Part shown: positions 1 to 18,343 of the stretch, one piece after another
How the letters are laid out: every line of letters begins with the position of its first letter
How positions within the stretch are numbered: the first letter of the stretch is position 1
IMG/VR virus record: IMGVR_UViG_2541047726_000006
Coordinates: 1-18,343 of that record
DNA length: 18,343 bases
Reading direction: 5' to 3' (one strand)
Source: a virus
Taxonomy: Duplodnaviria; Heunggongvirae; Uroviricota; Caudoviricetes
The notes under the pieces: generated by a model
Seen by the model: the letters and a program-made list of their open reading frames with translations, nothing else
Told to the model about the DNA's origin: nothing
Databases searched by the model: none
Translations under genes and position numbers: made by a program

Positions 1-1119
1 TCAAATAACCAACTTAACCCATTCCTGACCTCGAGTATCGTTATAGCGATCGGTGGTTGCCTGGACTTTATGTCCTAGTAATGTTTTTGTATCGATACCC
101 TGTGCACGGTACAGCCGTTCTGATAGAGAGCGTTGTTCATGAAATGTTGGCGGAGTTTTTCCTGCTGGTGGAATTATCCCAGCCAGATCCCGTGCTTTGG
201 CAAAGTAGTCGCTCAGGTTGTCTTTACTCATCGGCTTCGGTTGTTTCTGGTGCCGACTATGGATTAGATATGGACTTAATATTCTGTCTCGGCACCCATC
301 AATAACTTCTTTTAACGTTATCCCAATGGCATCACAGCGTAGTGTAAGCGGTAACGCCAGACGCATTCCGGTTTTTCCCTGGGTGATATGCAAGTGTTCG
401 TTCCACACATCTGAAAAACGCATGTGGCAAATGTCATCACGGCGCTGACCAGTAACAATCGCAAGAAGCATTGCGTTACGGATAAAGTGTTTTTCAGGCG
501 TTGCATTGTAAATTTTTTGCCAGTCTTCCATGGTGAGCCTGGCTCTGGTTACTTTAGGGATCGGTTTACGGGTAGCCTCCGGAGGATTCCATCCAGGAGG
601 AACTTCCCCTGCATGCTGTGCTTCTTTATAAATATCAACCCATAATCCACGATTTACTCTCGCTGTGCTGACCATGTCTTTATCCAGCCACTCATCCAGT
701 ATTAATGCAAAGTCTCTTACTTCCAGTTCTTTCAATGGGTGGTTTCCCAGACGGGAAACCAGGTATGCAGCCATTCGAGTTTTTTCTTTGTGAGTTGTAG
801 CTGCAATATCTCCATTTTTCAGTCGCGTGTCCTGTATTTTCAGATATCGATCAACCCATGCCTTTAATCTGATACCCCGACGTTTTGTTGCTGACGGACT
901 TTCATCAATTTTGCGCATGAAATATTCAGCTTCTGCTGCAGCTATTCGCTGATTGGCTGTGGAAGCGATTTTTTCTGCCTTACCTTTGTCTGTTCCGAGT
1001 CCGTGAAATTTTCCAGTCACAGGATTTTTATACTGGTAGTAAACTCTGCCAGTTCTGCGATCAAACTTTTCGTAAAGACCGGCTACGTCAGTGCTGTTTT
1101 TTCGTGGCCTCGGTGACAT
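1..1119 (-). CDS. int: Phage tyrosine integrase, lambda Int family, complete (stop at 1-3)
   Basis: 372-aa ORF. C-terminus FHEQRSLSERLY...LLGHKVQATTDRYNDTRGQEW matches the lambda Int catalytic block (H-x-x-R and the nucleophilic Tyr) as recalled. Last gene of the leftward arm, so attL should lie just outside the window. Confidence 0.93.
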   Translation of the reverse strand: MSPRPRKNSTDVAGLYEKFDRRTGRVYYQYKNPVTGKFHGLGTDKGKAEKIASTANQRIAAAEAEYFMRKIDESPSATKRRGIRLKAWVDRYLKIQDTRLKNGDIAATTHKEKTRMAAYLVSRLGNHPLKELEVRDFALILDEWLDKDMVSTARVNRGLWVDIYKEAQHAGEVPPGWNPPEATRKPIPKVTRARLTMEDWQKIYNATPEKHFIRNAMLLAIVTGQRRDDICHMRFSDVWNEHLHITQGKTGMRLALPLTLRCDAIGITLKEVIDGCRDRILSPYLIHSRHQKQPKPMSKDNLSDYFAKARDLAGIIPPAGKTPPTFHEQRSLSERLYRAQGIDTKTLLGHKVQATTDRYNDTRGQEWVKLVI

Positions 1120-1357
1120 GAGTTAAAATCTCCTTCAGTGCATCATCATCGCCAGTATGAATTTCCGGCGCAATTCCCGTTTCACCAGGCCCAACAAATA
1201 CTGCTCGGCGATCTATCAGCCAACGCCCACGAATTTTTTGTGGTCTTGGAACGATGTATCCTAGTTTTCCGTATTTCACCAGGGTAGTGTTTGTTATTGG
1301 GAGACTGAACCGTTTTGGTTTCCACTCGTCGAGCGTTATCAGGTACTGTTCGCTCAT
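1088..1357 (-). CDS. xis: Putative excisionase-like protein
   Basis: 89-aa ORF directly upstream of int and overlapping it by about 30 nt, as in lambda xis/int. ATG at 1357 is preceded by a GGAGTGA Shine-Dalgarno; the ORF track extends to a GTG at 1366. Function is inferred from position only. Confidence 0.5.
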   Translation of the reverse strand: MSEQYLITLDEWKPKRFSLPITNTTLVKYGKLGYIVPRPQKIRGRWLIDRRAVFVGPGETGIAPEIHTGDDDALKEILTHVTEATKKQH

Positions 1358-1418
1358 GGCTATCACTCCGGAACGCGCCAGTTGCAGAATATCAACGACA
1401 ACTGGCGACGGTTGAACA

Positions 1419-3857
1419 TTAAAAATCAGCCTGACTCGGGATCAGTTTTTGCCAGATAACTGAAACGTATTTTGCCTGGTAACGGGCGTCATCAAGTGCA
1501 TTATGGCGCTCACCTTCGAATGGAATAGCCGTTCTGGCATCGAAGTCTATGGCTTTCCCCAGCTCAACGATTGTGCGTACATCTCGATCGTTGTAGTAAC
1601 GCCACGGGCAGGGGATCCCCTGCCGTTCGTATGAACGGCGCAAAATCGTGTTGTCGAAGTTGGCTCCATTTCCCCAGACCTGAACAAAAAATTCACCGGA
1701 GTTTTCGTCGATAAATTCCCGCAATTGTAACAGTGCATCATCTAACGGGATTTCATCGGTCATAATGGCAGATTGCGCTTCGCGTGATTGCTTAAGCCAC
1801 CATTTAATGGTGTCCCGATCAATGACCCCGCCAGCAGTTTCCAGATCGATAGTCTTACTAAATTCCGGTCCCATATCTCCGGTTTGCGGATCGAAAAATA
1901 TTGCACCTATTGAGATGATCGGGGCATCAGGATTTTTTCCCATGGTTTCAAGGTCGATCATTAGATGGTCACACGTCCTGCTGGTGGATGTGATAACATG
2001 ATGACCGTTCACCGTAATTAAGGGATCTGCCGTCTCGCCAGTTTCACTATCGCTGGCGTGATCCTGAGCGCTGCCAGCATTCTCCTTGTGTGGATGTTCA
2101 GCGCCTTCCATTTCCTTCGGATCATTTTCCTGAACTTCAACCTGATTCTCTTCATCGAATGTTTCCTGGTATGTTGCGTCGCCCATCACCGCGCCACAAT
2201 CAGGGCAGTTGCCGCCGCCGGTCTGACCGCAGGCGGTGCAGATCTTTTCCGGTTCCTGTTGCACTACTGGTTCAGGTTGTTTCGTTTCTGGCTCGTTTTG
2301 TAACGCATTTGGGCTGTTTTGTTCCGCTTTCTGGTCGTTCTGTTCCGATTCTTGCTGGTTCTGGTTTACAGAATCGCGGGTTTCAATCCCCTTTACCCAT
2401 TTCGGATCATTCGGGTCGCTAATCCCTGCAACAAATTCTCCGCGAGAGGCAGCAAGCAACTTATCGGCGTCAGGCTGGCTGATATTGGCTGCCTGCATAA
2501 TTTTGTTTACTTCGTCAGCGGTAACTTTTACCTGTGACTTGTCATCCAGCGGCTGCGGGTCCTGATGATGTTCAACTGTATCCGCTGCCATTGTTTCAGC
2601 CGTTGCCTGTTCATCTGCCATTGCGCCAGATGGTTGCGGGTTATCTTCATCATTTTTTTCTTCTTCTGTTTTGCACTCAGCAGCCAGTCCGCCGTTAATT
2701 TCTTCCAGGATATCTTTTTCCGGTGTATGCCGGGCAGCCATGAGCGTTTCAGCTGTGGGATTCTCGTGATCAGTTTCTGTCAGGTTGGCATTGATATACC
2801 CCTGAAGGCGCCCCGGGTAGTGATAAAACTCAGGGTGGGCGCTTCGGATAAGTGCAAAAATAGCTGCGCGGGAATAGTCCAGGATACCAGGGGTTGCGCG
2901 AAGTGCTGCGGACCATTCCCTGAACGGACTTTCTTTTTTCAGGACGATTTCTTTTGCGCGACGATAAACGCTGCCCGGAATTTCATAAATATTAAAATCC
3001 ATCGGAAGTGTGGCTGCTGCAATCTCCACATCCAGCGCATCGAAGGTGTGTACTAAATTCGGATTGCGATCGGTTTTGTTCCCGCCACCGGCATTTGCAC
3101 CGGAAGCCGTACGGGTGATACGCGAAACACGATTTCCTTTCATCCACTCTTTTGTCAGCAGACCCCGATCAGTGTAATCAGCGTCCAGGTATGCCTCGAA
3201 AAAAGCAGTTATCAGTCCCAGGTCTGAATTACCGGGATTAGGGAAAACTTTGTCAGTGTCGCGTACCAGTTTGTGAAGGTCGCGAATCTCCAGCGGGTCG
3301 AGCAGCTTTGTTTTGTGAGAAATGGCCAGGGCAGTAACAGCCGGCAGTTCTTCCGCCCGTGCTATATGTAATGCCTGAAGTTCTTCCCGTGCAACGTGCG
3401 TTACTGGTTTTTCGCTGCTGTGTTGCGCAAGCCAGCGAATGGGCAGCTCCTGACCAGAAACCGGCAGGAGCATATTCTCCTCAATCTCCGTCATGTCTTC
3501 GCCGTTGACGTTGGTATTGTCAGTACTGGCTGGTTTCTCCTGCACGGAGGGAGAGGGCGCGATAAATACCATTGTAATGCCATCTTCCCCGCCTTTTTCG
3601 TATCGGTTGCAGAATTCGGTATCAAACACGCCTTCAGGTGGAAGGTCATTCACAACGGGTAAATGGACGCGAACGGGTTTTTTAAAGTCGTCTTCATCAT
3701 AATCGTTGTCATCCATTGCGGTAATGCAGCGGGAGATGGCAACAGATAATTTTTTTGCTGTAGTCCAGTAAAAACCACCTTTAATTCCCAGACGTTTTCT
3801 GACTTTGTCATTTTTTGCTTCGCAATATAGCGCAAATTCTTCTTTATCAGTGCTCAT
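1419..3857 (-). CDS. Prophage exonuclease: RecE-like N-terminal region fused to a DEDDh (DnaQ-like) 3'-5' exonuclease domain
   Basis: 812-aa ORF with a GAGGT Shine-Dalgarno before the ATG at 3857. The C-terminal 180 aa carry the three DEDDh motifs: MIDLETMG (Exo I), [12 protein letters not shown] (Exo II), [13 protein letters not shown] (Exo III). N-terminal and central segments ([47 protein letters not shown]) resemble RecE of the Rac prophage as I recall it. Confidence 0.8.
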
Positions 3858-3949
3858 TGATAAACCTCATTACAGATTTAAGGGTGAACAAATCCCTGCC
3901 ATTGCTGGCATTTTTAATCCGTTGGTATGGTGTTAATATGGCTGGAGGG

Positions 3950-4138
3950 TTATCCAGCCGGTGTTTCGTTATTCAGGTACAGCGATACTTTTTTTACCGG
4001 GAGGCATTCACCAGAAATTTTTTGCTCGTCTCTTGCCTGGAGGCAGGATTCTTTACTGGCATAAATTCCGGTAATCACATTCTGTGATTCACCCGTTATA
4101 AGAAAAACCGTCATCATCAGTGCAAATGCTGAAGTCAT
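3950..4138 (-). CDS. YdfD-like small protein with an N-terminal hydrophobic segment (putative lysis/membrane protein)
   Basis: 62-aa ORF with a GGAGAG Shine-Dalgarno. Its ATG overlaps the stop of the dicB-like gene (ATGA). Hydrophobic N-terminus MTSAFALMMTVFLITG followed by two Cys. Same position as ydfD after dicB in the Qin prophage. Confidence 0.6.
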   Translation of the reverse strand: MTSAFALMMTVFLITGESQNVITGIYASKESCLQARDEQKISGECLPVKKVSLYLNNETPAG

Positions 4139-4323
4139 TGACGCTCTCCGAAAATACCAAGTTCAAGAAGAGCAATTCGGGAAAGTATGGAATTATCATT
4201 GAGCAGATAAGGCTCATATTTCCTCATATTAATGGCATCTTCAGTAAACTCCCGGTTACTGAGCAGAACACCAATATCAAAACAACCTTCAGACGTATTA
4301 ACGTTTGGTAATAACGTTTCCAT
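4135..4323 (-). CDS. dicB: DicB-like cell-division inhibitor
   Basis: 62-aa ORF with a GAGGA Shine-Dalgarno 7 nt upstream. N-terminus METLLPNVNTSEGCFDIGV...FTEDAIN closely matches E. coli DicB (MKTLLPNVNTSEGCFEIGV...) from memory. It lies immediately downstream of dicF, as in the Qin dicB operon. Confidence 0.8.
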   Translation of the reverse strand: METLLPNVNTSEGCFDIGVLLSNREFTEDAINMRKYEPYLLNDNSILSRIALLELGIFGERQ

Positions 4324-4501
4324 TATCGCGTCCTCAACAATGAATTTTGTGATGCAGTGCCTGGTGCCTCCAGGTGACGTTAACCAGTTAACAATTAACG
4401 CCGGGTTAGTTGATGCTCGTTACGCCAGTAAAAGACCGCCTTACTGCTTTAACTGTTCCGCGTGCGCTCAGCCGCATTCACCGCATCACAAAATTCACTT
4501 T

Positions 4502-4559
4502 AAAAAGGGCGGCAGAGCAGTCACGGAGTAAAACTGATACCGCCAAACGTCACCAGAAA
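4502..4559 (-). ncRNA. dicF: DicF small RNA (ftsZ-targeting sRNA)
   Basis: The reverse complement of 4502-4559 reads TTTCTGGTGACGTTTGGCGGTATCAGTTTTACTCCGTGACTGCTCTGCCGCCCTTTTT, which matches the DicF sequence I recall, including the terminal GC stem and U-run. Ends are approximate because DicF is processed from the operon transcript. Confidence 0.85.
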
Positions 4560-4898
4560 ATTGATAACAGAGGGCGTTGCAGCGGGGTTGTCACTTAAGC
4601 GTATGGTCAACCTGACAACCCGGTGTCCTCAACGGGGGAAGGAATAACCCCGCCATACTTACCGCCGCGCCATTTCGCGGATTGCCACAACCGGAAGCGC
4701 ACGGTCGACGAAAATTTAACGACAGGCTATCTATGAACCAGCTACCTCGCCGTACGCTTTCGCGTTATGGTCTGACTTTTCAGGGAAATATCCTTTCAGT
4801 AAACTGTCAGTGCCGGATTCTTATCCGTGTCCGGCGCACGACCACACGCTGTCACGAGAGGTCTCCATTCTCAACCAGTAACCTCAATGGAGGATAAA

Positions 4899-6222
<1,324 letters not shown>

Positions 6223-6334
6223 TATGGCACCTGTGTTGTTCTGAGGTGAGCATATCACCTCTGTTCAGGTGGCCAAATTCAGTAAACCACTTCATAACGT
6301 AGAAACGCTGATGCTAAAAAGATATCTTGATGGA

Positions 6335-6673
6335 TTAATCAGATAACATTTTTTTACGGCGTTCATATTCGTTAATATTTATGAAGCCTGTTGCCAGAAG
6401 CAGTTCGTTAATTTCATGGTTGTTTGGCTGTTTCTGGCTCTTTGAACTGGGATCTTCCACTTCTTTTTCTGCAAATTGTTTTGCTGTATCCTCTGTGCCA
6501 TGGATATTTAAAGCTGTATCTGAAAACAGCCCAGTAAACGCATCGCGCACATTGCGAGCCATATTATCAGTGTCTTTTTTTGTTACCGATTCCAATTCAA
6601 GTTCGTTCAGACGATGACGAAGTGTGTGTGCTGCAATCTCCTGGATTGAAGGAGGTAAATCTTTAAATTCCAT
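6335..6673 (-). CDS. Hypothetical early-left protein
   Basis: ORF MEFKDLPPSIQEIAAHTLRHRLNELE... of 112 aa from the ATG at 6673; an alternative ATG at 6685 overlaps the stop of the upstream gene. Downstream of the DUF1391-like gene in the PL operon. No family recognised. Confidence 0.55.
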   Translation of the reverse strand: MEFKDLPPSIQEIAAHTLRHRLNELELESVTKKDTDNMARNVRDAFTGLFSDTALNIHGTEDTAKQFAEKEVEDPSSKSQKQPNNHEINELLLATGFININEYERRKKMLSD

Positions 6674-6684
6674 CGTCAACCTCA

Positions 6685-6837
6685 TCAGTCAGTGTTTCTT
6701 GCTAACCAGCGATGCGCACCAGCTGCGGTTTTAAACGTTTTACTTTTGGTATACGTCATCGCGGTGAAGGTGCCGTCCTGGTTAGGGAACACACCGCATA
6801 CCAGAGATTCGTTGTTGCCAAGATTGAGCGTATCCAT
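6685..6837 (-). CDS. YdfA/YdaF-like small protein (DUF1391-type)
   Basis: 50-aa ORF MDTLNLGNNESLVCGVFPNQDGTFTAMTYTKSKTFKTAAGAHRWLARNTD. It is the first gene downstream of the putative PL, as ydfA is in the Qin dicB operon. Family assignment is from memory. Confidence 0.65.
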   Translation of the reverse strand: MDTLNLGNNESLVCGVFPNQDGTFTAMTYTKSKTFKTAAGAHRWLARNTD

Positions 6838-7010
6838 GTTGACCTCATTTCCCCTTAACGCCGGGGTAGCGGAACAAAAAACCTGCTGCGCTGTTATACA
6901 AAGTGTTCCCGCCGTCATGTTCATACGCCTCGGGCTGGCTACTTAACCCCTGACCACTGCCGGGTAACTCGAAGTATTTCCCTGCGTTCTGTGGGGCGGG
7001 GTGGGTTGGT

Positions 7011-7065
7011 ATTTTTAGTTTAATAAACATTAAACTTAAGTCAAGTAAAAACTAAACCGAGGGGC
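7011..7065 (-). promoter_or_regulatory. Putative leftward early promoter PL with operator OL
   Basis: On the minus strand, TTGACT (complement of 7039-7044), a 16-bp spacer, then TAAACT (complement of 7017-7022). The adjacent AAACTAAACCGAGG (7048-7062) is nearly identical to the AACACTAAACCGAGG motif in the PR region. Confidence 0.5.
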
Positions 7066-7128
7066 ATAACAAACACAACGCTTTTGATAAAGTCGTTGCG
7101 GTTGTTATGTTTCTATTGGTAGTGAAAG

Positions 7129-7407
7129 TTAGGGAAACTGGCGTCTTGCGTGGATCACGTTTACTACTTCAACGCTTGATGTTGTTACGCGGTATAGAAT
7201 TATATAGTTAGGGTGGGCTACAATCTCACGCAAGCCAGGTACTCTGTCGCTTGGTGGGTATAAATACGGATGTTCGGATAACGGCAGCACACAACCCCTT
7301 AATCGCTGCCATAAGCGTTCAGCCGCATCTATGTCGAAACGAGCAATATAACTAGTTATATCATCTAGGTCGGTATCTGCGCTTTCAAGCCATAACACGG
7401 GTAACAT
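7129..7407 (-). CDS. parE2: ParE-family toxin (RelE/ParE superfamily)
   Basis: 92-aa product MLPVLWLESADTDLDDITSYIARFDIDAAERLWQRLRGCVLPLSEHPYLYPPSDRVPGLREIVAHPNYIILYRVTTSSVEVVNVIHARRQFP fits the ParE pattern. Its start is 1 nt after the antitoxin stop, which suggests translational coupling. The symbol follows the PaaR2-PaaA2-ParE2 system of E. coli O157:H7 as I recall it. Confidence 0.8.
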   Translation of the reverse strand: MLPVLWLESADTDLDDITSYIARFDIDAAERLWQRLRGCVLPLSEHPYLYPPSDRVPGLREIVAHPNYIILYRVTTSSVEVVNVIHARRQFP

Positions 7408-7408
7408 T

Positions 7409-7600
7409 TTACTGCTTGCTCCGTTCCTTACGCATCTTAGCAAAGCGTTCTGCCATTCTGCGCTCAACTTCGTCATGGGGAATTGCTGGGCGCGGATCTG
7501 CAAGGCTCGTTGCTACTTTCGCACGCAGCCATTCGTTGTAACTGTTTTCTTGTTCAATGGTTTCAAATTCAGAAACCATTGGTGAAAGGGCTCTATTCAT
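7409..7600 (-). CDS. paaA2: PaaA2-type antitoxin
   Basis: 63-aa product MNRALSPMVSEFETIEQENSYNEWLRAKVATSLADPRPAIPHDEVERRMAERFAKMRKERSKQ with a CGGAGG Shine-Dalgarno before the ATG at 7600. Size and sequence match PaaA2 as I recall it, and it sits directly upstream of the ParE toxin. Confidence 0.8.
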   Translation of the reverse strand: MNRALSPMVSEFETIEQENSYNEWLRAKVATSLADPRPAIPHDEVERRMAERFAKMRKERSKQ

Positions 7601-7620
7601 GTTTCCTCCGGTTTTATAAC

Positions 7621-7992
7621 TCAGGCGCGGCGGCATTTTTGCGCCGCAATCCATCTCGCTATGAGATCTTCCATTGATTCTTTTTTCTGCTTTAACTCGC
7701 TGATTATCTGGCGTTGCTCATCCTCAGGGAAGGCTGAAAAAATCTGCAATAATTCCAGTTGATTAGACGTTAACCCTGCATGTGGTGGAGAAACCCCCGG
7801 TTGTTCTGCGTATTCCGCATCCAGATACCCTTCCGGCATCCCGTATGTTTGCTCTATTCTTCTGGCAGCCTTTTCTCCAAACGAGGCTCTCCCACTCATT
7901 AGTTGAGATAGGTAGCTCTTCTCTTTGGGTGGCAGAGTTTTATCTTTAAACCACTCCTTGAGACGTAAACGGCGAATTTCTTTTTTTTGCAT
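7621..7992 (-). CDS. DicA/RacR-type HTH repressor in the cI position (PaaR2-like)
   Basis: 123-aa product from the ATG at 7992. XRE-type helix-turn-helix KSYLSQLMSGRASFGEKAARRIEQTYGMPEGYLD and a C-terminal LELLQIFSAFPEDEQ segment resembling the DicA C-terminus. No S24 peptidase domain. Divergent from the cro-like gene, with no Shine-Dalgarno, so possibly leaderless like lambda cI. Confidence 0.75.
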   Translation of the reverse strand: MQKKEIRRLRLKEWFKDKTLPPKEKSYLSQLMSGRASFGEKAARRIEQTYGMPEGYLDAEYAEQPGVSPPHAGLTSNQLELLQIFSAFPEDEQRQIISELKQKKESMEDLIARWIAAQKCRRA

Positions 7993-8089
7993 GTGGTAAT
8001 TATCTTTAGTAATCACTAAACAAGCAAATACTTGACTTAATGGTTTATTAAACACTAAACTCGCAAAAAAACACTAAACCGAGGAAGGT
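7993..8089. promoter_or_regulatory. Divergent promoter/operator region (OR with PR, probably also the repressor promoter)
   Basis: Three direct CACTAAAC repeats at 8014-8021, 8053-8060 and 8072-8079. Near-palindrome TTTAGTAATCACTAAA at 8005-8020. PR candidate: TTGACT at 8032-8037 and TAAACT at 8056-8061, 18-bp spacer, upstream of the cro-like ATG at 8090. Confidence 0.6.
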
Positions 8090-8392
8090 ATGACATTAAA
8101 AGAGTTTATTAAATCATTAAGGGTTGGTGATGCTAAGAAATTCGCGGCCAGACTTGGTGTATCGCCATCTTACTTATCGCAAATGGCGTCTGGACGAACA
8201 GCTATATCTCCAACCCGCGCCCTTATGATCGAATCTGCGACGGAAGGCCAAGTAAGTAGGGCGGAGCTACGACCCCATGATTGGGAGCTTATTTGGCCTG
8301 AGTATGCGAGCGGCATTCGTTTGGGGCAAACACATGTAGTTCATGCTGAAGGTGATTGTAGTACATGCTTATCTGATGGAGTTGATTCATGA
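8090..8392 (+). CDS. Cro-like / YdaS-family HTH regulator
   Basis: 100-aa ORF with a GAGGAAGG Shine-Dalgarno. The segment LGVSPSYLSQMASGRTAISPTRALMIESATEGQVSRAELRP resembles Rac YdaS. It is divergent from the repressor, in the cro position. Confidence 0.7.
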   Translation: MTLKEFIKSLRVGDAKKFAARLGVSPSYLSQMASGRTAISPTRALMIESATEGQVSRAELRPHDWELIWPEYASGIRLGQTHVVHAEGDCSTCLSDGVDS

Positions 8393-8814
8393 AAATCAAG
8401 CATGAACACATCCGCATGGCGATGAATGTCTGGGCGCATCCGGACGGCGAAAAAGTACCGGCTGCGAAAATTACCAAAGCGTATTTCGAGCTGGGAATGA
8501 CGTTCCCGGAACTGTATGACGACAGCCATCCGGAAGCCCTGGCCCGTAATACCCAGAAAATTTTCCGTTGGCTGGATAAAGACACCCCTGATGCTGTTGA
8601 AAAAATGCAGGCTCTGTTACCGGCGATCGAAAAGGCGATGCCGCCTTTGCTGGTGGCCCGTATGCGCAGCCACAGTTCTGAATATTACCGTGAGATCGTC
8701 GAACGGAGGGATCGGCTGGTGAAGGATGTCGATGATTTTGTTGCGTCAGCGGTTGTTTTGTATGACCAGATGAATCGCGGCGGCCCGGCAGGGAATGCTG
8801 TGGTGATGCACTAA
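8389..8814 (+). CDS. YdaT-like protein (cII-position gene)
   Basis: 141-aa ORF starting MKIKHEHI, which is the YdaT N-terminus as I recall it. Its start overlaps the cro-like stop (ATGA). Confidence 0.65.
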   Translation: MKIKHEHIRMAMNVWAHPDGEKVPAAKITKAYFELGMTFPELYDDSHPEALARNTQKIFRWLDKDTPDAVEKMQALLPAIEKAMPPLLVARMRSHSSEYYREIVERRDRLVKDVDDFVASAVVLYDQMNRGGPAGNAVVMH

Positions 8815-8836
8815 AAGCACGGTGTTCGGGGGTTTT

Positions 8837-9799
8837 ATGAGCAGCAAGCTTCATGGTCTTGTCTGGGAAGGGTGCGCCTTCACCGGCATGATCTTATCCA
8901 GGGTGGCGGTTATGGCCCGTCTTGCAGACTACAGCAATGACGAGGGTGTGTCATGGCCTGCCATTGAAACTATCCGGCGTCAGATCGGTGCAAGAAGTGA
9001 ATCCACAGTGAAATCGGCTATTGCAGAACTGGCGAAAGAGGGCTGGCTGACGAAGGAAGAGCGTAAGGTCGGTGGGCGTAATGTAAGCAATATCTATCGG
9101 CTTAATGTGGAAAAACTCGAAGCAGCTGCGGCGGCGGCGCGTGAGTCATATAAACCGAAAAGAAAAATTAGCCCGGCAAAAAATGACCCGTTAACAGTTG
9201 ACCCGTCAAATATTGACCCCTCAACGGTTGACCCGTCAAATTTTGATGGATCAACTGTTGATAAAAAACTGCCGATTAGGGGGGCGATGATTGACCCCGA
9301 TCCGTCAGTATTAAAACCTGATCCGTCAGATAAAAGATCTTCTTGTCCGGACGCTTCGCAACCGGACCCGCAGACGGCTGAACAGGATTTTTTAACCCGA
9401 CACCCTGACGCGGTTGTGTTCAGTGCGAAAAAACGCCAGTGGGGAAGTCAGGAAGATTTGGTGTGCGCACAGTGGATCTGGGGACGAATCGTGAGTCTTT
9501 ACGAGCAGGCGGCCAGCTATGATGGCGAGATCACTAGACCGAAAGAACCCAACTGGACAGCATGGGCCAATGACGTTCGCACAATGCGGATGCTGGATGG
9601 CAGAACTCACAGACAAATTTGTGAAATGTTTGGGCGTCTCCAGCGGGATTCGTTCTGGGTAAAAAACATCATGAGTCCGGCAAAACTCCGGGAAAAATGG
9701 GATGAACTGGTTATCCGCCTGGGGCGTTCGCCTGCGCAGCGTTGCGTGAATCACATTTCTGAACCGGACACTGAAATACCGCCGGGATTCAGGGGGTGA
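8837..9799 (+). CDS. Replication initiator, O-like, with an N-terminal winged helix and a DnaT-like C-terminal region
   Basis: ATG at 8837 (the track ORF begins at an upstream GTG at 8822). The central peptide repeats DPLTV-DPSNI-DPSTV-DPSNF-DGSTV are encoded by DNA iterons. It precedes the DnaC-like gene. Confidence 0.75.
   Translation: MSSKLHGLVWEGCAFTGMILSRVAVMARLADYSNDEGVSWPAIETIRRQIGARSESTVKSAIAELAKEGWLTKEERKVGGRNVSNIYRLNVEKLEAAAAAARESYKPKRKISPAKNDPLTVDPSNIDPSTVDPSNFDGSTVDKKLPIRGAMIDPDPSVLKPDPSDKRSSCPDASQPDPQTAEQDFLTRHPDAVVFSAKKRQWGSQEDLVCAQWIWGRIVSLYEQAASYDGEITRPKEPNWTAWANDVRTMRMLDGRTHRQICEMFGRLQRDSFWVKNIMSPAKLREKWDELVIRLGRSPAQRCVNHISEPDTEIPPGFRG
9184..9258 (+). repeat. Five tandem 15-bp iterons (TGACCCGTCAAAT-like), putative phage origin inside the O-like gene
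   Basis: TGACCCGTTAACAGT, TGACCCGTCAAATAT, TGACCCCTCAACGGT, TGACCCGTCAAATTT, TGATGGATCAACTGT, followed by the A-rich TGATAAAAAACTG. This is analogous to lambda ori lying within gene O. Confidence 0.55.
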
Positions 9800-9805
9800 C
9801 GTGTC

Positions 9806-10552
9806 ATGAAAAACATTGCGGCAGTTGGGGTTCTTGAACGTATTCGCAGACTTGCACCACAGGGGGCGGTTCCACCGTACCGGACGGTGGAGGAGTGGCG
9901 GGAATGGCAACTTGCTGAAGGACGAAAACGCAGCGAGGAGATTAACCGCCAGAATCGCCAGTTGCGGGTGGAAAAAATCCTGAATCGTTCGGGCATCCAG
10001 CCTCTGCACAGCAAATGCTCGTTTGCAAATTATCAGGTGCAGAACGACGGGCAAAAATACGCGCTGAGCCAGGCCAAATCCATAGCTGACGAACTGATGA
10101 CCGGGTGCACGAATTTTGTGTTCAGCGGTAAAACCGGCACCGGGAAAAATCACCTTGCAGCGGCGATGGGCAACCGGCTGATGGTGAAGGGGCGCAGCGT
10201 GATTATCGTCACCGTGTCTGACGTCATGAGCGTGTTGCATGACAGCTACGACAACGGCAAATCCGGGGAAAAATTTTTACAGGAGCTTTGCGGGGTTGAT
10301 TTGCTGGTCCTGGATGAAATAGGCGTTCAGCGGGAGACGAAAAACGAGCAGGTGGTATTGCACCAGATAATTGATCGCCGGACAGCATCACTGTGCAGTG
10401 TCGGGATGTTAACAAACCTGAATCATGCCGCAATGAGTACGCTTCTTGGTGAGAGGATTATGGACCGCATGACCATGAACGGTGGTCGATGGGTGACGTT
10501 TAACTGGGATAGCTGGCGTCCAAATGTCAGCAATATGAGGGTTGTGAAGTAA
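9806..10552 (+). CDS. DnaC-like helicase loader (IstB-type AAA+ ATPase)
   Basis: 248-aa ORF with an AGGGGG Shine-Dalgarno. Walker A FSGKTGTGKNHLAAA and Walker B LLVLDEIG. Sits in the YdaV/DnaC position after the O-like gene. Confidence 0.9.
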   Translation: MKNIAAVGVLERIRRLAPQGAVPPYRTVEEWREWQLAEGRKRSEEINRQNRQLRVEKILNRSGIQPLHSKCSFANYQVQNDGQKYALSQAKSIADELMTGCTNFVFSGKTGTGKNHLAAAMGNRLMVKGRSVIIVTVSDVMSVLHDSYDNGKSGEKFLQELCGVDLLVLDEIGVQRETKNEQVVLHQIIDRRTASLCSVGMLTNLNHAAMSTLLGERIMDRMTMNGGRWVTFNWDSWRPNVSNMRVVK

Positions 10553-10573
10553 TTTTGTCCGGAGGAAATTTTA

Positions 10574-11344
10574 ATGGAAACCGTATCTGACGCACTGAAA
10601 GCACTGAAAAAAGCCTCTTCACATGTGGTGGCAGCTCGCCTTGGAATCAGTCGTGAAGAGGCTGTCAACGAGCTGTGGGAACTCAAAAGAAAAGGCGTCG
10701 TTGATAAAACTGGTCACACCTGGTTTCTGGCTGGCGAAGGTGAATCCCGGGTAACCGAAGAGCGGCCAGTAAAATCTGAAGCACAGGATATGCTGACCGG
10801 GGAGGTCGAACAAAAAGTTACCGCAGACATGATGATTGAGTTTATCGGTCAGGATGGGGCTAAAACGTGTGAGGAACTGGCGGGTAAGTTCGGTGTCAGT
10901 ACTCGCAAGGTTGCTTCCACGCTGGCGGTGGTAACCGCAACGGGGCGGCTGGCACGCGTTAATCAGAACGGTAAATTTCGTTACTGCATGCCGGGCGATA
11001 ATTTACCAGCAGAGCCGAAAGCCGCGCTGGTAACGGAAAGTGATGGTAAGGCCTTTCCTCAGCCAGCAGGTGCTGCGTTACCAGTCCGGGAAGCCGCAAC
11101 ACAGGAAGAAATTAAAACAGAAACTGTGGCGGACATTGTGCAGCCGTTGCCATCGTTTACCGAAACGCAAGCAGATGAGCTGATTTTTCCGTCCCTTCGC
11201 AGGGCAAACCTGGCGCTGCGCAGGGCGAAAAGTGATGTTCAGAAGTGGGAGCGAGTCTGCGCCGCGCTGCGGGAGCTGAACAAGCACCGGGATATTGTTC
11301 GACAGATTACTGATTCTTCCCGCCGTGTTGTATCGGAAAAGTGA
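10574..11344 (+). CDS. Hypothetical protein with two tandem winged-helix-like repeats
   Basis: 256-aa ORF with GGAGGA 8 nt upstream. Internal repeat: VVAARLGISREEAVNELWELKRKGVVDKTGHTWFLAGEG versus TCEELAGKFGVSTRKVASTLAVVTATGRLARVNQNGKFRYCMPGD. Confidence 0.7.
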   Translation: METVSDALKALKKASSHVVAARLGISREEAVNELWELKRKGVVDKTGHTWFLAGEGESRVTEERPVKSEAQDMLTGEVEQKVTADMMIEFIGQDGAKTCEELAGKFGVSTRKVASTLAVVTATGRLARVNQNGKFRYCMPGDNLPAEPKAALVTESDGKAFPQPAGAALPVREAATQEEIKTETVADIVQPLPSFTETQADELIFPSLRRANLALRRAKSDVQKWERVCAALRELNKHRDIVRQITDSSRRVVSEK

Positions 11345-11359
11345 TTGCCGGAGGCGCTT

Positions 11360-11752
11360 ATGGCAAAAGTATTTACACCAGAAGAGCGGGAAGAAGTGAA
11401 GGCGCGCATTGTGGAATTCGTGCGCCTGAGCGGACGAGAAACTTTTCGACAACTGGCAGATAAAACGGGTGTCAGTAAGACCGCTATTCGTCGTTTATCT
11501 GGTGCGCTTGCGGCCAGTGGTGATGTCTGGCTCTCTGGTTGCGGGGTATTTCCATCAGAGCAGGTGTATCGCGTATGGCGTAAGACACCGGAGAAGGCTG
11601 CTGACCCGACACTGATTCGAAAGTTACCTGACGGAGAAATACGTCGTTACAACAGACGGCAGAACATAATTTGTCGTGAGTGCCGCCAGAGCGAAGTTAT
11701 GCAGCGTGTGCTGGCGTTCTATCGGGGAAACTTTCAGGAGGTGATGGAGTGA
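11360..11752 (+). CDS. Hypothetical protein with a winged-helix-like segment related to the upstream gene
   Basis: 130-aa product from the ATG at 11360 with a GGAGG Shine-Dalgarno. The segment ETFRQLADKTGVSKTAIRRLSGALAASGDVWLSGCG resembles the repeats of the preceding protein. Confidence 0.6.
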   Translation: MAKVFTPEEREEVKARIVEFVRLSGRETFRQLADKTGVSKTAIRRLSGALAASGDVWLSGCGVFPSEQVYRVWRKTPEKAADPTLIRKLPDGEIRRYNRRQNIICRECRQSEVMQRVLAFYRGNFQEVME

Positions 11753-12045
11753 GGGTCAGAGTTTATATTGCCGGTCCAATGACGGGATATGAAAATTTCA
11801 ACCGTGAGGCGTTTCACAAGGCGGAAGAGGAACTGAAACGGGAAGGGCATACCGTCTTAAACCCGGCAGTACTTCCGGACGGGCTGACACAGCCGCACTA
11901 CATGGATATTTGCATGGCAATGATTCGTTGTGTGGATGCGATTTACATGCTGAATGGCTGGCAGCGGTCAGCGGGCGCTAAGGCAGAGCTGGCACTGGCG
12001 GAGAAACTGGGGCATGCAGTGATTTATCAGGAGGTGGCTCAATGA
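11749..12045 (+). CDS. DUF4406-like protein (nucleoside 2-deoxyribosyltransferase-like fold)
   Basis: GTG start at 11749 with AGGAGG at 11735-11740. The product VRVYIAGPMTGYENFNREAFHKAEEELKREGHTVLNPA...DAIYMLNGWQRSAGAKAELALAEKLGHAVIY fits the DUF4406 pattern as I recall it. Confidence 0.65.
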   Translation: MRVRVYIAGPMTGYENFNREAFHKAEEELKREGHTVLNPAVLPDGLTQPHYMDICMAMIRCVDAIYMLNGWQRSAGAKAELALAEKLGHAVIYQEVAQ

Positions 12046-12503
12046 GAGAGGTTAACTATGAGGCGCTTCGTGAGGCAGCACAAAACTATCAGTCGACGCT
12101 GGCGTGGTATCAGGCTATCCCGGACAGCCCAAATGCTGAACGGGATTGTGATGCGGCTCTTGCTGCGTTTAAGCGTCACATCCGTCATCGGGAAGCGGAT
12201 ATTATCGCTGATTTGCTGGATGGACTGGAAGAAGCAAAATCACAACTCAAAGAGCAGCGTGAGTATTACGAAGGCGTTATCTCTGATGGGAGCAAGCGTA
12301 TTGCTGAACTGGAAGCGCGGGAAGTTCAATTACCGACTCGCTACGACCTTCGATATGGACACCCGATAAATGCAGATGAGCGACATGTCATGATACCTAA
12401 AGAAAATGGCAGTTGGCTTTACCTGATTGACCTAGAACACGCATTACGCGTCTCTGGCATTCGCATCAAAGGAGAGGAGCATGGAAATAAAACCAGAGGA
12501 TGA
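12042..12503 (+). CDS. Hypothetical protein
   Basis: 153-aa ORF with a CAGGAGGTGG Shine-Dalgarno. No family recognised. Confidence 0.6.
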   Translation: MREVNYEALREAAQNYQSTLAWYQAIPDSPNAERDCDAALAAFKRHIRHREADIIADLLDGLEEAKSQLKEQREYYEGVISDGSKRIAELEAREVQLPTRYDLRYGHPINADERHVMIPKENGSWLYLIDLEHALRVSGIRIKGEEHGNKTRG

Positions 12504-12837
12504 GTTAAGCAATATCGTTTTATTTCCGGTAAAAGAGGATGACCCTCGTAATCAGGTTAATTTTCTTTATGAGCCATCGGAAAGACCATATTGTCATCAC
12601 GCCTCTGTCCGGGTTGACGAAAAAGAGCGTCAGGTCCGCTGTAAAATCTGCGGTGCAGTTGTGGAGCCATTTGACTGGATGCTCTCTGTGGCGAAAAGAG
12701 AAACCAGACTGGCAGATGATGTAAGGCACTTGCGCCAGGAGGAGCGGGAAAGGCGAAAAAATATAGAAAAGCTAATTCAGATTGAGCGTAACGCGAAAGC
12801 GCGGATACGCAGGGCGACAAAATCCAGAACTGAATAA
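12481..12837 (+). CDS. Hypothetical protein with a putative zinc ribbon (CHH...CxxC) and a basic coiled-coil tail
   Basis: 118-aa ORF with an AGGAGAGGAG Shine-Dalgarno. Motif YCHHASVRVDEKERQVRCKICGAV, then an Arg/Lys/Glu-rich C-terminus. Confidence 0.6.
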   Translation: MEIKPEDELSNIVLFPVKEDDPRNQVNFLYEPSERPYCHHASVRVDEKERQVRCKICGAVVEPFDWMLSVAKRETRLADDVRHLRQEERERRKNIEKLIQIERNAKARIRRATKSRTE

Positions 12838-12901
12838 TTAAATTTAGCTCTGTTAAAAATTTAATCCTTAACCGGAGGGATTTCTGCACCCTCAGAACAT
12901 C

Positions 12902-12930
12902 AGGAGGCCGCCCGAAAGGGCGGTAGTTAA
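12902..12930 (+). promoter_or_regulatory. Split ribosome-binding site: AGGAGG separated from the ATG by a GC stem with a GAAA tetraloop
   Basis: AGGAGG at 12902-12907, hairpin CCGCCC-GAAA-GGGCGG at 12908-12923, then AGTTAA and the ATG at 12931. Linear spacing is 23 nt; with the hairpin formed the effective spacing is about 6-7 nt. Confidence 0.4.
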
Positions 12931-13113
12931 ATGCGAAAGTTTAAAATAATTATTGAAACGGGAATAGCCGGTGGAGATTTCGAGGATGAATTCGAAGTGG
13001 ATGATGATGCGATGCCTGATGAAATACATGACGAAGCAAAAGATATTTTCTTTAACTACTGCAATTACTCATATCACGAAATAAAAGACGAAGAGGAAGA
13101 GCAAAATGGCTGA
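12931..13113 (+). CDS. Small highly acidic protein (60 aa, about 20 Asp/Glu)
   Basis: MRKFKIIIETGIAGGDFEDEFEVDDDAMPDEIHDEAKDIFFNYCNYSYHEIKDEEEEQNG. AT-rich coding sequence. Its stop overlaps the next start. Confidence 0.5.
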   Translation: MRKFKIIIETGIAGGDFEDEFEVDDDAMPDEIHDEAKDIFFNYCNYSYHEIKDEEEEQNG

Positions 13114-13282
13114 TTTTGGTTCAACTAAATACAACGTCAGTTTTGAAGCATGGCATGAACTGTTAATGGACTATGCAGAGTTACGTGGTGGCAGTGCTGC
13201 TGATGCTGAAGCATGGCGTGATGATTATGAAGCAGGAAAAACTCCGGTCGAAGCATATTGTGATGAGTGGGGCGATGAATGA
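13106..13282 (+). CDS. Small acidic protein (58 aa), absent from the ORF track because it is under 60 aa
   Basis: ATG at 13106 preceded by GAGGAAG. Product MADFGSTKYNVSFEAWHELLMDYAELRGGSAADAEAWRDDYEAGKTPVEAYCDEWGDE. Start overlaps the previous stop and stop overlaps the next start (ATGA). Confidence 0.45.
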   Translation: MADFGSTKYNVSFEAWHELLMDYAELRGGSAADAEAWRDDYEAGKTPVEAYCDEWGDE

Positions 13283-13794
13283 GCGAGATTAATTATCAGG
13301 AAGGGCATGAAACGGCAGGGCAGGCAAAACCAGTTGCATGGCGATATCGCTACGTGAAAAAAGACGTTACAGACTTTCAGGGGAAGCCGTGGGCTGGTGA
13401 CTGGAAATATGTACCGACAAAAGAGGATTGTAACGACAGGCCGAACTATGAAATTCAGGCCTTATTCATCGGCCCGCCAGTCCCGGTGACATCAGAAGGA
13501 CTGGTTAAAGCCGTGCGCTTTTATGAACAGGTAAAGCGTGAGAATCCGCCAGTCGAAACAGGAGCATGGAAGGATGCTGTTGACTGGGTGCTCAGAGAGG
13601 CCTGCTGCGCTGCCATTCTGGGTAAAGCCGACAATCCACCAGCATCCGGCAATCAGGTTAGCGAATTAACAATGTGGGTTAAACGACTGGTCAGTCAACT
13701 GAAAAAAGCTCAGCCGGACTGTAAATTACCGGAGAAGGCGATGGATTACCTGAAACGAAATGGACTGATAAGCGTGGAGGATGTTTTACGATGA
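13279..13794 (+). CDS. Hypothetical protein
   Basis: 171-aa ORF translationally coupled to the two acidic ORFs. No family recognised. Confidence 0.6.
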   Translation: MSEINYQEGHETAGQAKPVAWRYRYVKKDVTDFQGKPWAGDWKYVPTKEDCNDRPNYEIQALFIGPPVPVTSEGLVKAVRFYEQVKRENPPVETGAWKDAVDWVLREACCAAILGKADNPPASGNQVSELTMWVKRLVSQLKKAQPDCKLPEKAMDYLKRNGLISVEDVLR

Positions 13795-13838
13795 ATATTT
13801 AGACTAAAGAGTTTGTAACGCTATGTAAGTGATTTTTT

Positions 13839-13870
13839 CTGGTTTAGATATTTATATGTCCGGCCAAATT
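13839..13870 (+). repeat. Imperfect direct repeat, copy 1 (GGTTTAG-ATATTTA-TGTCCGG-CAAA)
   Basis: CTGGTTTAGATATTTATATGTCCGGCCAAATT resembles TTGGTTTAGTTGGATATTTACTGTGCCGGACAAAAA at 14110-14145. The two copies bracket the small membrane-protein ORF. Confidence 0.45.
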
Positions 13871-13914
13871 GAGGTGTGTTTAAATGTTATTGCACATTGA
13901 TTGTAGGGGGAATA

Positions 13915-14094
13915 ATGAAAAACGCATTGCAGTTTTTGTTTGTTGCGTTCTGGTTGTTCGCATCATGTATGCCCATCATCTTCACAGCAAGGTATATGGA
14001 AAAAATTGATGTTTTGATATTAATGTTTGGACATATAAATGCCCTTTTTTTAGGGGTGTTCATGGCGGTCATGTGCATTGAATACTGGCGGTAA
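13915..14094 (+). CDS. Small hydrophobic protein (59 aa, two predicted transmembrane segments)
   Basis: ATG at 13915 with an AGGGGG Shine-Dalgarno. Product MKNALQFLFVAFWLFASCMPIIFTARYMEKIDVLILMFGHINALFLGVFMAVMCIEYWR. Lies in a very AT-rich segment. Confidence 0.45.
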   Translation: MKNALQFLFVAFWLFASCMPIIFTARYMEKIDVLILMFGHINALFLGVFMAVMCIEYWR

Positions 14095-14109
14095 ATACAG
14101 CGAACGCCA

Positions 14110-14145
14110 TTGGTTTAGTTGGATATTTACTGTGCCGGACAAAAA
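14110..14145 (+). repeat. Imperfect direct repeat, copy 2
   Basis: See copy 1 at 13839-13870. This copy sits just upstream of the putative hok promoter (TTGCGG-N16-TAGAAT, about 14150-14177). Confidence 0.45.
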
Positions 14146-14237
14146 CGGTTTGCGGGGAAATCTTAGTTAAGTAGAATAACTGCGGGTGCTTGAGGCTATC
14201 TGTCTCAGGCATGAACACCAAAAGGCAGATAGAGAAA

Positions 14238-14302
14238 AGCCCCAGTTAACATTACGCGTCCTGCAAGACGCTTAACATTAATCTGAGGCCATATCTATGC
14301 GA
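14238..14302 (-). ncRNA. sok: Putative Sok-like antisense RNA, position inferred only
   Basis: By analogy with plasmid R1 hok/sok, the antisense RNA should cover the mok leader and start region. A candidate minus-strand -35 TTGACC is the complement of 14334-14339. Ends are not determined. Confidence 0.25.
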
Positions 14303-14356
14303 CACATAGAGATTAGCCTCTTACGGACCGAAAGGTCAAGGAGAAGCAGGCTATGA
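14297..14356 (+). CDS. mok: Short mok-like leader ORF (19 codons) ending in overlap with the hok start
   Basis: ATG at 14297 preceded by GAGG; encodes MRHIEISLLRTERSRRSRL and stops at TGA 14354-14356, overlapping the hok ATG at 14353 (ATGA). Confidence 0.3.
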   Translation: MRHIEISLLRTERSRRSRL

Positions 14357-14508
14357 AGCAGCAAAAGGCGATGTTAATCGCCCTGATCGTCATCTGTTTA
14401 ACCGTCATAGTGACGGCACTGGTAACGAGGAAAGACCTCTGCGAGGTACGAATCCGAACCGGCCAGACGGAGGTCGCTGTCTTCACAGCTTACGAACCTG
14501 AGGAGTAA
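14353..14508 (+). CDS. hok: Hok-family type I toxin (51 aa), absent from the ORF track because it is under 60 aa
   Basis: MKQQKAMLIALIVICLTVIVTALVTRKDLCEVRIRTGQTEVAVFTAYEPEE matches the Hok/HokD (RelF) family as I recall it. The upstream leader has complementary CUAUCUG/CAGAUAG elements. Confidence 0.9.
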   Translation: MKQQKAMLIALIVICLTVIVTALVTRKDLCEVRIRTGQTEVAVFTAYEPEE

Positions 14509-14578
14509 GAGACCCGGCGAGGGAGAAATCCCTCGCCACCTCTGATGTGGCAGGCATTCTCAACGCACCCGCACTTAA

Positions 14579-14603
14579 CCCGCTTCGGCGGGTTTTGTTT
14601 TTT
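14579..14603 (+). terminator. Rho-independent terminator of the hok transcript
   Basis: CCCGC-TTCG-GCGGG stem-loop followed by TTTTGTTTTTT. An additional perfect 8-bp stem GGCGAGGG/CCCTCGCC lies at 14516-14537. Confidence 0.7.
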
Positions 14604-14675
14604 CCTGGCATTCTGGTTTACAATTCGCACGCCAGCCTGAACAACTGGCACCTGCTGCGCCAGCAGAGACAACCG

Positions 14676-14954
14676 ATGGCGCACGATACCAAATTACACA
14701 ATTCTGATAATTCAGCCGTCTTTGCCAGCAGGCGCGGACGGTGTTTTCACGCATTCAAATCTGACTGGTTCCAGCATCCCCCATGCACTGAAGAACAGGC
14801 CGAGTGGCTAATTCAGTGCTACCGCAGACACGGATACGAGATTAAGAAAGCCCTCAGCCTCGATTATCGTCACTGGATAATCTCCGTCAGGCTTCCTTAC
14901 TCCGAACGACCACCGCGTCCGTCCCGCACATTCCAGCAACGCATCTGGAGGTAA
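14676..14954 (+). CDS. Hypothetical protein (92 aa) between hok and the DUF968 gene
   Basis: ATG at 14676 inside a longer GTG-initiated track ORF. Same position as rem in the Qin prophage. No family recognised with confidence. Confidence 0.5.
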   Translation: MAHDTKLHNSDNSAVFASRRGRCFHAFKSDWFQHPPCTEEQAEWLIQCYRRHGYEIKKALSLDYRHWIISVRLPYSERPPRPSRTFQQRIWR

Positions 14955-14955
14955 C

Positions 14956-16002
14956 GTGCGGGTATTACTTCGACCTGTTCTGGTACCGGAACTCGGGCTG
15001 GTGATCGTTAAGCCGGGCCGTGAATCCATGCCGGTATTCCACAATACCCGGGTACTGGTGGAGCCGGAACCGAAAAGCATGCGTAATCTGCCGTCCGGGG
15101 TCGTTCCTGCCGTTCGCCAGCCGCTGGCGGAGGATAAATCATTACTGCCATTTTTCAGCGACGAACGAGTGATTCGTGCTGCTGGTGGCGCTGGCGCATT
15201 GTCTGACTGGTTACTGCGCCATGTTAAATCCTGCCAGTGGCCACACGGCGATTATCACCACAGTGAAACCGTCATTCACCGTTATGGTACCGGCGCAATG
15301 GTGTTGTGCTGGCACTGCGACAACCAGCTGCGCGACCAGACCTCCGAATCACTCGGGCAACTTGCTCACCAAAACCTGTCTGCATGGATGATTGACGTCA
15401 TACGCCATGCAATGAATGGCTCGCAGGAACGGGAATTATCGCTGGCTGAATTATCCTGGTGGGCGGTCCGCAATCAGGTGGCGGACGCGCTACCGGAAGC
15501 GGTATTACGTCGTTCGCTGGGGTTGCGTGCGGAAAAAATCCGCTCAATGTACCGTGAAAGCGACATCGTACCGGGAGAGCAGACCGCCACCAGCATACTG
15601 AAGCAGCGCACAAAAAATCTTGCGCCGCTGCCTCACGCCCACCAGCAAAACCCGCCACAGGAAGAGACGGTGGTCAGCATTGCCGTTGATCCTGAGTCTC
15701 CGGAATCTTTCATGAAACGACCTAAACGTCGCCGCTGGGTTAACGAGAAATACACACGCTGGGTGAAGACACAGCCGTGTGCGTGTTGTGGTAAGCCAGC
15801 CGACGATCCCCATCACCTGATTGGTCATGGTCAGGGCGGAATGGGGACAAAATCTCACGATATTTTCACGCTACCGCTGTGTCGGGAGCATCACAACGAG
15901 CTTCATGCGGATCCTCTGGCGTTCGAAGAAAAGCATGGTTCTCAGGTTGATTTAATTTTTCGTTTTCTTGATCACGCCTTTGCAACTGGCGTGCTTGGGT
16001 AA
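14956..16002 (+). CDS. YdfU-like DUF968 protein with a C-terminal Cys/His-rich motif
   Basis: 348-aa ORF with a GTG start and a GGAGG Shine-Dalgarno. C-terminal motif CACCGKPADDPHHLIGHGQGGMGTKSHDIFTLPLCREHHNELH. Size and position match Qin YdfU. Confidence 0.75.
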   Translation: MRVLLRPVLVPELGLVIVKPGRESMPVFHNTRVLVEPEPKSMRNLPSGVVPAVRQPLAEDKSLLPFFSDERVIRAAGGAGALSDWLLRHVKSCQWPHGDYHHSETVIHRYGTGAMVLCWHCDNQLRDQTSESLGQLAHQNLSAWMIDVIRHAMNGSQERELSLAELSWWAVRNQVADALPEAVLRRSLGLRAEKIRSMYRESDIVPGEQTATSILKQRTKNLAPLPHAHQQNPPQEETVVSIAVDPESPESFMKRPKRRRWVNEKYTRWVKTQPCACCGKPADDPHHLIGHGQGGMGTKSHDIFTLPLCREHHNELHADPLAFEEKHGSQVDLIFRFLDHAFATGVLG

Positions 16003-16014
16003 AAGAGGTGACTG

Positions 16015-16374
16015 ATGCTCATAGATTTGGTTTTACCTTACCCGCCGACGGTGAACACTTACTGGCGACGCCGTGGCAGCACATATTTTATCTCGGAGGA
16101 GGGAAAGCGTTATCGCCGGGCTGTGGCGCTTATTGTTCGCCAGCAGCGGCTGAAATTAAGCCTGTCCGGAAGGCTGGCGATAAAGGTGATTGCAGAGCCA
16201 CCGGATAAGCGTCGTCGCGACCTGGACAATATCCTGAAAGCACCGCTGGATGCGCTGACGCATGCGGGAGTGCTCATTGATGACGAGCAGTTTGATGAAA
16301 TCAATATTGTACGTGGTCAGCCAGTATCTGGTGGACGGCTGGGTGTGAAGATTTACAAAATTGAGAGTGAGTGA
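16015..16374 (+). CDS. rusA: RusA Holliday-junction resolvase
   Basis: 119-aa ORF with an AAGAGGTG Shine-Dalgarno. The motif DKRRRDLDNILKAPLDALTHAGVLIDDEQ matches the RusA catalytic region (RRRDLDN). Confidence 0.9.
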   Translation: MLIDLVLPYPPTVNTYWRRRGSTYFISEEGKRYRRAVALIVRQQRLKLSLSGRLAIKVIAEPPDKRRRDLDNILKAPLDALTHAGVLIDDEQFDEINIVRGQPVSGGRLGVKIYKIESE

Positions 16375-16382
16375 GCGTAAAT

Positions 16383-16934
16383 ATGATATATCCGGAAATT
16401 ACAGGCAAAAGCGGCGAACATTTACGCCTGAACACGCTGGAAGCAGTCTGGATCCAGGGGAAATTACGGATGTGGGGGCGGTGGTCGTATATCGGTGGGG
16501 GTAAATCCGGAAATATGTTTAACCGGTTACTGGTTTCGAAAAAGCTGACGAAAACAGCAGTTAATGAGGTTTTACGCAGAATGAAGAAATCCGGGCTGGA
16601 AAAACCGGAACTTGAGGCATTTTTTCGGGATATGACAAGAGGAAAGCAGAAGAGCTGGTTGTCACATTGTACAGACACAGAGGCGTTGATTATTGATCGC
16701 GTTATCAGTGAGGTGCTTGGGGAATATCCCGGGCTAATCAATGTTCTCCGGCAAAGGTACGAAGGACGGGGAATGAGCAAACTGAAAATGGCCGAAAGGT
16801 TAAATGCAGATCATCCTGATTGGTCGTTGGTTACGTGCAGACGCCGAATTGATCAATGGTTGGGGGTATCTGAATTTATGTTATATGCCCCCATGCGCAT
16901 GGCTTTTGTTACAGAGAAAAATGTTGCAAACTGA
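16383..16934 (+). CDS. Putative late-gene antiterminator Q-like protein (by position)
   Basis: 183-aa product from the ATG at 16383; an in-frame GTG at 16371 overlaps the rusA stop. Immediately downstream of rusA and upstream of a short region ending in a strong terminator, as for Q, PR' and tR'. Confidence 0.4.
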   Translation: MIYPEITGKSGEHLRLNTLEAVWIQGKLRMWGRWSYIGGGKSGNMFNRLLVSKKLTKTAVNEVLRRMKKSGLEKPELEAFFRDMTRGKQKSWLSHCTDTEALIIDRVISEVLGEYPGLINVLRQRYEGRGMSKLKMAERLNADHPDWSLVTCRRRIDQWLGVSEFMLYAPMRMAFVTEKNVAN

Positions 16935-17013
16935 TCAATAAACTGCTTCAATCCGTATAAGCTTCGCAAAGCTGTATCGCGAGGCGAAACGCAAGTTTTT
17001 TTCGCACAAGGAA

Positions 17014-17035
17014 GCCACCGGAAGGTGGTTTTTTT
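17014..17035 (+). terminator. Rho-independent terminator, tR'-like
   Basis: GCCACC-GGAA-GGTGG stem followed by TTTTTTT at 17029-17035, about 80 nt downstream of the Q-like stop. Confidence 0.7.
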
Positions 17036-17158
17036 GTGTCCGCGATATACAGTAGCGCAATAAATTCGCTGGTGGTTATTAATACCGTTCTTTCAGCTTG
17101 CTGGCTTTTTCTACAAGAGTTATTGGTGTGTCACGTTAACCGAAAAAGGGAAAAAGAC

Positions 17159-17356
17159 ATGCTAAAACAGCAGGATATGACAGAAACCGCCAGAGTGGTG
17201 TTTAATGAATTAAGCGTTACCGAACCGGCGACAGTCGGGGAGATAGCGCAGAATACTTACCTTTCACGCGAACGCTGCCAGTTAATACTGACCCAGCTGG
17301 TTATGGCGGGTCTGGCAGACTATCAGTTCGGTTGTTACAGACGCCTTCCGCAGTGA
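17159..17356 (+). CDS. Hypothetical small protein (65 aa), possible winged-helix DNA-binding protein
   Basis: ATG at 17159 inside a longer track ORF, with a weak AAGGG Shine-Dalgarno. Product MLKQQDMTETARVVFNELSVTEPATVGEIAQNTYLSRERCQLILTQLVMAGLADYQFGCYRRLPQ. Bracketed by two intrinsic terminators. Confidence 0.45.
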   Translation: MLKQQDMTETARVVFNELSVTEPATVGEIAQNTYLSRERCQLILTQLVMAGLADYQFGCYRRLPQ

Positions 17357-17366
17357 AGGCTTTTTT
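17343..17366 (+). terminator. Rho-independent terminator overlapping the stop codon of the small ORF
   Basis: GCCTTC-CGCAGT-GAAGGC stem followed by TTTTTTATTT. The TGA stop at 17354-17356 lies inside the hairpin. Confidence 0.65.
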
Positions 17367-17383
17367 ATTTGTGGTAAATGGGC

Positions 17384-17414
17384 GGCTGGTGGGTGTTAGG
17401 GGCACCCACCAGCC
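17384..17414. repeat. Perfect 12-bp inverted repeat GGCTGGTGGGTG / CACCCACCAGCC with a 7-nt spacer
   Basis: Read directly at 17384-17395 and 17403-17414. It is not followed by a U-run on either strand and lies about 90 nt upstream of the methyltransferase start. Confidence 0.6.
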
Positions 17415-17506
17415 ATCTGCTCATGCGTTTGGTTCACAAGCAAACCTCAGGCCCACTGCTTTGCGCAAAAGCAGAATGAGCCTATCAGAGACAGGTTTAA
17501 TGATCC

Positions 17507-18343
17507 ATGCTTAATACTGTAAAAATATCCAGTTGTGAGTTAATCAACGCCGACTGCCTGGAATTTATCCGGTCGTTACCCGAAAATTCTGTTGACCTGA
17601 TAGTCACGGACCCGCCGTACTTTAAAGTGAAGCCTGAGGGCTGGGATAACCAGTGGAAGGGCGACGATGATTACCTGAAGTGGCTGGACCAGTGTCTGGC
17701 GCAGTTCTGGCGGGTGCTGAAACCTGCCGGAAGTCTTTACCTGTTCTGTGGTCATCGCCTGGCATCTGATATCGAAATCATGATGCGTGAACGCTTCAGT
17801 GTGCTGAACCATATTATCTGGGCGAAGCCGTCCGGATGCTGGAACGGATGCAACAAGGAAAGCCTGCGGGCGTATTTCCCCGCCACAGAGCGCATTCTGT
17901 TCGCGGAACATTATCAGGGGCCGTATCGTCCGAAAGATGCCGGGTATGAGGCGAAGGGCAGGGCACTGAAACAGCATGTGATGGCCCCGCTGATTTCTTA
18001 CTTTCGTGATGCGCGCGCGGCCCTGGGGATAACGGCAAAACAGATTGCAGATGCCACAGGAAAGAAAAACATGGTGTCGCACTGGTTCAGTGCCAGTCAG
18101 TGGCAGCTACCGAACGAAAGCGATTATCTGAAATTACAGTCGCTGTTTGCCCGGGTGGCAGAAGAGAAACATCAGCGGGGAGAACTGGAAAAGTCCCATT
18201 ACCAACTGGTCAGCACATACAGTGAGCTGAACCGGCAGTATACGGAACTGCAGAGTGAATATAAGCATCTGCGGCGGTATTTTGGCGTGACGGCGCAGGT
18301 GCCGTACACGGATGTGTGGACGCATAAACCGGTGCAGTACTAT
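17507..18343 (+). CDS. DNA methyltransferase (N6-adenine/N4-cytosine type, DPPY motif), 3'-truncated by the window end
   Basis: Open frame from the ATG at 17507 to the window end, not in the ORF track because it has no stop. N-terminus MLNTVKISSCELINADCLEFIRSLPENSVDLIVTDPPYF carries catalytic motif IV near the N-terminus, as in beta-class MTases. No adjacent restriction endonuclease is visible. Confidence 0.85.
   Translation, partial: MLNTVKISSCELINADCLEFIRSLPENSVDLIVTDPPYFKVKPEGWDNQWKGDDDYLKWLDQCLAQFWRVLKPAGSLYLFCGHRLASDIEIMMRERFSVLNHIIWAKPSGCWNGCNKESLRAYFPATERILFAEHYQGPYRPKDAGYEAKGRALKQHVMAPLISYFRDARAALGITAKQIADATGKKNMVSHWFSASQWQLPNESDYLKLQSLFARVAEEKHQRGELEKSHYQLVSTYSELNRQYTELQSEYKHLRRYFGVTAQVPYTDVWTHKPVQYY

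Follow-up and report, generated by a model that had tools for sequence, protein, structure and literature searches.

In phage lambda the immunity region runs in the order PL/OL, rexB, rexA, cI, PRM/OR/PR, cro, cII, O and P. The toxin-antitoxin (TA) module paaR2-paaA2-parE2 (RAE2) of E. coli O157:H7 was reportedly described by Hallez et al. in 2010. Jurenas et al. (2021, mBio, PMC8630535) characterised this locus in the cryptic lambdoid prophage CP-933P, where it forms the immunity region. By 5' RACE, and by sequencing of the N-terminus of the protein (MQKKE), they found that paaR2, like cI, has a leaderless mRNA. Both PaaR2, with a footprint of ~78 bp, and YdaS bound the 97-bp intergenic region in EMSA and DNase I experiments, and four 18-bp inverted repeats with the consensus GTTTAGTAA were described. 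PRM and PR were cross-regulated by PaaR2 and YdaS, and a further promoter downstream of parE2, PL933P with OL1-3, was repressed ~100-fold by PaaR2 and by YdaS. YdaS was assigned as the Cro analogue and YdaT as the CII analogue, which activates PRE. The switch was bistable, and stabilisation of plasmids by the locus through post-segregational killing was shown directly. Prolic-Kalinsek et al. (2023, PMC9986795) mapped the YdaT operator, TTGATTN6AATCAA, and described TA genes that 'replace rexB and rexA', with PaaR2 replacing CI.

We compared these systems with a stretch of viral DNA of 18,343 nucleotides (IMG/VR record IMGVR_UViG_2541047726_000006), the whole of which is referred to as the window. 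A first-pass annotation of the letters had recognised a ParE toxin, a PaaA2-type antitoxin and a possible PaaR2-like third component in it, and had named E. coli O157:H7 as a source of the system. It had taken positions 7011-8089 as the span from OL to OR, which proved precise, with OL/PL at ~7014-7057 and OR at 7993-8089. The features of the region are as follows.

6685-6924, minus strand: first ORF of the PL early-left transcript, DUF1391 family (Pfam DUF1391, E = 6e-29)
7014-7057, minus strand: OL-type operator cluster and leftward promoter PL (half-sites, inverted repeats I8 and I16, promoter scan)
-35 at 7044-7039 and -10 at 7022-7017, minus strand: PL, TTGACT-16-TAAACT (promoter scan)
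7065-7109, minus strand: stable hairpin, candidate terminator or insulator (inverted repeat I2, RNA fold)
7129-7407, minus strand: parE2, ParE-family toxin of 92 aa (ORF list; PDB 5CW7 chain B; Pfam PF05016)
7409-7600, minus strand: paaA2, antitoxin of 63 aa without a DNA-binding domain (PDB 3ZBE/5CW7; Pfam PF21217)
7621-7992, minus strand: paaR2, CI-analogue repressor of 123 aa, third component of the TA operon (PDB 7NKV/8C3K; O157:H7 PaaR2)
7993-8089, no strand: OR, divergent control region of 97 bp (repeats, promoters, published footprints)
8004-8079: four 18-bp repeats in OR
8027-7999, minus strand: candidate PRM, TTGCTT-17-GATAAT (hexamers read from the sequence in this analysis)
8032-8061, plus strand: PR, TTGACT-18-TAAACT (promoter scan)
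8090-8392, plus strand: ydaS, Cro analogue of 100 aa (Pfam YdaS_toxin and HTH_3; function as in PMC8630535)
8382-8399, plus strand: OM, YdaT operator TTGATTCATGAAAATCAA (exact match to the published 5'-TTGATTN6AATCAA-3')
8389-8814, plus strand: ydaT, CII analogue of 141 aa (Pfam YdaT_toxin)

All three proteins could be assigned by comparison with deposited structures and O157:H7 sequences. The toxin was identical at 92 of 92 residues to chain B of PDB 5CW7, the crystallised E. coli O157:H7 ParE2. It matched the Pfam family ParE_toxin (PF05016, E = 1.9e-16, above the gathering score) and, weakly, the PDB entries 3KXE, 6X0A and 5CEG. The antitoxin was 100% identical to the PaaA2 of 3ZBE and 5CW7 (residues 2-63 aligned with 3ZBE without mismatch). 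Its sole Pfam match was PF21217 (PaaA2, E = 1e-19), and no HTH or RHH domain was detected in the Pfam search. Residues 1-66 of PaaR2 were identical to PDB 7NKV/8C3K, deposited as 'Phage repressor protein CI', and over its full length the protein matched PaaR2 of O157:H7 TW14359 at 122 of 123 residues, the only change being G67V in the inter-domain linker. It begins with MQKKE, the N-terminus sequenced in PMC8630535. These identities to PDB entries and O157:H7 proteins bear out the assignment of all three components; this is the published paaR2-paaA2-parE2 locus.

No Pfam match at all, including Peptidase_S24, was obtained for PaaR2 (123 aa), and its C-terminal 49 residues gave only a weak, sub-threshold NCBIfam match to the C-terminus of DicA. 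Since the S24 autocleavage domain is absent, PaaR2 would not be RecA/SOS-responsive, and for the same reason we do not count it in the CI/LexA family; it corresponds to CI in function. This agrees with PMC8630535, where PaaR2 was likewise described as having no S24 domain and no response to mitomycin C was found.

ParE2 shares the ParE fold and PF05016 with the toxins of classical parDE modules (RK2 ParDE, Vibrio cholerae ParDE2, Caulobacter ParDE1). The module differs from these in that PaaA2 lacks a DNA-binding domain and leaves autoregulation to a separate repressor. A separate regulator gene upstream of an antitoxin-toxin pair is also found in omega-epsilon-zeta of the Streptococcus plasmid pSM19035, but the two systems have no protein family in common, and omega acts as a plain repressor of its operon that has no part in a lysis-lysogeny switch. 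The first-pass annotation had called the toxin a gyrase poison, and this is not established. In contrast to gyrase-inhibiting ParE proteins (RK2 ParE, VcParE2), ParE2 is reported not to bind GyrA59 and is 'published as not inhibiting gyrase'. SOS induction and colocalisation with the nucleoid were reported for ParE2, and its target was termed still unknown (PMC8630535).

The ORF list and the raw sequence both placed paaR2, paaA2 and parE2 in one orientation on the minus strand, with the regulator gene directly upstream of paaA2. Exactly 1 nt lies between the paaA2 stop codon (7409-7411) and the parE2 ATG (7405-7407). A 20-nt gap, which contains a GGAGG preceding paaA2, separates paaR2 from paaA2. 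The tight stacking of repressor, antitoxin and toxin genes proposed earlier, including the 1-nt gap, is thus confirmed by the coordinates. An independent toxin promoter had been named as an argument against joint control; a sigma-70 promoter scan gave no consensus site between paaR2 and paaA2/parE2. The only further minus-strand candidate, at 7388-7360, was rejected, as it lies inside parE2, downstream of the parE2 start, and occurs at background frequency (5 sites found vs 4.0 expected). The gap sizes and the promoter scan are consistent with predicted co-transcription of the three genes and their repression by PaaR2; operon status and PaaR2 repression have been published for the identical sequence (PMC8630535).

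We next consider the hairpin at 7065-7109, which is located between the parE2 stop codon and PL. The arms of its inverted repeat (I2) are 21 nt long and 81% complementary, and RNA folding gave a centroid of -19.6 kcal/mol (z = -4.8 vs shuffles). The element is nearly invariant in O157 and in phage Evi. It may end or insulate the paaR2-paaA2-parE2 transcript, and we keep it as a candidate only, because the terminator scan made no call at this position and the hairpin has no clean T-run.

The 97-bp OR was 100% identical, base for base, to that of O157:H7. The sequence CACTAAAC occurs in three exact copies, at 8014, 8053 and 8072, all of them in OR and none elsewhere in the 18.3-kb window. Every one of them makes up the right-hand half of a pseudo-palindrome of 18 bp (CTTTAGTAATCACTAAAC, GTTTATTAAACACTAAAC and CGCAAAAAAACACTAAAC). 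From the candidate PRM, transcription would start (+1) at the A of the paaR2 ATG, in keeping with a leaderless paaR2 mRNA. Divergent repressor and Cro-like genes therefore flank shared, repeated operators that overlap two promoters, as in lambdoid phages.

A second operator cluster with a leftward promoter, also a lambdoid feature, was found beyond the repressor operon at 7014-7057. It contains half-sites related to the OR repeats (TTTAGTTT, CATTAAAC and AACTAAAC), with copies of CACTAAAC carrying one mismatch at 7028 and 7050. PL and PR have the same hexamers, TTGACT and TAAACT. The sequence was identical to that of O157:H7 over 6910-7060, and in the comparison with TW14359 the only differences at OL/PL were two SNPs, both just outside it.

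To the right of OR, the early genes also correspond to the published ones. YdaS was identical to O157 YdaS at 99 of 100 residues (T92A) and YdaT was 100% identical to its O157 counterpart. OM lies at the ydaS/ydaT junction, close to the published PRE, and is the sole match to the YdaT operator in the window. A CII-type activator gene and its own site are therefore both present, as expected of a lambdoid region; the activation itself is known from the publication. To the left, the DUF1391 ORF is annotated in NZ_OZ001728, a record of 100% identity, as a DUF1391 protein of 50 aa. The early-left (PL) operon is interrupted ~1.9 kb to the left by an IS3-family element of 1250 bp (5045-6294), flanked by a TAA target duplication, and the early-left arm may be defective through this insertion.

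These operators bear on an alternative in which PaaR2 is a dedicated TA regulator, the split-off DNA-binding domain of the antitoxin, and the true prophage repressor is encoded elsewhere. PaaA2 has no DNA-binding domain, so PaaR2 can be read as its missing half, and PaaR2 itself has neither a Pfam match nor an S24 peptidase domain. However, there is no other repressor-like gene between PL and PR, and paaR2 is divergent from a Cro-like gene with which it shares operators, a second operator set being located at PL. Repression of both PR and PL by PaaR2, with mutually exclusive states, has been published (PMC8630535). Finally, the same TA pair also occurs behind a different repressor with its own operators (see below), which argues that the regulator follows the immunity type of the phage and not the TA pair. 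This alternative is already largely refuted, and we consider it extremely improbable.

The closest relative of the region is CP-933P (Sp12) of E. coli O157:H7, with the same genes, order and spacing, the same 97-bp OR and ydaS-ydaT. It differs in its prophage backbone, and here an IS3-family element is found in the PL operon. The likeness to lambda is one of layout: a leftward repressor gene with lysogen-expressed passengers downstream, genes for Cro- and CII-like proteins divergent from it, operators in two clusters that are ~1 kb apart, a repressor mRNA that is leaderless, and rightward replication genes. There is no sequence similarity to lambda, however, and the TA pair takes the place of rexAB. 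PaaR2 (123 aa) has no S24 autocleavage domain, and there are four 18-bp repeats in place of the three lambda operators. Rac (racR-ydaS-ydaT) and Qin (dicA-dicC) of K-12 share the repressor/YdaS/YdaT layout as well as DUF1391 and dicB-type genes in the left arm, and the C-terminus of PaaR2 is weakly similar to that of Qin DicA. By published description, Rac and Qin have no TA pair downstream of the repressor, and YdaS and YdaT proteins of the type found here are only 26-31% identical to those of Rac (PMC8630535).

Taken together, we are highly confident that this locus serves as immunity region in a lambdoid E. coli prophage and contains the known paaR2-paaA2-parE2 module, that PaaR2 is its CI-type repressor, that the TA pair is on the PaaR2 transcript, and that the region is addictive. 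Our own evidence consists of the gene order and spacing, the protein identities, the operator and promoter sequences and the identity of OR to O157:H7; binding, repression, leaderless translation, bistability and addiction are taken from the literature. We infer that the published properties would carry over unchanged to this non-O157 copy, with its G67V change in PaaR2 and T92A change in YdaS. In the resulting model, PaaR2 bound to the OR repeats would repress PR, and with it ydaS, ydaT and the replication genes, and would regulate its own leaderless PRM transcript, while PaaR2 on OL would repress PL. The paaA2-parE2 pair, in the position of rexA-rexB, would be read from the paaR2 transcript and made whenever PRM or the YdaT-activated PRE fires. 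YdaS, as a Cro-like protein, would compete for the PaaR2 operators, giving a bistable switch. PaaA2 would hold ParE2 inactive and be degraded by ClpAP and ClpXP. Because PaaA2 is labile, loss of the locus would kill the cell by post-segregational killing, making the immunity region addictive.

The first-pass annotation had proposed a single circuit for the immunity switch and for TA control, if the repressor is the third component. This has been demonstrated in PMC8630535 by 5' RACE, EMSA, DNase I and reporter experiments, with an OR identical to the one analysed here. Its point of interest, the placement of the module in the slot where lambda carries rexAB-cI, is real but was already published (PMC8630535, PMC9986795). 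The proposed coupling of lysogeny to an addiction module holds in that the immunity region is addictive, but toxicity follows from loss of the locus and there is no killing on derepression. An activation of the toxin by switching of the immunity state is at odds with the single-cell data of PMC8630535, in which SOS induction did not differ between the paaR2-on and ydaST-on states; ParE2 was thus activated in neither. In the same work, reporters showed appreciable TA transcription in both immunity states, so TA expression is not strictly bound to the level of PaaR2.

In order to place the locus among E. coli genomes, we searched 5426 complete genomes. The paaR2 gene with OR was found in 593 and the whole 1.5-kb block in 590; 633 carried the TA pair, 594 of them at >=95% identity. 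The paaR2-OR unit and the TA pair are thus strictly linked (593 vs 590). Part of this pattern has been considered under a purely selfish reading, in which the cassette is a hitchhiker of no benefit to phage or host, kept only by its addictiveness. Post-segregational killing is published and switching between states has no phenotype, and the near-perfect nucleotide conservation in at least 590 genomes is consistent with recent horizontal spread. This reading differs from the stabilisation model only in who benefits, however, and sequence data cannot separate the two. We regard it as unlikely.

The window itself belongs to a prophage of non-O157 strains. Positions 6291-18343 were 99.96% identical to a potC-adjacent prophage of strain FFFEB2, and the left part was 94-95% identical; the same potC-adjacent prophage is present in ATCC 25922 and ST131-type strains, which with FFFEB2 are nearest to the window among complete genomes. 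Homology of the window to O157 begins only at 6848.

In ~40 genomes there are extra TA copies, located behind another repressor. In strain 99-3311 the pair follows a gene for a 132-aa HTH repressor, the N-domain of which is unrelated to PaaR2 while the C-domain is 52% identical. The OL and OR repeats at this locus are its own, and Cro and YdaT differ as well. Megablast with the 99-3311 repressor and its OR found this type in 37 genomes, where the TA pair is 93-95% identical to paaA2-parE2. We considered whether the 99-3311 pair is paaR1-paaA1-parE1 of O157 CP-933M. This seems unlikely, as none of the 30 matches listed out of 37 carried an O157:H7 label, and the O157:H7 records had a single TA place each among the matches listed. 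Judged by these record labels, the 99-3311 type is probably a variant other than paaR1-paaA1-parE1. In strain RM9245 the TA pair is preceded by two tandem genes, one of them PaaR2-like (74% identical) and the other for a further HTH protein.

We also found paaR2-paaA2-parE2 intact in the temperate coliphage Evi (LR597642), which was isolated from infant faecal E. coli and is complete in its structural and lysis genes. The presence of the TA cassette in this plaque-forming phage and behind two repressors suggests a benefit to live phages as well as to decaying prophages, and it bears on the possibility that a TA pair in the rexAB slot serves mainly in superinfection exclusion or abortive infection, as RexAB does, rather than in addiction to the immunity region. 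The pair has the position of rexAB and a lysogen-expressed transcript, and no physiological trigger of ParE2 was found in published work. On the other hand, the papers cited here on paaR2-paaA2-parE2 report no phage defence, whereas plasmid stabilisation by post-segregational killing was demonstrated directly. A mainly RexAB-like role seems to us rather improbable.

A broader proposal, which we put forward only tentatively and consider doubtful, is that paaA2-parE2 is a portable passenger carried in the immunity regions of live lambdoid phages and not a relic confined to a cryptic O157 prophage, with a role that would benefit active phages whichever repressor drives the cassette. It is suggested by the intact cassette in Evi together with the 93-95% identical TA pair behind a heteroimmune repressor in 37 genomes. 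If true, the role might be a RexAB-like superinfection exclusion, or the killing of recombinants that swap in a heteroimmune region.

The module with its three components, its place in the rexAB-cI slot, OL and OR, the binding of PaaR2, bistability and addiction are already known from essentially identical sequence. Our check corrects two details: the label of gyrase poison is not proven for ParE2, and derepression is not a trigger of the toxin. What it adds is the prevalence of the locus, its presence in an active phage and the heteroimmune variant. These bear on the idea of a TA pair that shields the immunity region: it has been proposed in the literature that the TA module may guard the region against replacement, and the wider distribution found here, beyond a cryptic O157 prophage, is compatible with that proposal.

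We compared the immunity region of the window with that of E. coli O157:H7 strain TW14359. Across its five genes only two protein differences were found, one in PaaR2 and one in YdaS:

7792-7794: PaaR2 codon 67 (G67V), within the linker that joins the DNA-binding domain to the oligomerisation domain
8363-8365: YdaS codon 92 (T92A)

PaaR2 of Escherichia phage Evi carries EI at the linker site of G67V; variation in this repressor seems to concentrate in the linker. A sharp mosaic breakpoint lies at window position 6848. From there rightwards to about 11100, identity to O157:H7 CP-933P/Sp12-type sequence is 95-99%. Left of 6848, its early-left genes (a DUF1391 ORF and a 116-aa ORF) are unlike their O157 counterparts, ydfC and a gene for an ECs_2282-family protein.

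The gap between the parE2 stop and the -35 element of the leftward promoter PL is occupied by a stable hairpin (centroid -19.6 kcal/mol, z = -4.8):

7065-7109, minus strand: hairpin with 21-bp arms

It is almost unchanged in O157:H7 and in phage Evi, and may serve to part the PRM/PRE transcript from PL, as a terminator or an insulator; a terminator scan of the window did not call it. Further along the PL transcript, an IS3-family element follows the 116-aa ORF (6335-6685) at a distance of about 40 bp:

5045-6294: IS3-family insertion sequence, 1250 bp
5920-6258, minus strand: orfA of the element
5075-5893, minus strand: orfB of the element

The element has terminal inverted repeats (TGAAGTGG...GGCCACC), is flanked on both sides by a 3-bp TAA duplication, and is missing from the otherwise near-identical prophage of strain FFFEB2. 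Given its position behind the 116-aa ORF, the PL early-left operon is interrupted ahead of dicB and the exonuclease genes. In a close relative, FDAARGOS_1293, an ISEc52-family IS3-like transposase is annotated within the match to the window.

According to the annotation of the near-identical record L001, the late-regulatory region of this prophage holds a further toxin gene:

~14353-14508: hokD type I toxin gene (coordinates transferred from L001 17954-18109)

On this annotation, a predicted second toxin-antitoxin system, unrelated to paaR2-paaA2-parE2, is carried by the prophage.

Searches of other genomes located the paaA/parE pair behind a different repressor and, elsewhere, in a four-gene stack:

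L004 3489-4512 (E. coli 99-3311, NZ_CP101310): paaA/parE pair with a 132-aa HTH repressor
L003 3489-4789 (E. coli RM9245, NZ_CP044314): four-gene stack

The 132-aa repressor type, which is not PaaR2, was found upstream of paaA/parE in 99-3311 and 36 other genomes. The toxin-antitoxin pair shows 93-95% protein identity to PaaA2/ParE2. Compared with PaaR2, the repressor has an unrelated N-domain and a C-domain that is 52% identical. DNA homology between 99-3311 and the window covers the DUF1391 genes, parE and paaA, ending at the paaA start; the Cro and YdaT proteins differ from those of the window, and the repeats at OL and OR follow a separate motif, CACTT[T/A]TAAAGTTA. Because none of the 30 matches listed for the 99-3311 repressor is labelled O157:H7, this system probably differs from the published paaR1. 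In RM9245 the gene order is a PaaR2-like repressor (74% identical to PaaR2), a second HTH gene (153 aa, sharing 62% identity with the repressor of 99-3311), antitoxin and toxin, with the C-terminal extension of the second HTH gene overlapping the antitoxin start. The stack seems to have arisen by recombination between two immunity types, with the toxin-antitoxin pair kept.

The complete module was also found in an isolated temperate coliphage whose head, tail, terminase and lysis genes are complete:

LR597642 24235-25313 (Escherichia phage Evi; L002/L006): intact paaR2-paaA2-parE2

Compared with the window, ParE2 of Evi is identical, PaaA2 carries K54R and PaaR2 is altered in its linker; the record leaves parE2 unannotated. 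The paaR2-paaA2-parE2 module thus also occurs outside cryptic prophages.

Follow-up and report, generated by a model that had tools for sequence, protein, structure and literature searches.

A DUF4406 gene in the early-right operon of a Rac-like prophage encodes a predicted nucleoside deoxyribosyltransferase-fold protein that may act on deoxynucleoside monophosphates

The catalytic triad of DNPH1 consists of Y24, D80 and E104, and the 5'-phosphate is held by S98 and S128' (PMC10603095). In MilB, S97 is the equivalent of DNPH1 S98, and Phe17 replaces the Tyr to accept ribose (PMC10603095). Indeed, the preference for deoxyribose or ribose is set by Tyr versus Phe (PMC7308715), and the F17Y substitution in MilB flips the sugar preference (PMC10603095; PMC7308715). 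Nucleoside 2'-deoxyribosyltransferases (NDTs) bind the free 5'-OH through an Asp or Asn, and nucleotide enzymes have uncharged residues at that position; moreover, a Pro conserved in the transferases excludes water (PMC12884076). The NDT-like phage protein DmtZ is both a dAMP hydrolase and a deoxyribose-5-phosphate (dR5P) transferase, with an uncharged phosphate pocket and Pro57 (PMC12884076). For DUF4406, PF14359 and DUF1937/PA1492, our literature searches returned passing mentions only, with neither functional data nor a DUF4406 assay.

We investigated a DUF4406 gene in a window of viral DNA, by which we mean the whole 18,343-nt stretch that was analysed. The gene occupies positions 11749-12045 on the plus strand, with a GTG start at 11749 and 98 codons followed by a TGA stop (12043-12045). 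The features that define it are as follows.

11736..11741, plus strand: ribosome-binding site AGGAGG, 7 nt before GTG 11749, read directly from the sequence and kept in close relatives
11749..12045, plus strand: DUF4406 coding sequence, 98 aa and TGA, supported by Pfam, RefSeq, purifying selection and the AlphaFold2 model (pLDDT 90.9)

The mechanical open reading frame opens upstream, at GTG 11680, and the biological start is GTG 11749. Among the candidate starts, only this codon keeps the conserved N-terminal strand (Y6, G9); starting at the next in-frame ATG, which encodes Met11, would lose that strand. Close relatives keep a caggagg-N7-9-GTG arrangement behind two different upstream genes, and in more distant relatives the start lies two codons later, at ATG or GTG, yielding 'MKIYIAGP'. 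In genomes that match all 297 bases, RefSeq contains the same CDS at identical coordinates (WP_001266130.1, 'DUF4406 domain-containing protein'). The GTG start proposed in the first-pass annotation of this DNA was thus confirmed by the ribosome-binding site, by RefSeq and by its conservation in relatives. We observed pairwise dN/dS values of 0.02-0.2 for about 40 distinct homologues with estimable dS, and the gene is under purifying selection. Most viral-contig matches were near-identical E. coli prophage fragments, which served the start-codon and dN/dS work and not the assessment of context diversity. At the same locus, short open reading frames on the opposite strand (38-49 aa) were unsupported, and a search of Rfam gave zero family matches.

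The protein matched the Pfam DUF4406 profile (PF14359) with an E value of 5.7e-38 and 129.7 bits (gathering cutoff, 22 bits), over profile positions 2-91 of 91. The proposed DUF4406 membership therefore held over the full profile, at a significance far beyond chance, and this is almost certainly a real gene and a true member of the family. Residue conservation was assessed over 26 close relatives and 134 distant representatives, and the window protein has every family-conserved residue (Y-I-A-G-P-M-[TS]-G, N-R, F22, N-P-A, L-P-x-G-L, Y51, M58, W71 and S-x-G-A-x-x-E). With a full-length profile match and the same length as WP_001266130.1, it is a typical member that shows no difference. The gene is present in 1210 of 5426 complete E. 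coli genomes (about 22%), and many E. coli chromosomes are 100% identical across the 297 bases. As a genome feature it is thus already known and ordinary, with nothing new about it. The family itself comprises 12,253 clusters at 50% identity (E<=1e-3), with homologues in phages of Vibrio, Arthrobacter, Mycobacterium, Aeromonas, Pseudomonas, Klebsiella and others.

PHROG 355, labelled 'nucleoside 2-deoxyribosyltransferase', was matched at E 3e-48, and weak sub-threshold cross-matches were observed for DUF1937, DUF7768 and Nuc_deoxyrib_tr (PF05014); the last of these scored 14.4 bits (E 0.042), below its gathering cutoff of 28.8 bits. Scans of the protein with NCBIfam and with PADLOC, a library of defence and not of anti-defence proteins, gave zero matches.

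The fold of the protein was predicted with AlphaFold2 from a 26-sequence alignment. The resulting model was confident (pLDDT 90.9, pTM 0.84) and showed four strands alternating with three helices, the fourth and last strand ending at residue 93 of 98. In a Foldseek search against the PDB, the T. brucei purine deoxyribosyltransferase (TbPDT, 2a0k) was the best match (E 1e-4), and human and rat DNPH1/Rcl and the CMP N-glycosidases MilB and BcmB also matched (TM 0.62-0.79). This is the flavodoxin-like alpha/beta fold shared by N-(deoxy)ribosyltransferase-like superfamily members (clan CL0498 in Pfam). Absent from the model was the C-terminal stretch with which strict NDTs contribute residues to the active site of the neighbouring subunit, and the structural targets are 130-160 residues long.

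Residues were then compared with those of characterized enzymes. A single-sequence search of the PDB sequences returned nothing relevant, and NDTs and CMP glycosidases were reached by the family profile only, in which 50 family sequences were combined. Using this profile, 'YIAGP' and the Glu aligned with TbPDT (E 1.3e-4), the best sequence-level PDB match, and S74-x-G-A-x-x-E80 (S-x-G-[AT]-x-x-E in the family) aligned with S-P-G-T-H-x-E of BcmB, BlsM and MilB. In the same search, two protozoan transferases, TbPDT and LmPDT, had an Asp at the position equivalent to Ser74. The family was also aligned by hhalign with human DNPH1 and with DmtZ of phage Ghobes (sequence from KX557278). These alignments were statistically weak (E 0.05-0.07); the equivalences were mutually consistent and also in line with the motif anchors and the fold match. 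The numbering of the human DNPH1 query matched all residue numbers quoted in PMC10603095. The equivalences are listed below.

11764..11766, plus strand: codon of Tyr6, aligned with DNPH1 Y24, DmtZ Y6 and the Tyr of TbPDT 'YIAGP'; position of the catalytic-triad Tyr
Thr12: aligned with DNPH1 R30, MilB R23 and DmtZ D12
11863..11865, plus strand: codon of Pro39, aligned with DNPH1 E55, DmtZ P57 and the Pro of TbPDT 'LIPTDN' after strand 2
11911..11913, plus strand: codon of Cys55, aligned with DNPH1 D80 and DmtZ N77 (third triad residue), a low-confidence alignment in helix 2
11968..11970, plus strand: codon of Ser74, aligned with DNPH1 S98, DmtZ T97 and the phosphate-binding Ser of MilB, BlsM and BcmB, and with Asp in strict NDTs
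11986..11988, plus strand: codon of Glu80, aligned with the covalent nucleophile Glu of NDTs, TbPDT, BcmB, BlsM and MilB, with DNPH1 E104 and with DmtZ E103

Tyr6 lies at the end of strand 1, where the superfamily has its triad Tyr (or Phe); at this position, 87% of the DUF4406 family have Tyr and 13% have Phe. Glu80, where the helix following strand 3 begins, has the location of the superfamily nucleophile and was found in 133 of 134 representatives. Six residues before this Glu, Ser74 occupies the 5'-phosphate-pocket position of the (d)NMP N-glycosidases and was invariant (134/134 representatives); it stands in place of the Asp or Asn with which strict NDTs bind the free 5'-OH. Pro39 was 98% conserved among the 134 representatives. 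At position 12, where the (d)NMP N-glycosidases have their substrate-contacting Arg, 93% of the family carry Thr or Ser. The triad Asp/Asn expected in helix 2 was not found either, the residue aligned there, in a low-confidence register, being Cys55. Across the family, 65% of members have Cys and 20% have Asp at position 55, only 44% have Asp at position 53, and many have no Asp at either. The DUF4406 protein very probably has an NDT-superfamily fold with a Glu nucleophile.

The alignments of Tyr6, Glu80, Ser74 and Pro39 favour an enzyme that acts on deoxynucleoside monophosphates (dNMPs). The best explanation that we can offer, and which we put forward tentatively, is that the DUF4406 protein would act on 2'-deoxynucleoside 5'-monophosphates, either as a hydrolase or as a deoxyribose-5-phosphate transferase. 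That the substrate is a 5'-phosphorylated deoxynucleotide is suggested by the same positions, and we hold this still a little more loosely. In such a reaction, Glu80 would attack C1' of the 2'-deoxyribonucleotide and form a covalent deoxyribosyl-enzyme intermediate. Tyr6 would position the Glu and select deoxyribose, and the 5'-phosphate would be accommodated by Ser74 together with the Gly9-Pro-Met-Thr12-Gly13 loop. The base would then be released, and the deoxyribose-5-phosphate would pass to water, as in a DNPH1-like dNMP N-glycosidase, or to another base, as in a DmtZ-like transferase. The products would be a free base and deoxyribose 5-phosphate or, by base exchange, a new dNMP. The presence of Pro39 hints at the DmtZ-like route of base transfer.

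Several findings count against a dNMP-acting enzyme. The triad Asp/Asn is not conserved, with Cys55 aligned in its place, and Thr12 replaces the Arg that contacts the phosphate in MilB (R23) or recognizes the base in DNPH1 (R30). Moreover, the protein lacks the C-terminal extension by which DNPH1 (S128') and NDTs complete the neighbouring active site, and its top sequence-level PDB match is a nucleoside transferase and not a nucleotide hydrolase. Finally, no conserved partner gene or informative fusion indicates the substrate. We found no conserved partner gene in phiKO2, Vibrio H20, Gaia, EdgarPoe, Powerpuff, Orisa01 and Abidatro, where the placement in early, replication or recombination regions was the only common trait. 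None of the 20 longer DUF4406 members checked carried a domain fusion hinting at a substrate: 19 had only DUF4406-clan domains (DUF4406, with weak cross-matches to DUF1937, PF05014 or DUF7768) and one had a C-terminal HTH_3 domain. These longer members are probably, for the most part, read-throughs of gene calling. Two GenBank names of homologues, 'MazG-like protein' in Pseudomonas phage Orisa01 and 'deoxycytidylate deaminase' in Arthrobacter phage Abidatro, were rejected as mislabels; both are small stand-alone genes and not fusions.

A strict nucleoside 2'-deoxyribosyltransferase, which would serve salvage by exchanging bases between free deoxynucleosides, is an unlikely alternative to the dNMP-acting enzyme. 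This activity is named by the PHROG 355 label and by the GenBank labels of many homologues, TbPDT was the top PDB match both in sequence and in Foldseek, and Tyr6, Pro39 and Glu80 match transferase residues. However, the labels have been passed on by similarity, and the PF05014 score of 14.4 bits is half of the 28.8-bit cutoff. The Asp that binds the 5'-OH is replaced by the invariant Ser74, as in nucleotide-specific enzymes (PMC12884076), the triad Asp is missing, and the model lacks the C-terminal part through which NDTs complete their active site in trans. The first-pass annotation had called the protein nucleoside deoxyribosyltransferase-like; this description stood for the fold and failed for the strict NDT family, given the sub-threshold PF05014 score and the Ser in place of the 5'-OH Asp. 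In that description, 'nucleoside' is probably better taken as 'nucleotide', judging from the aligned residues.

We consider it distinctly improbable that the gene encodes a phage counter-defence protein, that is, a TIR/SLOG-like enzyme or a sponge for an immune signal derived from NAD+/ADP-ribose or for another nucleotide signal. A small stand-alone accessory gene in the variable early region of temperate phages would be consistent with such a function. However, TIRs scored lower than NDT, DNPH1 and MilB in the comparisons, and the YIAGP and S-x-G-A-x-x-E motifs are of the NDT type and do not resemble the context of the TIR catalytic Glu. Linkage to defence or anti-defence genes was not seen, and PADLOC, with its library restricted to defence proteins, gave no match.

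The genomic context of the gene was then considered. The window covers the left half of a Rac-like lambdoid prophage, with the following features.

1-1119, minus strand: integrase
directly after the integrase in feature order, minus strand: excisionase
1419-3857, minus strand: RecE-like exonuclease
4507-4558, minus strand: DicF sRNA
5075-5893, minus strand: IS3-family transposase
8090-8814, plus strand: YdaS/YdaT-like pair of regulators
8822-9799, plus strand: replication initiator
9806-10552, plus strand: DnaC/IstB-like ATPase (DnaC-like loader)
10574-11344, plus strand: DUF1627
11360-11752, plus strand: DUF977 family protein, upstream neighbour in the operon (Pfam DUF977, E 1.8e-41; RefSeq start ATG 11360)
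11749..11752, plus strand: GTGA overlap of the DUF4406 start with the TGA stop of the DUF977 gene (sequence, RefSeq CDS boundaries)
12042..12045, plus strand: ATGA overlap of the DUF4406 stop with the ATG of the Ead/Ea22-like gene (sequence)
12042-12503, plus strand: Ead/Ea22-like protein, downstream neighbour in the operon (PF13935, E 9.5e-12; RefSeq)
14184-14355, plus strand: hok/sok
14956-16002, plus strand: DUF968
16015-16374, plus strand: RusA
16371-16934, plus strand: DUF1133/Q-like antiterminator

The early-right operon thus runs from the YdaS/YdaT-like regulators through the replication initiator, the DnaC-like loader, DUF1627, DUF977, DUF4406 and the Ea22-like gene to RusA and the Q-like antiterminator. 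For the DUF977 gene, the mechanical open reading frame begins at TTG 11345 and the RefSeq start is ATG 11360. The GTGA overlap suggests that translation of the DUF4406 gene may be coupled to that of DUF977. A search for promoter-like and terminator-like sites between 8117 and 13224 came back empty, and the GC content of the DUF4406 gene (0.527) matched that of the upstream genes (0.52-0.55). Since the gene shares 4 nt with each of its neighbours, lies in a region free of such sites and matches its surroundings in GC, it is an internal gene of the early-right operon and not an autonomous moron. It is a bona fide accessory gene of the Rac-like lambdoid prophage, read within this operon. The label 'moron' given in the first pass was therefore dropped: although mosaic presence and absence among lambdoid prophages and, as far as known, dispensability for core phage functions would suit a moron in the strict sense, independently transcribed, expressed from the prophage and benefiting the lysogen, this is very improbable for a gene with the operon traits just described inside a pR-type early operon, which the prophage repressor would silence.

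In unrelated phages, the homologues lie in replication or recombination modules, adjoining a helicase, exonuclease, dNMP kinase, RusA, NinB or NinG. A dNMP-acting enzyme might edit or sanitise the dNMP pool during phage DNA replication, and this role fits the presence of homologues beside such genes. Thus, the nucleotide-pool role proposed in the first pass is plausible, given the conserved Tyr, the Glu nucleophile and the placement of homologues in replication and recombination modules. A broader and rather doubtful extension is that DUF4406 proteins would be very widespread minimal (~95 aa) dR5P transferases or dNMP N-glycosidases that combine a Tyr-Glu pair with the non-canonical Cys55 and a Pro of the transferase type. 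Early in infection, temperate phages from many bacterial phyla would employ them either to remodel the dNMP pool or to break down a host signal derived from a nucleotide.

What this analysis adds is a sharper substrate prediction for a large DUF family of >12,000 50%-identity clusters. The pattern of Tyr6, Pro39, Ser74 and Glu80 predicts an enzyme for 5'-phosphorylated deoxynucleotides and not the nucleoside transferase named in many phage records. If this is true, a common annotation would be corrected, and DUF4406 would provide the second natural phage NDT-fold enzyme acting on dNMPs, after DmtZ.

Among known systems, the NDTs (PF05014; T. brucei PDT 2a0k, L. leichmannii NDT) share with the DUF4406 protein the fold, the 'YIAGP' start, the Pro after strand 2 and the Glu nucleophile. 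In contrast to them, it has a Ser for the 5'-OH-binding Asp, no conserved triad Asp and a sub-threshold score, and the C-terminal third is missing. Its match to DUF1937 (PDB 1t1j, P. aeruginosa PA1492) was below the family cutoff, and DUF1937 gives no functional information because it is itself uncharacterised.

The nucleotide hydrolases DNPH1/Rcl, MilB, BlsM and BcmB are 130-190 aa long and carry a C-terminal helical extension, whereas the DUF4406 protein has ~98 aa and no such extension. The triad Asp aligns with Cys55 and the Arg (DNPH1 R30, MilB R23) with Thr12, and the water-activating Glu55 of DNPH1 is replaced by Pro39 at the same site. In the comparison with this group too, the DUF4406 protein lies below the PF05014 threshold.

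DmtZ, from Z-genome actinophages, differs in its length of 161 aa, and its sequence relationship to the DUF4406 protein is not significant (hhalign E 0.07). We rejected DmtZ as a member of DUF4406, as it has no DUF4406 Pfam match. It occurs linked or fused to DutZ and PurZ0. The window gene lacks partners of this kind, and the prophage shows no sign of a pathway for modified bases; neither the RefSeq annotation of near-identical prophages nor the Pfam scans, which covered 15 window open reading frames, named a dUTPase-like or PurA-like gene. The likeness to DmtZ lies in a phage-encoded NDT fold with the Tyr and the Glu nucleophile, and it extends to an uncharged phosphate-pocket residue (Thr97 in DmtZ, Ser74 here), a transferase-type Pro (Pro57 in DmtZ, Pro39 here) and a third triad residue other than Asp (Asn77 in DmtZ, Cys55 here).

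In close relatives (loci L017, L018, L022 and L025-L027, among others), the gene that precedes the DUF4406 gene is not DUF977 but a different one, with the context 'ttcgacaggagggttcaggaGTG'. The mosaic junction is thus located where the DUF4406 gene has its ribosome-binding site and its start codon. The 3' neighbours are variable as well. In the window itself, the start of the upstream DUF977 gene (+ strand) was placed at a TTG at 11345 by a mechanical ORF finder versus an ATG at 11360 by RefSeq, the latter giving a CDS of 393 nt. On the downstream side, the end of the Ea22-like gene overlaps by 23 nt with the following ORF:

12481-12837, + strand, 118-aa ORF, annotated by RefSeq as 'hypothetical protein'

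This ORF showed a weak zinc-ribbon match (TFIIB Zn_Ribbon, E 1.6e-4), which was below the cutoff.

When the DUF4406 protein was searched against phages by tblastn, the matches ended at query residue 74, with two exceptions, namely, the match to Rac-SA53, which was 95% identical, and a short partial match covering query residues 3-40 only. The Ala-rich C-terminal helix of the query (SAGAKAELALAEKLG) appears to have been masked by the BLAST low-complexity filter, and the coverage figures of this search are therefore lower than the true alignment length. Two of the phage homologues were deposited under other names: Orisa01_00067 (PP179329.1), a 42-aa fragment call, as 'MazG-like protein' and ABIDATRO_53 (MF140397.1) as 'deoxycytidylate deaminase'. 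Both labels look like annotation errors.

Among the 20 proteins examined for domain fusions, a single one, P0227, a 182-aa protein from the search for family representatives, carried a recognisable partner from outside the DUF4406 clan. After its DUF4406 domain (residues 1-89) comes an HTH_3/HTH_19 domain of the XRE type (E 3e-14); the protein is a genuine fusion or else a product of read-through in gene calling.

Elsewhere in the prophage, we observed a transposase gene and two RNA features:

4507-4558, - strand, DicF antisense sRNA (Rfam RF00039, 76.7 bits against a cutoff of 48 bits)
5075-5893, - strand, IS3-family transposase, with small ORFs to about 6258 (Pfam rve, E 1e-31; rve_3; HTH_21)
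14184-14355, + strand, sok antitoxin RNA from a type I toxin-antitoxin locus, hok/sok (Rfam RF01794, 106.7 bits)

The transposase gene lies in the early-left region. The best whole-window match, genome H76, is without such a gene at the corresponding place; an IS3 element of the ISEc52 family is listed among the features under the match in another related genome, H77. At the place matching the sok RNA, RefSeq annotates hokD in related genomes. DicF is located in the dicB region, a region also observed in the related Rac/Qin-like prophages.

What the first reader, a model, noticed from the sequence alone, without database searches (positions are those of the whole stretch)
12838..12933. Structured leader with a hairpin-split Shine-Dalgarno ahead of the acidic-protein cassette
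The only strong Shine-Dalgarno (AGGAGG, 12902-12907) is 23 nt from the ATG at 12931, but a GC stem with a GNRA tetraloop (CCGCCC-GAAA-GGGCGG) sits exactly between them and would bring the two to about 6-7 nt when folded. A second hairpin (GAGGG...CCCTC, 12875-12893) and a 9-bp AT palindrome (ATTAAATTT...AAATTTAAT, 12837-12865) precede it. This looks like structure-dependent translation initiation, as described for phage T4 gene 38, or a regulated leader, rather than a plain intergenic gap.
Basis: seen in the sequence. Interest (0 to 1): 0.42.

Follow-up and report, generated by a model that had tools for sequence, protein, structure and literature searches.

The report
Portable prophage gene linker with hairpin-split ribosome site
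The 93-base gap is one copy of a conserved connector that E. coli lambda-like prophages place between many unrelated small genes, and its last 30 bases put a very stable hairpin between a strong ribosome-binding site and the start codon, probably so that folding brings the two together as in two known phage T4 genes.

Summary
In detail: every coordinate is exact. The GC/GAAA hairpin (12907-12924, -14.4 kcal/mol, formed in about 100% of the predicted ensemble) is the most stable short hairpin on the + strand of the window.

It is a roughly 100-nt modular connector of Escherichia/Shigella lambdoid prophages.
- Part A is the stop cluster CTGAATAATTAA, an AT-rich palindrome and CCTTAACCGGAGG. In phage ArgO145 that GGAGG is the working ribosome site of another gene.
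- Part B is TCAGGAGG-CCGCCC-GAAA-GGGCGG-TA. It precedes at least six different ORF N-termini, always 6-11 nt before the ATG.
- Only one of those spacers has a ribosome site of its own.
- The same cassette sits in pR/nin-like operons (this window) and in pL/ea22 operons.

Best explanation (about 0.5): a split ribosome-binding site, with folding cutting the SD-AUG distance from 23 to 6-7 nt as in T4 genes 38 and 25, on a linker that also serves as a recombination joint.

Covariation support is weak: one compensated pair, and variant stems are no more stable than random mutants (P about 0.2). The 3' arm is itself SD-like, so a repressive reading remains open. No terminator, promoter or Rfam family matches. 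Nothing was tested experimentally.

The parts
12481..12837 (+). Upstream ORF of 118 aa (weak zinc-ribbon match, phrog_1621). Its last two codons and stop (GAA TAA) lie inside the conserved linker.
   Evidence: In 134 of 135 linker copies the upstream ORF ends at this same TAA.
12830..12841 (+). Left edge of the linker, CTGAATAATTAA, with stop codons in all three frames (TGA 12831, TAA 12835, TAA 12839).
   Evidence: Sequence. It is conserved behind at least 4-5 different upstream C-termini. Only the TAA at 12835 is normally used.
12837..12865 (+). AT-rich 9-bp inverted repeat with an 11-nt variable centre (part A).
   Evidence: -2.5 kcal/mol only. 90% of cells are paired across 66 variants, with many breaks. 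No promoter-like site was found.
12864..12869 (+). ATCCTT, invariant in all 66 distinct copies. It resembles an anti-SD. It pairs with the AGGA of SD2 in about 50% of the ensemble, or with GGAUU 12878-12882 in the alignment-based consensus fold.
12874..12879 (+). Orphan Shine-Dalgarno GGAGGG (SD1). In ArgO145 the same GGAGG is followed by TATATTTATG and drives gp16. Here no start codon follows it, and it is buried in hairpin 1.
12875..12893 (+). Hairpin 1: GAGGG / CCCUC with a 9-nt loop.
   Evidence: -7.2 kcal/mol, P about 0.95. 97.6% of cells are paired but there is no compensatory change. RNAalifold prefers a competing helix.
12902..12907 (+). Shine-Dalgarno AGGAGG (SD2), the start of part B.
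   Evidence: Its duplex with the 16S tail is -10.3 kcal/mol. The GGA core is invariant in 66 distinct copies. Its nucleotide diversity is 0.010, against 0.05-0.12 at neighbouring synonymous sites.
12907..12924 (+). Hairpin 2: G.U plus the six pairs CCGCCC/GGGCGG, capped by a GAAA tetraloop.
   Evidence: 96.3% of cells are paired in 66 variants. One G-C to A-U compensation is seen, along with both of its intermediates.
12924..12930 (+). Spacer TAGTTAA with no SD of its own. Homology to copies that precede other genes ends 1-2 nt after the stem.
12931..13113 (+). DUF7167 ORF of 60 aa, acidic. It is the first gene of the DUF7167 / 58-aa / 171-aa cassette.
   Evidence: Diversity at codon positions 1, 2 and 3 is 0.018, 0.022 and 0.125, which indicates purifying selection on the protein.

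Best explanation
Window 12830-12930 is one copy of a modular intercistronic connector found in Escherichia/Shigella lambdoid prophages.

Its 3' module (part B, about 12900-12925: TCAGGAGG-CCGCCC-GAAA-GGGCGG-TA) works as a portable 'split' translation-initiation region. The 30S subunit docks on the exposed AGGAGG. The 18-nt GNRA-capped hairpin stays folded and is accommodated between the SD and the start codon. The AUG, 23 nt away in the linear sequence, then sits at an effective 6-7 nt.

Its 5' module (part A: stop cluster, AT-rich palindrome, CCTTAACCGGAGG) is a second linker type. Its SD is orphaned here and tied up in hairpin 1.

Because the connector is shared by many unrelated genes, it also serves as a short homology patch where accessory-gene cassettes are swapped, inserted or deleted, and moved between the pL and pR operons.

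Shown directly: the anatomy, the predicted stability, the modularity, the portability and the distribution. Inferred: that the ribosome actually uses the folded form, and that recombination occurs within the linker.
For: - **Geometry and stability.** The SD-AUG distance drops from 23 nt to 6-7 nt. Hairpin 2 is -14.4 kcal/mol and always formed, while the AGGAGG is about half free in the predicted ensemble. The hairpin is about the same size as the T4 gene 38 and gene 25 elements, for which mutational evidence exists (PMC3014915).
- **Portability.** The same SD+hairpin precedes at least six different ORF N-termini: MRKFKIIIE (60 aa), MTELTKEQL (135 aa), MTELTKEWL (187 aa), M(V/T)TLFRK (72 aa), MQ(D/E)IKEN (158-196 aa) and MEITKERL (174 aa). 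The stem-to-ATG spacing is 6-11 nt. The spacers are A-rich and lack GGAG, GAGG or AGGA, except in the 11-nt case.
- **Selection on the gene and the SD.** The downstream ORF is under purifying selection, so it is translated, and 12931 is its only possible start. SD2 is the least variable part of the gap (diversity 0.010), although it is 23 nt from any start codon.
- **Rarity.** It is the strongest short hairpin on the + strand of the window. No other SD-hairpin-start arrangement exists in about 1.9 Mb of related DNA.
- **Modularity and the joint role.**
  - The gap recurs with neither, one or both of this window's flanking genes in E. coli genomes (2706 of 5426 genomes match some part of the 251-nt query that spans the gap and both flanking gene ends).
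  - ArgO145 carries A-only, B-only and A+B linkers in one operon. Two part-B copies there flank a three-gene cassette, and gp16 sits exactly where this window has a 21-nt filler.
  - Homology breaks 1-2 nt after the stem.
- **Substitutions in the stem.** In a sample not selected on hairpin 2, 29 of 113 copies carry C-to-U changes in the 5' arm that keep U.G pairs, and 2 copies carry a compensated G-C to A-U pair.
Against: - No experiment or ribosome-profiling data could be consulted.
- Covariation is weak. Only 1 of 7 pairs in hairpin 2 shows a double change.
- Observed stem variants are not significantly more stable than matched random mutants (P = 0.18 weighted by haplotype, 0.30 unweighted).
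- The stem arms vary about as much as synonymous sites. The number of C-to-T sites in the 5' arm (3) barely exceeds the number of G-to-A sites in the 3' arm (2).
- About 15 of 113 copies have a damaged stem, and whether the gene still works in those copies was not checked.
- The 3' arm AGGGCGGU is a decent SD mimic (-7.8 kcal/mol) at the ideal 7-nt spacing, so the hairpin could instead be sequestering the real SD.
- The element is confined to Escherichia/Shigella (3 real hits among 185,579 species genomes). Its conservation may therefore reflect recent spread rather than selection.
Confidence: 0.5

Rival explanations
1. The hairpin is a repressor. The functional SD is the well-spaced SD-like 3' arm (AGGGCGGU, 7 nt from the AUG), and the CCGCCC arm, an anti-SD mimic, locks it away. 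The upstream AGGAGG is only a standby or landing site. The hairpin therefore keeps these accessory genes at a low translation level.
For: - AGGGCGGUA pairs with the 16S tail at -7.8 kcal/mol at ideal spacing.
- The 3' arm is about half as variable as the 5' arm (diversity 0.058 against 0.126).
- The common 5'-arm variants (CCGCCU, CCGUCC) weaken the stem by 2.6-2.7 kcal/mol yet are frequent.
Against: - Opening the stem costs 14.4 kcal/mol and gains only 7.8, whereas the free AGGAGG gives -10.3 at no cost.
- The AUG itself lies outside the hairpin.
- Nothing in the leader would open the stem: the upstream stop codon is 70 nt away, and no competing helix is predicted.
Confidence: 0.15
2. The hairpin serves RNA stability, processing or insulation and has no role in SD-AUG spacing. 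It could be a barrier to exonucleases or a fixed structural end after endonucleolytic cleavage of the polycistronic early transcript. Translation would then start through the A-rich unstructured spacer.
For: - It is a very stable GNRA hairpin sitting in the only sizeable gap (93 nt) of an otherwise tightly packed operon.
- Its sequence is not under strong constraint.
- The loop of hairpin 1, GG|AUU, fits the RNase E cleavage motif RN|WUU. That motif is recalled from memory and was not tested.
Against: - This does not explain why a strongly conserved AGGAGG abuts the stem.
- It does not explain why the stem always lies 6-11 nt from a start codon in front of six different ORFs.
- A -14 kcal/mol hairpin inside the 30S footprint must be accommodated in any case.
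Confidence: 0.15
3. The element is purely a DNA-level recombination joint, a boundary sequence. It is conserved because it spread recently by homologous exchange between prophages, and its RNA fold has no function.
For: - Mosaic breakpoints fall at both edges of the linker. The same linker occurs between many gene pairs and in both early operons, and part-B copies flank a cassette in ArgO145.
- Diversity in the linker is about equal to synonymous diversity.
- It is confined to Escherichia/Shigella.
- The boundary-sequence model is established for some phages (PMC3233612).
Against: - The downstream genes still need a ribosome site, and most have none apart from this AGGAGG.
- SD2 is more conserved than its surroundings.
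- The joint role and the translation role do not exclude each other.
Confidence: 0.12
4. It is a transcription signal or a small RNA. Candidates are an intrinsic terminator or attenuator, a boxB-like antitermination hairpin, a promoter in the AT-rich part, or a prophage sRNA such as the Pas RNAs.
For: - A GC hairpin with a GNRA loop superficially resembles terminator stems and lambda boxB.
- The AT-rich part has TTAAAT, 16 nt, then TTTAAT (8 of 12 matches to the promoter consensus, by eye).
- PasA and PasC sRNAs occur in prophages that carry DUF1627, RusA and sok, as this one does.
Against: - No terminator-like or promoter-like site lies in the gap on either strand.
- The stem is followed by UAGUUAAAU, or by other A-rich tails in the variants, never by a U run.
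- No Rfam family matches, even at E up to 10.
- The would-be boxA position is the most variable part of the linker.
- The element sits about 4.8 kb downstream of cro and can occur several times in one operon.
- All Pas sRNAs end in a stem plus poly-U and lie next to the lysis genes.
Confidence: 0.05

Closest known systems
Split ('accommodated') ribosome-binding sites of phage T4 genes 38 and 25 (Nivinskas et al. 1999; Malys & Nivinskas 2009, as reviewed in PMC3014915)
   Same: In both, the SD is too far from the AUG in the linear sequence (22 and 27 nt in T4, 23 nt here). A single hairpin of about 16-18 nt lies wholly between them, and folding restores a spacing of 5-11 nt (6-7 nt here). Both are phage mRNAs translated by E. 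coli ribosomes.
   Different: There is no sequence homology. The T4 cases are each tied to one gene and have reporter, mutational and DMS-probing evidence. This element is a mobile cassette in temperate lambdoid prophages, is used by at least six different ORFs, and has no experimental support. Its 3' arm also mimics an SD.
Conserved boundary (linker) sequences between modules of lambdoid and other mosaic phages (model summarised in PMC3233612)
   Same: It is a short conserved sequence exactly at gene boundaries, flanked by unrelated genes. Mosaic breakpoints fall at its edges, which fits targeted homologous recombination.
   Different: It is about 100 nt long and internally modular (A, filler, B), and it carries its own translation signals and hairpins. 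I found no paper that contains this sequence.
PeSL mobile regulatory cassettes of T4-type phages (PMC2839356, PMC4122927)
   Same: These are repeated intergenic regulatory motifs with a stem-loop, found in regions rich in small non-essential genes. Copies flank gene cassettes and mediate insertion, deletion and replacement.
   Different: PeSLs are an early promoter plus a working terminator. Here no promoter or terminator is detectable, and the signals are translational (stop cluster, SD, hairpin, start).
Lambda/P22 nut-site boxB hairpins
   Same: Both are short GC stems with a GNRA-type loop in early operons of lambdoid phages.
   Different: This is a true tetraloop on a 7-bp stem, not a pentaloop on a 5-bp stem. 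There is no conserved boxA, the position is wrong (deep in the nin/ea22 region), and it is always fused to an SD and a start codon.

Membership tests
Split / accommodated RBS (T4 gene 38 and 25 type) | The SD lies beyond the functional linear distance from the start codon (more than about 15 nt). | tested here: met
   23 nt lie between G12907 and A12931.
Split / accommodated RBS (T4 gene 38 and 25 type) | A stable hairpin lies entirely between the SD and the AUG, and folding restores a spacing of about 5-11 nt. | tested here: met
   Hairpin 12907-12924 is -14.4 kcal/mol with P about 1.0. The folded spacing is 6-7 nt here and 6-11 nt in other copies.
Split / accommodated RBS (T4 gene 38 and 25 type) | No alternative SD lies at canonical spacing. 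| tested here: inconclusive
   The spacer has no SD, but the 3' arm AGGGCGGU has -7.8 kcal/mol pairing potential with the anti-SD while locked in the stem.
Split / accommodated RBS (T4 gene 38 and 25 type) | The intervening structure is conserved across relatives. | tested here: inconclusive
   96% of cells are paired and one compensated pair is seen. However, variants are not more stable than random mutants (P = 0.18 and 0.30), and stem diversity is about equal to synonymous diversity.
Split / accommodated RBS (T4 gene 38 and 25 type) | Stem-disrupting mutations lower translation and compensatory mutations restore it. | not testable with these tools
   This needs reporter fusions and toeprinting.
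Phage boundary / linker sequence (recombination joint) | The same short sequence occurs at gene boundaries between unrelated flanking genes. | tested here: met
   At least 4-5 different upstream C-termini and at least 6 different downstream N-termini are found. The gap also occurs with neither of this window's flanking genes.
Phage boundary / linker sequence (recombination joint) | Cassette gain or loss occurs between linker copies. | tested here: met
   ArgO145 has gp16 between part A and part B, where the window has a 21-nt filler. Two part-B copies 1072 nt apart flank a three-gene cassette. That recombination produced these arrangements is inferred, not observed.
PeSL-type mobile regulatory cassette | A strong sigma-70 promoter plus a functional terminator stem-loop. 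| tested here: not met
   No promoter-like or terminator-like site lies in the gap, and no U tract follows the stem in any variant.
Intrinsic terminator | A GC hairpin followed directly by a U-rich tract. | tested here: not met
   The tail is UAGUUAAAU on the + strand and CCUCCUGAU on the - strand. The scan found 0 sites in 11500-14500.
nut site (boxA + boxB) | A conserved boxA upstream of a boxB hairpin, placed just downstream of pL or pR. | tested here: not met
   The candidate boxA region (12847-12856) is the most variable part of the linker. The element lies about 4.8 kb from cro.
Any Rfam family | A covariance-model match. | tested here: not met
   Nothing reaches the gathering score in the gap. 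The best match at E up to 10 is SscA at 18.5 bits against a threshold of 60.

The most novel reading that the evidence does not exclude
Lambdoid prophages of E. coli carry a natural 'plug-and-play' intercistronic part. It is a roughly 100-nt connector that ends any upstream reading frame and then supplies a self-contained ribosome site, in which a hairpin bridges the SD and the start codon. Its strength would depend little on the gene that follows. The same connector provides the homology by which the phages' own recombinases (RecET or Red) shuffle accessory genes within and between the pL and pR operons. That would be a translational counterpart of the T4 PeSL cassettes, and the first split ribosome-binding site that is mobile rather than tied to one gene.
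Probability: 0.3. Interest if true: 0.6.

Novelty: new member of a known kind. Interest (0 to 1): 0.4.

Why it matters
If the hairpin really bridges the SD and the AUG, split ribosome-binding sites would no longer be a curiosity of two T4 genes. They would also exist as a reusable element spread through about a quarter to a half of sequenced E. coli genomes.

It would also give a concrete, sequence-defined joint for the long-debated 'boundary sequence' model of lambdoid mosaicism.

There are two practical consequences. Gene callers sometimes read through the linker and produce N-terminally extended DUF7167 proteins. And the 26-nt part B could be tried as a compact natural translation-initiation part.

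Tried and rejected
- **Rfam** at gathering score and at E up to 10: nothing in the gap.
- **Terminator and promoter scans:** no site in the gap.
- **boxA/boxB idea:** AGCTCTGTTAAAAA resembles the rrn boxA by eye, but this segment is the most variable part of the linker. Dropped.
- **Pas prophage sRNAs** (bioRxiv 10.64898/2026.05.13.724894): these occur in similar prophages, but all end in a stem plus poly-U and lie beside the lysis genes. Rejected.
- **Long-range helix in the minimum-free-energy fold** (12842-12849 with 12925-12932): it is not kept when the spacer or downstream gene differs. Treated as AT-rich coincidence.
- **My first reading of a compensatory change in hairpin 1** (GAGTG/CACTC) was wrong. 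On the alignment it is a U-U mismatch.
- **Deep phylogenetic covariation:** not possible. DUF7167 homologues are all from E. coli. A degenerate pattern scan of 185,579 species genomes gave only 3 Escherichia/Shigella hits plus about 6 chance hits.
- **Three-frame 'universal stop' idea:** the stops exist, but 134 of 135 upstream ORFs use the same TAA.
- **Search for other SD-hairpin-start architectures** in about 1.9 Mb of related loci: none besides this family.
- **Full-text search for the hairpin sequence:** 0 papers.
- **Leader peptide:** no ATG, GTG or TTG follows SD1, only a CTG at 12884 in another frame.
- **CsrA binding to the GGA motifs:** considered, but it rests on motif resemblance only and was not tested.
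- **Not checked:** whether K-12 or other strains with public ribosome-profiling data carry the element.

Full report
**Context**

The window is a Rac/Qin-like lambdoid prophage of E. coli (Pfam; Rfam). Its layout is:
- integrase, 1-1119 (-)
- RecE-like exonuclease, 1419-3857 (-)
- DicF RNA, 4507-4558 (-)
- IS3-type transposase, 5075-5893 (-)
- a candidate repressor ORF, 7621-8055 (-), with no family match
- a rightward operon on the + strand: cro/YdaS-like (8090), YdaT, O-like, DnaC-like, DUF1627, DUF977, DUF4406, Ead/Ea22, a 118-aa zinc-ribbon ORF (12481-12837), then the gap
- DUF7167 (12931-13113), a 58-aa ORF and a 171-aa ORF
- sok/hok, 14184-14510
- DUF968, RusA and a Q-like protein

From cro to 13794 the genes abut or overlap. 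The 93-nt gap is the only break longer than 21 nt.

**The observation**

- AGGAGG (12902-12907) is 23 nt from the ATG at 12931.
- Between them lies CCGCCC-GAAA-GGGCGG (12908-12923), extended by a G12907.U12924 pair.
- The hairpin is -14.4 kcal/mol and its stem is paired in essentially the whole ensemble.
- It is the most stable hairpin of 20 nt or less on the + strand of the window.
- Hairpin 1 (12875-12893) is -7.2 kcal/mol. The AT palindrome is only -2.5 kcal/mol as RNA.
- 12931 is the only possible start, because TAA lies in frame at 12928-12930. It also aligns with position 1 of Pfam DUF7167 and phrog_1997.
- The ORF is under purifying selection. Diversity at codon positions 1, 2 and 3 is 0.018, 0.022 and 0.125.

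**What it is: a shared, modular connector**

A BLAST search of 5426 complete E. coli genomes with a 251-nt query spanning the gap found 5043 places in 2706 genomes, and 1235 genomes hold at least 80% of the query. Among those places the gap occurs with both, one or neither of this window's flanking genes.

From about 200 IMG/VR loci I collected 230 copies, 90 of them distinct. They show two modules.

- **Part A** runs from CTGAATAATTAA, which has stops in three frames, through the AT-rich palindrome to ATCCTTAACCGGAGG.
  - In phage ArgO145, part A is followed directly by TATATTTATG and gene gp16.
  - So the GGAGG at window 12874-12878 is a genuine ribosome site elsewhere. Here it is orphaned and buried in hairpin 1.
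- **Part B** is TCAGGAGG-CCGCCC-GAAA-GGGCGG-TA.
  - It precedes at least six different ORF N-termini at 6-11 nt from the stem.
  - It can also follow a different gene's stop codon directly (GATTAATGTCAGGAGG).
  - Homology between copies that precede different genes ends 1-2 nt after the stem.

ArgO145 has an A-only, a B-only and a full A+B linker in a single operon, and two part-B copies there flank a three-gene cassette. The same zinc-ribbon / linker / DUF7167 block lies in a pR/nin-like operon here and in vB_EcoS-640R1. In ArgO145 and the Stx2a phages it lies in the pL/ea22 region.

A degenerate pattern scan of one genome from each of 185,579 species found the element only in E. coli and Shigella. 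DUF7167 homologues are all from E. coli. No deposited phage record annotates the gap, and no paper in the library contains the hairpin sequence.

**How it most likely works**

The anatomy fits the 'split' initiation regions of T4 genes 38 and 25. In those, a hairpin between the SD and the AUG reduces 22 nt to 5 nt and 27 nt to 11 nt, and mutations that destabilise the stem lower translation (PMC3014915). Here 23 nt becomes 6-7 nt.

Four points support this reading:
- Energetics favour the folded form. AGGAGG pairs with the 16S tail at -10.3 kcal/mol without opening anything, whereas the stem would cost 14.4 kcal/mol to open.
- The spacers in front of all but one of the partner genes are A-rich and carry no ribosome site. 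Those genes therefore depend on this unit.
- AGGAGG is the least variable part of the gap, with diversity 0.010 against 0.05-0.12 at synonymous sites. This is hard to explain unless it serves the only start codon available.
- No other SD-hairpin-start arrangement exists in about 1.9 Mb of related DNA, so the arrangement is not a common accident.

**What limits confidence**

- Comparative support for the stem is weak. On 66 distinct sequences, 96% of hairpin 2 cells pair, but only one pair shows a double change (G-C to A-U), and both of its intermediates are also present.
- In a sample not selected on hairpin 2, 29 of 113 copies carry 5'-arm C-to-U changes that keep U.G pairs, but about 15 copies are damaged.
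- The variant stems are not significantly more stable than random mutants with matched numbers of substitutions (P = 0.18 and 0.30).
- The stem arms vary about as much as synonymous sites. A count of polymorphic sites shows no clear asymmetry between the two arms.
- The 3' arm AGGGCGGU mimics an SD (-7.8 kcal/mol) at the ideal 7-nt spacing. A sequestered-SD, repressive reading therefore cannot be excluded.
- For the middle of the linker, single-sequence folding prefers hairpin 1. The alignment-based consensus fold instead prefers AAUCC (12863-12867) with GGAUU (12878-12882). That part remains unresolved.

**Other readings**

- Terminator, promoter, nut-like and known-RNA readings fail on sequence grounds.
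- The Pas prophage sRNAs are a different element.
- The boundary-sequence model (PMC3233612) and the T4 PeSL cassettes (PMC2839356) are the closest known analogues for the joint role. PeSL membership fails, because there is no promoter or terminator here.

**Verdict**

The T4-like interpretation is plausible and is the best available (about 0.5), but it is not demonstrated.

The firmer and newer result is that the 'leader' is one copy of a widespread, modular connector of lambdoid prophages that combines translation signals with a recombination joint. I rate it a new member of known kinds, of moderate interest.

Noticed in passing
window 14184-14355 (+), with the ORF at 14353-14508: A complete sok antisense RNA (Rfam RF01794, 106.7 bits) overlaps the start of a 51-aa hok-like ORF. 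Strong hairpins follow at 14517 and 14576. This is a hok/sok type I toxin-antitoxin module inside the nin-like region.
   Followed up: partly
window 4507-4558 (-): DicF antisense sRNA (Rfam RF00039, 76.7 bits). It places the prophage in the Qin/Rac dicB-type group.
   Followed up: no
window 5075-5893 (-): An IS3-family transposase ORF (rve domains) sits between the DicF region and the candidate repressor ORF (7621-8055). It is probably an IS insertion in the early-left region of the prophage.
   Followed up: no
proteins P0003 (87 aa) and P0004 (93 aa), homologues of window 12931-13113: Some database versions of DUF7167 are N-terminally extended. P0003 is translated straight through the linker and hairpin (…HQEAARKGGSERRKFK…), in a variant where the in-frame TAA is GAA and the ATG is lost. 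P0004 has a different upstream sequence but likewise continues in frame through GGSE into MRKFK. Both look like annotation artefacts or decaying copies.
   Followed up: partly
L001 (ArgO145) 6376-6440, 6640-6685 and 7656-7755: One pL operon carries three versions of the connector: A-only, B-only and A+B. The A+B copy has 7 nt deleted from the centre of the AT palindrome.
   Followed up: yes
window 12863-12882: The inverted repeat AATCC/GGATT is almost invariant in 66 distinct copies and would present SD1 (CCGGAG) in a 10-nt loop. It competes with hairpin 1. Its meaning is unknown; a GGA in a hairpin loop is reminiscent of CsrA sites.
   Followed up: partly
phage record PP818812.1 (Actinobacillus phage vB_Apl-pPE4), 11316-12093: A phage listed with an Actinobacillus pleuropneumoniae host carries the linker and DUF7167 block at about 92-93% identity to this E. 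coli window. Possible explanations are a misassigned host, contamination or a very recent transfer.
   Followed up: no
loci with GGGCGG followed by GGAGCAGTCA, CTGTTCCGCT, CGGTTCCATT or TAGCTCCATT: In a few copies, part B is followed immediately after the stem by unrelated sequence with no nearby start codon. The 3' foot of the hairpin is therefore also a breakpoint for other rearrangements.
   Followed up: no

What the first reader, a model, noticed from the sequence alone, without database searches (positions are those of the whole stretch)
12931..13794. AT-rich three-gene cassette led by two very acidic small proteins: candidate DNA-mimic anti-defence module
Two consecutive small ORFs (60 and 58 aa) each have a strongly negative net charge, roughly -15 and -11, and the first is far more AT-rich than its neighbours. 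Both are translationally coupled to a 171-aa ORF through overlapping stop/start codons. Small acidic early phage proteins are the classic signature of DNA mimics such as Ocr and ArdA, which block restriction and other host defences. I recognise no family for any of the three, so this may be an undescribed anti-defence or host-takeover cassette.
Basis: partly seen in the sequence, partly recalled or inferred. Interest (0 to 1): 0.62.

Follow-up and report, generated by a model that had tools for sequence, protein, structure and literature searches.

The report
Two acidic prophage proteins, function unknown
Two tiny, very acidic proteins sit side by side in the early accessory region of an E. 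coli lambda-like prophage; they are real, conserved and found in about a third of complete E. coli genomes, but nothing here shows that they mimic DNA or block host defences, and the third gene is a shuffled mosaic, not a fixed partner.

Summary
orfA (12931-13113, 60 aa, net -15, 36.6% GC), orfB (13106-13282, 58 aa, net -11) and orfC (13279-13794, 171 aa) exist with 8-nt and 4-nt overlaps. A and B are by far the most acidic ORFs in the window.

The window is a dicB/DicF-type lambdoid prophage. The genes lie between the replication genes and hok/sok, rusA and Q.

- **orfA** belongs to Pfam DUF7167, a family of about 57-aa phage proteins from Escherichia, Klebsiella, Pseudomonas and Enterococcus hosts; acidity is conserved.
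- **orfB** is a separate small family (PHROG 519) found in Ackermannviridae, KP34-like phages and IncI2 plasmids.
- **A and B together:** adjacent only in E. coli-type lambdoid phages (80/80 loci; 1750 of 5426 genomes).
- **orfC** is a mosaic sharing modules with DUF551- and Ea22-containing proteins, and is often replaced.

Predicted folds (hairpin + helix + acidic tail; three-helix bundle) match no solved structure, including DNA mimics.

Best reading, at moderate confidence: two independent early accessory proteins that bind and block nucleic-acid-binding proteins of the host or of rival elements. True DNA mimicry is neither shown nor excluded.

The parts
12902..12930 (+). Translation-initiation region of orfA. 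It contains an SD-like AGGAGG (12902-12907), a 7-bp G+C hairpin with a GAAA loop (12907-12924), 6 nt including an in-frame TAA, then the ATG.
   Evidence: Sequence. The hairpin is in both the MFE and the centroid fold. It stays with orfA when the upstream gene is different (ArgO145, Rac 442/2, PhiR42_1).
12931..13113 (+). orfA: 60 aa, net charge -15, Pfam DUF7167 / phrog_1997. Predicted beta-hairpin (2-9, 16-23), helix (29-46) and a disordered acidic tail.
13106..13282 (+). orfB: 58 aa, net charge -11, phrog_519, no Pfam family. Predicted three-helix bundle (13-27, 34-42, 47-55) with invariant W16 and W37 and a conserved G-x-T-P turn.
13279..13794 (+). orfC: 171 aa, near-neutral, phrog_660. 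A mosaic of about four modules (1-16, 17-66, 67-115, 116-171) that recur in other combinations, including in proteins carrying DUF551 or Ead/Ea22 domains. It is a variable neighbour, not a fixed partner.
12481..12837 (+). Upstream 118-aa ORF with a Zn-ribbon-like motif and a basic C-terminal helix (phrog_1621). It is the usual upstream neighbour of orfA in E. coli-type loci but is absent in some.

Best explanation
orfA and orfB are two unrelated small acidic accessory proteins of mobile elements, and each moves independently. In E. coli lambdoid phages they have become a fixed, translationally coupled pair, transcribed with the delayed-early operon. No promoter or terminator separates them from the replication genes.

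Shown here:
- They are real genes.
- Acidity is conserved in both families.
- Each occurs alone in other phages and plasmids.
- orfC is a recombining mosaic, not part of a fixed unit.

Inferred: each protein most likely acts stoichiometrically as a small binder or inhibitor. Its negative surface (B) or acidic tail plus compact hairpin-helix core (A) would occupy the nucleic-acid-binding site of a host or rival-element protein. That would be an anti-defence or host-takeover role by electrostatic decoy, as reported for the small acidic protein TifA. It would not be shape mimicry of B-DNA in the manner of Ocr or ArdA. The target is unknown.
For: - **Anatomy and charge:**
- **Setting:** a lambdoid prophage, with the genes between the O/DnaC-like replication genes and hok/sok, rusA and Q. 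No sigma-70 promoter or terminator matches lie nearby. The same block sits in the mosaic accessory region with Ea22-like genes in Stx phage ArgO145.
- **orfA family:** Pfam DUF7167, 51.3 bits against a cut-off of 24.4. Homologues of 55-65 aa with net charge -10 to -16 occur in phages of Klebsiella, Pseudomonas and Enterococcus and in metagenomic viral contigs. The best structural matches are uncharacterised 57-aa proteins of Escherichia phage phAPEC8 and Lactococcus phage 949. Neighbours are variable.
- **orfB family:** 76 clusters in 1.84 billion representatives, nearly all stand-alone proteins of 50-70 aa. Acidic and aromatic columns are conserved and the mean charge is -9. Members occur in Ackermannviridae, KP34-like Autographiviridae and Lastavirus, and 561 plasmid records match, 516 of them predicted conjugative, with the roughly 60-kb IncI2-type plasmids dominating the listed hits, including pHNSHP45.
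- **The A-B pair:** present in 1750 of 5426 complete E. coli genomes and in 80 of 80 viral loci, while the flanks vary.
- **Selection:** orfA's few allele differences are mostly synonymous (dN/dS about 0.1); orfB is less clear (about 0.5).
- **Precedent:** TifA, a small acidic phage protein that binds and inhibits type IV restriction enzymes and that its authors decline to call a bona fide DNA mimic (PMC10680825).
Against: - There is no direct functional evidence of any kind.
- There is no similarity to any known anti-defence protein or to any solved structure.
- PADLOC holds defence systems only, and no anti-defence library was available.
- In Vi01-like phages the orfB homologue lies just after the major capsid gene, which is not an obvious early position.
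- In IncI2 plasmids it heads the operon that runs into the type IV secretion genes, not the region next to the relaxase genes.
- Genes of the comparable exo-xis region are reported to act on the lysis-lysogeny decision, not on defence (PMC7093339, PMC8614690).
- The orfA model rests on only 8 sequences (pLDDT 78.6).
Confidence: 0.4

Rival explanations
1. True DNA mimics. A and/or B, probably as oligomers, would display carboxylates in the pattern of B-DNA phosphates and competitively block restriction-modification or BREX enzymes, like Ocr or ArdA. This is a narrower case of the best explanation.
For: The charge is extreme and conserved (pI about 4). The genes sit in early accessory positions on phages and, for orfB, on plasmids predicted to be conjugative. 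orfA is spread across phages of Gram-positive and Gram-negative hosts, which suggests a broadly conserved target.
Confidence: 0.1
2. Modulators of phage development. [quoted passage not shown]
For: In ArgO145 the block lies among Ea22-like genes in a mosaic accessory region, and in the window it follows an Ea22-like gene. Exo-xis genes are described as early, mosaic and acting on lysogenisation and induction (PMC7093339, PMC3824215, PMC8614690). orfC shares modules with Ea22-like and DUF551 proteins.
Against: Both families also occur in phage groups such as Ackermannviridae, KP34-like Autographiviridae and Herelleviridae. From my own knowledge these are strictly lytic, so they have no lysogeny decision to make. 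orfB also occurs on plasmids.
Confidence: 0.2
3. Partners of the element's own proteins. They might neutralise or chaperone a basic DNA-binding protein, such as the 118-aa Zn-ribbon protein with its basic tail, or modulate a phage nuclease.
For: The 118-aa ORF is the upstream neighbour in most E. coli-type loci. In Klebsiella Guernseyvirinae the orfA homologue overlaps the start of a 454-aa PD-(D/E)XK exonuclease inside the recombination/replication module. From my own knowledge, this position resembles T7 gene 5.9 next to gene 6, or lambda gam next to bet and exo.
Against: The neighbours of orfA differ across 24 diverse viral loci: Ea22-like, DUF551-like, ASCH-like, HNH-like, a Cys-rich 70-aa protein and a helicase-like protein, all judged by eye from sequence motifs. 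The 'exonuclease' next to orfA in Enterococcus phages looks ASCH/DUF3850-like by sequence motif and by the annotation in a sister phage. The 118-aa gene is missing in the Rac 442/2 record and in two of the 80 viral loci. orfB homologues have yet other neighbours.
Confidence: 0.12
4. Decaying or functionless ORFs carried along in a recombining prophage region.
For: Some copies are disrupted: PhiR42_1 is annotated as fragments, and frameshifted or truncated variants are in the databases. The window's orfA allele carries Met in place of a Thr kept in nearly all relatives examined.
Against: There is protein-level conservation across unrelated phage groups and hosts. For orfA synonymous changes dominate. 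Start, length and overlap are conserved in 80 of 80 loci.
Confidence: 0.03

Closest known systems
Pfam DUF7167 (PF23768) / phrog_1997
   Same: orfA is a member: 51.3 bits against a cut-off of 24.4, over the full length. RefSeq already labels the gene 'DUF7167 family protein'.
   Different: The family has no known function. No paper in the searchable library mentions it.
Ocr (T7 gp0.3) and ArdA, DNA-mimic anti-restriction proteins
   Same: Very acidic (pI about 4), encoded by phages or plasmids, and placed in early or accessory positions.
   Different: No sequence or fold similarity. From my own knowledge, Ocr (116 aa) and ArdA (about 166 aa) form elongated dimers that imitate long stretches of DNA. 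A and B have about 45 ordered residues each, and their folds differ (hairpin-helix; three-helix bundle).
TifA (Enterococcus phage phi47 Orf65)
   Same: A small phage protein with an unusually electronegative surface that binds and inhibits nucleases (type IV restriction enzymes). Its authors decline to call it a bona fide DNA mimic (PMC10680825). This is the mode of action I consider most likely here.
   Different: TifA is reported as SH3-like, whereas orfA is hairpin + helix and orfB is all-helical. No homology is shown. The targets of A and B are unknown.
Small acidic nuclease or glycosylase inhibitors (T7 gp5.9, lambda Gam, phi29 p56, PBS2 Ugi)
   Same: From my own knowledge, these are of comparable size and charge. 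The orfA homologue in Klebsiella Guernseyvirinae sits directly before a phage exonuclease, much as gene 5.9 sits before gene 6 in T7.
   Different: None appears among the structural or sequence matches. The exonuclease neighbourhood is not general.
Ead/Ea22-like (PF13935) and DUF551 (PF04448) mosaic proteins of lambdoid accessory regions
   Same: orfC shares whole modules with proteins that carry these domains (P0223, P0186). An Ea22-like gene replaces it after orfB in ArgO145. Part of orfC matches phrog_250, the family that the window's own Ea22-like protein matches best.
   Different: orfC itself matches neither Pfam model. Ea22 is reported as prolysogenic, with a coiled coil and a dimeric C-terminal domain (PMC10834534); none of this was tested for orfC.

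Membership tests
Pfam DUF7167 (orfA) | Score above the curated gathering threshold over the whole domain | tested here: met
   51.3 bits against a cut-off of 24.4, E 1.2e-13, residues 2-53 on profile positions 1-60 of 60.
PHROG 519 (orfB) | Significant match to the family profile | tested here: met
   E 2e-22, but only profile positions 76-137 of 143 are covered. Exhaustive HMMER finds nearly all relatives as stand-alone proteins of 50-70 aa.
PHROG 660 (orfC) | Significant match to the family profile | tested here: met
   E 4.2e-75, residues 2-171. Parts of orfC also match phrog_26213, 924, 8171, 250 and 30109, which is the signature of a mosaic.
DNA-mimic anti-restriction proteins (Ocr / ArdA type) | Strong net negative charge, pI about 4 | tested here: met
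   Net -15 and -11, pI 4.05 and 4.06. The charge is conserved in both families.
DNA-mimic anti-restriction proteins (Ocr / ArdA type) | Homology or fold similarity to a known mimic | tested here: not met
DNA-mimic anti-restriction proteins (Ocr / ArdA type) | Surface carboxylates spaced like B-DNA phosphates on a rigid, DNA-sized (usually dimeric) body | not testable with these tools
Only the secondary structure is known. The small ordered cores and orfA's disordered acidic tail argue against this feature, by inference.
DNA-mimic anti-restriction proteins (Ocr / ArdA type) | Binds and inhibits a DNA-binding defence enzyme | not testable with these tools
   This needs experiments.
Ead/Ea22-like (PF13935) and DUF551 (PF04448), for orfC | Match to the Pfam model | tested here: not met
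   orfC has no Pfam match at E up to 0.1. It only shares modules with proteins that carry these domains.
Fixed three-gene operon or cassette | The three genes co-occur as a unit in related and distant elements | tested here: not met
   A-B were together in 80 of 80 close loci, but full-length orfC in only about a third of them. The whole cassette is in 780 genomes against 1750 for A-B. A and B are never adjacent outside E. coli-type phages.
Known anti-phage defence proteins (PADLOC) | Match to a defence-system model | tested here: not met
   No matches for A, B or C.

The most novel reading that the evidence does not exclude
DUF7167 (orfA) and/or the orfB family would be founding members of new families of small electrostatic-decoy inhibitors of DNA-targeting defences (R-M, BREX or nuclease-based). 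Such inhibitors would be shared across very different hosts. Their carriers would include temperate and lytic phages from Escherichia to Enterococcus, IncI2 mcr-1 plasmids, and prophages in about a third of complete E. coli genomes.
Probability: 0.25. Interest if true: 0.65.

Novelty: new member of a known kind. Interest (0 to 1): 0.33.

Why it matters
If either protein is an inhibitor of host defence, it would be a very common one. The pair is in 32% of complete E. coli genomes. orfB relatives are on the IncI2 plasmids that spread mcr-1, and orfA relatives are in phages of Gram-positive and Gram-negative bacteria. Such inhibitors affect how easily phages and plasmids move between strains and how well therapeutic phages work. 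As it stands, this is only a reasonable candidate among many uncharacterised small phage proteins. The solid results are that DUF7167 is a consistently acidic hairpin-helix protein, that orfB defines a compact three-helix family, and that the supposed three-gene cassette is a conserved pair plus a mosaic neighbour.

Tried and rejected
- **Family libraries.** NCBIfam and PADLOC gave nothing for A, B or C. Pfam gave nothing for B or C.
- **PDB sequence searches.** Single sequences and family profiles gave only chance-level matches, including designed proteins.
- **Literature.** Searches for DUF7167, the RefSeq accessions and peptide strings found no paper. The phage accessory-gene screen preprint contains none of the search terms lambdoid, Ea22 or acidic, and its supplementary gene lists were not searched.
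- **An 'orfA goes with an exonuclease' idea.** It holds in Klebsiella Guernseyvirinae. I dropped it as a general rule because the Enterococcus 'exonuclease' looks ASCH/DUF3850-like and neighbours vary across 24 diverse loci.
- **An 'orfB lies in a plasmid leading region' idea.** In pHNSHP45 it heads the operon that runs into the type IV secretion genes, roughly 18 kb from the relaxase genes across the replication gene. This gives no clear support.
- **An apparent DUF1187-orfB fusion (P0261).** It is a frameshift artefact.
- **A scan of one genome per species.** It found only two orfA loci, one on a Collinsella MAG contig that is probably contamination.
- **Promoter and terminator scan.** It found nothing that sets the genes apart as their own transcription unit.

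Full report
**1. Observation**

Recomputed net charges are -15, -11 and +1, and pI values are 4.05, 4.06 and 7.59.

orfA is 36.6% GC (GC3 34%), against 49.0% for the window. The start of B lies 8 nt inside A (ATGGCTGA), and B and C share ATGA.

Among the 72 M-start ORFs of at least 50 aa in all six frames, A and B are the two most acidic. They carry -0.25 and -0.19 charge per residue. The next ORF is at -0.08, and the set has mean +0.045 and sd 0.08.

**2. Setting**

The window is a lambdoid prophage of E. coli. In the near-identical RefSeq record it lies next to potC. The gene order there is:
- int, xis, a large exonuclease, dicB
- a RelE-family toxin, cI/cro-like regulators, YdaT
- an O-like HTH protein and a DnaC-like ATPase
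- DUF1627, DUF977, DUF4406, an Ea22-like protein, a 118-aa hypothetical
- orfA, orfB, orfC
- hokD, DUF968, RusA and a DUF1133 (Q-like) protein

Rfam finds sok at 14184-14355 and DicF at 4507-4558 on the minus strand. The genes therefore sit in the region between the replication genes and Q, which corresponds to the lambda nin region.

No sigma-70-like promoter or intrinsic terminator match sets them apart. Co-transcription with the delayed-early rightward operon is the simplest inference.

In Stx phage ArgO145 the same block is arranged as Ea22-like, the 118-aa ORF, a 70-aa ORF, A, B and then another Ea22-like gene. There it lies in a mosaic accessory region near one end of the genome.

**3. 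Families**

- **orfA** is a member of Pfam DUF7167 (51.3 bits, cut-off 24.4) and of phrog_1997. RefSeq already names it so.
- **orfB** matches phrog_519 only, and orfC matches phrog_660.
- **orfC in parts** also matches five other PHROGs, including phrog_250, which is the best match of the window's own Ea22-like protein.
- **Other libraries:** NCBIfam and PADLOC give nothing.
- **Solved structures:** none is related by sequence, with single sequences or with family profiles.
- **Literature:** no paper in the library mentions DUF7167, the RefSeq accessions or the peptides.

**4. Distribution and linkage**

The A-B pair with its leader is present at 80% coverage or more in 1750 of 5426 complete E. 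coli genomes, with up to 4 copies. The full A-B-C stretch is in only 780. Phage records show breakpoints just inside the start of orfC and in its middle.

I analysed 80 viral contigs carrying orfA at 98% identity:
- orfB follows with the same overlap in all 80.
- The 118-aa ORF lies upstream in all but two.
- Full-length orfC is present in about a third.
- In most of the rest, only roughly the first 100 residues of orfC are kept, with a different C-terminus. In a few, orfC is absent or replaced.

Outside E. coli the two acidic genes part company. Evidence for orfA relatives:
- **Klebsiella prophages:** 68% identical, followed by a basic Cys-rich 70-aa protein and a DUF551 protein.
- **Klebsiella Guernseyvirinae:** the gene overlaps the start of a 454-aa PD-(D/E)XK exonuclease in the replication/recombination module.
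- **Enterococcus Herelleviridae and a Pseudomonas phage**.
- **24 diverse viral contigs:** all 55-65 aa where the start is clear, net charge -10 to -16, with varied neighbours and never orfB.
- **One genome per species:** only two loci were found, so the family is essentially phage-borne.

Evidence for orfB relatives:
- **Family size:** small, at 76 clusters at 50% identity in 1.84 billion proteins, nearly all stand-alone proteins of 50-70 aa.
- **Phages:** they occur in Vi01-like Ackermannviridae (just after the major capsid gene), KP34-like Autographiviridae and Lastavirus.
- **Plasmids:** 561 plasmid records match, 516 of them predicted conjugative, and the listed hits are dominated by roughly 60-kb IncI2-type plasmids at 86% identity.
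- **Plasmid context:** in the mcr-1 plasmid pHNSHP45 the gene sits in the order CaiF/GrlA-like regulator, DUF1187, orfB homologue, SPFH, NfeD, and then the type IV secretion genes.

**5. Sequence and structure**

*orfA family.* Invariant or nearly so are the N-terminal MR-x-x-x-V-x-IET strand, E-V, a D-A-T-x-E-E-I helix cap, A36, F40 and C44, plus an acidic C-terminal run. AlphaFold2 on a shallow alignment (8 sequences, pLDDT 78.6) gives a beta-hairpin (2-9, 16-23), a helix (29-46) and a low-confidence acidic tail.

*orfB family.* W16 and W37 are invariant. L20, A24, G44 and P47 are nearly so. Aromatic columns are 13, 16, 37, 41, 51 and 55. Acidic columns are 14, 15, 33, 35, 39, 40, 42, 49, 53, 54 and 57. 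The mean net charge is -9, with a range of -1 to -13. AlphaFold2 (26 sequences, pLDDT 86) gives three helices at 13-27, 34-42 and 47-55.

*Selection.* Among E. coli alleles the few changes in orfA, the first 100 codons of orfC and the 118-aa ORF are mostly synonymous (dN/dS 0.11-0.17). orfB is less clear at about 0.5, on few changes. The deep conservation is the stronger evidence for coding.

**6. orfC**

Related proteins show at least four modules:
- 1-16, a leader
- 17-66, 'PVAWRYRY...'
- 67-115
- 116-171

They are joined by Pro-rich linkers and occur in many combinations. Examples are a 119-aa form (modules 1-3), a 132-aa form (1, 2 and 4), 187-210-aa forms (a different N-terminus plus 3 and 4), a 264-aa form with a Cys-rich C-terminus, and fusions with DUF551 (P0186) or Ead/Ea22 (P0223). 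orfC itself matches no Pfam model. It is a typical mosaic protein of lambdoid accessory regions, not a fixed third member of a cassette.

**7. How it most likely works**

*Shown:*
- Two real, conserved, independently distributed small acidic proteins.
- Their acidity is a family property.
- They form a fixed, translationally coupled pair only in E. coli-type lambdoid phages.

*Inferred:* each acts as a stoichiometric binder that uses its negative surface or tail to occupy the nucleic-acid-binding site of a host or rival-element protein. That would be an anti-defence or host-takeover role. The nearest documented precedent is TifA, a small acidic phage protein that binds type IV restriction enzymes and is not a bona fide DNA mimic (PMC10680825). 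I give this about 0.4.

*Rivals:*
- Strict DNA mimicry, about 0.1. There is no fold support, the ordered cores are small, and orfA's acidic run is disordered.
- A role in the lysis-lysogeny decision, like the exo-xis genes, about 0.2 (PMC7093339, PMC8614690). Weighing against it, both families occur in phage groups that I know to be lytic, and orfB on plasmids.
- A partner of the element's own proteins, about 0.12. Weighing against it, the neighbours vary.
- Functionless ORFs, about 0.03.

**8. Comparison with what is known, and novelty**

orfA is a member of a catalogued but uncharacterised family. orfB and orfC are members of uncharacterised PHROGs. Neither acidic protein can be filed with Ocr, ArdA, Gam, gp5.9, p56 or Ugi. 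The charge criterion is met, the homology/fold criterion is not, and the surface-pattern and activity criteria could not be tested here.

If the best explanation holds, these are new families of a known kind of protein. Interest is moderate to low for now: the lead is plausible and very widespread, but it is one of many small acidic phage proteins without a phenotype.

**9. Caveats**

- The orfA model rests on 8 similar sequences.
- The 80 linkage loci were selected for near-identity to orfA, so their A-B linkage partly reflects recent common descent. However, the flanks do vary.
- No anti-defence profile library, multimer prediction or electrostatics was available.
- No structure was obtained for orfC.

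Noticed in passing
window 12902-12933: An SD-like AGGAGG is separated from orfA's ATG by 23 nt that contain a 7-bp G+C hairpin with a GAAA loop (12907-12924). Once folded, the hairpin would bring the SD to about 6 nt from the ATG. From my own knowledge, this resembles the split ribosome-binding site described for T4 gene 38. The element travels with orfA even when the upstream gene differs.
   Followed up: partly
window 13012-13014 (orfA codon 28): The window's orfA allele has Met at residue 28. Nearly all relatives examined, including those from Klebsiella and Enterococcus phages, keep Thr there in the D-A-T-x-E-E-I helix cap; the Pseudomonas-phage-type sequences also have Met. All 80 close viral loci are 98% identical to the window allele, which fits a single private substitution.
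   Followed up: partly
window 14184-14508: A complete hok/sok-type type I toxin-antitoxin locus lies directly downstream: Rfam sok (106.7 bits) and a 51-aa Hok/Mok-like ORF at 14353-14508.
   Followed up: partly
window 4507-4558, minus strand: DicF antisense RNA (76.7 bits) lies next to dicB, which marks the prophage as a dicB/DicF-type (Qin/Kim-like) lambdoid element.
   Followed up: no
window 13876-14094: A 72-aa, very hydrophobic ORF (MFKCYCTLIVGG...) lies in the AT-rich gap (36-38% GC) between orfC and hok/sok. It matches no PHROG and is not annotated in the RefSeq twin. It could be a small membrane protein or just an open frame.
   Followed up: partly
L008 1090-1474 (pHNSHP45, NZ_KP347127.1 62542-62926): An 86%-identical orfB homologue is carried by IncI2 plasmids, including the original mcr-1 plasmid pHNSHP45. 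It overlaps the end of a DUF1187 (RcbA-like) gene and is followed by SPFH and NfeD genes at the head of the operon that runs into the type IV secretion genes.
   Followed up: partly
window 12481-12837: The 118-aa ORF upstream has a C-H-H...C-x2-C Zn-ribbon-like motif (weak TFIIB Zn-ribbon match, below threshold) and a very basic C-terminal helix. It is 96-100% conserved in most loci that carry A-B. Its function is unknown.
   Followed up: partly
L097 (JAIHTM010000290.1): A 3-kb contig of a Collinsella MAG encodes a 97%-identical orfA. This is most likely an E. coli prophage fragment binned by mistake.
   Followed up: no
L004 2471-3013 (Enterococcus phage MDA2 orf174): The gene annotated 'exonuclease' next to the orfA homologue ends in a sequence that looks ASCH/DUF3850-like by motif. 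A sister phage annotates the same position as DUF3850, so the 'exonuclease' label is doubtful.
   Followed up: partly

What the first reader, a model, noticed from the sequence alone, without database searches (positions are those of the whole stretch)
13795..14150. AT-rich islet encoding a 59-aa two-helix membrane protein, bracketed by about 30-bp imperfect direct repeats next to hok
Between the last early gene and the hok locus lies a low-GC segment with one well-initiated small ORF (AGGGGG Shine-Dalgarno) encoding a very hydrophobic 59-aa protein. Two similar 30-36-bp sequences flank it at 13839-13870 and 14110-14145. In the Qin prophage this position is occupied by relBE, as I recall, so this reads as a swapped-in moron. 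Small hydrophobic proteins beside type I toxins are often toxins, superinfection-exclusion factors or membrane-active defence effectors. I do not recognise this one.
Basis: partly seen in the sequence, partly recalled or inferred. Interest (0 to 1): 0.55.

Follow-up and report, generated by a model that had tools for sequence, protein, structure and literature searches.

The report
Unannotated prophage membrane-hairpin gene beside hok
The 59-codon reading frame is a real, conserved gene for a tiny two-helix membrane protein of unknown function, carried beside the hok toxin locus in prophages of about a quarter of E. coli genomes; it is missed by standard annotation but is otherwise an ordinary piece of phage cargo.

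Summary
There is an AT-rich stretch (GC 0.33-0.39) with a 59-aa, very hydrophobic ORF (13915-14094) behind an AGGGGG Shine-Dalgarno, 89 nt upstream of the hok mRNA start. The ORF is truly coding. A sister clade (44% identity, the same 59 residues, no indels) survives in a decayed prophage remnant of 1045 of 5426 E. coli genomes. Between the clades pN is 0.34 against pS 0.70, and only this frame stays open.

The family has no Pfam, PHROG, NCBIfam, PADLOC or PDB relative. It is confined to E. coli/Shigella and was unannotated in every RefSeq record I inspected. AlphaFold predicts a helical hairpin.

- Full-length Qin-type prophages carry the same islet. There relBE belongs to a 3.3-kb insertion that split hok.
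- The two repeats are real (p about 0.006), but they lie inside the cassette and are absent from the sister clade.
- I found no promoter, terminator or antisense-RNA signal of its own, so it is neither a classic moron nor a type I toxin locus.

Most likely it is accessory cargo read from the early operon. The same slot holds other tiny hydrophobic ORFs and defence genes in related prophages. Function is unknown and interest is modest.

The parts
13795..14140 (.). AT-rich variable cassette ('islet') between the stop of the last early gene and the left end of the hok module
   Evidence: GC profile. In prophages lacking the ORF, homology to the window stops at the upstream gene's stop (CGATGA, 13789-13794) and resumes at about 14137-14141 (AAAAACGGTTTGCGG).
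13905..13910 (+). Shine-Dalgarno AGGGGG, 4 nt before the ATG; the Qin-type allele reads AGGAGG (13908 G>A)
   Evidence: Sequence; haplotype table.
13915..14094 (+). 59-aa ORF MKNALQFLFVAFWLFASCMPIIFTARYMEKIDVLILMFGHINALFLGVFMAVMCIEYWR, a predicted helical-hairpin inner-membrane protein
   Evidence: Sister clade at 44% identity. pN 0.34 against pS 0.70, dN/dS about 0.23. It is the only frame open in both clades. AF2 helices 2-24 and 30-58.
13840..13868 (+). Imperfect direct repeat R1 (TGGTTTAGATATTTATATGTCCGGCCAAA), inside the 5' untranslated part of the cassette
   Evidence: p = 0.006; not found in the clade-2 locus.
14111..14143 (+). Imperfect direct repeat R2 (TGGTTTAGTTGGATATTTACTGTGCCGGACAAA). 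Its 3' end overlaps the conserved left edge of the hok module, and it is the 3' arm of a hairpin that spans the ORF stop codon.
13850..13861 (+). 5' arm of a perfect 12-nt inverted repeat (ATTTATATGTCC); it pairs with 14029-14040 in the predicted mRNA fold
   Evidence: I3; MFE helix, z = -2.06. Four SNPs in or beside it keep or add pairing. Not conserved in clade 2.
14029..14040 (+). 3' arm of the 12-nt inverted repeat (GGACATATAAAT), inside the ORF (codons 39-42)
14088..14133 (+). Predicted hairpin over the ORF stop codon and R2 (-19.5 kcal/mol for 14076-14150, z = -2.07); no U tract follows, so it is not terminator-like
   Evidence: terminator scan negative.
14150..14177 (+). Inferred hok promoter TTGCGG-16 nt-TAGAAT (8 of 12 matches)
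   Evidence: Relaxed scan; position relative to the Rfam hok/sok model start at 14184. Inference, not shown.
14184..14355 (+). hok mRNA leader with the sok antisense region
   Evidence: Rfam RF01794, 106.7 bits, E = 9e-24.
14353..14508 (+). hok (HokD-type) toxin CDS, 51 aa
   Evidence: PF01848, E = 1.2e-23; RefSeq annotates the identical sequence as hokD.
13279..13794 (+). Last early gene upstream (171 aa, phrog_660, function unknown). Its 3' end is shared with prophages that carry other cassettes.

Best explanation
The ORF at 13915-14094 is a genuine gene for a 59-residue inner-membrane helical hairpin. It belongs to an orphan family with two clades, confined to E. coli/Shigella. It is carried as accessory cargo at the distal end of the early-right operon of Qin-like lambdoid prophages, always directly upstream of a hok/sok locus or its remains.

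Shown: it is under protein-level purifying selection; length and reading frame are conserved between clades; a good ribosome-binding site is kept; two helices are predicted; and the slot it occupies is a variable cargo site.

Inferred: because it has no detectable promoter or terminator of its own, it is transcribed by read-through from the upstream early genes during lytic development. It inserts N-in/C-in: basic residues at the N terminus (MK / MRK), a neutral to acidic 5-8-residue loop, and ExWR at the C terminus. It acts in the membrane through specific helix packing or partner binding, as suggested by the invariant S17-C18-x-P20, G39-x-x-N42 and E56-x-W58-R59. That would make it a small modulator or exclusion-type factor, not a self-contained toxin-antitoxin locus. 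The biochemical function itself is not known.
For: Coding. A sister clade (P0068/P0073) is 44% identical over all 59 residues with no gap. Between the clades there are 73 of 177 nucleotide differences, pN 0.34, pS 0.70 and dN/dS about 0.23. Identity by codon position is 34, 41 and 29 of 59. Random substitution at that level keeps the frame open in 3% of trials, and the antisense frame is broken in clade 2. Shuffles give an ORF this long and this hydrophobic 0.18% of the time. The SD is AGGGGG or AGGAGG in all non-degraded haplotypes.

Maintenance. The exact window protein and the Qin-type allele are each recorded on at least 1000 contigs (the counting cap), against 1 to 11 contigs for each truncated form I read.

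Structure. AF2 predicts helices 2-24 and 30-58, pLDDT 73.

Cargo slot. Related prophages hold other content at the same place: a 27-aa ORF, a 29-34-aa ORF, AbiH, a KwaB-like protein, KilA-N, or LysR plus a cyclase.

No autonomous expression signals.

Synteny with hok in both clades.
Against: Within clade 1, all 8 SNP sites seen in the ORF among 80 viral contigs are nonsynonymous. This is not significant (0.81^8 = 0.19), but it gives no support for current constraint. PGAP does not call the gene. Frameshift alleles exist at a T7 run. Absence of a promoter rests on consensus scans that also missed the hok promoter at the default threshold. Expression has not been observed: no ribosome profiling, proteomics or transcript map was available, and a full-text search for the peptide found no paper. 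The functional part of the statement (modulator or exclusion factor) is inference from context only.
Confidence: 0.6

Rival explanations
1. The small hydrophobic ORFs in this slot, including this one, are functionally tied to hok. Either translation of the upstream ORF on read-through transcripts remodels the hok leader and so controls Hok synthesis during induction, or the peptide acts with or against Hok in the membrane. Prophage hok loci would then be three-part modules.
For: Both clades of the 59-aa family lie directly upstream of hok or a hok remnant. At least two other, unrelated families of tiny hydrophobic ORFs end 39-40 nt before the hok mRNA start in other prophages, and both look coding. 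A hairpin links the ORF stop codon to R2 just upstream of the hok promoter.
Against: Several prophages with an identical HokD have no small hydrophobic ORF there, or have unrelated large genes (AbiH, KwaB-like, KilA-N). To my knowledge, plasmid and other chromosomal hok loci work without such a partner. Distances from the ORF stop to hok differ (-87 against -39/-40). Shared synteny inherited from one ancestral phage layout explains the linkage equally well.
Confidence: 0.15
2. It is a second type I toxin: a membrane-depolarising peptide kept silent by mRNA structure and an antisense RNA, as at hok/sok.
For: It is a small, very hydrophobic protein. The predicted mRNA has a long-range helix (13849-13865 with 14027-14043) enclosing the start region, with z = -2.06. 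It sits beside a bona fide type I locus.
Against: There is no promoter-like or terminator-like site on the minus strand, and no Rfam hit other than hok/sok. The minus-strand fold is unremarkable (z = -0.68). The long-range helix and the repeats are not conserved in clade 2. Clade 2 stays intact in a remnant where any antitoxin context has decayed. Two transmembrane helices are atypical for type I toxins, which usually have one (my knowledge).
Confidence: 0.1
3. It is a lysis-timing factor (holin-, antiholin- or pinholin-like two-helix protein) expressed early.
For: It has two transmembrane helices and a size near class II holins. It is carried by inducible phages.
Against: It lies about 7 kb upstream of the lysis cassette, which has its own class II holin, endolysin and spanin. 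There is no charged C-terminal tail, no dual-start motif and no Pfam or PHROG holin match.
Confidence: 0.05
4. It is a chance ORF in a non-coding, T-rich spacer or regulatory region upstream of hok.
For: ORF length alone is unremarkable for this composition (P = 0.19). T-rich strands yield hydrophobic codons. There are no synonymous SNPs within clade 1. PGAP ignores it.
Against: Frame, length and 26 residues are conserved across 41% nucleotide divergence, with pS twice pN. The probability of staying open by chance is 0.03, and no indels occur although the aligned flanks need several. Hydrophobicity plus length has P = 0.0018. Three-base periodicity is present in the ORF (chi-square p = 0.016) but not in the flanks.
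Confidence: 0.05

Closest known systems
Hok/Gef type I toxins (PF01848), such as the adjacent HokD
   Same: Small, hydrophobic, inner-membrane targeted and prophage-borne; physically adjacent to hok.
   Different: No sequence similarity (no PF01848 hit). Two predicted helices instead of one transmembrane helix plus a periplasmic tail. No mok-like coupling ORF, no antisense RNA signal and no fold-back 3' element detected.
Morons of lambdoid phages in the sense of Hendrix and colleagues, for example the HK97 gp15 superinfection-exclusion membrane protein (cited in PMC11364771, ref. 15)
   Same: An extra gene of deviant base composition, present in some relatives and absent from others, encoding a membrane protein.
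   Different: No promoter or terminator of its own detected. No sequence relationship to any described moron product. Exclusion activity is untested.
Class II holins and pinholins (for example phage 21 S21)
   Same: About 60-70 residues, two transmembrane helices, phage-encoded.
   Different: Not in the lysis cassette, no charged C-terminal domain, and no family match.
Small regulatory inner-membrane proteins of E. coli and its cryptic prophages (for example DicB and YdfD of Qin, reviewed in PMC12648545 and PMC6832061)
   Same: Very short proteins from a Qin-type prophage, likely to act through host membrane partners.
   Different: No homology. To my knowledge DicB is not an integral membrane protein. 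No partner or phenotype is known here.

Membership tests
Type I toxin-antitoxin locus | Small hydrophobic toxin ORF (usually under 60 aa) | tested here: met
   59 aa, GRAVY 1.20.
Type I toxin-antitoxin locus | Cognate antisense or divergent small RNA gene with its own promoter and terminator | tested here: not met
   No promoter-like or terminator-like site on the minus strand of 13300-14700. No Rfam hit except hok/sok. Minus-strand fold z = -0.68. These are consensus scans only, so a weak promoter cannot be excluded.
Type I toxin-antitoxin locus | Growth arrest or membrane damage on overexpression | not testable with these tools
   Needs an experiment.
Hok/Gef family (PF01848) | Match to the family profile | tested here: not met
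   No Pfam hit at E <= 0.1 for the 59-aa protein; the neighbouring hok scores 82.9 bits.
Moron (Hendrix definition) | Present between genes that are adjacent in related phages | tested here: met
   O157:H7 and other prophages have only 74 nt (with a different 27-aa ORF) between the same upstream gene end and the hok module.
Moron (Hendrix definition) | Base composition different from neighbouring genes | tested here: met
   GC 0.33-0.39 against 0.50-0.59.
Moron (Hendrix definition) | Own promoter and terminator, allowing expression from the repressed prophage | tested here: not met
   None at default thresholds. A relaxed scan gives only 8-of-12 matches, none well placed: one ends inside the ATG, and the others lie within or at the end of the upstream gene. 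No terminator between 13300 and 14576.
Class II holin / pinholin | Two transmembrane domains | tested here: met
Class II holin / pinholin | Located in the lysis cassette next to the endolysin; charged C-terminal tail; family profile match | tested here: not met
   The lysis genes lie about 7 kb downstream in the near-identical prophage L001, with their own holin. The C terminus is IEYWR. No Pfam or PHROG match.
Known anti-phage defence proteins (PADLOC-DB) | Match to a defence-system profile | tested here: not met
   No hit for either clade.

The most novel reading that the evidence does not exclude
Prophage hok loci are not two-part (hok/sok) but three-part modules. A tiny membrane peptide encoded just upstream (this 59-aa hairpin, or the unrelated 27-aa and 29-34-aa peptides in other prophages) would control or cooperate with Hok. 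This could happen through translation-dependent remodelling of read-through hok transcripts, or through a peptide-peptide interaction in the membrane. Either would link phage induction to Hok-mediated killing or release.
Probability: 0.1. Interest if true: 0.7.

Novelty: new member of a known kind. Interest (0 to 1): 0.35.

Why it matters
This is a real protein-coding gene present in about 29% (clade 1) and 19% (clade 2) of complete E. coli genomes. It is absent from RefSeq annotation in every record I inspected and belongs to no described family. It therefore adds a concrete, testable entry to the catalogue of overlooked small membrane proteins. It also marks the hok-proximal end of the early operon of lambdoid prophages as a cargo slot where tiny hydrophobic ORFs and defence genes alternate. 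It corrects the picture of Qin: hokD in K-12 is the 3' half of a hok locus that was split by the relBE-bearing insertion. If the peptide turns out to interact with hok or with incoming phages, it would matter for prophage biology. As it stands, it is an uncharacterised accessory gene.

Tried and rejected
- Family searches for the 59-aa protein against Pfam, PHROGs, NCBIfam and PADLOC, and a PDB sequence search with the two-clade family profile (A4), found nothing.
- A profile search with both clades against 5.8 billion proteins found no third clade.
- The GTDB genome scan gave only two Shigella copies and one frameshifted E. coli copy (L008). L008 is uninformative because the whole region carries indels.
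- Population SNPs within clade 1 were too few to test selection: 8 sites, all nonsynonymous, not significant.
- The ORF-length test by shuffling was not significant on its own.
- My first strict Shine-Dalgarno scoring rule missed AGGGGG, so I dropped it from the joint statistic.
- Literature searches for the peptide string, for hok-adjacent small ORFs and for a lambdoid hotspot at this site gave no relevant description.
- I considered that the repeats mark an insertion with target duplication. I rejected this because the cassette borders do not coincide with them and clade 2 lacks the pair.
- I considered that the antisense ORF called in two phage records is the real gene. I rejected this because it is full of stops in clade 2.
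- I considered a conserved RNA structure. I rejected it as a family feature because the 12-nt inverted repeat is not conserved in clade 2.

Full report
**What is in the sequence**

The window is the left and early-right part of a lambdoid, Qin-like E. coli prophage. An essentially identical stretch in strain AR_0013 is annotated from integrase through dicB, cI/cro-like repressors, replication genes, hokD, DUF968, RusA and Q to the lysis and terminase genes. Between the stop of the last early gene (171 aa, phrog_660; 13279-13794) and the hok locus, GC drops to 0.33-0.39.

AGGGGG lies at 13905-13910. The protein has GRAVY 1.20 and two hydrophobic stretches around a charged loop. The hok leader/sok element is detected at 14184-14355 by Rfam (106.7 bits) and hok at 14353-14508 by Pfam.

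**Is the ORF a gene?**

Composition alone does not settle it. An ATG ORF of at least 59 codons appears in 19% of dinucleotide shuffles of 13795-14183. One that is also this hydrophobic appears in only 0.18%. The ORF shows three-base periodicity (T at 53% of second positions; chi-square p = 0.016), which the flanks lack.

Within E. coli the islet is nearly invariant. It occurs in 1570 of 5426 complete genomes, all at least 95% identical. Population data are therefore weak. Among 80 viral contigs there are 8 variable sites in the ORF, all nonsynonymous, where 19% synonymous would be expected by chance (P = 0.19).

The decisive evidence came from an exhaustive HMMER search of 1.84 billion representatives. 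It found a second clade, P0068/P0073, also 59 residues and 44% identical, aligning without a gap. Twenty columns are invariant across all eight aligned sequences, including S17-C18-x-P20-I-I-x-T24, F38-G39, N42-A-L44, and I55-E56-x-W58-R59. Residue 40 is H or Y.

- At the DNA level the two ORFs differ at 73 of 177 positions.
- pN is 0.34 and pS is 0.70, giving dN/dS of about 0.23.
- Identity by codon position is 34, 41 and 29 of 59, the pattern expected of coding sequence.
- Random substitution at that level leaves the frame open in only 3% of simulations.
- No indel occurs inside the ORF, while the aligned flanks need several.
- The antisense frame is open in the window (63 aa) and annotated in two phage records as 'hornerin' or hypothetical, but it is full of stops in clade 2.

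I conclude that the plus-strand 59-codon frame is a real gene.

**Database status**

Neither clade matches Pfam, PHROGs, NCBIfam or PADLOC, and the two-clade profile has no PDB match. A profile of both clades found no third clade among 5.8 billion proteins.

The exact protein exists in GenBank and UniRef under names such as 'membrane protein' and 'putative membrane protein [E. coli ATCC 25922]', and is recorded on at least 1000 contigs, the counting cap. PGAP left the region unannotated in all 40 RefSeq records sampled and in AR_0013. A full-text search for the peptide found no paper.

AlphaFold2 with the shallow family alignment predicts helices 2-24 and 30-58 at mean pLDDT 73. Charge distribution (MK/MRK at the N terminus, a neutral to acidic loop, ExWR at the C terminus) suggests N-in/C-in. 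This is inference.

The idea that relBE occupies this position in Qin is not borne out.

- In a less-decayed Qin prophage (isolate F829) and in the complete phage PhiR42_1, the same islet is present and is followed by the hok promoter and leader up to the hok start codon.
- There an ISNCY transposase remnant begins. It is followed by ydfW, flxA, ydfV, relB and relE, and only then by hokD.
- The 15-nt string GGAGAAGCAGGCTAT is found on both sides of this insertion of about 3.3 kb.
- K-12 MG1655 lacks the islet because its Qin has lost everything between dicC/ydfX and that insertion.

The slot is nevertheless variable. In O157:H7 and other prophages, the same upstream-gene 3' end (…GTTTTACGATGA) is followed by only 74 nt before homology to the hok module resumes at about 14137-14141. 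In others the slot holds AbiH fragments, a KwaB-like protein, KilA-N, or a LysR regulator with a cyclase. The 'swapped cargo' idea is right in spirit.

However, consensus scans find no sigma-70 promoter and no intrinsic terminator belonging to the ORF on either strand. A relaxed scan does recover the hok promoter TTGCGG-16-TAGAAT but offers nothing credible for the ORF. I therefore infer read-through transcription from the early operon. The strict moron definition is not met.

**The repeats**

A gapped local alignment of the two untranslated parts of the cassette pairs 13840-13868 with 14111-14143. It has 26 of 34 identical columns and scores 25, against 15.4 +/- 2.4 in shuffles (p = 0.006). 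The similarity is thus more than chance, though modest and chosen after the fact.

The repeats do not delimit the cassette. R1 lies 45 nt inside it, and only the last bases of R2 (GGACAAA…) overlap sequence conserved in ORF-less hok loci.

In the clade-2 locus the downstream copy is weakly recognisable (p about 0.05), but there is no R1/R2 pair (p = 0.73).

R1 also contains one arm of a perfect 12-nt inverted repeat whose partner lies inside the ORF (13850-13861 and 14029-14040). This forms a long-range helix in the predicted mRNA fold (z = -2.06). Four SNPs in or next to the helix keep or add pairing through G-U or A-U. R2 forms a hairpin with the stop-codon region. None of this is conserved in clade 2, so I treat these as clade-specific features of uncertain meaning.

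**The sister clade and linkage to hok**

Clade 2 lies in 1045 of 5426 genomes, at one place each. The site is between ttcA and uspF, which I recognise as the Rac attachment region (my knowledge). It sits inside an AT-rich remnant flanked by an integrase fragment and a DUF1627 fragment.

Downstream of its stop comes an R2-like stretch, and then directly the 3' half of a degenerate hok coding sequence: …ACGAAAAAAGACCTCCACCAGGTACGAATC…, to compare with hok codons TRKDLCEVRI. The ORF-hok order therefore predates the split of the two clades. Clade 2 stays intact while its neighbours are fragments. It is absent from sequenced phages and present on only one viral contig.

**A recurring pattern**

In 80 IMG/VR contigs chosen only for encoding an identical HokD, there are 41 different versions of the sequence just upstream of the hok promoter. 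Many end in a tiny hydrophobic ORF:

- the 59-aa family, with its stop at -87 from the hok mRNA start;
- a 27-aa family (M[TNS]WPEAF…VYSICRWG, stop at -39), whose start overlaps the upstream gene's stop as ATGA;
- a 29-34-aa family (…AIYCLAVVLMDRLSD, stop at -40), sometimes in tandem with the 27-aa family;
- a few singletons.

The two short families show 24 synonymous against 22 nonsynonymous and 15 against 22 distinct variant codons. That is well above the roughly 20-25% synonymous expected by chance, so they also look coding. Several contigs have no such ORF.

The pattern could reflect a functional tie to hok, or simply that the end of the early operon tolerates small insertions. My data cannot tell these apart. 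I rate the tie as a minority possibility.

**Verdict**

The feature is real, and the ORF is a genuine, conserved, RefSeq-unannotated small membrane protein gene of an orphan family. It is best read as accessory cargo of lambdoid prophages, co-transcribed with the early genes and in old synteny with hok. I found no evidence that it is a toxin-antitoxin locus, a holin or a known defence gene. The function remains open and needs experiments. It is a new member of a familiar kind (small phage-borne membrane proteins), of modest interest. The recurring small-ORF/hok arrangement is the part most worth following up.

Noticed in passing
L090:2423-2506, L091:2423-2506, L093:1247-1327; many of L097-L176: An unannotated 27-aa hydrophobic ORF family (MTWPEAFTTVGIAMAVALVVYSICRWG and variants). 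Its ATG overlaps the stop of the last early gene (ATGA) and its stop lies 39 nt before the hok mRNA start. There are 24 synonymous against 22 nonsynonymous distinct variant codons, so it looks coding.
   Followed up: partly
L092:2390-2479, L093:1363-1467, L095:1388-1477; many of L097-L176: A second tiny hydrophobic ORF family (29-34 aa, …AIYCLAVVLMDRLSD / …VYCLVVFLMDRLGN) ending 40 nt before the hok mRNA start, sometimes in tandem with the 27-aa family. Only the 34-aa form is annotated (WP_001278454.1, hypothetical).
   Followed up: partly
L092, L094, L095, L096 (the slot equivalent to window 13795-14140): The same slot upstream of hok carries quite different cargo in other prophages: LysR regulator plus polyketide cyclase, KilA-N protein, AbiH fragments with IS1, and a Kiwa KwaB-like protein. 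This suggests a cargo or defence hotspot at the hok-proximal end of the early operon.
   Followed up: partly
L004:6001-6556 and 9831-10000; L002: In full-length Qin-type prophages the hok locus is split. Promoter, leader and sok stay beside the islet and end at the hok ATG. An ISNCY remnant, ydfW, flxA, ydfV and relBE follow, and hokD resumes after relE. The 15-nt GGAGAAGCAGGCTAT is duplicated at both junctions. This would explain why, as I recall from the literature, K-12 hokD lacks its own regulatory elements.
   Followed up: yes
window 14297-14356: In this window the mok-like frame is only 19 codons and ends in TGA overlapping the hok ATG (ATGA). Most other haplotypes lack T14336, and in the one copy I translated (L008) mok then runs 68 codons across hok, as in plasmid R1. 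These are two different coupling geometries for the same Hok protein.
   Followed up: no
window 13887-14078 (-); L002:2907-3158, L003:2907-3164: The antisense ORF over the gene is what two deposited phage genomes annotate (one as 'hornerin'). It is interrupted by many stops in the sister clade, so it is a mis-annotation.
   Followed up: yes
window 14045-14051: There is a T7 run inside the ORF (codons 44-46). Several database alleles (P0020, P0023, P0025) are frameshifted exactly here, ending …FFRGVHGGHVH. This is either sequencing error or slippage-prone variation.
   Followed up: no
L178:8113-9700 (NZ_CP011915.1, between ttcA and uspF): A decayed prophage remnant in the ttcA-uspF interval (the Rac attachment region) is present in 1045 of 5426 E. 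coli genomes. It keeps the clade-2 59-aa ORF intact, while the integrase, DUF1627 and hok are reduced to fragments.
   Followed up: partly
window 4507-4558 (-): DicF small RNA (Rfam RF00039, 76.7 bits), as expected for a Qin-like prophage.
   Followed up: no
window 13279-13794 against 13795-14600: Across viral contigs the upstream 171-aa gene is only 88-92% identical and carries indels, while the islet plus hok is 97-100% identical. The islet-hok block therefore appears to move between prophages as one recombination unit, with its left junction near 13623-13795.
   Followed up: partly

Follow-up and report, generated by a model that had tools for sequence, protein, structure and literature searches.

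A conserved structured mRNA leader precedes an orphan adenine methyltransferase gene in the late operon of a lambdoid prophage

What keeps a DNA methyltransferase that is toxic to the host silent in a lysogen? To our knowledge, the mechanism that silences such methylases in lysogens has so far only been guessed at. The question is raised by the 18,343-nucleotide viral sequence studied here (the window, meaning the whole stretch of DNA analysed), which ends inside a methylase gene preceded by a small open reading frame (ORF), two terminators and a perfect 12-bp inverted repeat (Table 1). A sequence-only reading of this region had offered two interpretations, a controller-protein, operator and methylase unit or an anti-restriction module. 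We consider it probable that the region is a late-operon cassette in which a structured leader locks the methylase, Q-dependent lytic growth releases it and the small protein has an accessory role.

Table 1. Features of the cassette and its control region, in window coordinates; the two strands of a helix are joined by 'with'.
Feature	Position	Strand	Basis or detail
Q-like late antiterminator gene (DUF1133 type)	16371-16934	+	Pfam DUF1133 E = 2.9e-105, Phage_antitermQ E = 2.6e-7
Candidate late promoter pR'	16922-16950	+	-35 TTGCAA 16922-16927, 17-nt spacer, -10 TTCAAT 16945-16950; inferred only
tR'-like intrinsic terminator	17004-17039	+	Sequence and fold
Conserved block upstream of small ORF	17097-17133	+	CTTGCTG-N13-(C/A)AGAGTTAYNTGTGTGTCA
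Small winged-helix protein gene, 65 aa	17159-17356	+	ATG ORF, codon-position bias, AlphaFold2; hallmark motif RCQLILTQLVMAGL
Second intrinsic terminator t2	17343-17370	+	Terminator scan; GCCTTC-CGCAGT-GAAGGC plus TTTTTTATTT
Structured mRNA leader of methylase, ~130 nt	17378-17506	+	RNAalifold, pair counts, covariance model
P0	17378-17383 with 17419-17424	+	Leader helix
P1 ('palindrome')	17384-17395 with 17403-17414	+	Leader helix
P2, abutting AUG	about 17431-17441 with about 17495-17505	+	Leader helix
P3	17450-17453 with 17478-17482	+	Leader helix
P4	17456-17462 with 17468-17474	+	Leader helix
Possible alternative long-range pairing	17379-17455	+	UGGGC 17379-17383 with GCCCA 17451-17455; tentative
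M.EcoGI/GII-family non-specific N6-adenine DNA methyltransferase gene	17507-18343	+	279 of 349 codons; cut by window end

The cassette occupies the first accessory position in the late operon of a Qin-like lambdoid prophage. The gene upstream belongs to PHROG 753 ('anti-termination protein Q-like'), and it is followed, as in lambdoid late operons, by a terminator and then by holin, lysozyme and terminase genes, the downstream genes being read in the 99.9% identical chromosome L001. The tR'-like terminator noticed from the sequence is present downstream of the Q-like gene. Its stem, CCACC/GGTGG at 17015-17028, is followed by seven T residues, as RNA it forms a 16-bp hairpin, and the stretch 16955-17040 folds at -36.6 kcal/mol (z = -6.4). 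A strong terminator stands at the tR' position in all 29 related loci aligned. The candidate pR' aligns with TTGAAA/GATAAT of a Salmonella locus (L086). A promoter scan of 16700-18343 that required at least 9 of 12 matches reported nothing, and missed this candidate because it matches the consensus at only 8 of 12 positions. Since the scan was empty, we infer the assignments of pR' and of the small-ORF promoter, as we do the placement of a qut site in the window. Similarity to Stx phages with other Q genes starts only past the tR'-like terminator, which fits a joint transfer of pR', qut and tR' with Q. The Q-position gene preceding the cassette is of three kinds: DUF1133 here, PF06323 (Phage_antiter_Q) in Klebsiella and a 207-aa protein without Pfam assignment in Salmonella. 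The position is that of lambdoid late operons (Q, pR', tR'), and a short transcript of ~80 nt from pR' to tR' is expected, like lambda 6S RNA or StxS. The arrangement differs in having a second terminator and then a putative translation-blocking leader before the first long gene. In Stx phages, the accessory slot between Q and the lysis genes holds the stx genes (PMC6266700, PMC7547250); these papers on Stx-phage pR' and StxS mention neither the methylase nor the small ORF nor the leader.

The methylase starts at ATG 17507, encodes DPPY at residues 35-38 and, as the sequence-only reading had noted, runs off the end of the window, after 279 stop-free codons. The full-length copy in L001 has 349 aa, matches Pfam N6_N4_Mtase over residues 29-340 (E = 5.4e-45) and carries FMGSG at residues 310-314, outside the window, which gives the beta-class motif order. 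By sequence similarity, the enzyme is a member of the M.EcoGI/M.EcoGII family: it is identical to M.EcoGII at 335 of 350 aligned positions (96%), a count in which a few mismatches may be reading errors of the machine-read supplement that supplied the M.EcoGII sequence. M.EcoGI and M.EcoGII, which are identical to each other at 333 of 349 positions, come from prophages of E. coli O104:H4 C227-11 (PMC5778455). They share with the full copy its length, its order of DPPY motif, target-recognition domain and FxGxG motif, and its prophage location, and the enzyme shows no material difference from them. The published work used the cloned coding sequence, and the upstream small ORF, terminators and leader are undescribed in Murray et al. 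2018 (PMC5778455), where the word 'upstream' occurs 0 times in the text. Murray et al. 2018 (PMC5778455) found M.EcoGII to lack sequence specificity, to stay silent in the lysogen and to be harmful on expression, and by analogy with this literature the window copy would methylate adenine in any context and be silent in the lysogen. The distant homologues ARM81ld_p56 and PhiOS31_p25 are non-specific by experiment. Phage 1720a-02, named as the carrier of a very similar enzyme (PMC5778455), is also the best phage DNA match here (95.8%). The gene family occurs in roughly half of the complete E. coli genomes (2564/5426).

Downstream of the methylase, L001 encodes tRNA-Ile, tRNA-Arg, a DUF3927 gene, iraM (minus strand), holin and lysozyme. 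The tRNA genes and lysis cassette also follow in L002, and HicAB or holin genes follow in Klebsiella and Salmonella loci. We found no restriction endonuclease in the window or after the methylase in L001. The view of the gene as an orphan methylase thus holds when the sequence is extended through L001, where tRNA and then lysis genes appear, and the anti-restriction reading gains from the affiliation with the anti-restriction-type M.EcoGII-like family.

The 65-aa ORF is a real gene with a conserved ATG. Across 14 genera-level loci, differences fall at the three codon positions in the ratio 129:82:438. The synonymous count was taken from species-level loci, and 80 viral loci (79 at 100% and one at 98% protein identity) were discarded because a count on loci selected for near-100% protein identity is circular. 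A longer reading of 106 aa from GTG 17036, where the sequence-only reading had set the start of its region, was rejected, as its 41-codon extension is not conserved and carries indels. The suspicion of a helix-rich, possibly DNA-binding protein agrees with the AlphaFold2 model, which predicts a winged helix (H1-S-H2-H3-wing, pLDDT 89.9). Matches to Pfam are to winged-helix families only, all sub-threshold (TrmB, E = 0.0026), and fold searches returned only generic winged helices (IclR, MarR, Zalpha, SelB and O-methyltransferase N-terminal domains); no Zalpha signature residues were seen by eye. The protein belongs to PHROG 331, of unknown function, and its family is narrow, with 84 representatives among 1.84 billion. 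Domain fusions are essentially absent from the family, in which four very long proteins matched only via short stretches and the members are otherwise stand-alone, of 18-114 aa. Comparison by hhalign with the small ORFs upstream of related methylases (the 89-aa L131 and 63-71-aa L187 types) gave probabilities of 0.3 and 0.5, and we claim no homology to them.

The ORF is followed, as had been proposed, by its own terminator (t2), and its TGA stop falls within the t2 hairpin. A terminator also stands directly 5' of the leader in loci that lack the small ORF (L126, L140, phiKO2 and phiARM81ld). Upstream of the ORF lies a block that accompanies it, in conserved form, throughout the range from E. 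coli to Proteus and Plesiomonas, and that was not seen in two inspected loci without the ORF. The block has an invariant core (CAGAGTTA) and carries TTGCTG and TAYNTG hexamers at a constant 17-nt spacing; judging from its sequence it could be a weak promoter or a binding site. Promoter-like block, ORF and terminator together form a classic moron layout, the block travels with the ORF, and the putative recognition helix of the protein, RCQLILTQL, is invariant, like the block core. The small ORF might then encode a lysogen-expressed transcription factor for prophage or host genes and be a mere neighbour of the methylase. However, an independent regulator would be expected in other contexts, whereas of 34 species-level loci retrieved with the small protein as the only query, 32 have the methylase at fixed spacing; of the two exceptions, L108 is cut by the locus end and L105 has a partial small-ORF match with no methylase found. 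The -10-like hexamer is also poor, lacking the critical final T, and the promoter scan was empty. We consider an independent transcription factor rather unlikely, and conclude that the link between small ORF and methylase is genuine.

Between t2 and the methylase lies a structured mRNA leader whose helices show covariation. In one alignment (A4), RNAalifold and pair counts gave 97% of cells paired and nine pairs with compensatory changes; in another (A7), made of 70 distinct sequences, 94.9% of cells are paired and 25 of the 32 pairs have compensatory changes. None of 500 shuffles of A7 was as good, and slid controls were 30-44% paired. A covariance model matches the leader with 121 bits (17367-17512). 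Between genera, the leader is 80-83% identical, compared with 40-59% at the third codon positions of the methylase (40-46% in five of six loci), and several of its unpaired stretches (RUGGGC, GCCCAY and AGCCUAUCA) are nearly invariant. Folding of single sequences on both strands did not discriminate between them (z = -3.6 vs -4.3). The strand call rests on the asymmetry across homologues, in which G·U cells outnumber A·C cells by 73 to 12 (hand tally of per-pair tables), an excess indicating that the folded RNA is the plus strand.

A leader peptide starting from the conserved AUG/GUG of RUGGGC was ruled out, as the frame has 7 codons in Salmonella L092 and 33 here, and the changes in P1 ignore codon structure. 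At the gathering threshold, Rfam 15 identified only sok and DicF in the whole window, both outside the leader. With E up to 10, positions 16850-17560 yielded sub-threshold chance matches, and the best of these, P26, was rejected as the family of the leader because its score of 23 bits, below the cut-off of 36, reflects a generic hairpin. Eight diverse loci searched with Rfam 15 at E up to 0.1 yielded nothing. We suggest the leader as a candidate new cis-regulatory RNA family without Rfam match.

The 12-bp 'palindrome' is helix P1 of this leader and not a protein-binding operator. Its arms, GGCTGGTGGGTG and CACCCACCAGCC, are complementary at all 12 positions around a 7-nt loop, as the sequence-only reading had reported, and form (17384-17414) the longest perfect inverted repeat in the window, in which only one further perfect repeat reaches 10 nt; the chance expectation for such a repeat is ~0.01. 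In about 70% of the distinct E. coli copies, the arms match at 10 of 12 positions as DNA and at 12 of 12 as RNA, via two G·U pairs, and in other genera they are replaced by unrelated complementary sequences. Judged from these alignments, the shape of P1 is under selection and its sequence is not.

These observations bear on the model of a controller protein, in which the small protein would bind the palindrome as a DNA operator and so control methylase transcription. The locus does resemble restriction-modification systems with C proteins, in that a small gene of HTH type adjoins the methylase gene and an inverted repeat lies nearby. The predicted fold is of a DNA-binding type, the small protein almost never occurs without the methylase, and the repeat in the window is perfect and non-random. 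Yet the endonuclease is absent, the protein is a predicted winged helix where C proteins are of the Xre type, and the repeat, unlike a C-box, lies downstream of the small gene rather than upstream, forms a helix in RNA and lacks sequence conservation. As part of the leader it also occurs without the small ORF, in 61 of 166 loci, and P1 varies while the small protein is near-constant: in the Proteus loci L107 and L109 the P1 stems are clearly different and the small proteins differ at about 6 of 65 residues (hand count). Conserved complementarity without conserved sequence, the 10/12 match of most E. coli repeats as DNA and the marked preponderance of G·U over A·C all point to RNA. The controller-protein and operator layout is therefore not borne out, and we regard this model as extremely unlikely.

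Helix P2 pairs with roughly 12 nt directly 5' of the methylase AUG, ending 1-2 nt short of it. It is 86-91% paired in the 70 sequences, with changes on both sides in seven of eight pairs, such as AAG/CUU in E. coli to GGA/UCY in Proteus; the window copy has one U·U mismatch and one wobble pair. Most loci have no Shine-Dalgarno sequence. By sequestering the start region, P2 may repress translation of the methylase. The alternative long-range pairing of UGGGC with GCCCA could not coexist with P0 or P3. With so little variation in either segment, this pairing rests on three to five compensatory events, including AUGAGC/GCUCAC in Mixta, CGUGGC/GCCACG in phiARM81ld and cases of GUGGGC/GCCCAC. Forcing the alternative fold costs only 1.9 kcal/mol relative to the minimum-energy fold of the window copy, and in phiKO2 the alternative is the fold of lowest energy. 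The pre-AUG bases are then largely unpaired in the Salmonella, Proteus and phiKO2 leaders, while part of them stays paired in the window copy. We tentatively raise the idea, possible at a low probability, that the leader represents a new class of two-state RNA switch that licenses methylase translation after lytic commitment. RUGGGC would pair either within P0, in a closed state that sequesters the start site, or with GCCCAY, in an open state. The choice might be set by a small ligand, by the folding path under Q-modified polymerase or by a factor acting in trans, for which the winged-helix protein, a Com-like protein and the methylase itself are candidates.

The leader is carried by lambdoid, N15-like and VHML-like phages of Enterobacterales, Vibrio and Aeromonas. 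A scan with a pattern for the RNA alone gave 80 loci, and in 75 of them an EcoGII-like methylase follows within 0-120 nt. Of the other five, two lie at contig ends, one is a deletion derivative, one has a disrupted gene and one is a chance match. The phiKO2 leader has an annotated late promoter and terminator before it and the methylase after it. In the Aeromonas phage phiARM81ld, a Com-like zinc-ribbon gene (27.9 bits against a cut-off of 22.9) lies between leader and methylase and overlaps the methylase start, and the same P2 strand covers the AUG of this Com-like gene. This distribution bears on whether the motif could instead be a stand-alone small RNA, or a riboswitch that senses a ligand and acts chiefly on something other than methylase translation. 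The nearly invariant unpaired stretches recall those of ligand- or protein-binding RNAs, and two competing folds are close in energy. Against this, the motif in every case runs up to the start codon of the gene that follows, the pre-AUG bases are paired to its 3' strand, it has no terminator at its 3' end, and it was found only before EcoGII-like methylases or a Com-like gene overlapping one, a gene context that points to no ligand. We consider such a role very unlikely.

The phiARM81ld arrangement recalls Mu, where mom, like other Com-linked non-specific adenine methylases, is expressed late, is toxic and is controlled at the level of translation (Drozdz et al. 2012, PMC3299994, and the Hattman review cited there); FluMu and Pnm1 also have com-like/non-specific adenine methylase operons (PMC3299994). 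As in Mu com-mom, a small gene lies directly upstream of a DNA-modification enzyme that would be broadly protective, toxic, silent in lysogens and made late, and an mRNA structure lies over the start of the modification gene, here P2, which would repress its translation. The small protein might then act as Com does on the mom stem, binding the leader RNA and opening P2. Its gene, encoding 63-69 aa, directly precedes a toxic DNA-modification gene with a sequestered start region, it co-occurs strictly with the methylase, a true Com-like gene fills the equivalent slot in phiARM81ld, and Com-like genes precede other non-specific adenine methylases. However, the leader is common without the small ORF, and nine loci have the small ORF with a different, short leader. 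Neither therefore needs the other, and the structured leader is not the sole solution in this methylase family. The small protein is a predicted winged helix without a Zn_ribbon_Com match, in contrast to the zinc ribbon of Com, and the stem and loop of P1 change freely against a constant protein. Its gene does not overlap the methylase, a terminator lies between them, and the leader has several helices over ~130 nt and is unrelated to Mu in sequence. Transcription here would be controlled by lambdoid Q antitermination, compared with C, Dam and OxyR in Mu. A Com-like activity of the small protein is thus unlikely.

By analogy with Mu com/mom, a translational lock exerted by the leader itself is the most likely arrangement, and the leader probably keeps the toxic methylase untranslated until the lytic phase. 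In the lysogen, transcripts from the late promoter would stop at tR' or, failing that, at t2. In any RNA that reads through, P2, with P3 and P4 closing it, would engage the ~12 bases 5' of the AUG, and this sequestration of the start region would leave the host-toxic methylase untranslated. In lytic growth, Q would be made and RNA polymerase would pass both terminators, after which the leader may be opened, or overwhelmed by transcript abundance. One possible switch is that the 5' RUGGGC leaves P0 and pairs with the invariant GCCCAY, breaking P3 and P2. Methylase made late would hypermethylate progeny DNA and so might protect it from restriction in the next host. The small winged-helix protein would serve the methylase as an accessory partner and does not read the sequence of P1.

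A conserved leader that masks the start codon region would provide a concrete, testable answer to how the methylase is silenced in lysogens, and would extend the com/mom logic of Mu to lambdoid, N15-like and VHML-like phages. The leader also comes with a ready 70-sequence alignment as a candidate cis-regulatory RNA family, and the analysis flags a narrow family of small winged-helix proteins that accompanies the methylase. M.EcoGII is a widely used laboratory enzyme, and its gene family is present in many Stx phages directly upstream of tRNA and stx genes. The identical cassette of small ORF, leader and methylase separates Q from the tRNA/stx genes in Stx2a, Stx2c, Stx2d and Stx2e (phiP27) phages, so that effects on read-through or RNA stability could bear on toxin expression.

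The sequence in the window is that of a Qin-like E. coli lambdoid prophage, with the DicF RNA and a sok antitoxin RNA, both hallmarks of Qin-type cryptic prophages, followed by DUF968, RusA and a DUF1133/Q-like antiterminator gene. A strong tR'-like terminator, a second terminator and a DPPY methylase gene lie downstream, as the sequence-only reading had described. In a chromosome that is 99.9% identical over this region, the part past the window end encodes a 349-aa methylase, tRNA-Ile, tRNA-Arg, iraM, holin, lysozyme and terminase; no restriction endonuclease was found there, in agreement with the earlier reading. The segment is carried by 2564 of 5426 complete E. coli genomes and is also found in Stx2a, Stx2c, Stx2d and Stx2e phages, where the likeness starts just 3' of the terminator because the Q genes of those phages differ. 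The cassette thus occupies the accessory-gene slot heading the late operon, the slot taken by stx genes in Stx phages. The gene at the Q position varies among phages with the small ORF: DUF1133 in the window, PF06323 in Klebsiella and a protein without Pfam assignment in Salmonella.

Features of the methylase cassette, its prophage setting and related loci (window coordinates unless a locus is named)
Feature	Position	Strand	Details
DicF RNA	4507-4558	-	76.7 bits
sok antitoxin RNA	14184-14355	+	106.7 bits; adjoins hokD
Q-like antiterminator gene (DUF1133)	16371-16934	+	
Candidate pR' late promoter (inferred)	16922-16950		TTGCAA, 17 nt, TTCAAT; overlaps Q end
tR'-like intrinsic terminator	17015-17028		Stem CCACC/GGTGG, then T7; as RNA extends to 17004-17039
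Conserved non-coding block	17097-17133		CTTGCTG-N13-CAGAGTTAYNTGTGTG, also written CTTGCTG-N13-(C/A)AGAGTTAYNTGTGTGTCA; 25-60 nt 5' of small ORF
Small ORF (65 aa)	17159-17356		
Second terminator	17343-17370		Overlaps small-ORF stop codon
Helix P0			AUGGGC with GCUCAU
Helix P1 (inverted repeat)	17384-17395/17403-17414		GGCTGGTGGGTG/CACCCACCAGCC, perfect
Helix P2 (long-range)			GGUCA..AAGC with GCUU..UGAUC; 3' strand stops 1-2 nt short of AUG
Helix P3			
Helix P4	17456-17474		Second small palindrome
Conserved GATC (Dam) site	17501-17506		CTGATCCATG; most relatives CTGATCTATG
Methylase	from 17507		ATG, then 279 open codons up to window end; DPPY = residues 35-38
Other upstream small ORF, L131	1068-1337		
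Other upstream small ORF, L187	1117-1332		
Other upstream small ORF, L219	10358-10585		

A perfect 12-bp inverted repeat upstream of the methylase had been read as possibly the operator of a controller protein. The repeat is present and is the longest perfect one within the 18.3-kb window, but Salmonella (GACTGGCAGGGTG/CACCCTGCCAGCC), Proteus (GACTGTAAAAGTG/CACCTTTACAGTC) and a phiKO2-like phage (GGTGTGCATGATG/CATCATGCACACC) have different arms that are again complementary, and its loop varies freely. Of 56 distinct sequences of E. coli type, approximately 70% have CACCTGCCAGCC as the right arm, a version that matches at 10 of 12 positions as a DNA palindrome and at 12 of 12 as RNA, via two G·U pairs. 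Pairing is conserved and sequence is not; judged by this comparison, the palindrome is an RNA helix (P1) rather than an operator.

The stretch from the second terminator to the methylase AUG is unusually well conserved, with 80-83% identity between genera against only 40-59% at the third codon positions of the methylase (six loci compared, five of them at 40-46%). RNAalifold analysis of 31 species-level sequences yielded a consensus fold of five helices, P0 to P4. In an independent MAFFT alignment of these sequences 97% of cells are paired and nine pairs have changes on both sides. A wider alignment of 70 distinct sequences, which was fitted to the covariance model and so favours the structure, agrees with the independent one: 94.9% of cells are paired, with changes on both sides in 25 of 32 pairs. 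Sequence counts should not be read as numbers of independent evolutionary events. None of 500 shuffles was as good, and sliding the 3' partners left pairing at 30-44%. There are 73 G·U cells against 12 A·C cells (manual tally from the 31-sequence alignment tables), therefore the folded strand is the + strand as RNA. The covariance model built from the leader found the motif directly before the methylase in 57 of 80 methylase-anchored viral loci; like the other loci studied, these come from collections in which enteric bacteria predominate. No Rfam family matches the leader, and the RNA itself appears to be undescribed. The Dam site just 5' of the methylase AUG lies in the 3' strand of P2, and the 5' strand contains another GATC in Proteus-type leaders. 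Transcription of Mu mom is Dam-dependent.

The enzyme downstream is already known. A full-length copy is identical to M.EcoGII at 335 of 350 aligned positions (96%), some mismatches possibly being reading errors in the machine-read supplement that supplied the reference. M.EcoGII methylates adenine regardless of the surrounding sequence; the lysogen does not express it, and its constitutive expression is harmful. Its authors suggested that it is turned on as the prophage excises (PMC5778455). Non-specificity has also been shown by experiment for ARM81ld_p56 and PhiOS31_p25, both distant homologues. In Klebsiella loci (L083) the methylase is directly followed by a hicAB pair.

Scanning viral contigs with a pattern from the RNA alone returned 80 loci, 75 of which have an EcoGII-like methylase start 0-120 nt 3' of the leader. 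The remaining five comprise two contig-end cuts, a disrupted methylase, a match attributed to chance, which the covariance model fails to recover, and a deletion derivative (L242, 5035-5420) that has kept the small ORF and leader and lost the methylase, with a HicB-like gene next on the opposite strand. This near-exclusive link to EcoGII-like methylases in lambdoid, N15-like and VHML-like phages appears to be undescribed. Nine loci (L150, 1213-1500, and eight similar) carry the small ORF and methylase with a different short leader, a spacer of approximately 90 nt with a terminator-like hairpin and none of P0-P4.

The small gene had been given a start at 17036, the GTG of a 106-aa mechanical ORF whose 41-codon extension is not conserved; the 65-aa ATG ORF within it is the conserved gene. 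Differences at codon positions 1, 2 and 3 (129:82:438 across 14 genus-level loci not selected for protein identity) indicate a real gene. The family is narrow, with 84 representatives among 1.84 billion, and its members are small, stand-alone proteins, 18-114 aa in length; the only very long matches, four proteins, involve short stretches. An EcoGII-like methylase starts 320-356 nt after the small-ORF start in 32 of 34 species-representative loci, which were retrieved by the small protein alone and range from E. coli to Proteus, Providencia and Plesiomonas. Of the remaining two, one is truncated at the locus end and the second (L105) has a partial small-ORF match and no methylase match. The small protein depends strictly on the methylase, which favours an accessory or regulatory role over an independent one. 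The small winged-helix family that accompanies the leader in Enterobacterales appears to be undescribed.

The small protein is probably not the reader of P1, because P1 stem and loop are unlike in two Proteus loci (L107 and L109) whose small proteins are alike at all but about 6 of 65 residues (hand count), and because the leader does without the small protein in many phages. The ORF (motif CQLILTQL) ends at most 80 nt 5' of the leader in approximately 100 of 166 leader-bearing loci, and 61 have no ORF at that position. The conserved block upstream accompanies the small ORF wherever it occurs, from E. coli to Plesiomonas, and contains TTGCTG and TAYNTG hexamers at a constant spacing of 17 nt. 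It could be a weak promoter or, alternatively, the small protein's own binding site. Other EcoGII-like methylase clades have upstream small ORFs of 63-89 aa that fall into at least three further sequence types and look helix-rich, in some cases winged-helix-like; hhalign detected no homology between the small protein of the window and two of these types (L131 and L187).

The small-ORF stop codon (17354-17356) lies within the hairpin of the second terminator (17343-17360). It falls in the loop in Klebsiella, and in Salmonella (L086) the ORF runs through the hairpin and ends 3 nt 5' of the leader's AUGGGC. Given this placement, a ribosome completing the small ORF could prevent termination or sway leader folding. 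The terminator directly 5' of the leader is retained even in loci without the small ORF, and the phiKO2 record has an annotated late promoter, terminator, leader and methylase in that order.

The anatomy, family assignment, RNA structure and linkage patterns found here, taken with the published non-specificity, lysogen silence and toxicity, suggest the following mechanism. Late transcripts would begin at the candidate pR' and, without Q, would halt at tR' or, failing that, at the second terminator. RNA that escapes would fold such that P2 masks the methylase start region, where most copies lack a Shine-Dalgarno sequence. With Q, polymerase would pass the terminators and the methylase would be made late, when it may shield progeny DNA from restriction. 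Leader opening may use a second pairing, tentatively between the 5' RUGGGC and an invariant GCCCAY between P3 and P4. The segments co-vary (AUGAGC/GCUCAC in Mixta, CGUGGC/GCCACG in phiARM81ld and several GUGGGC/GCCCAC cases), with weak statistics because both hardly vary. Imposed on the window sequence, this pairing has a cost of only 1.9 kcal/mol, and it is the minimum-energy fold in phiKO2. It frees most pre-AUG bases in Salmonella, Proteus and phiKO2 leaders; part of the stretch remains paired in the window.

The cassette lacks all three defining features of C-protein restriction-modification systems, so the proposed controller-protein unit does not hold. Its regulatory logic resembles that of Mu com/mom and the com-like/non-specific methylase operons of FluMu and Pnm1 (PMC3299994), but it lacks the Com zinc ribbon and is not a member of that family. 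In Aeromonas phage phiARM81ld (L203, 1362-1577) the leader and an EcoGII-like methylase are separated by a Com-like zinc-ribbon gene (Pfam Zn_ribbon_Com, 27.9 bits; cut-off 22.9), which overlaps the methylase start and has its own AUG within the P2 3' strand. A weak relative was seen in L198.

If the candidate pR' is real, a short, terminated RNA of approximately 80 nt (16955-17039) would be expected in the lysogen, comparable to lambda 6S RNA and to StxS, the Hfq-binding sRNA of Stx phages. This stretch holds a conserved AAGCTTCGCAAAGCT hairpin, seen in the Salmonella locus L086 as well.
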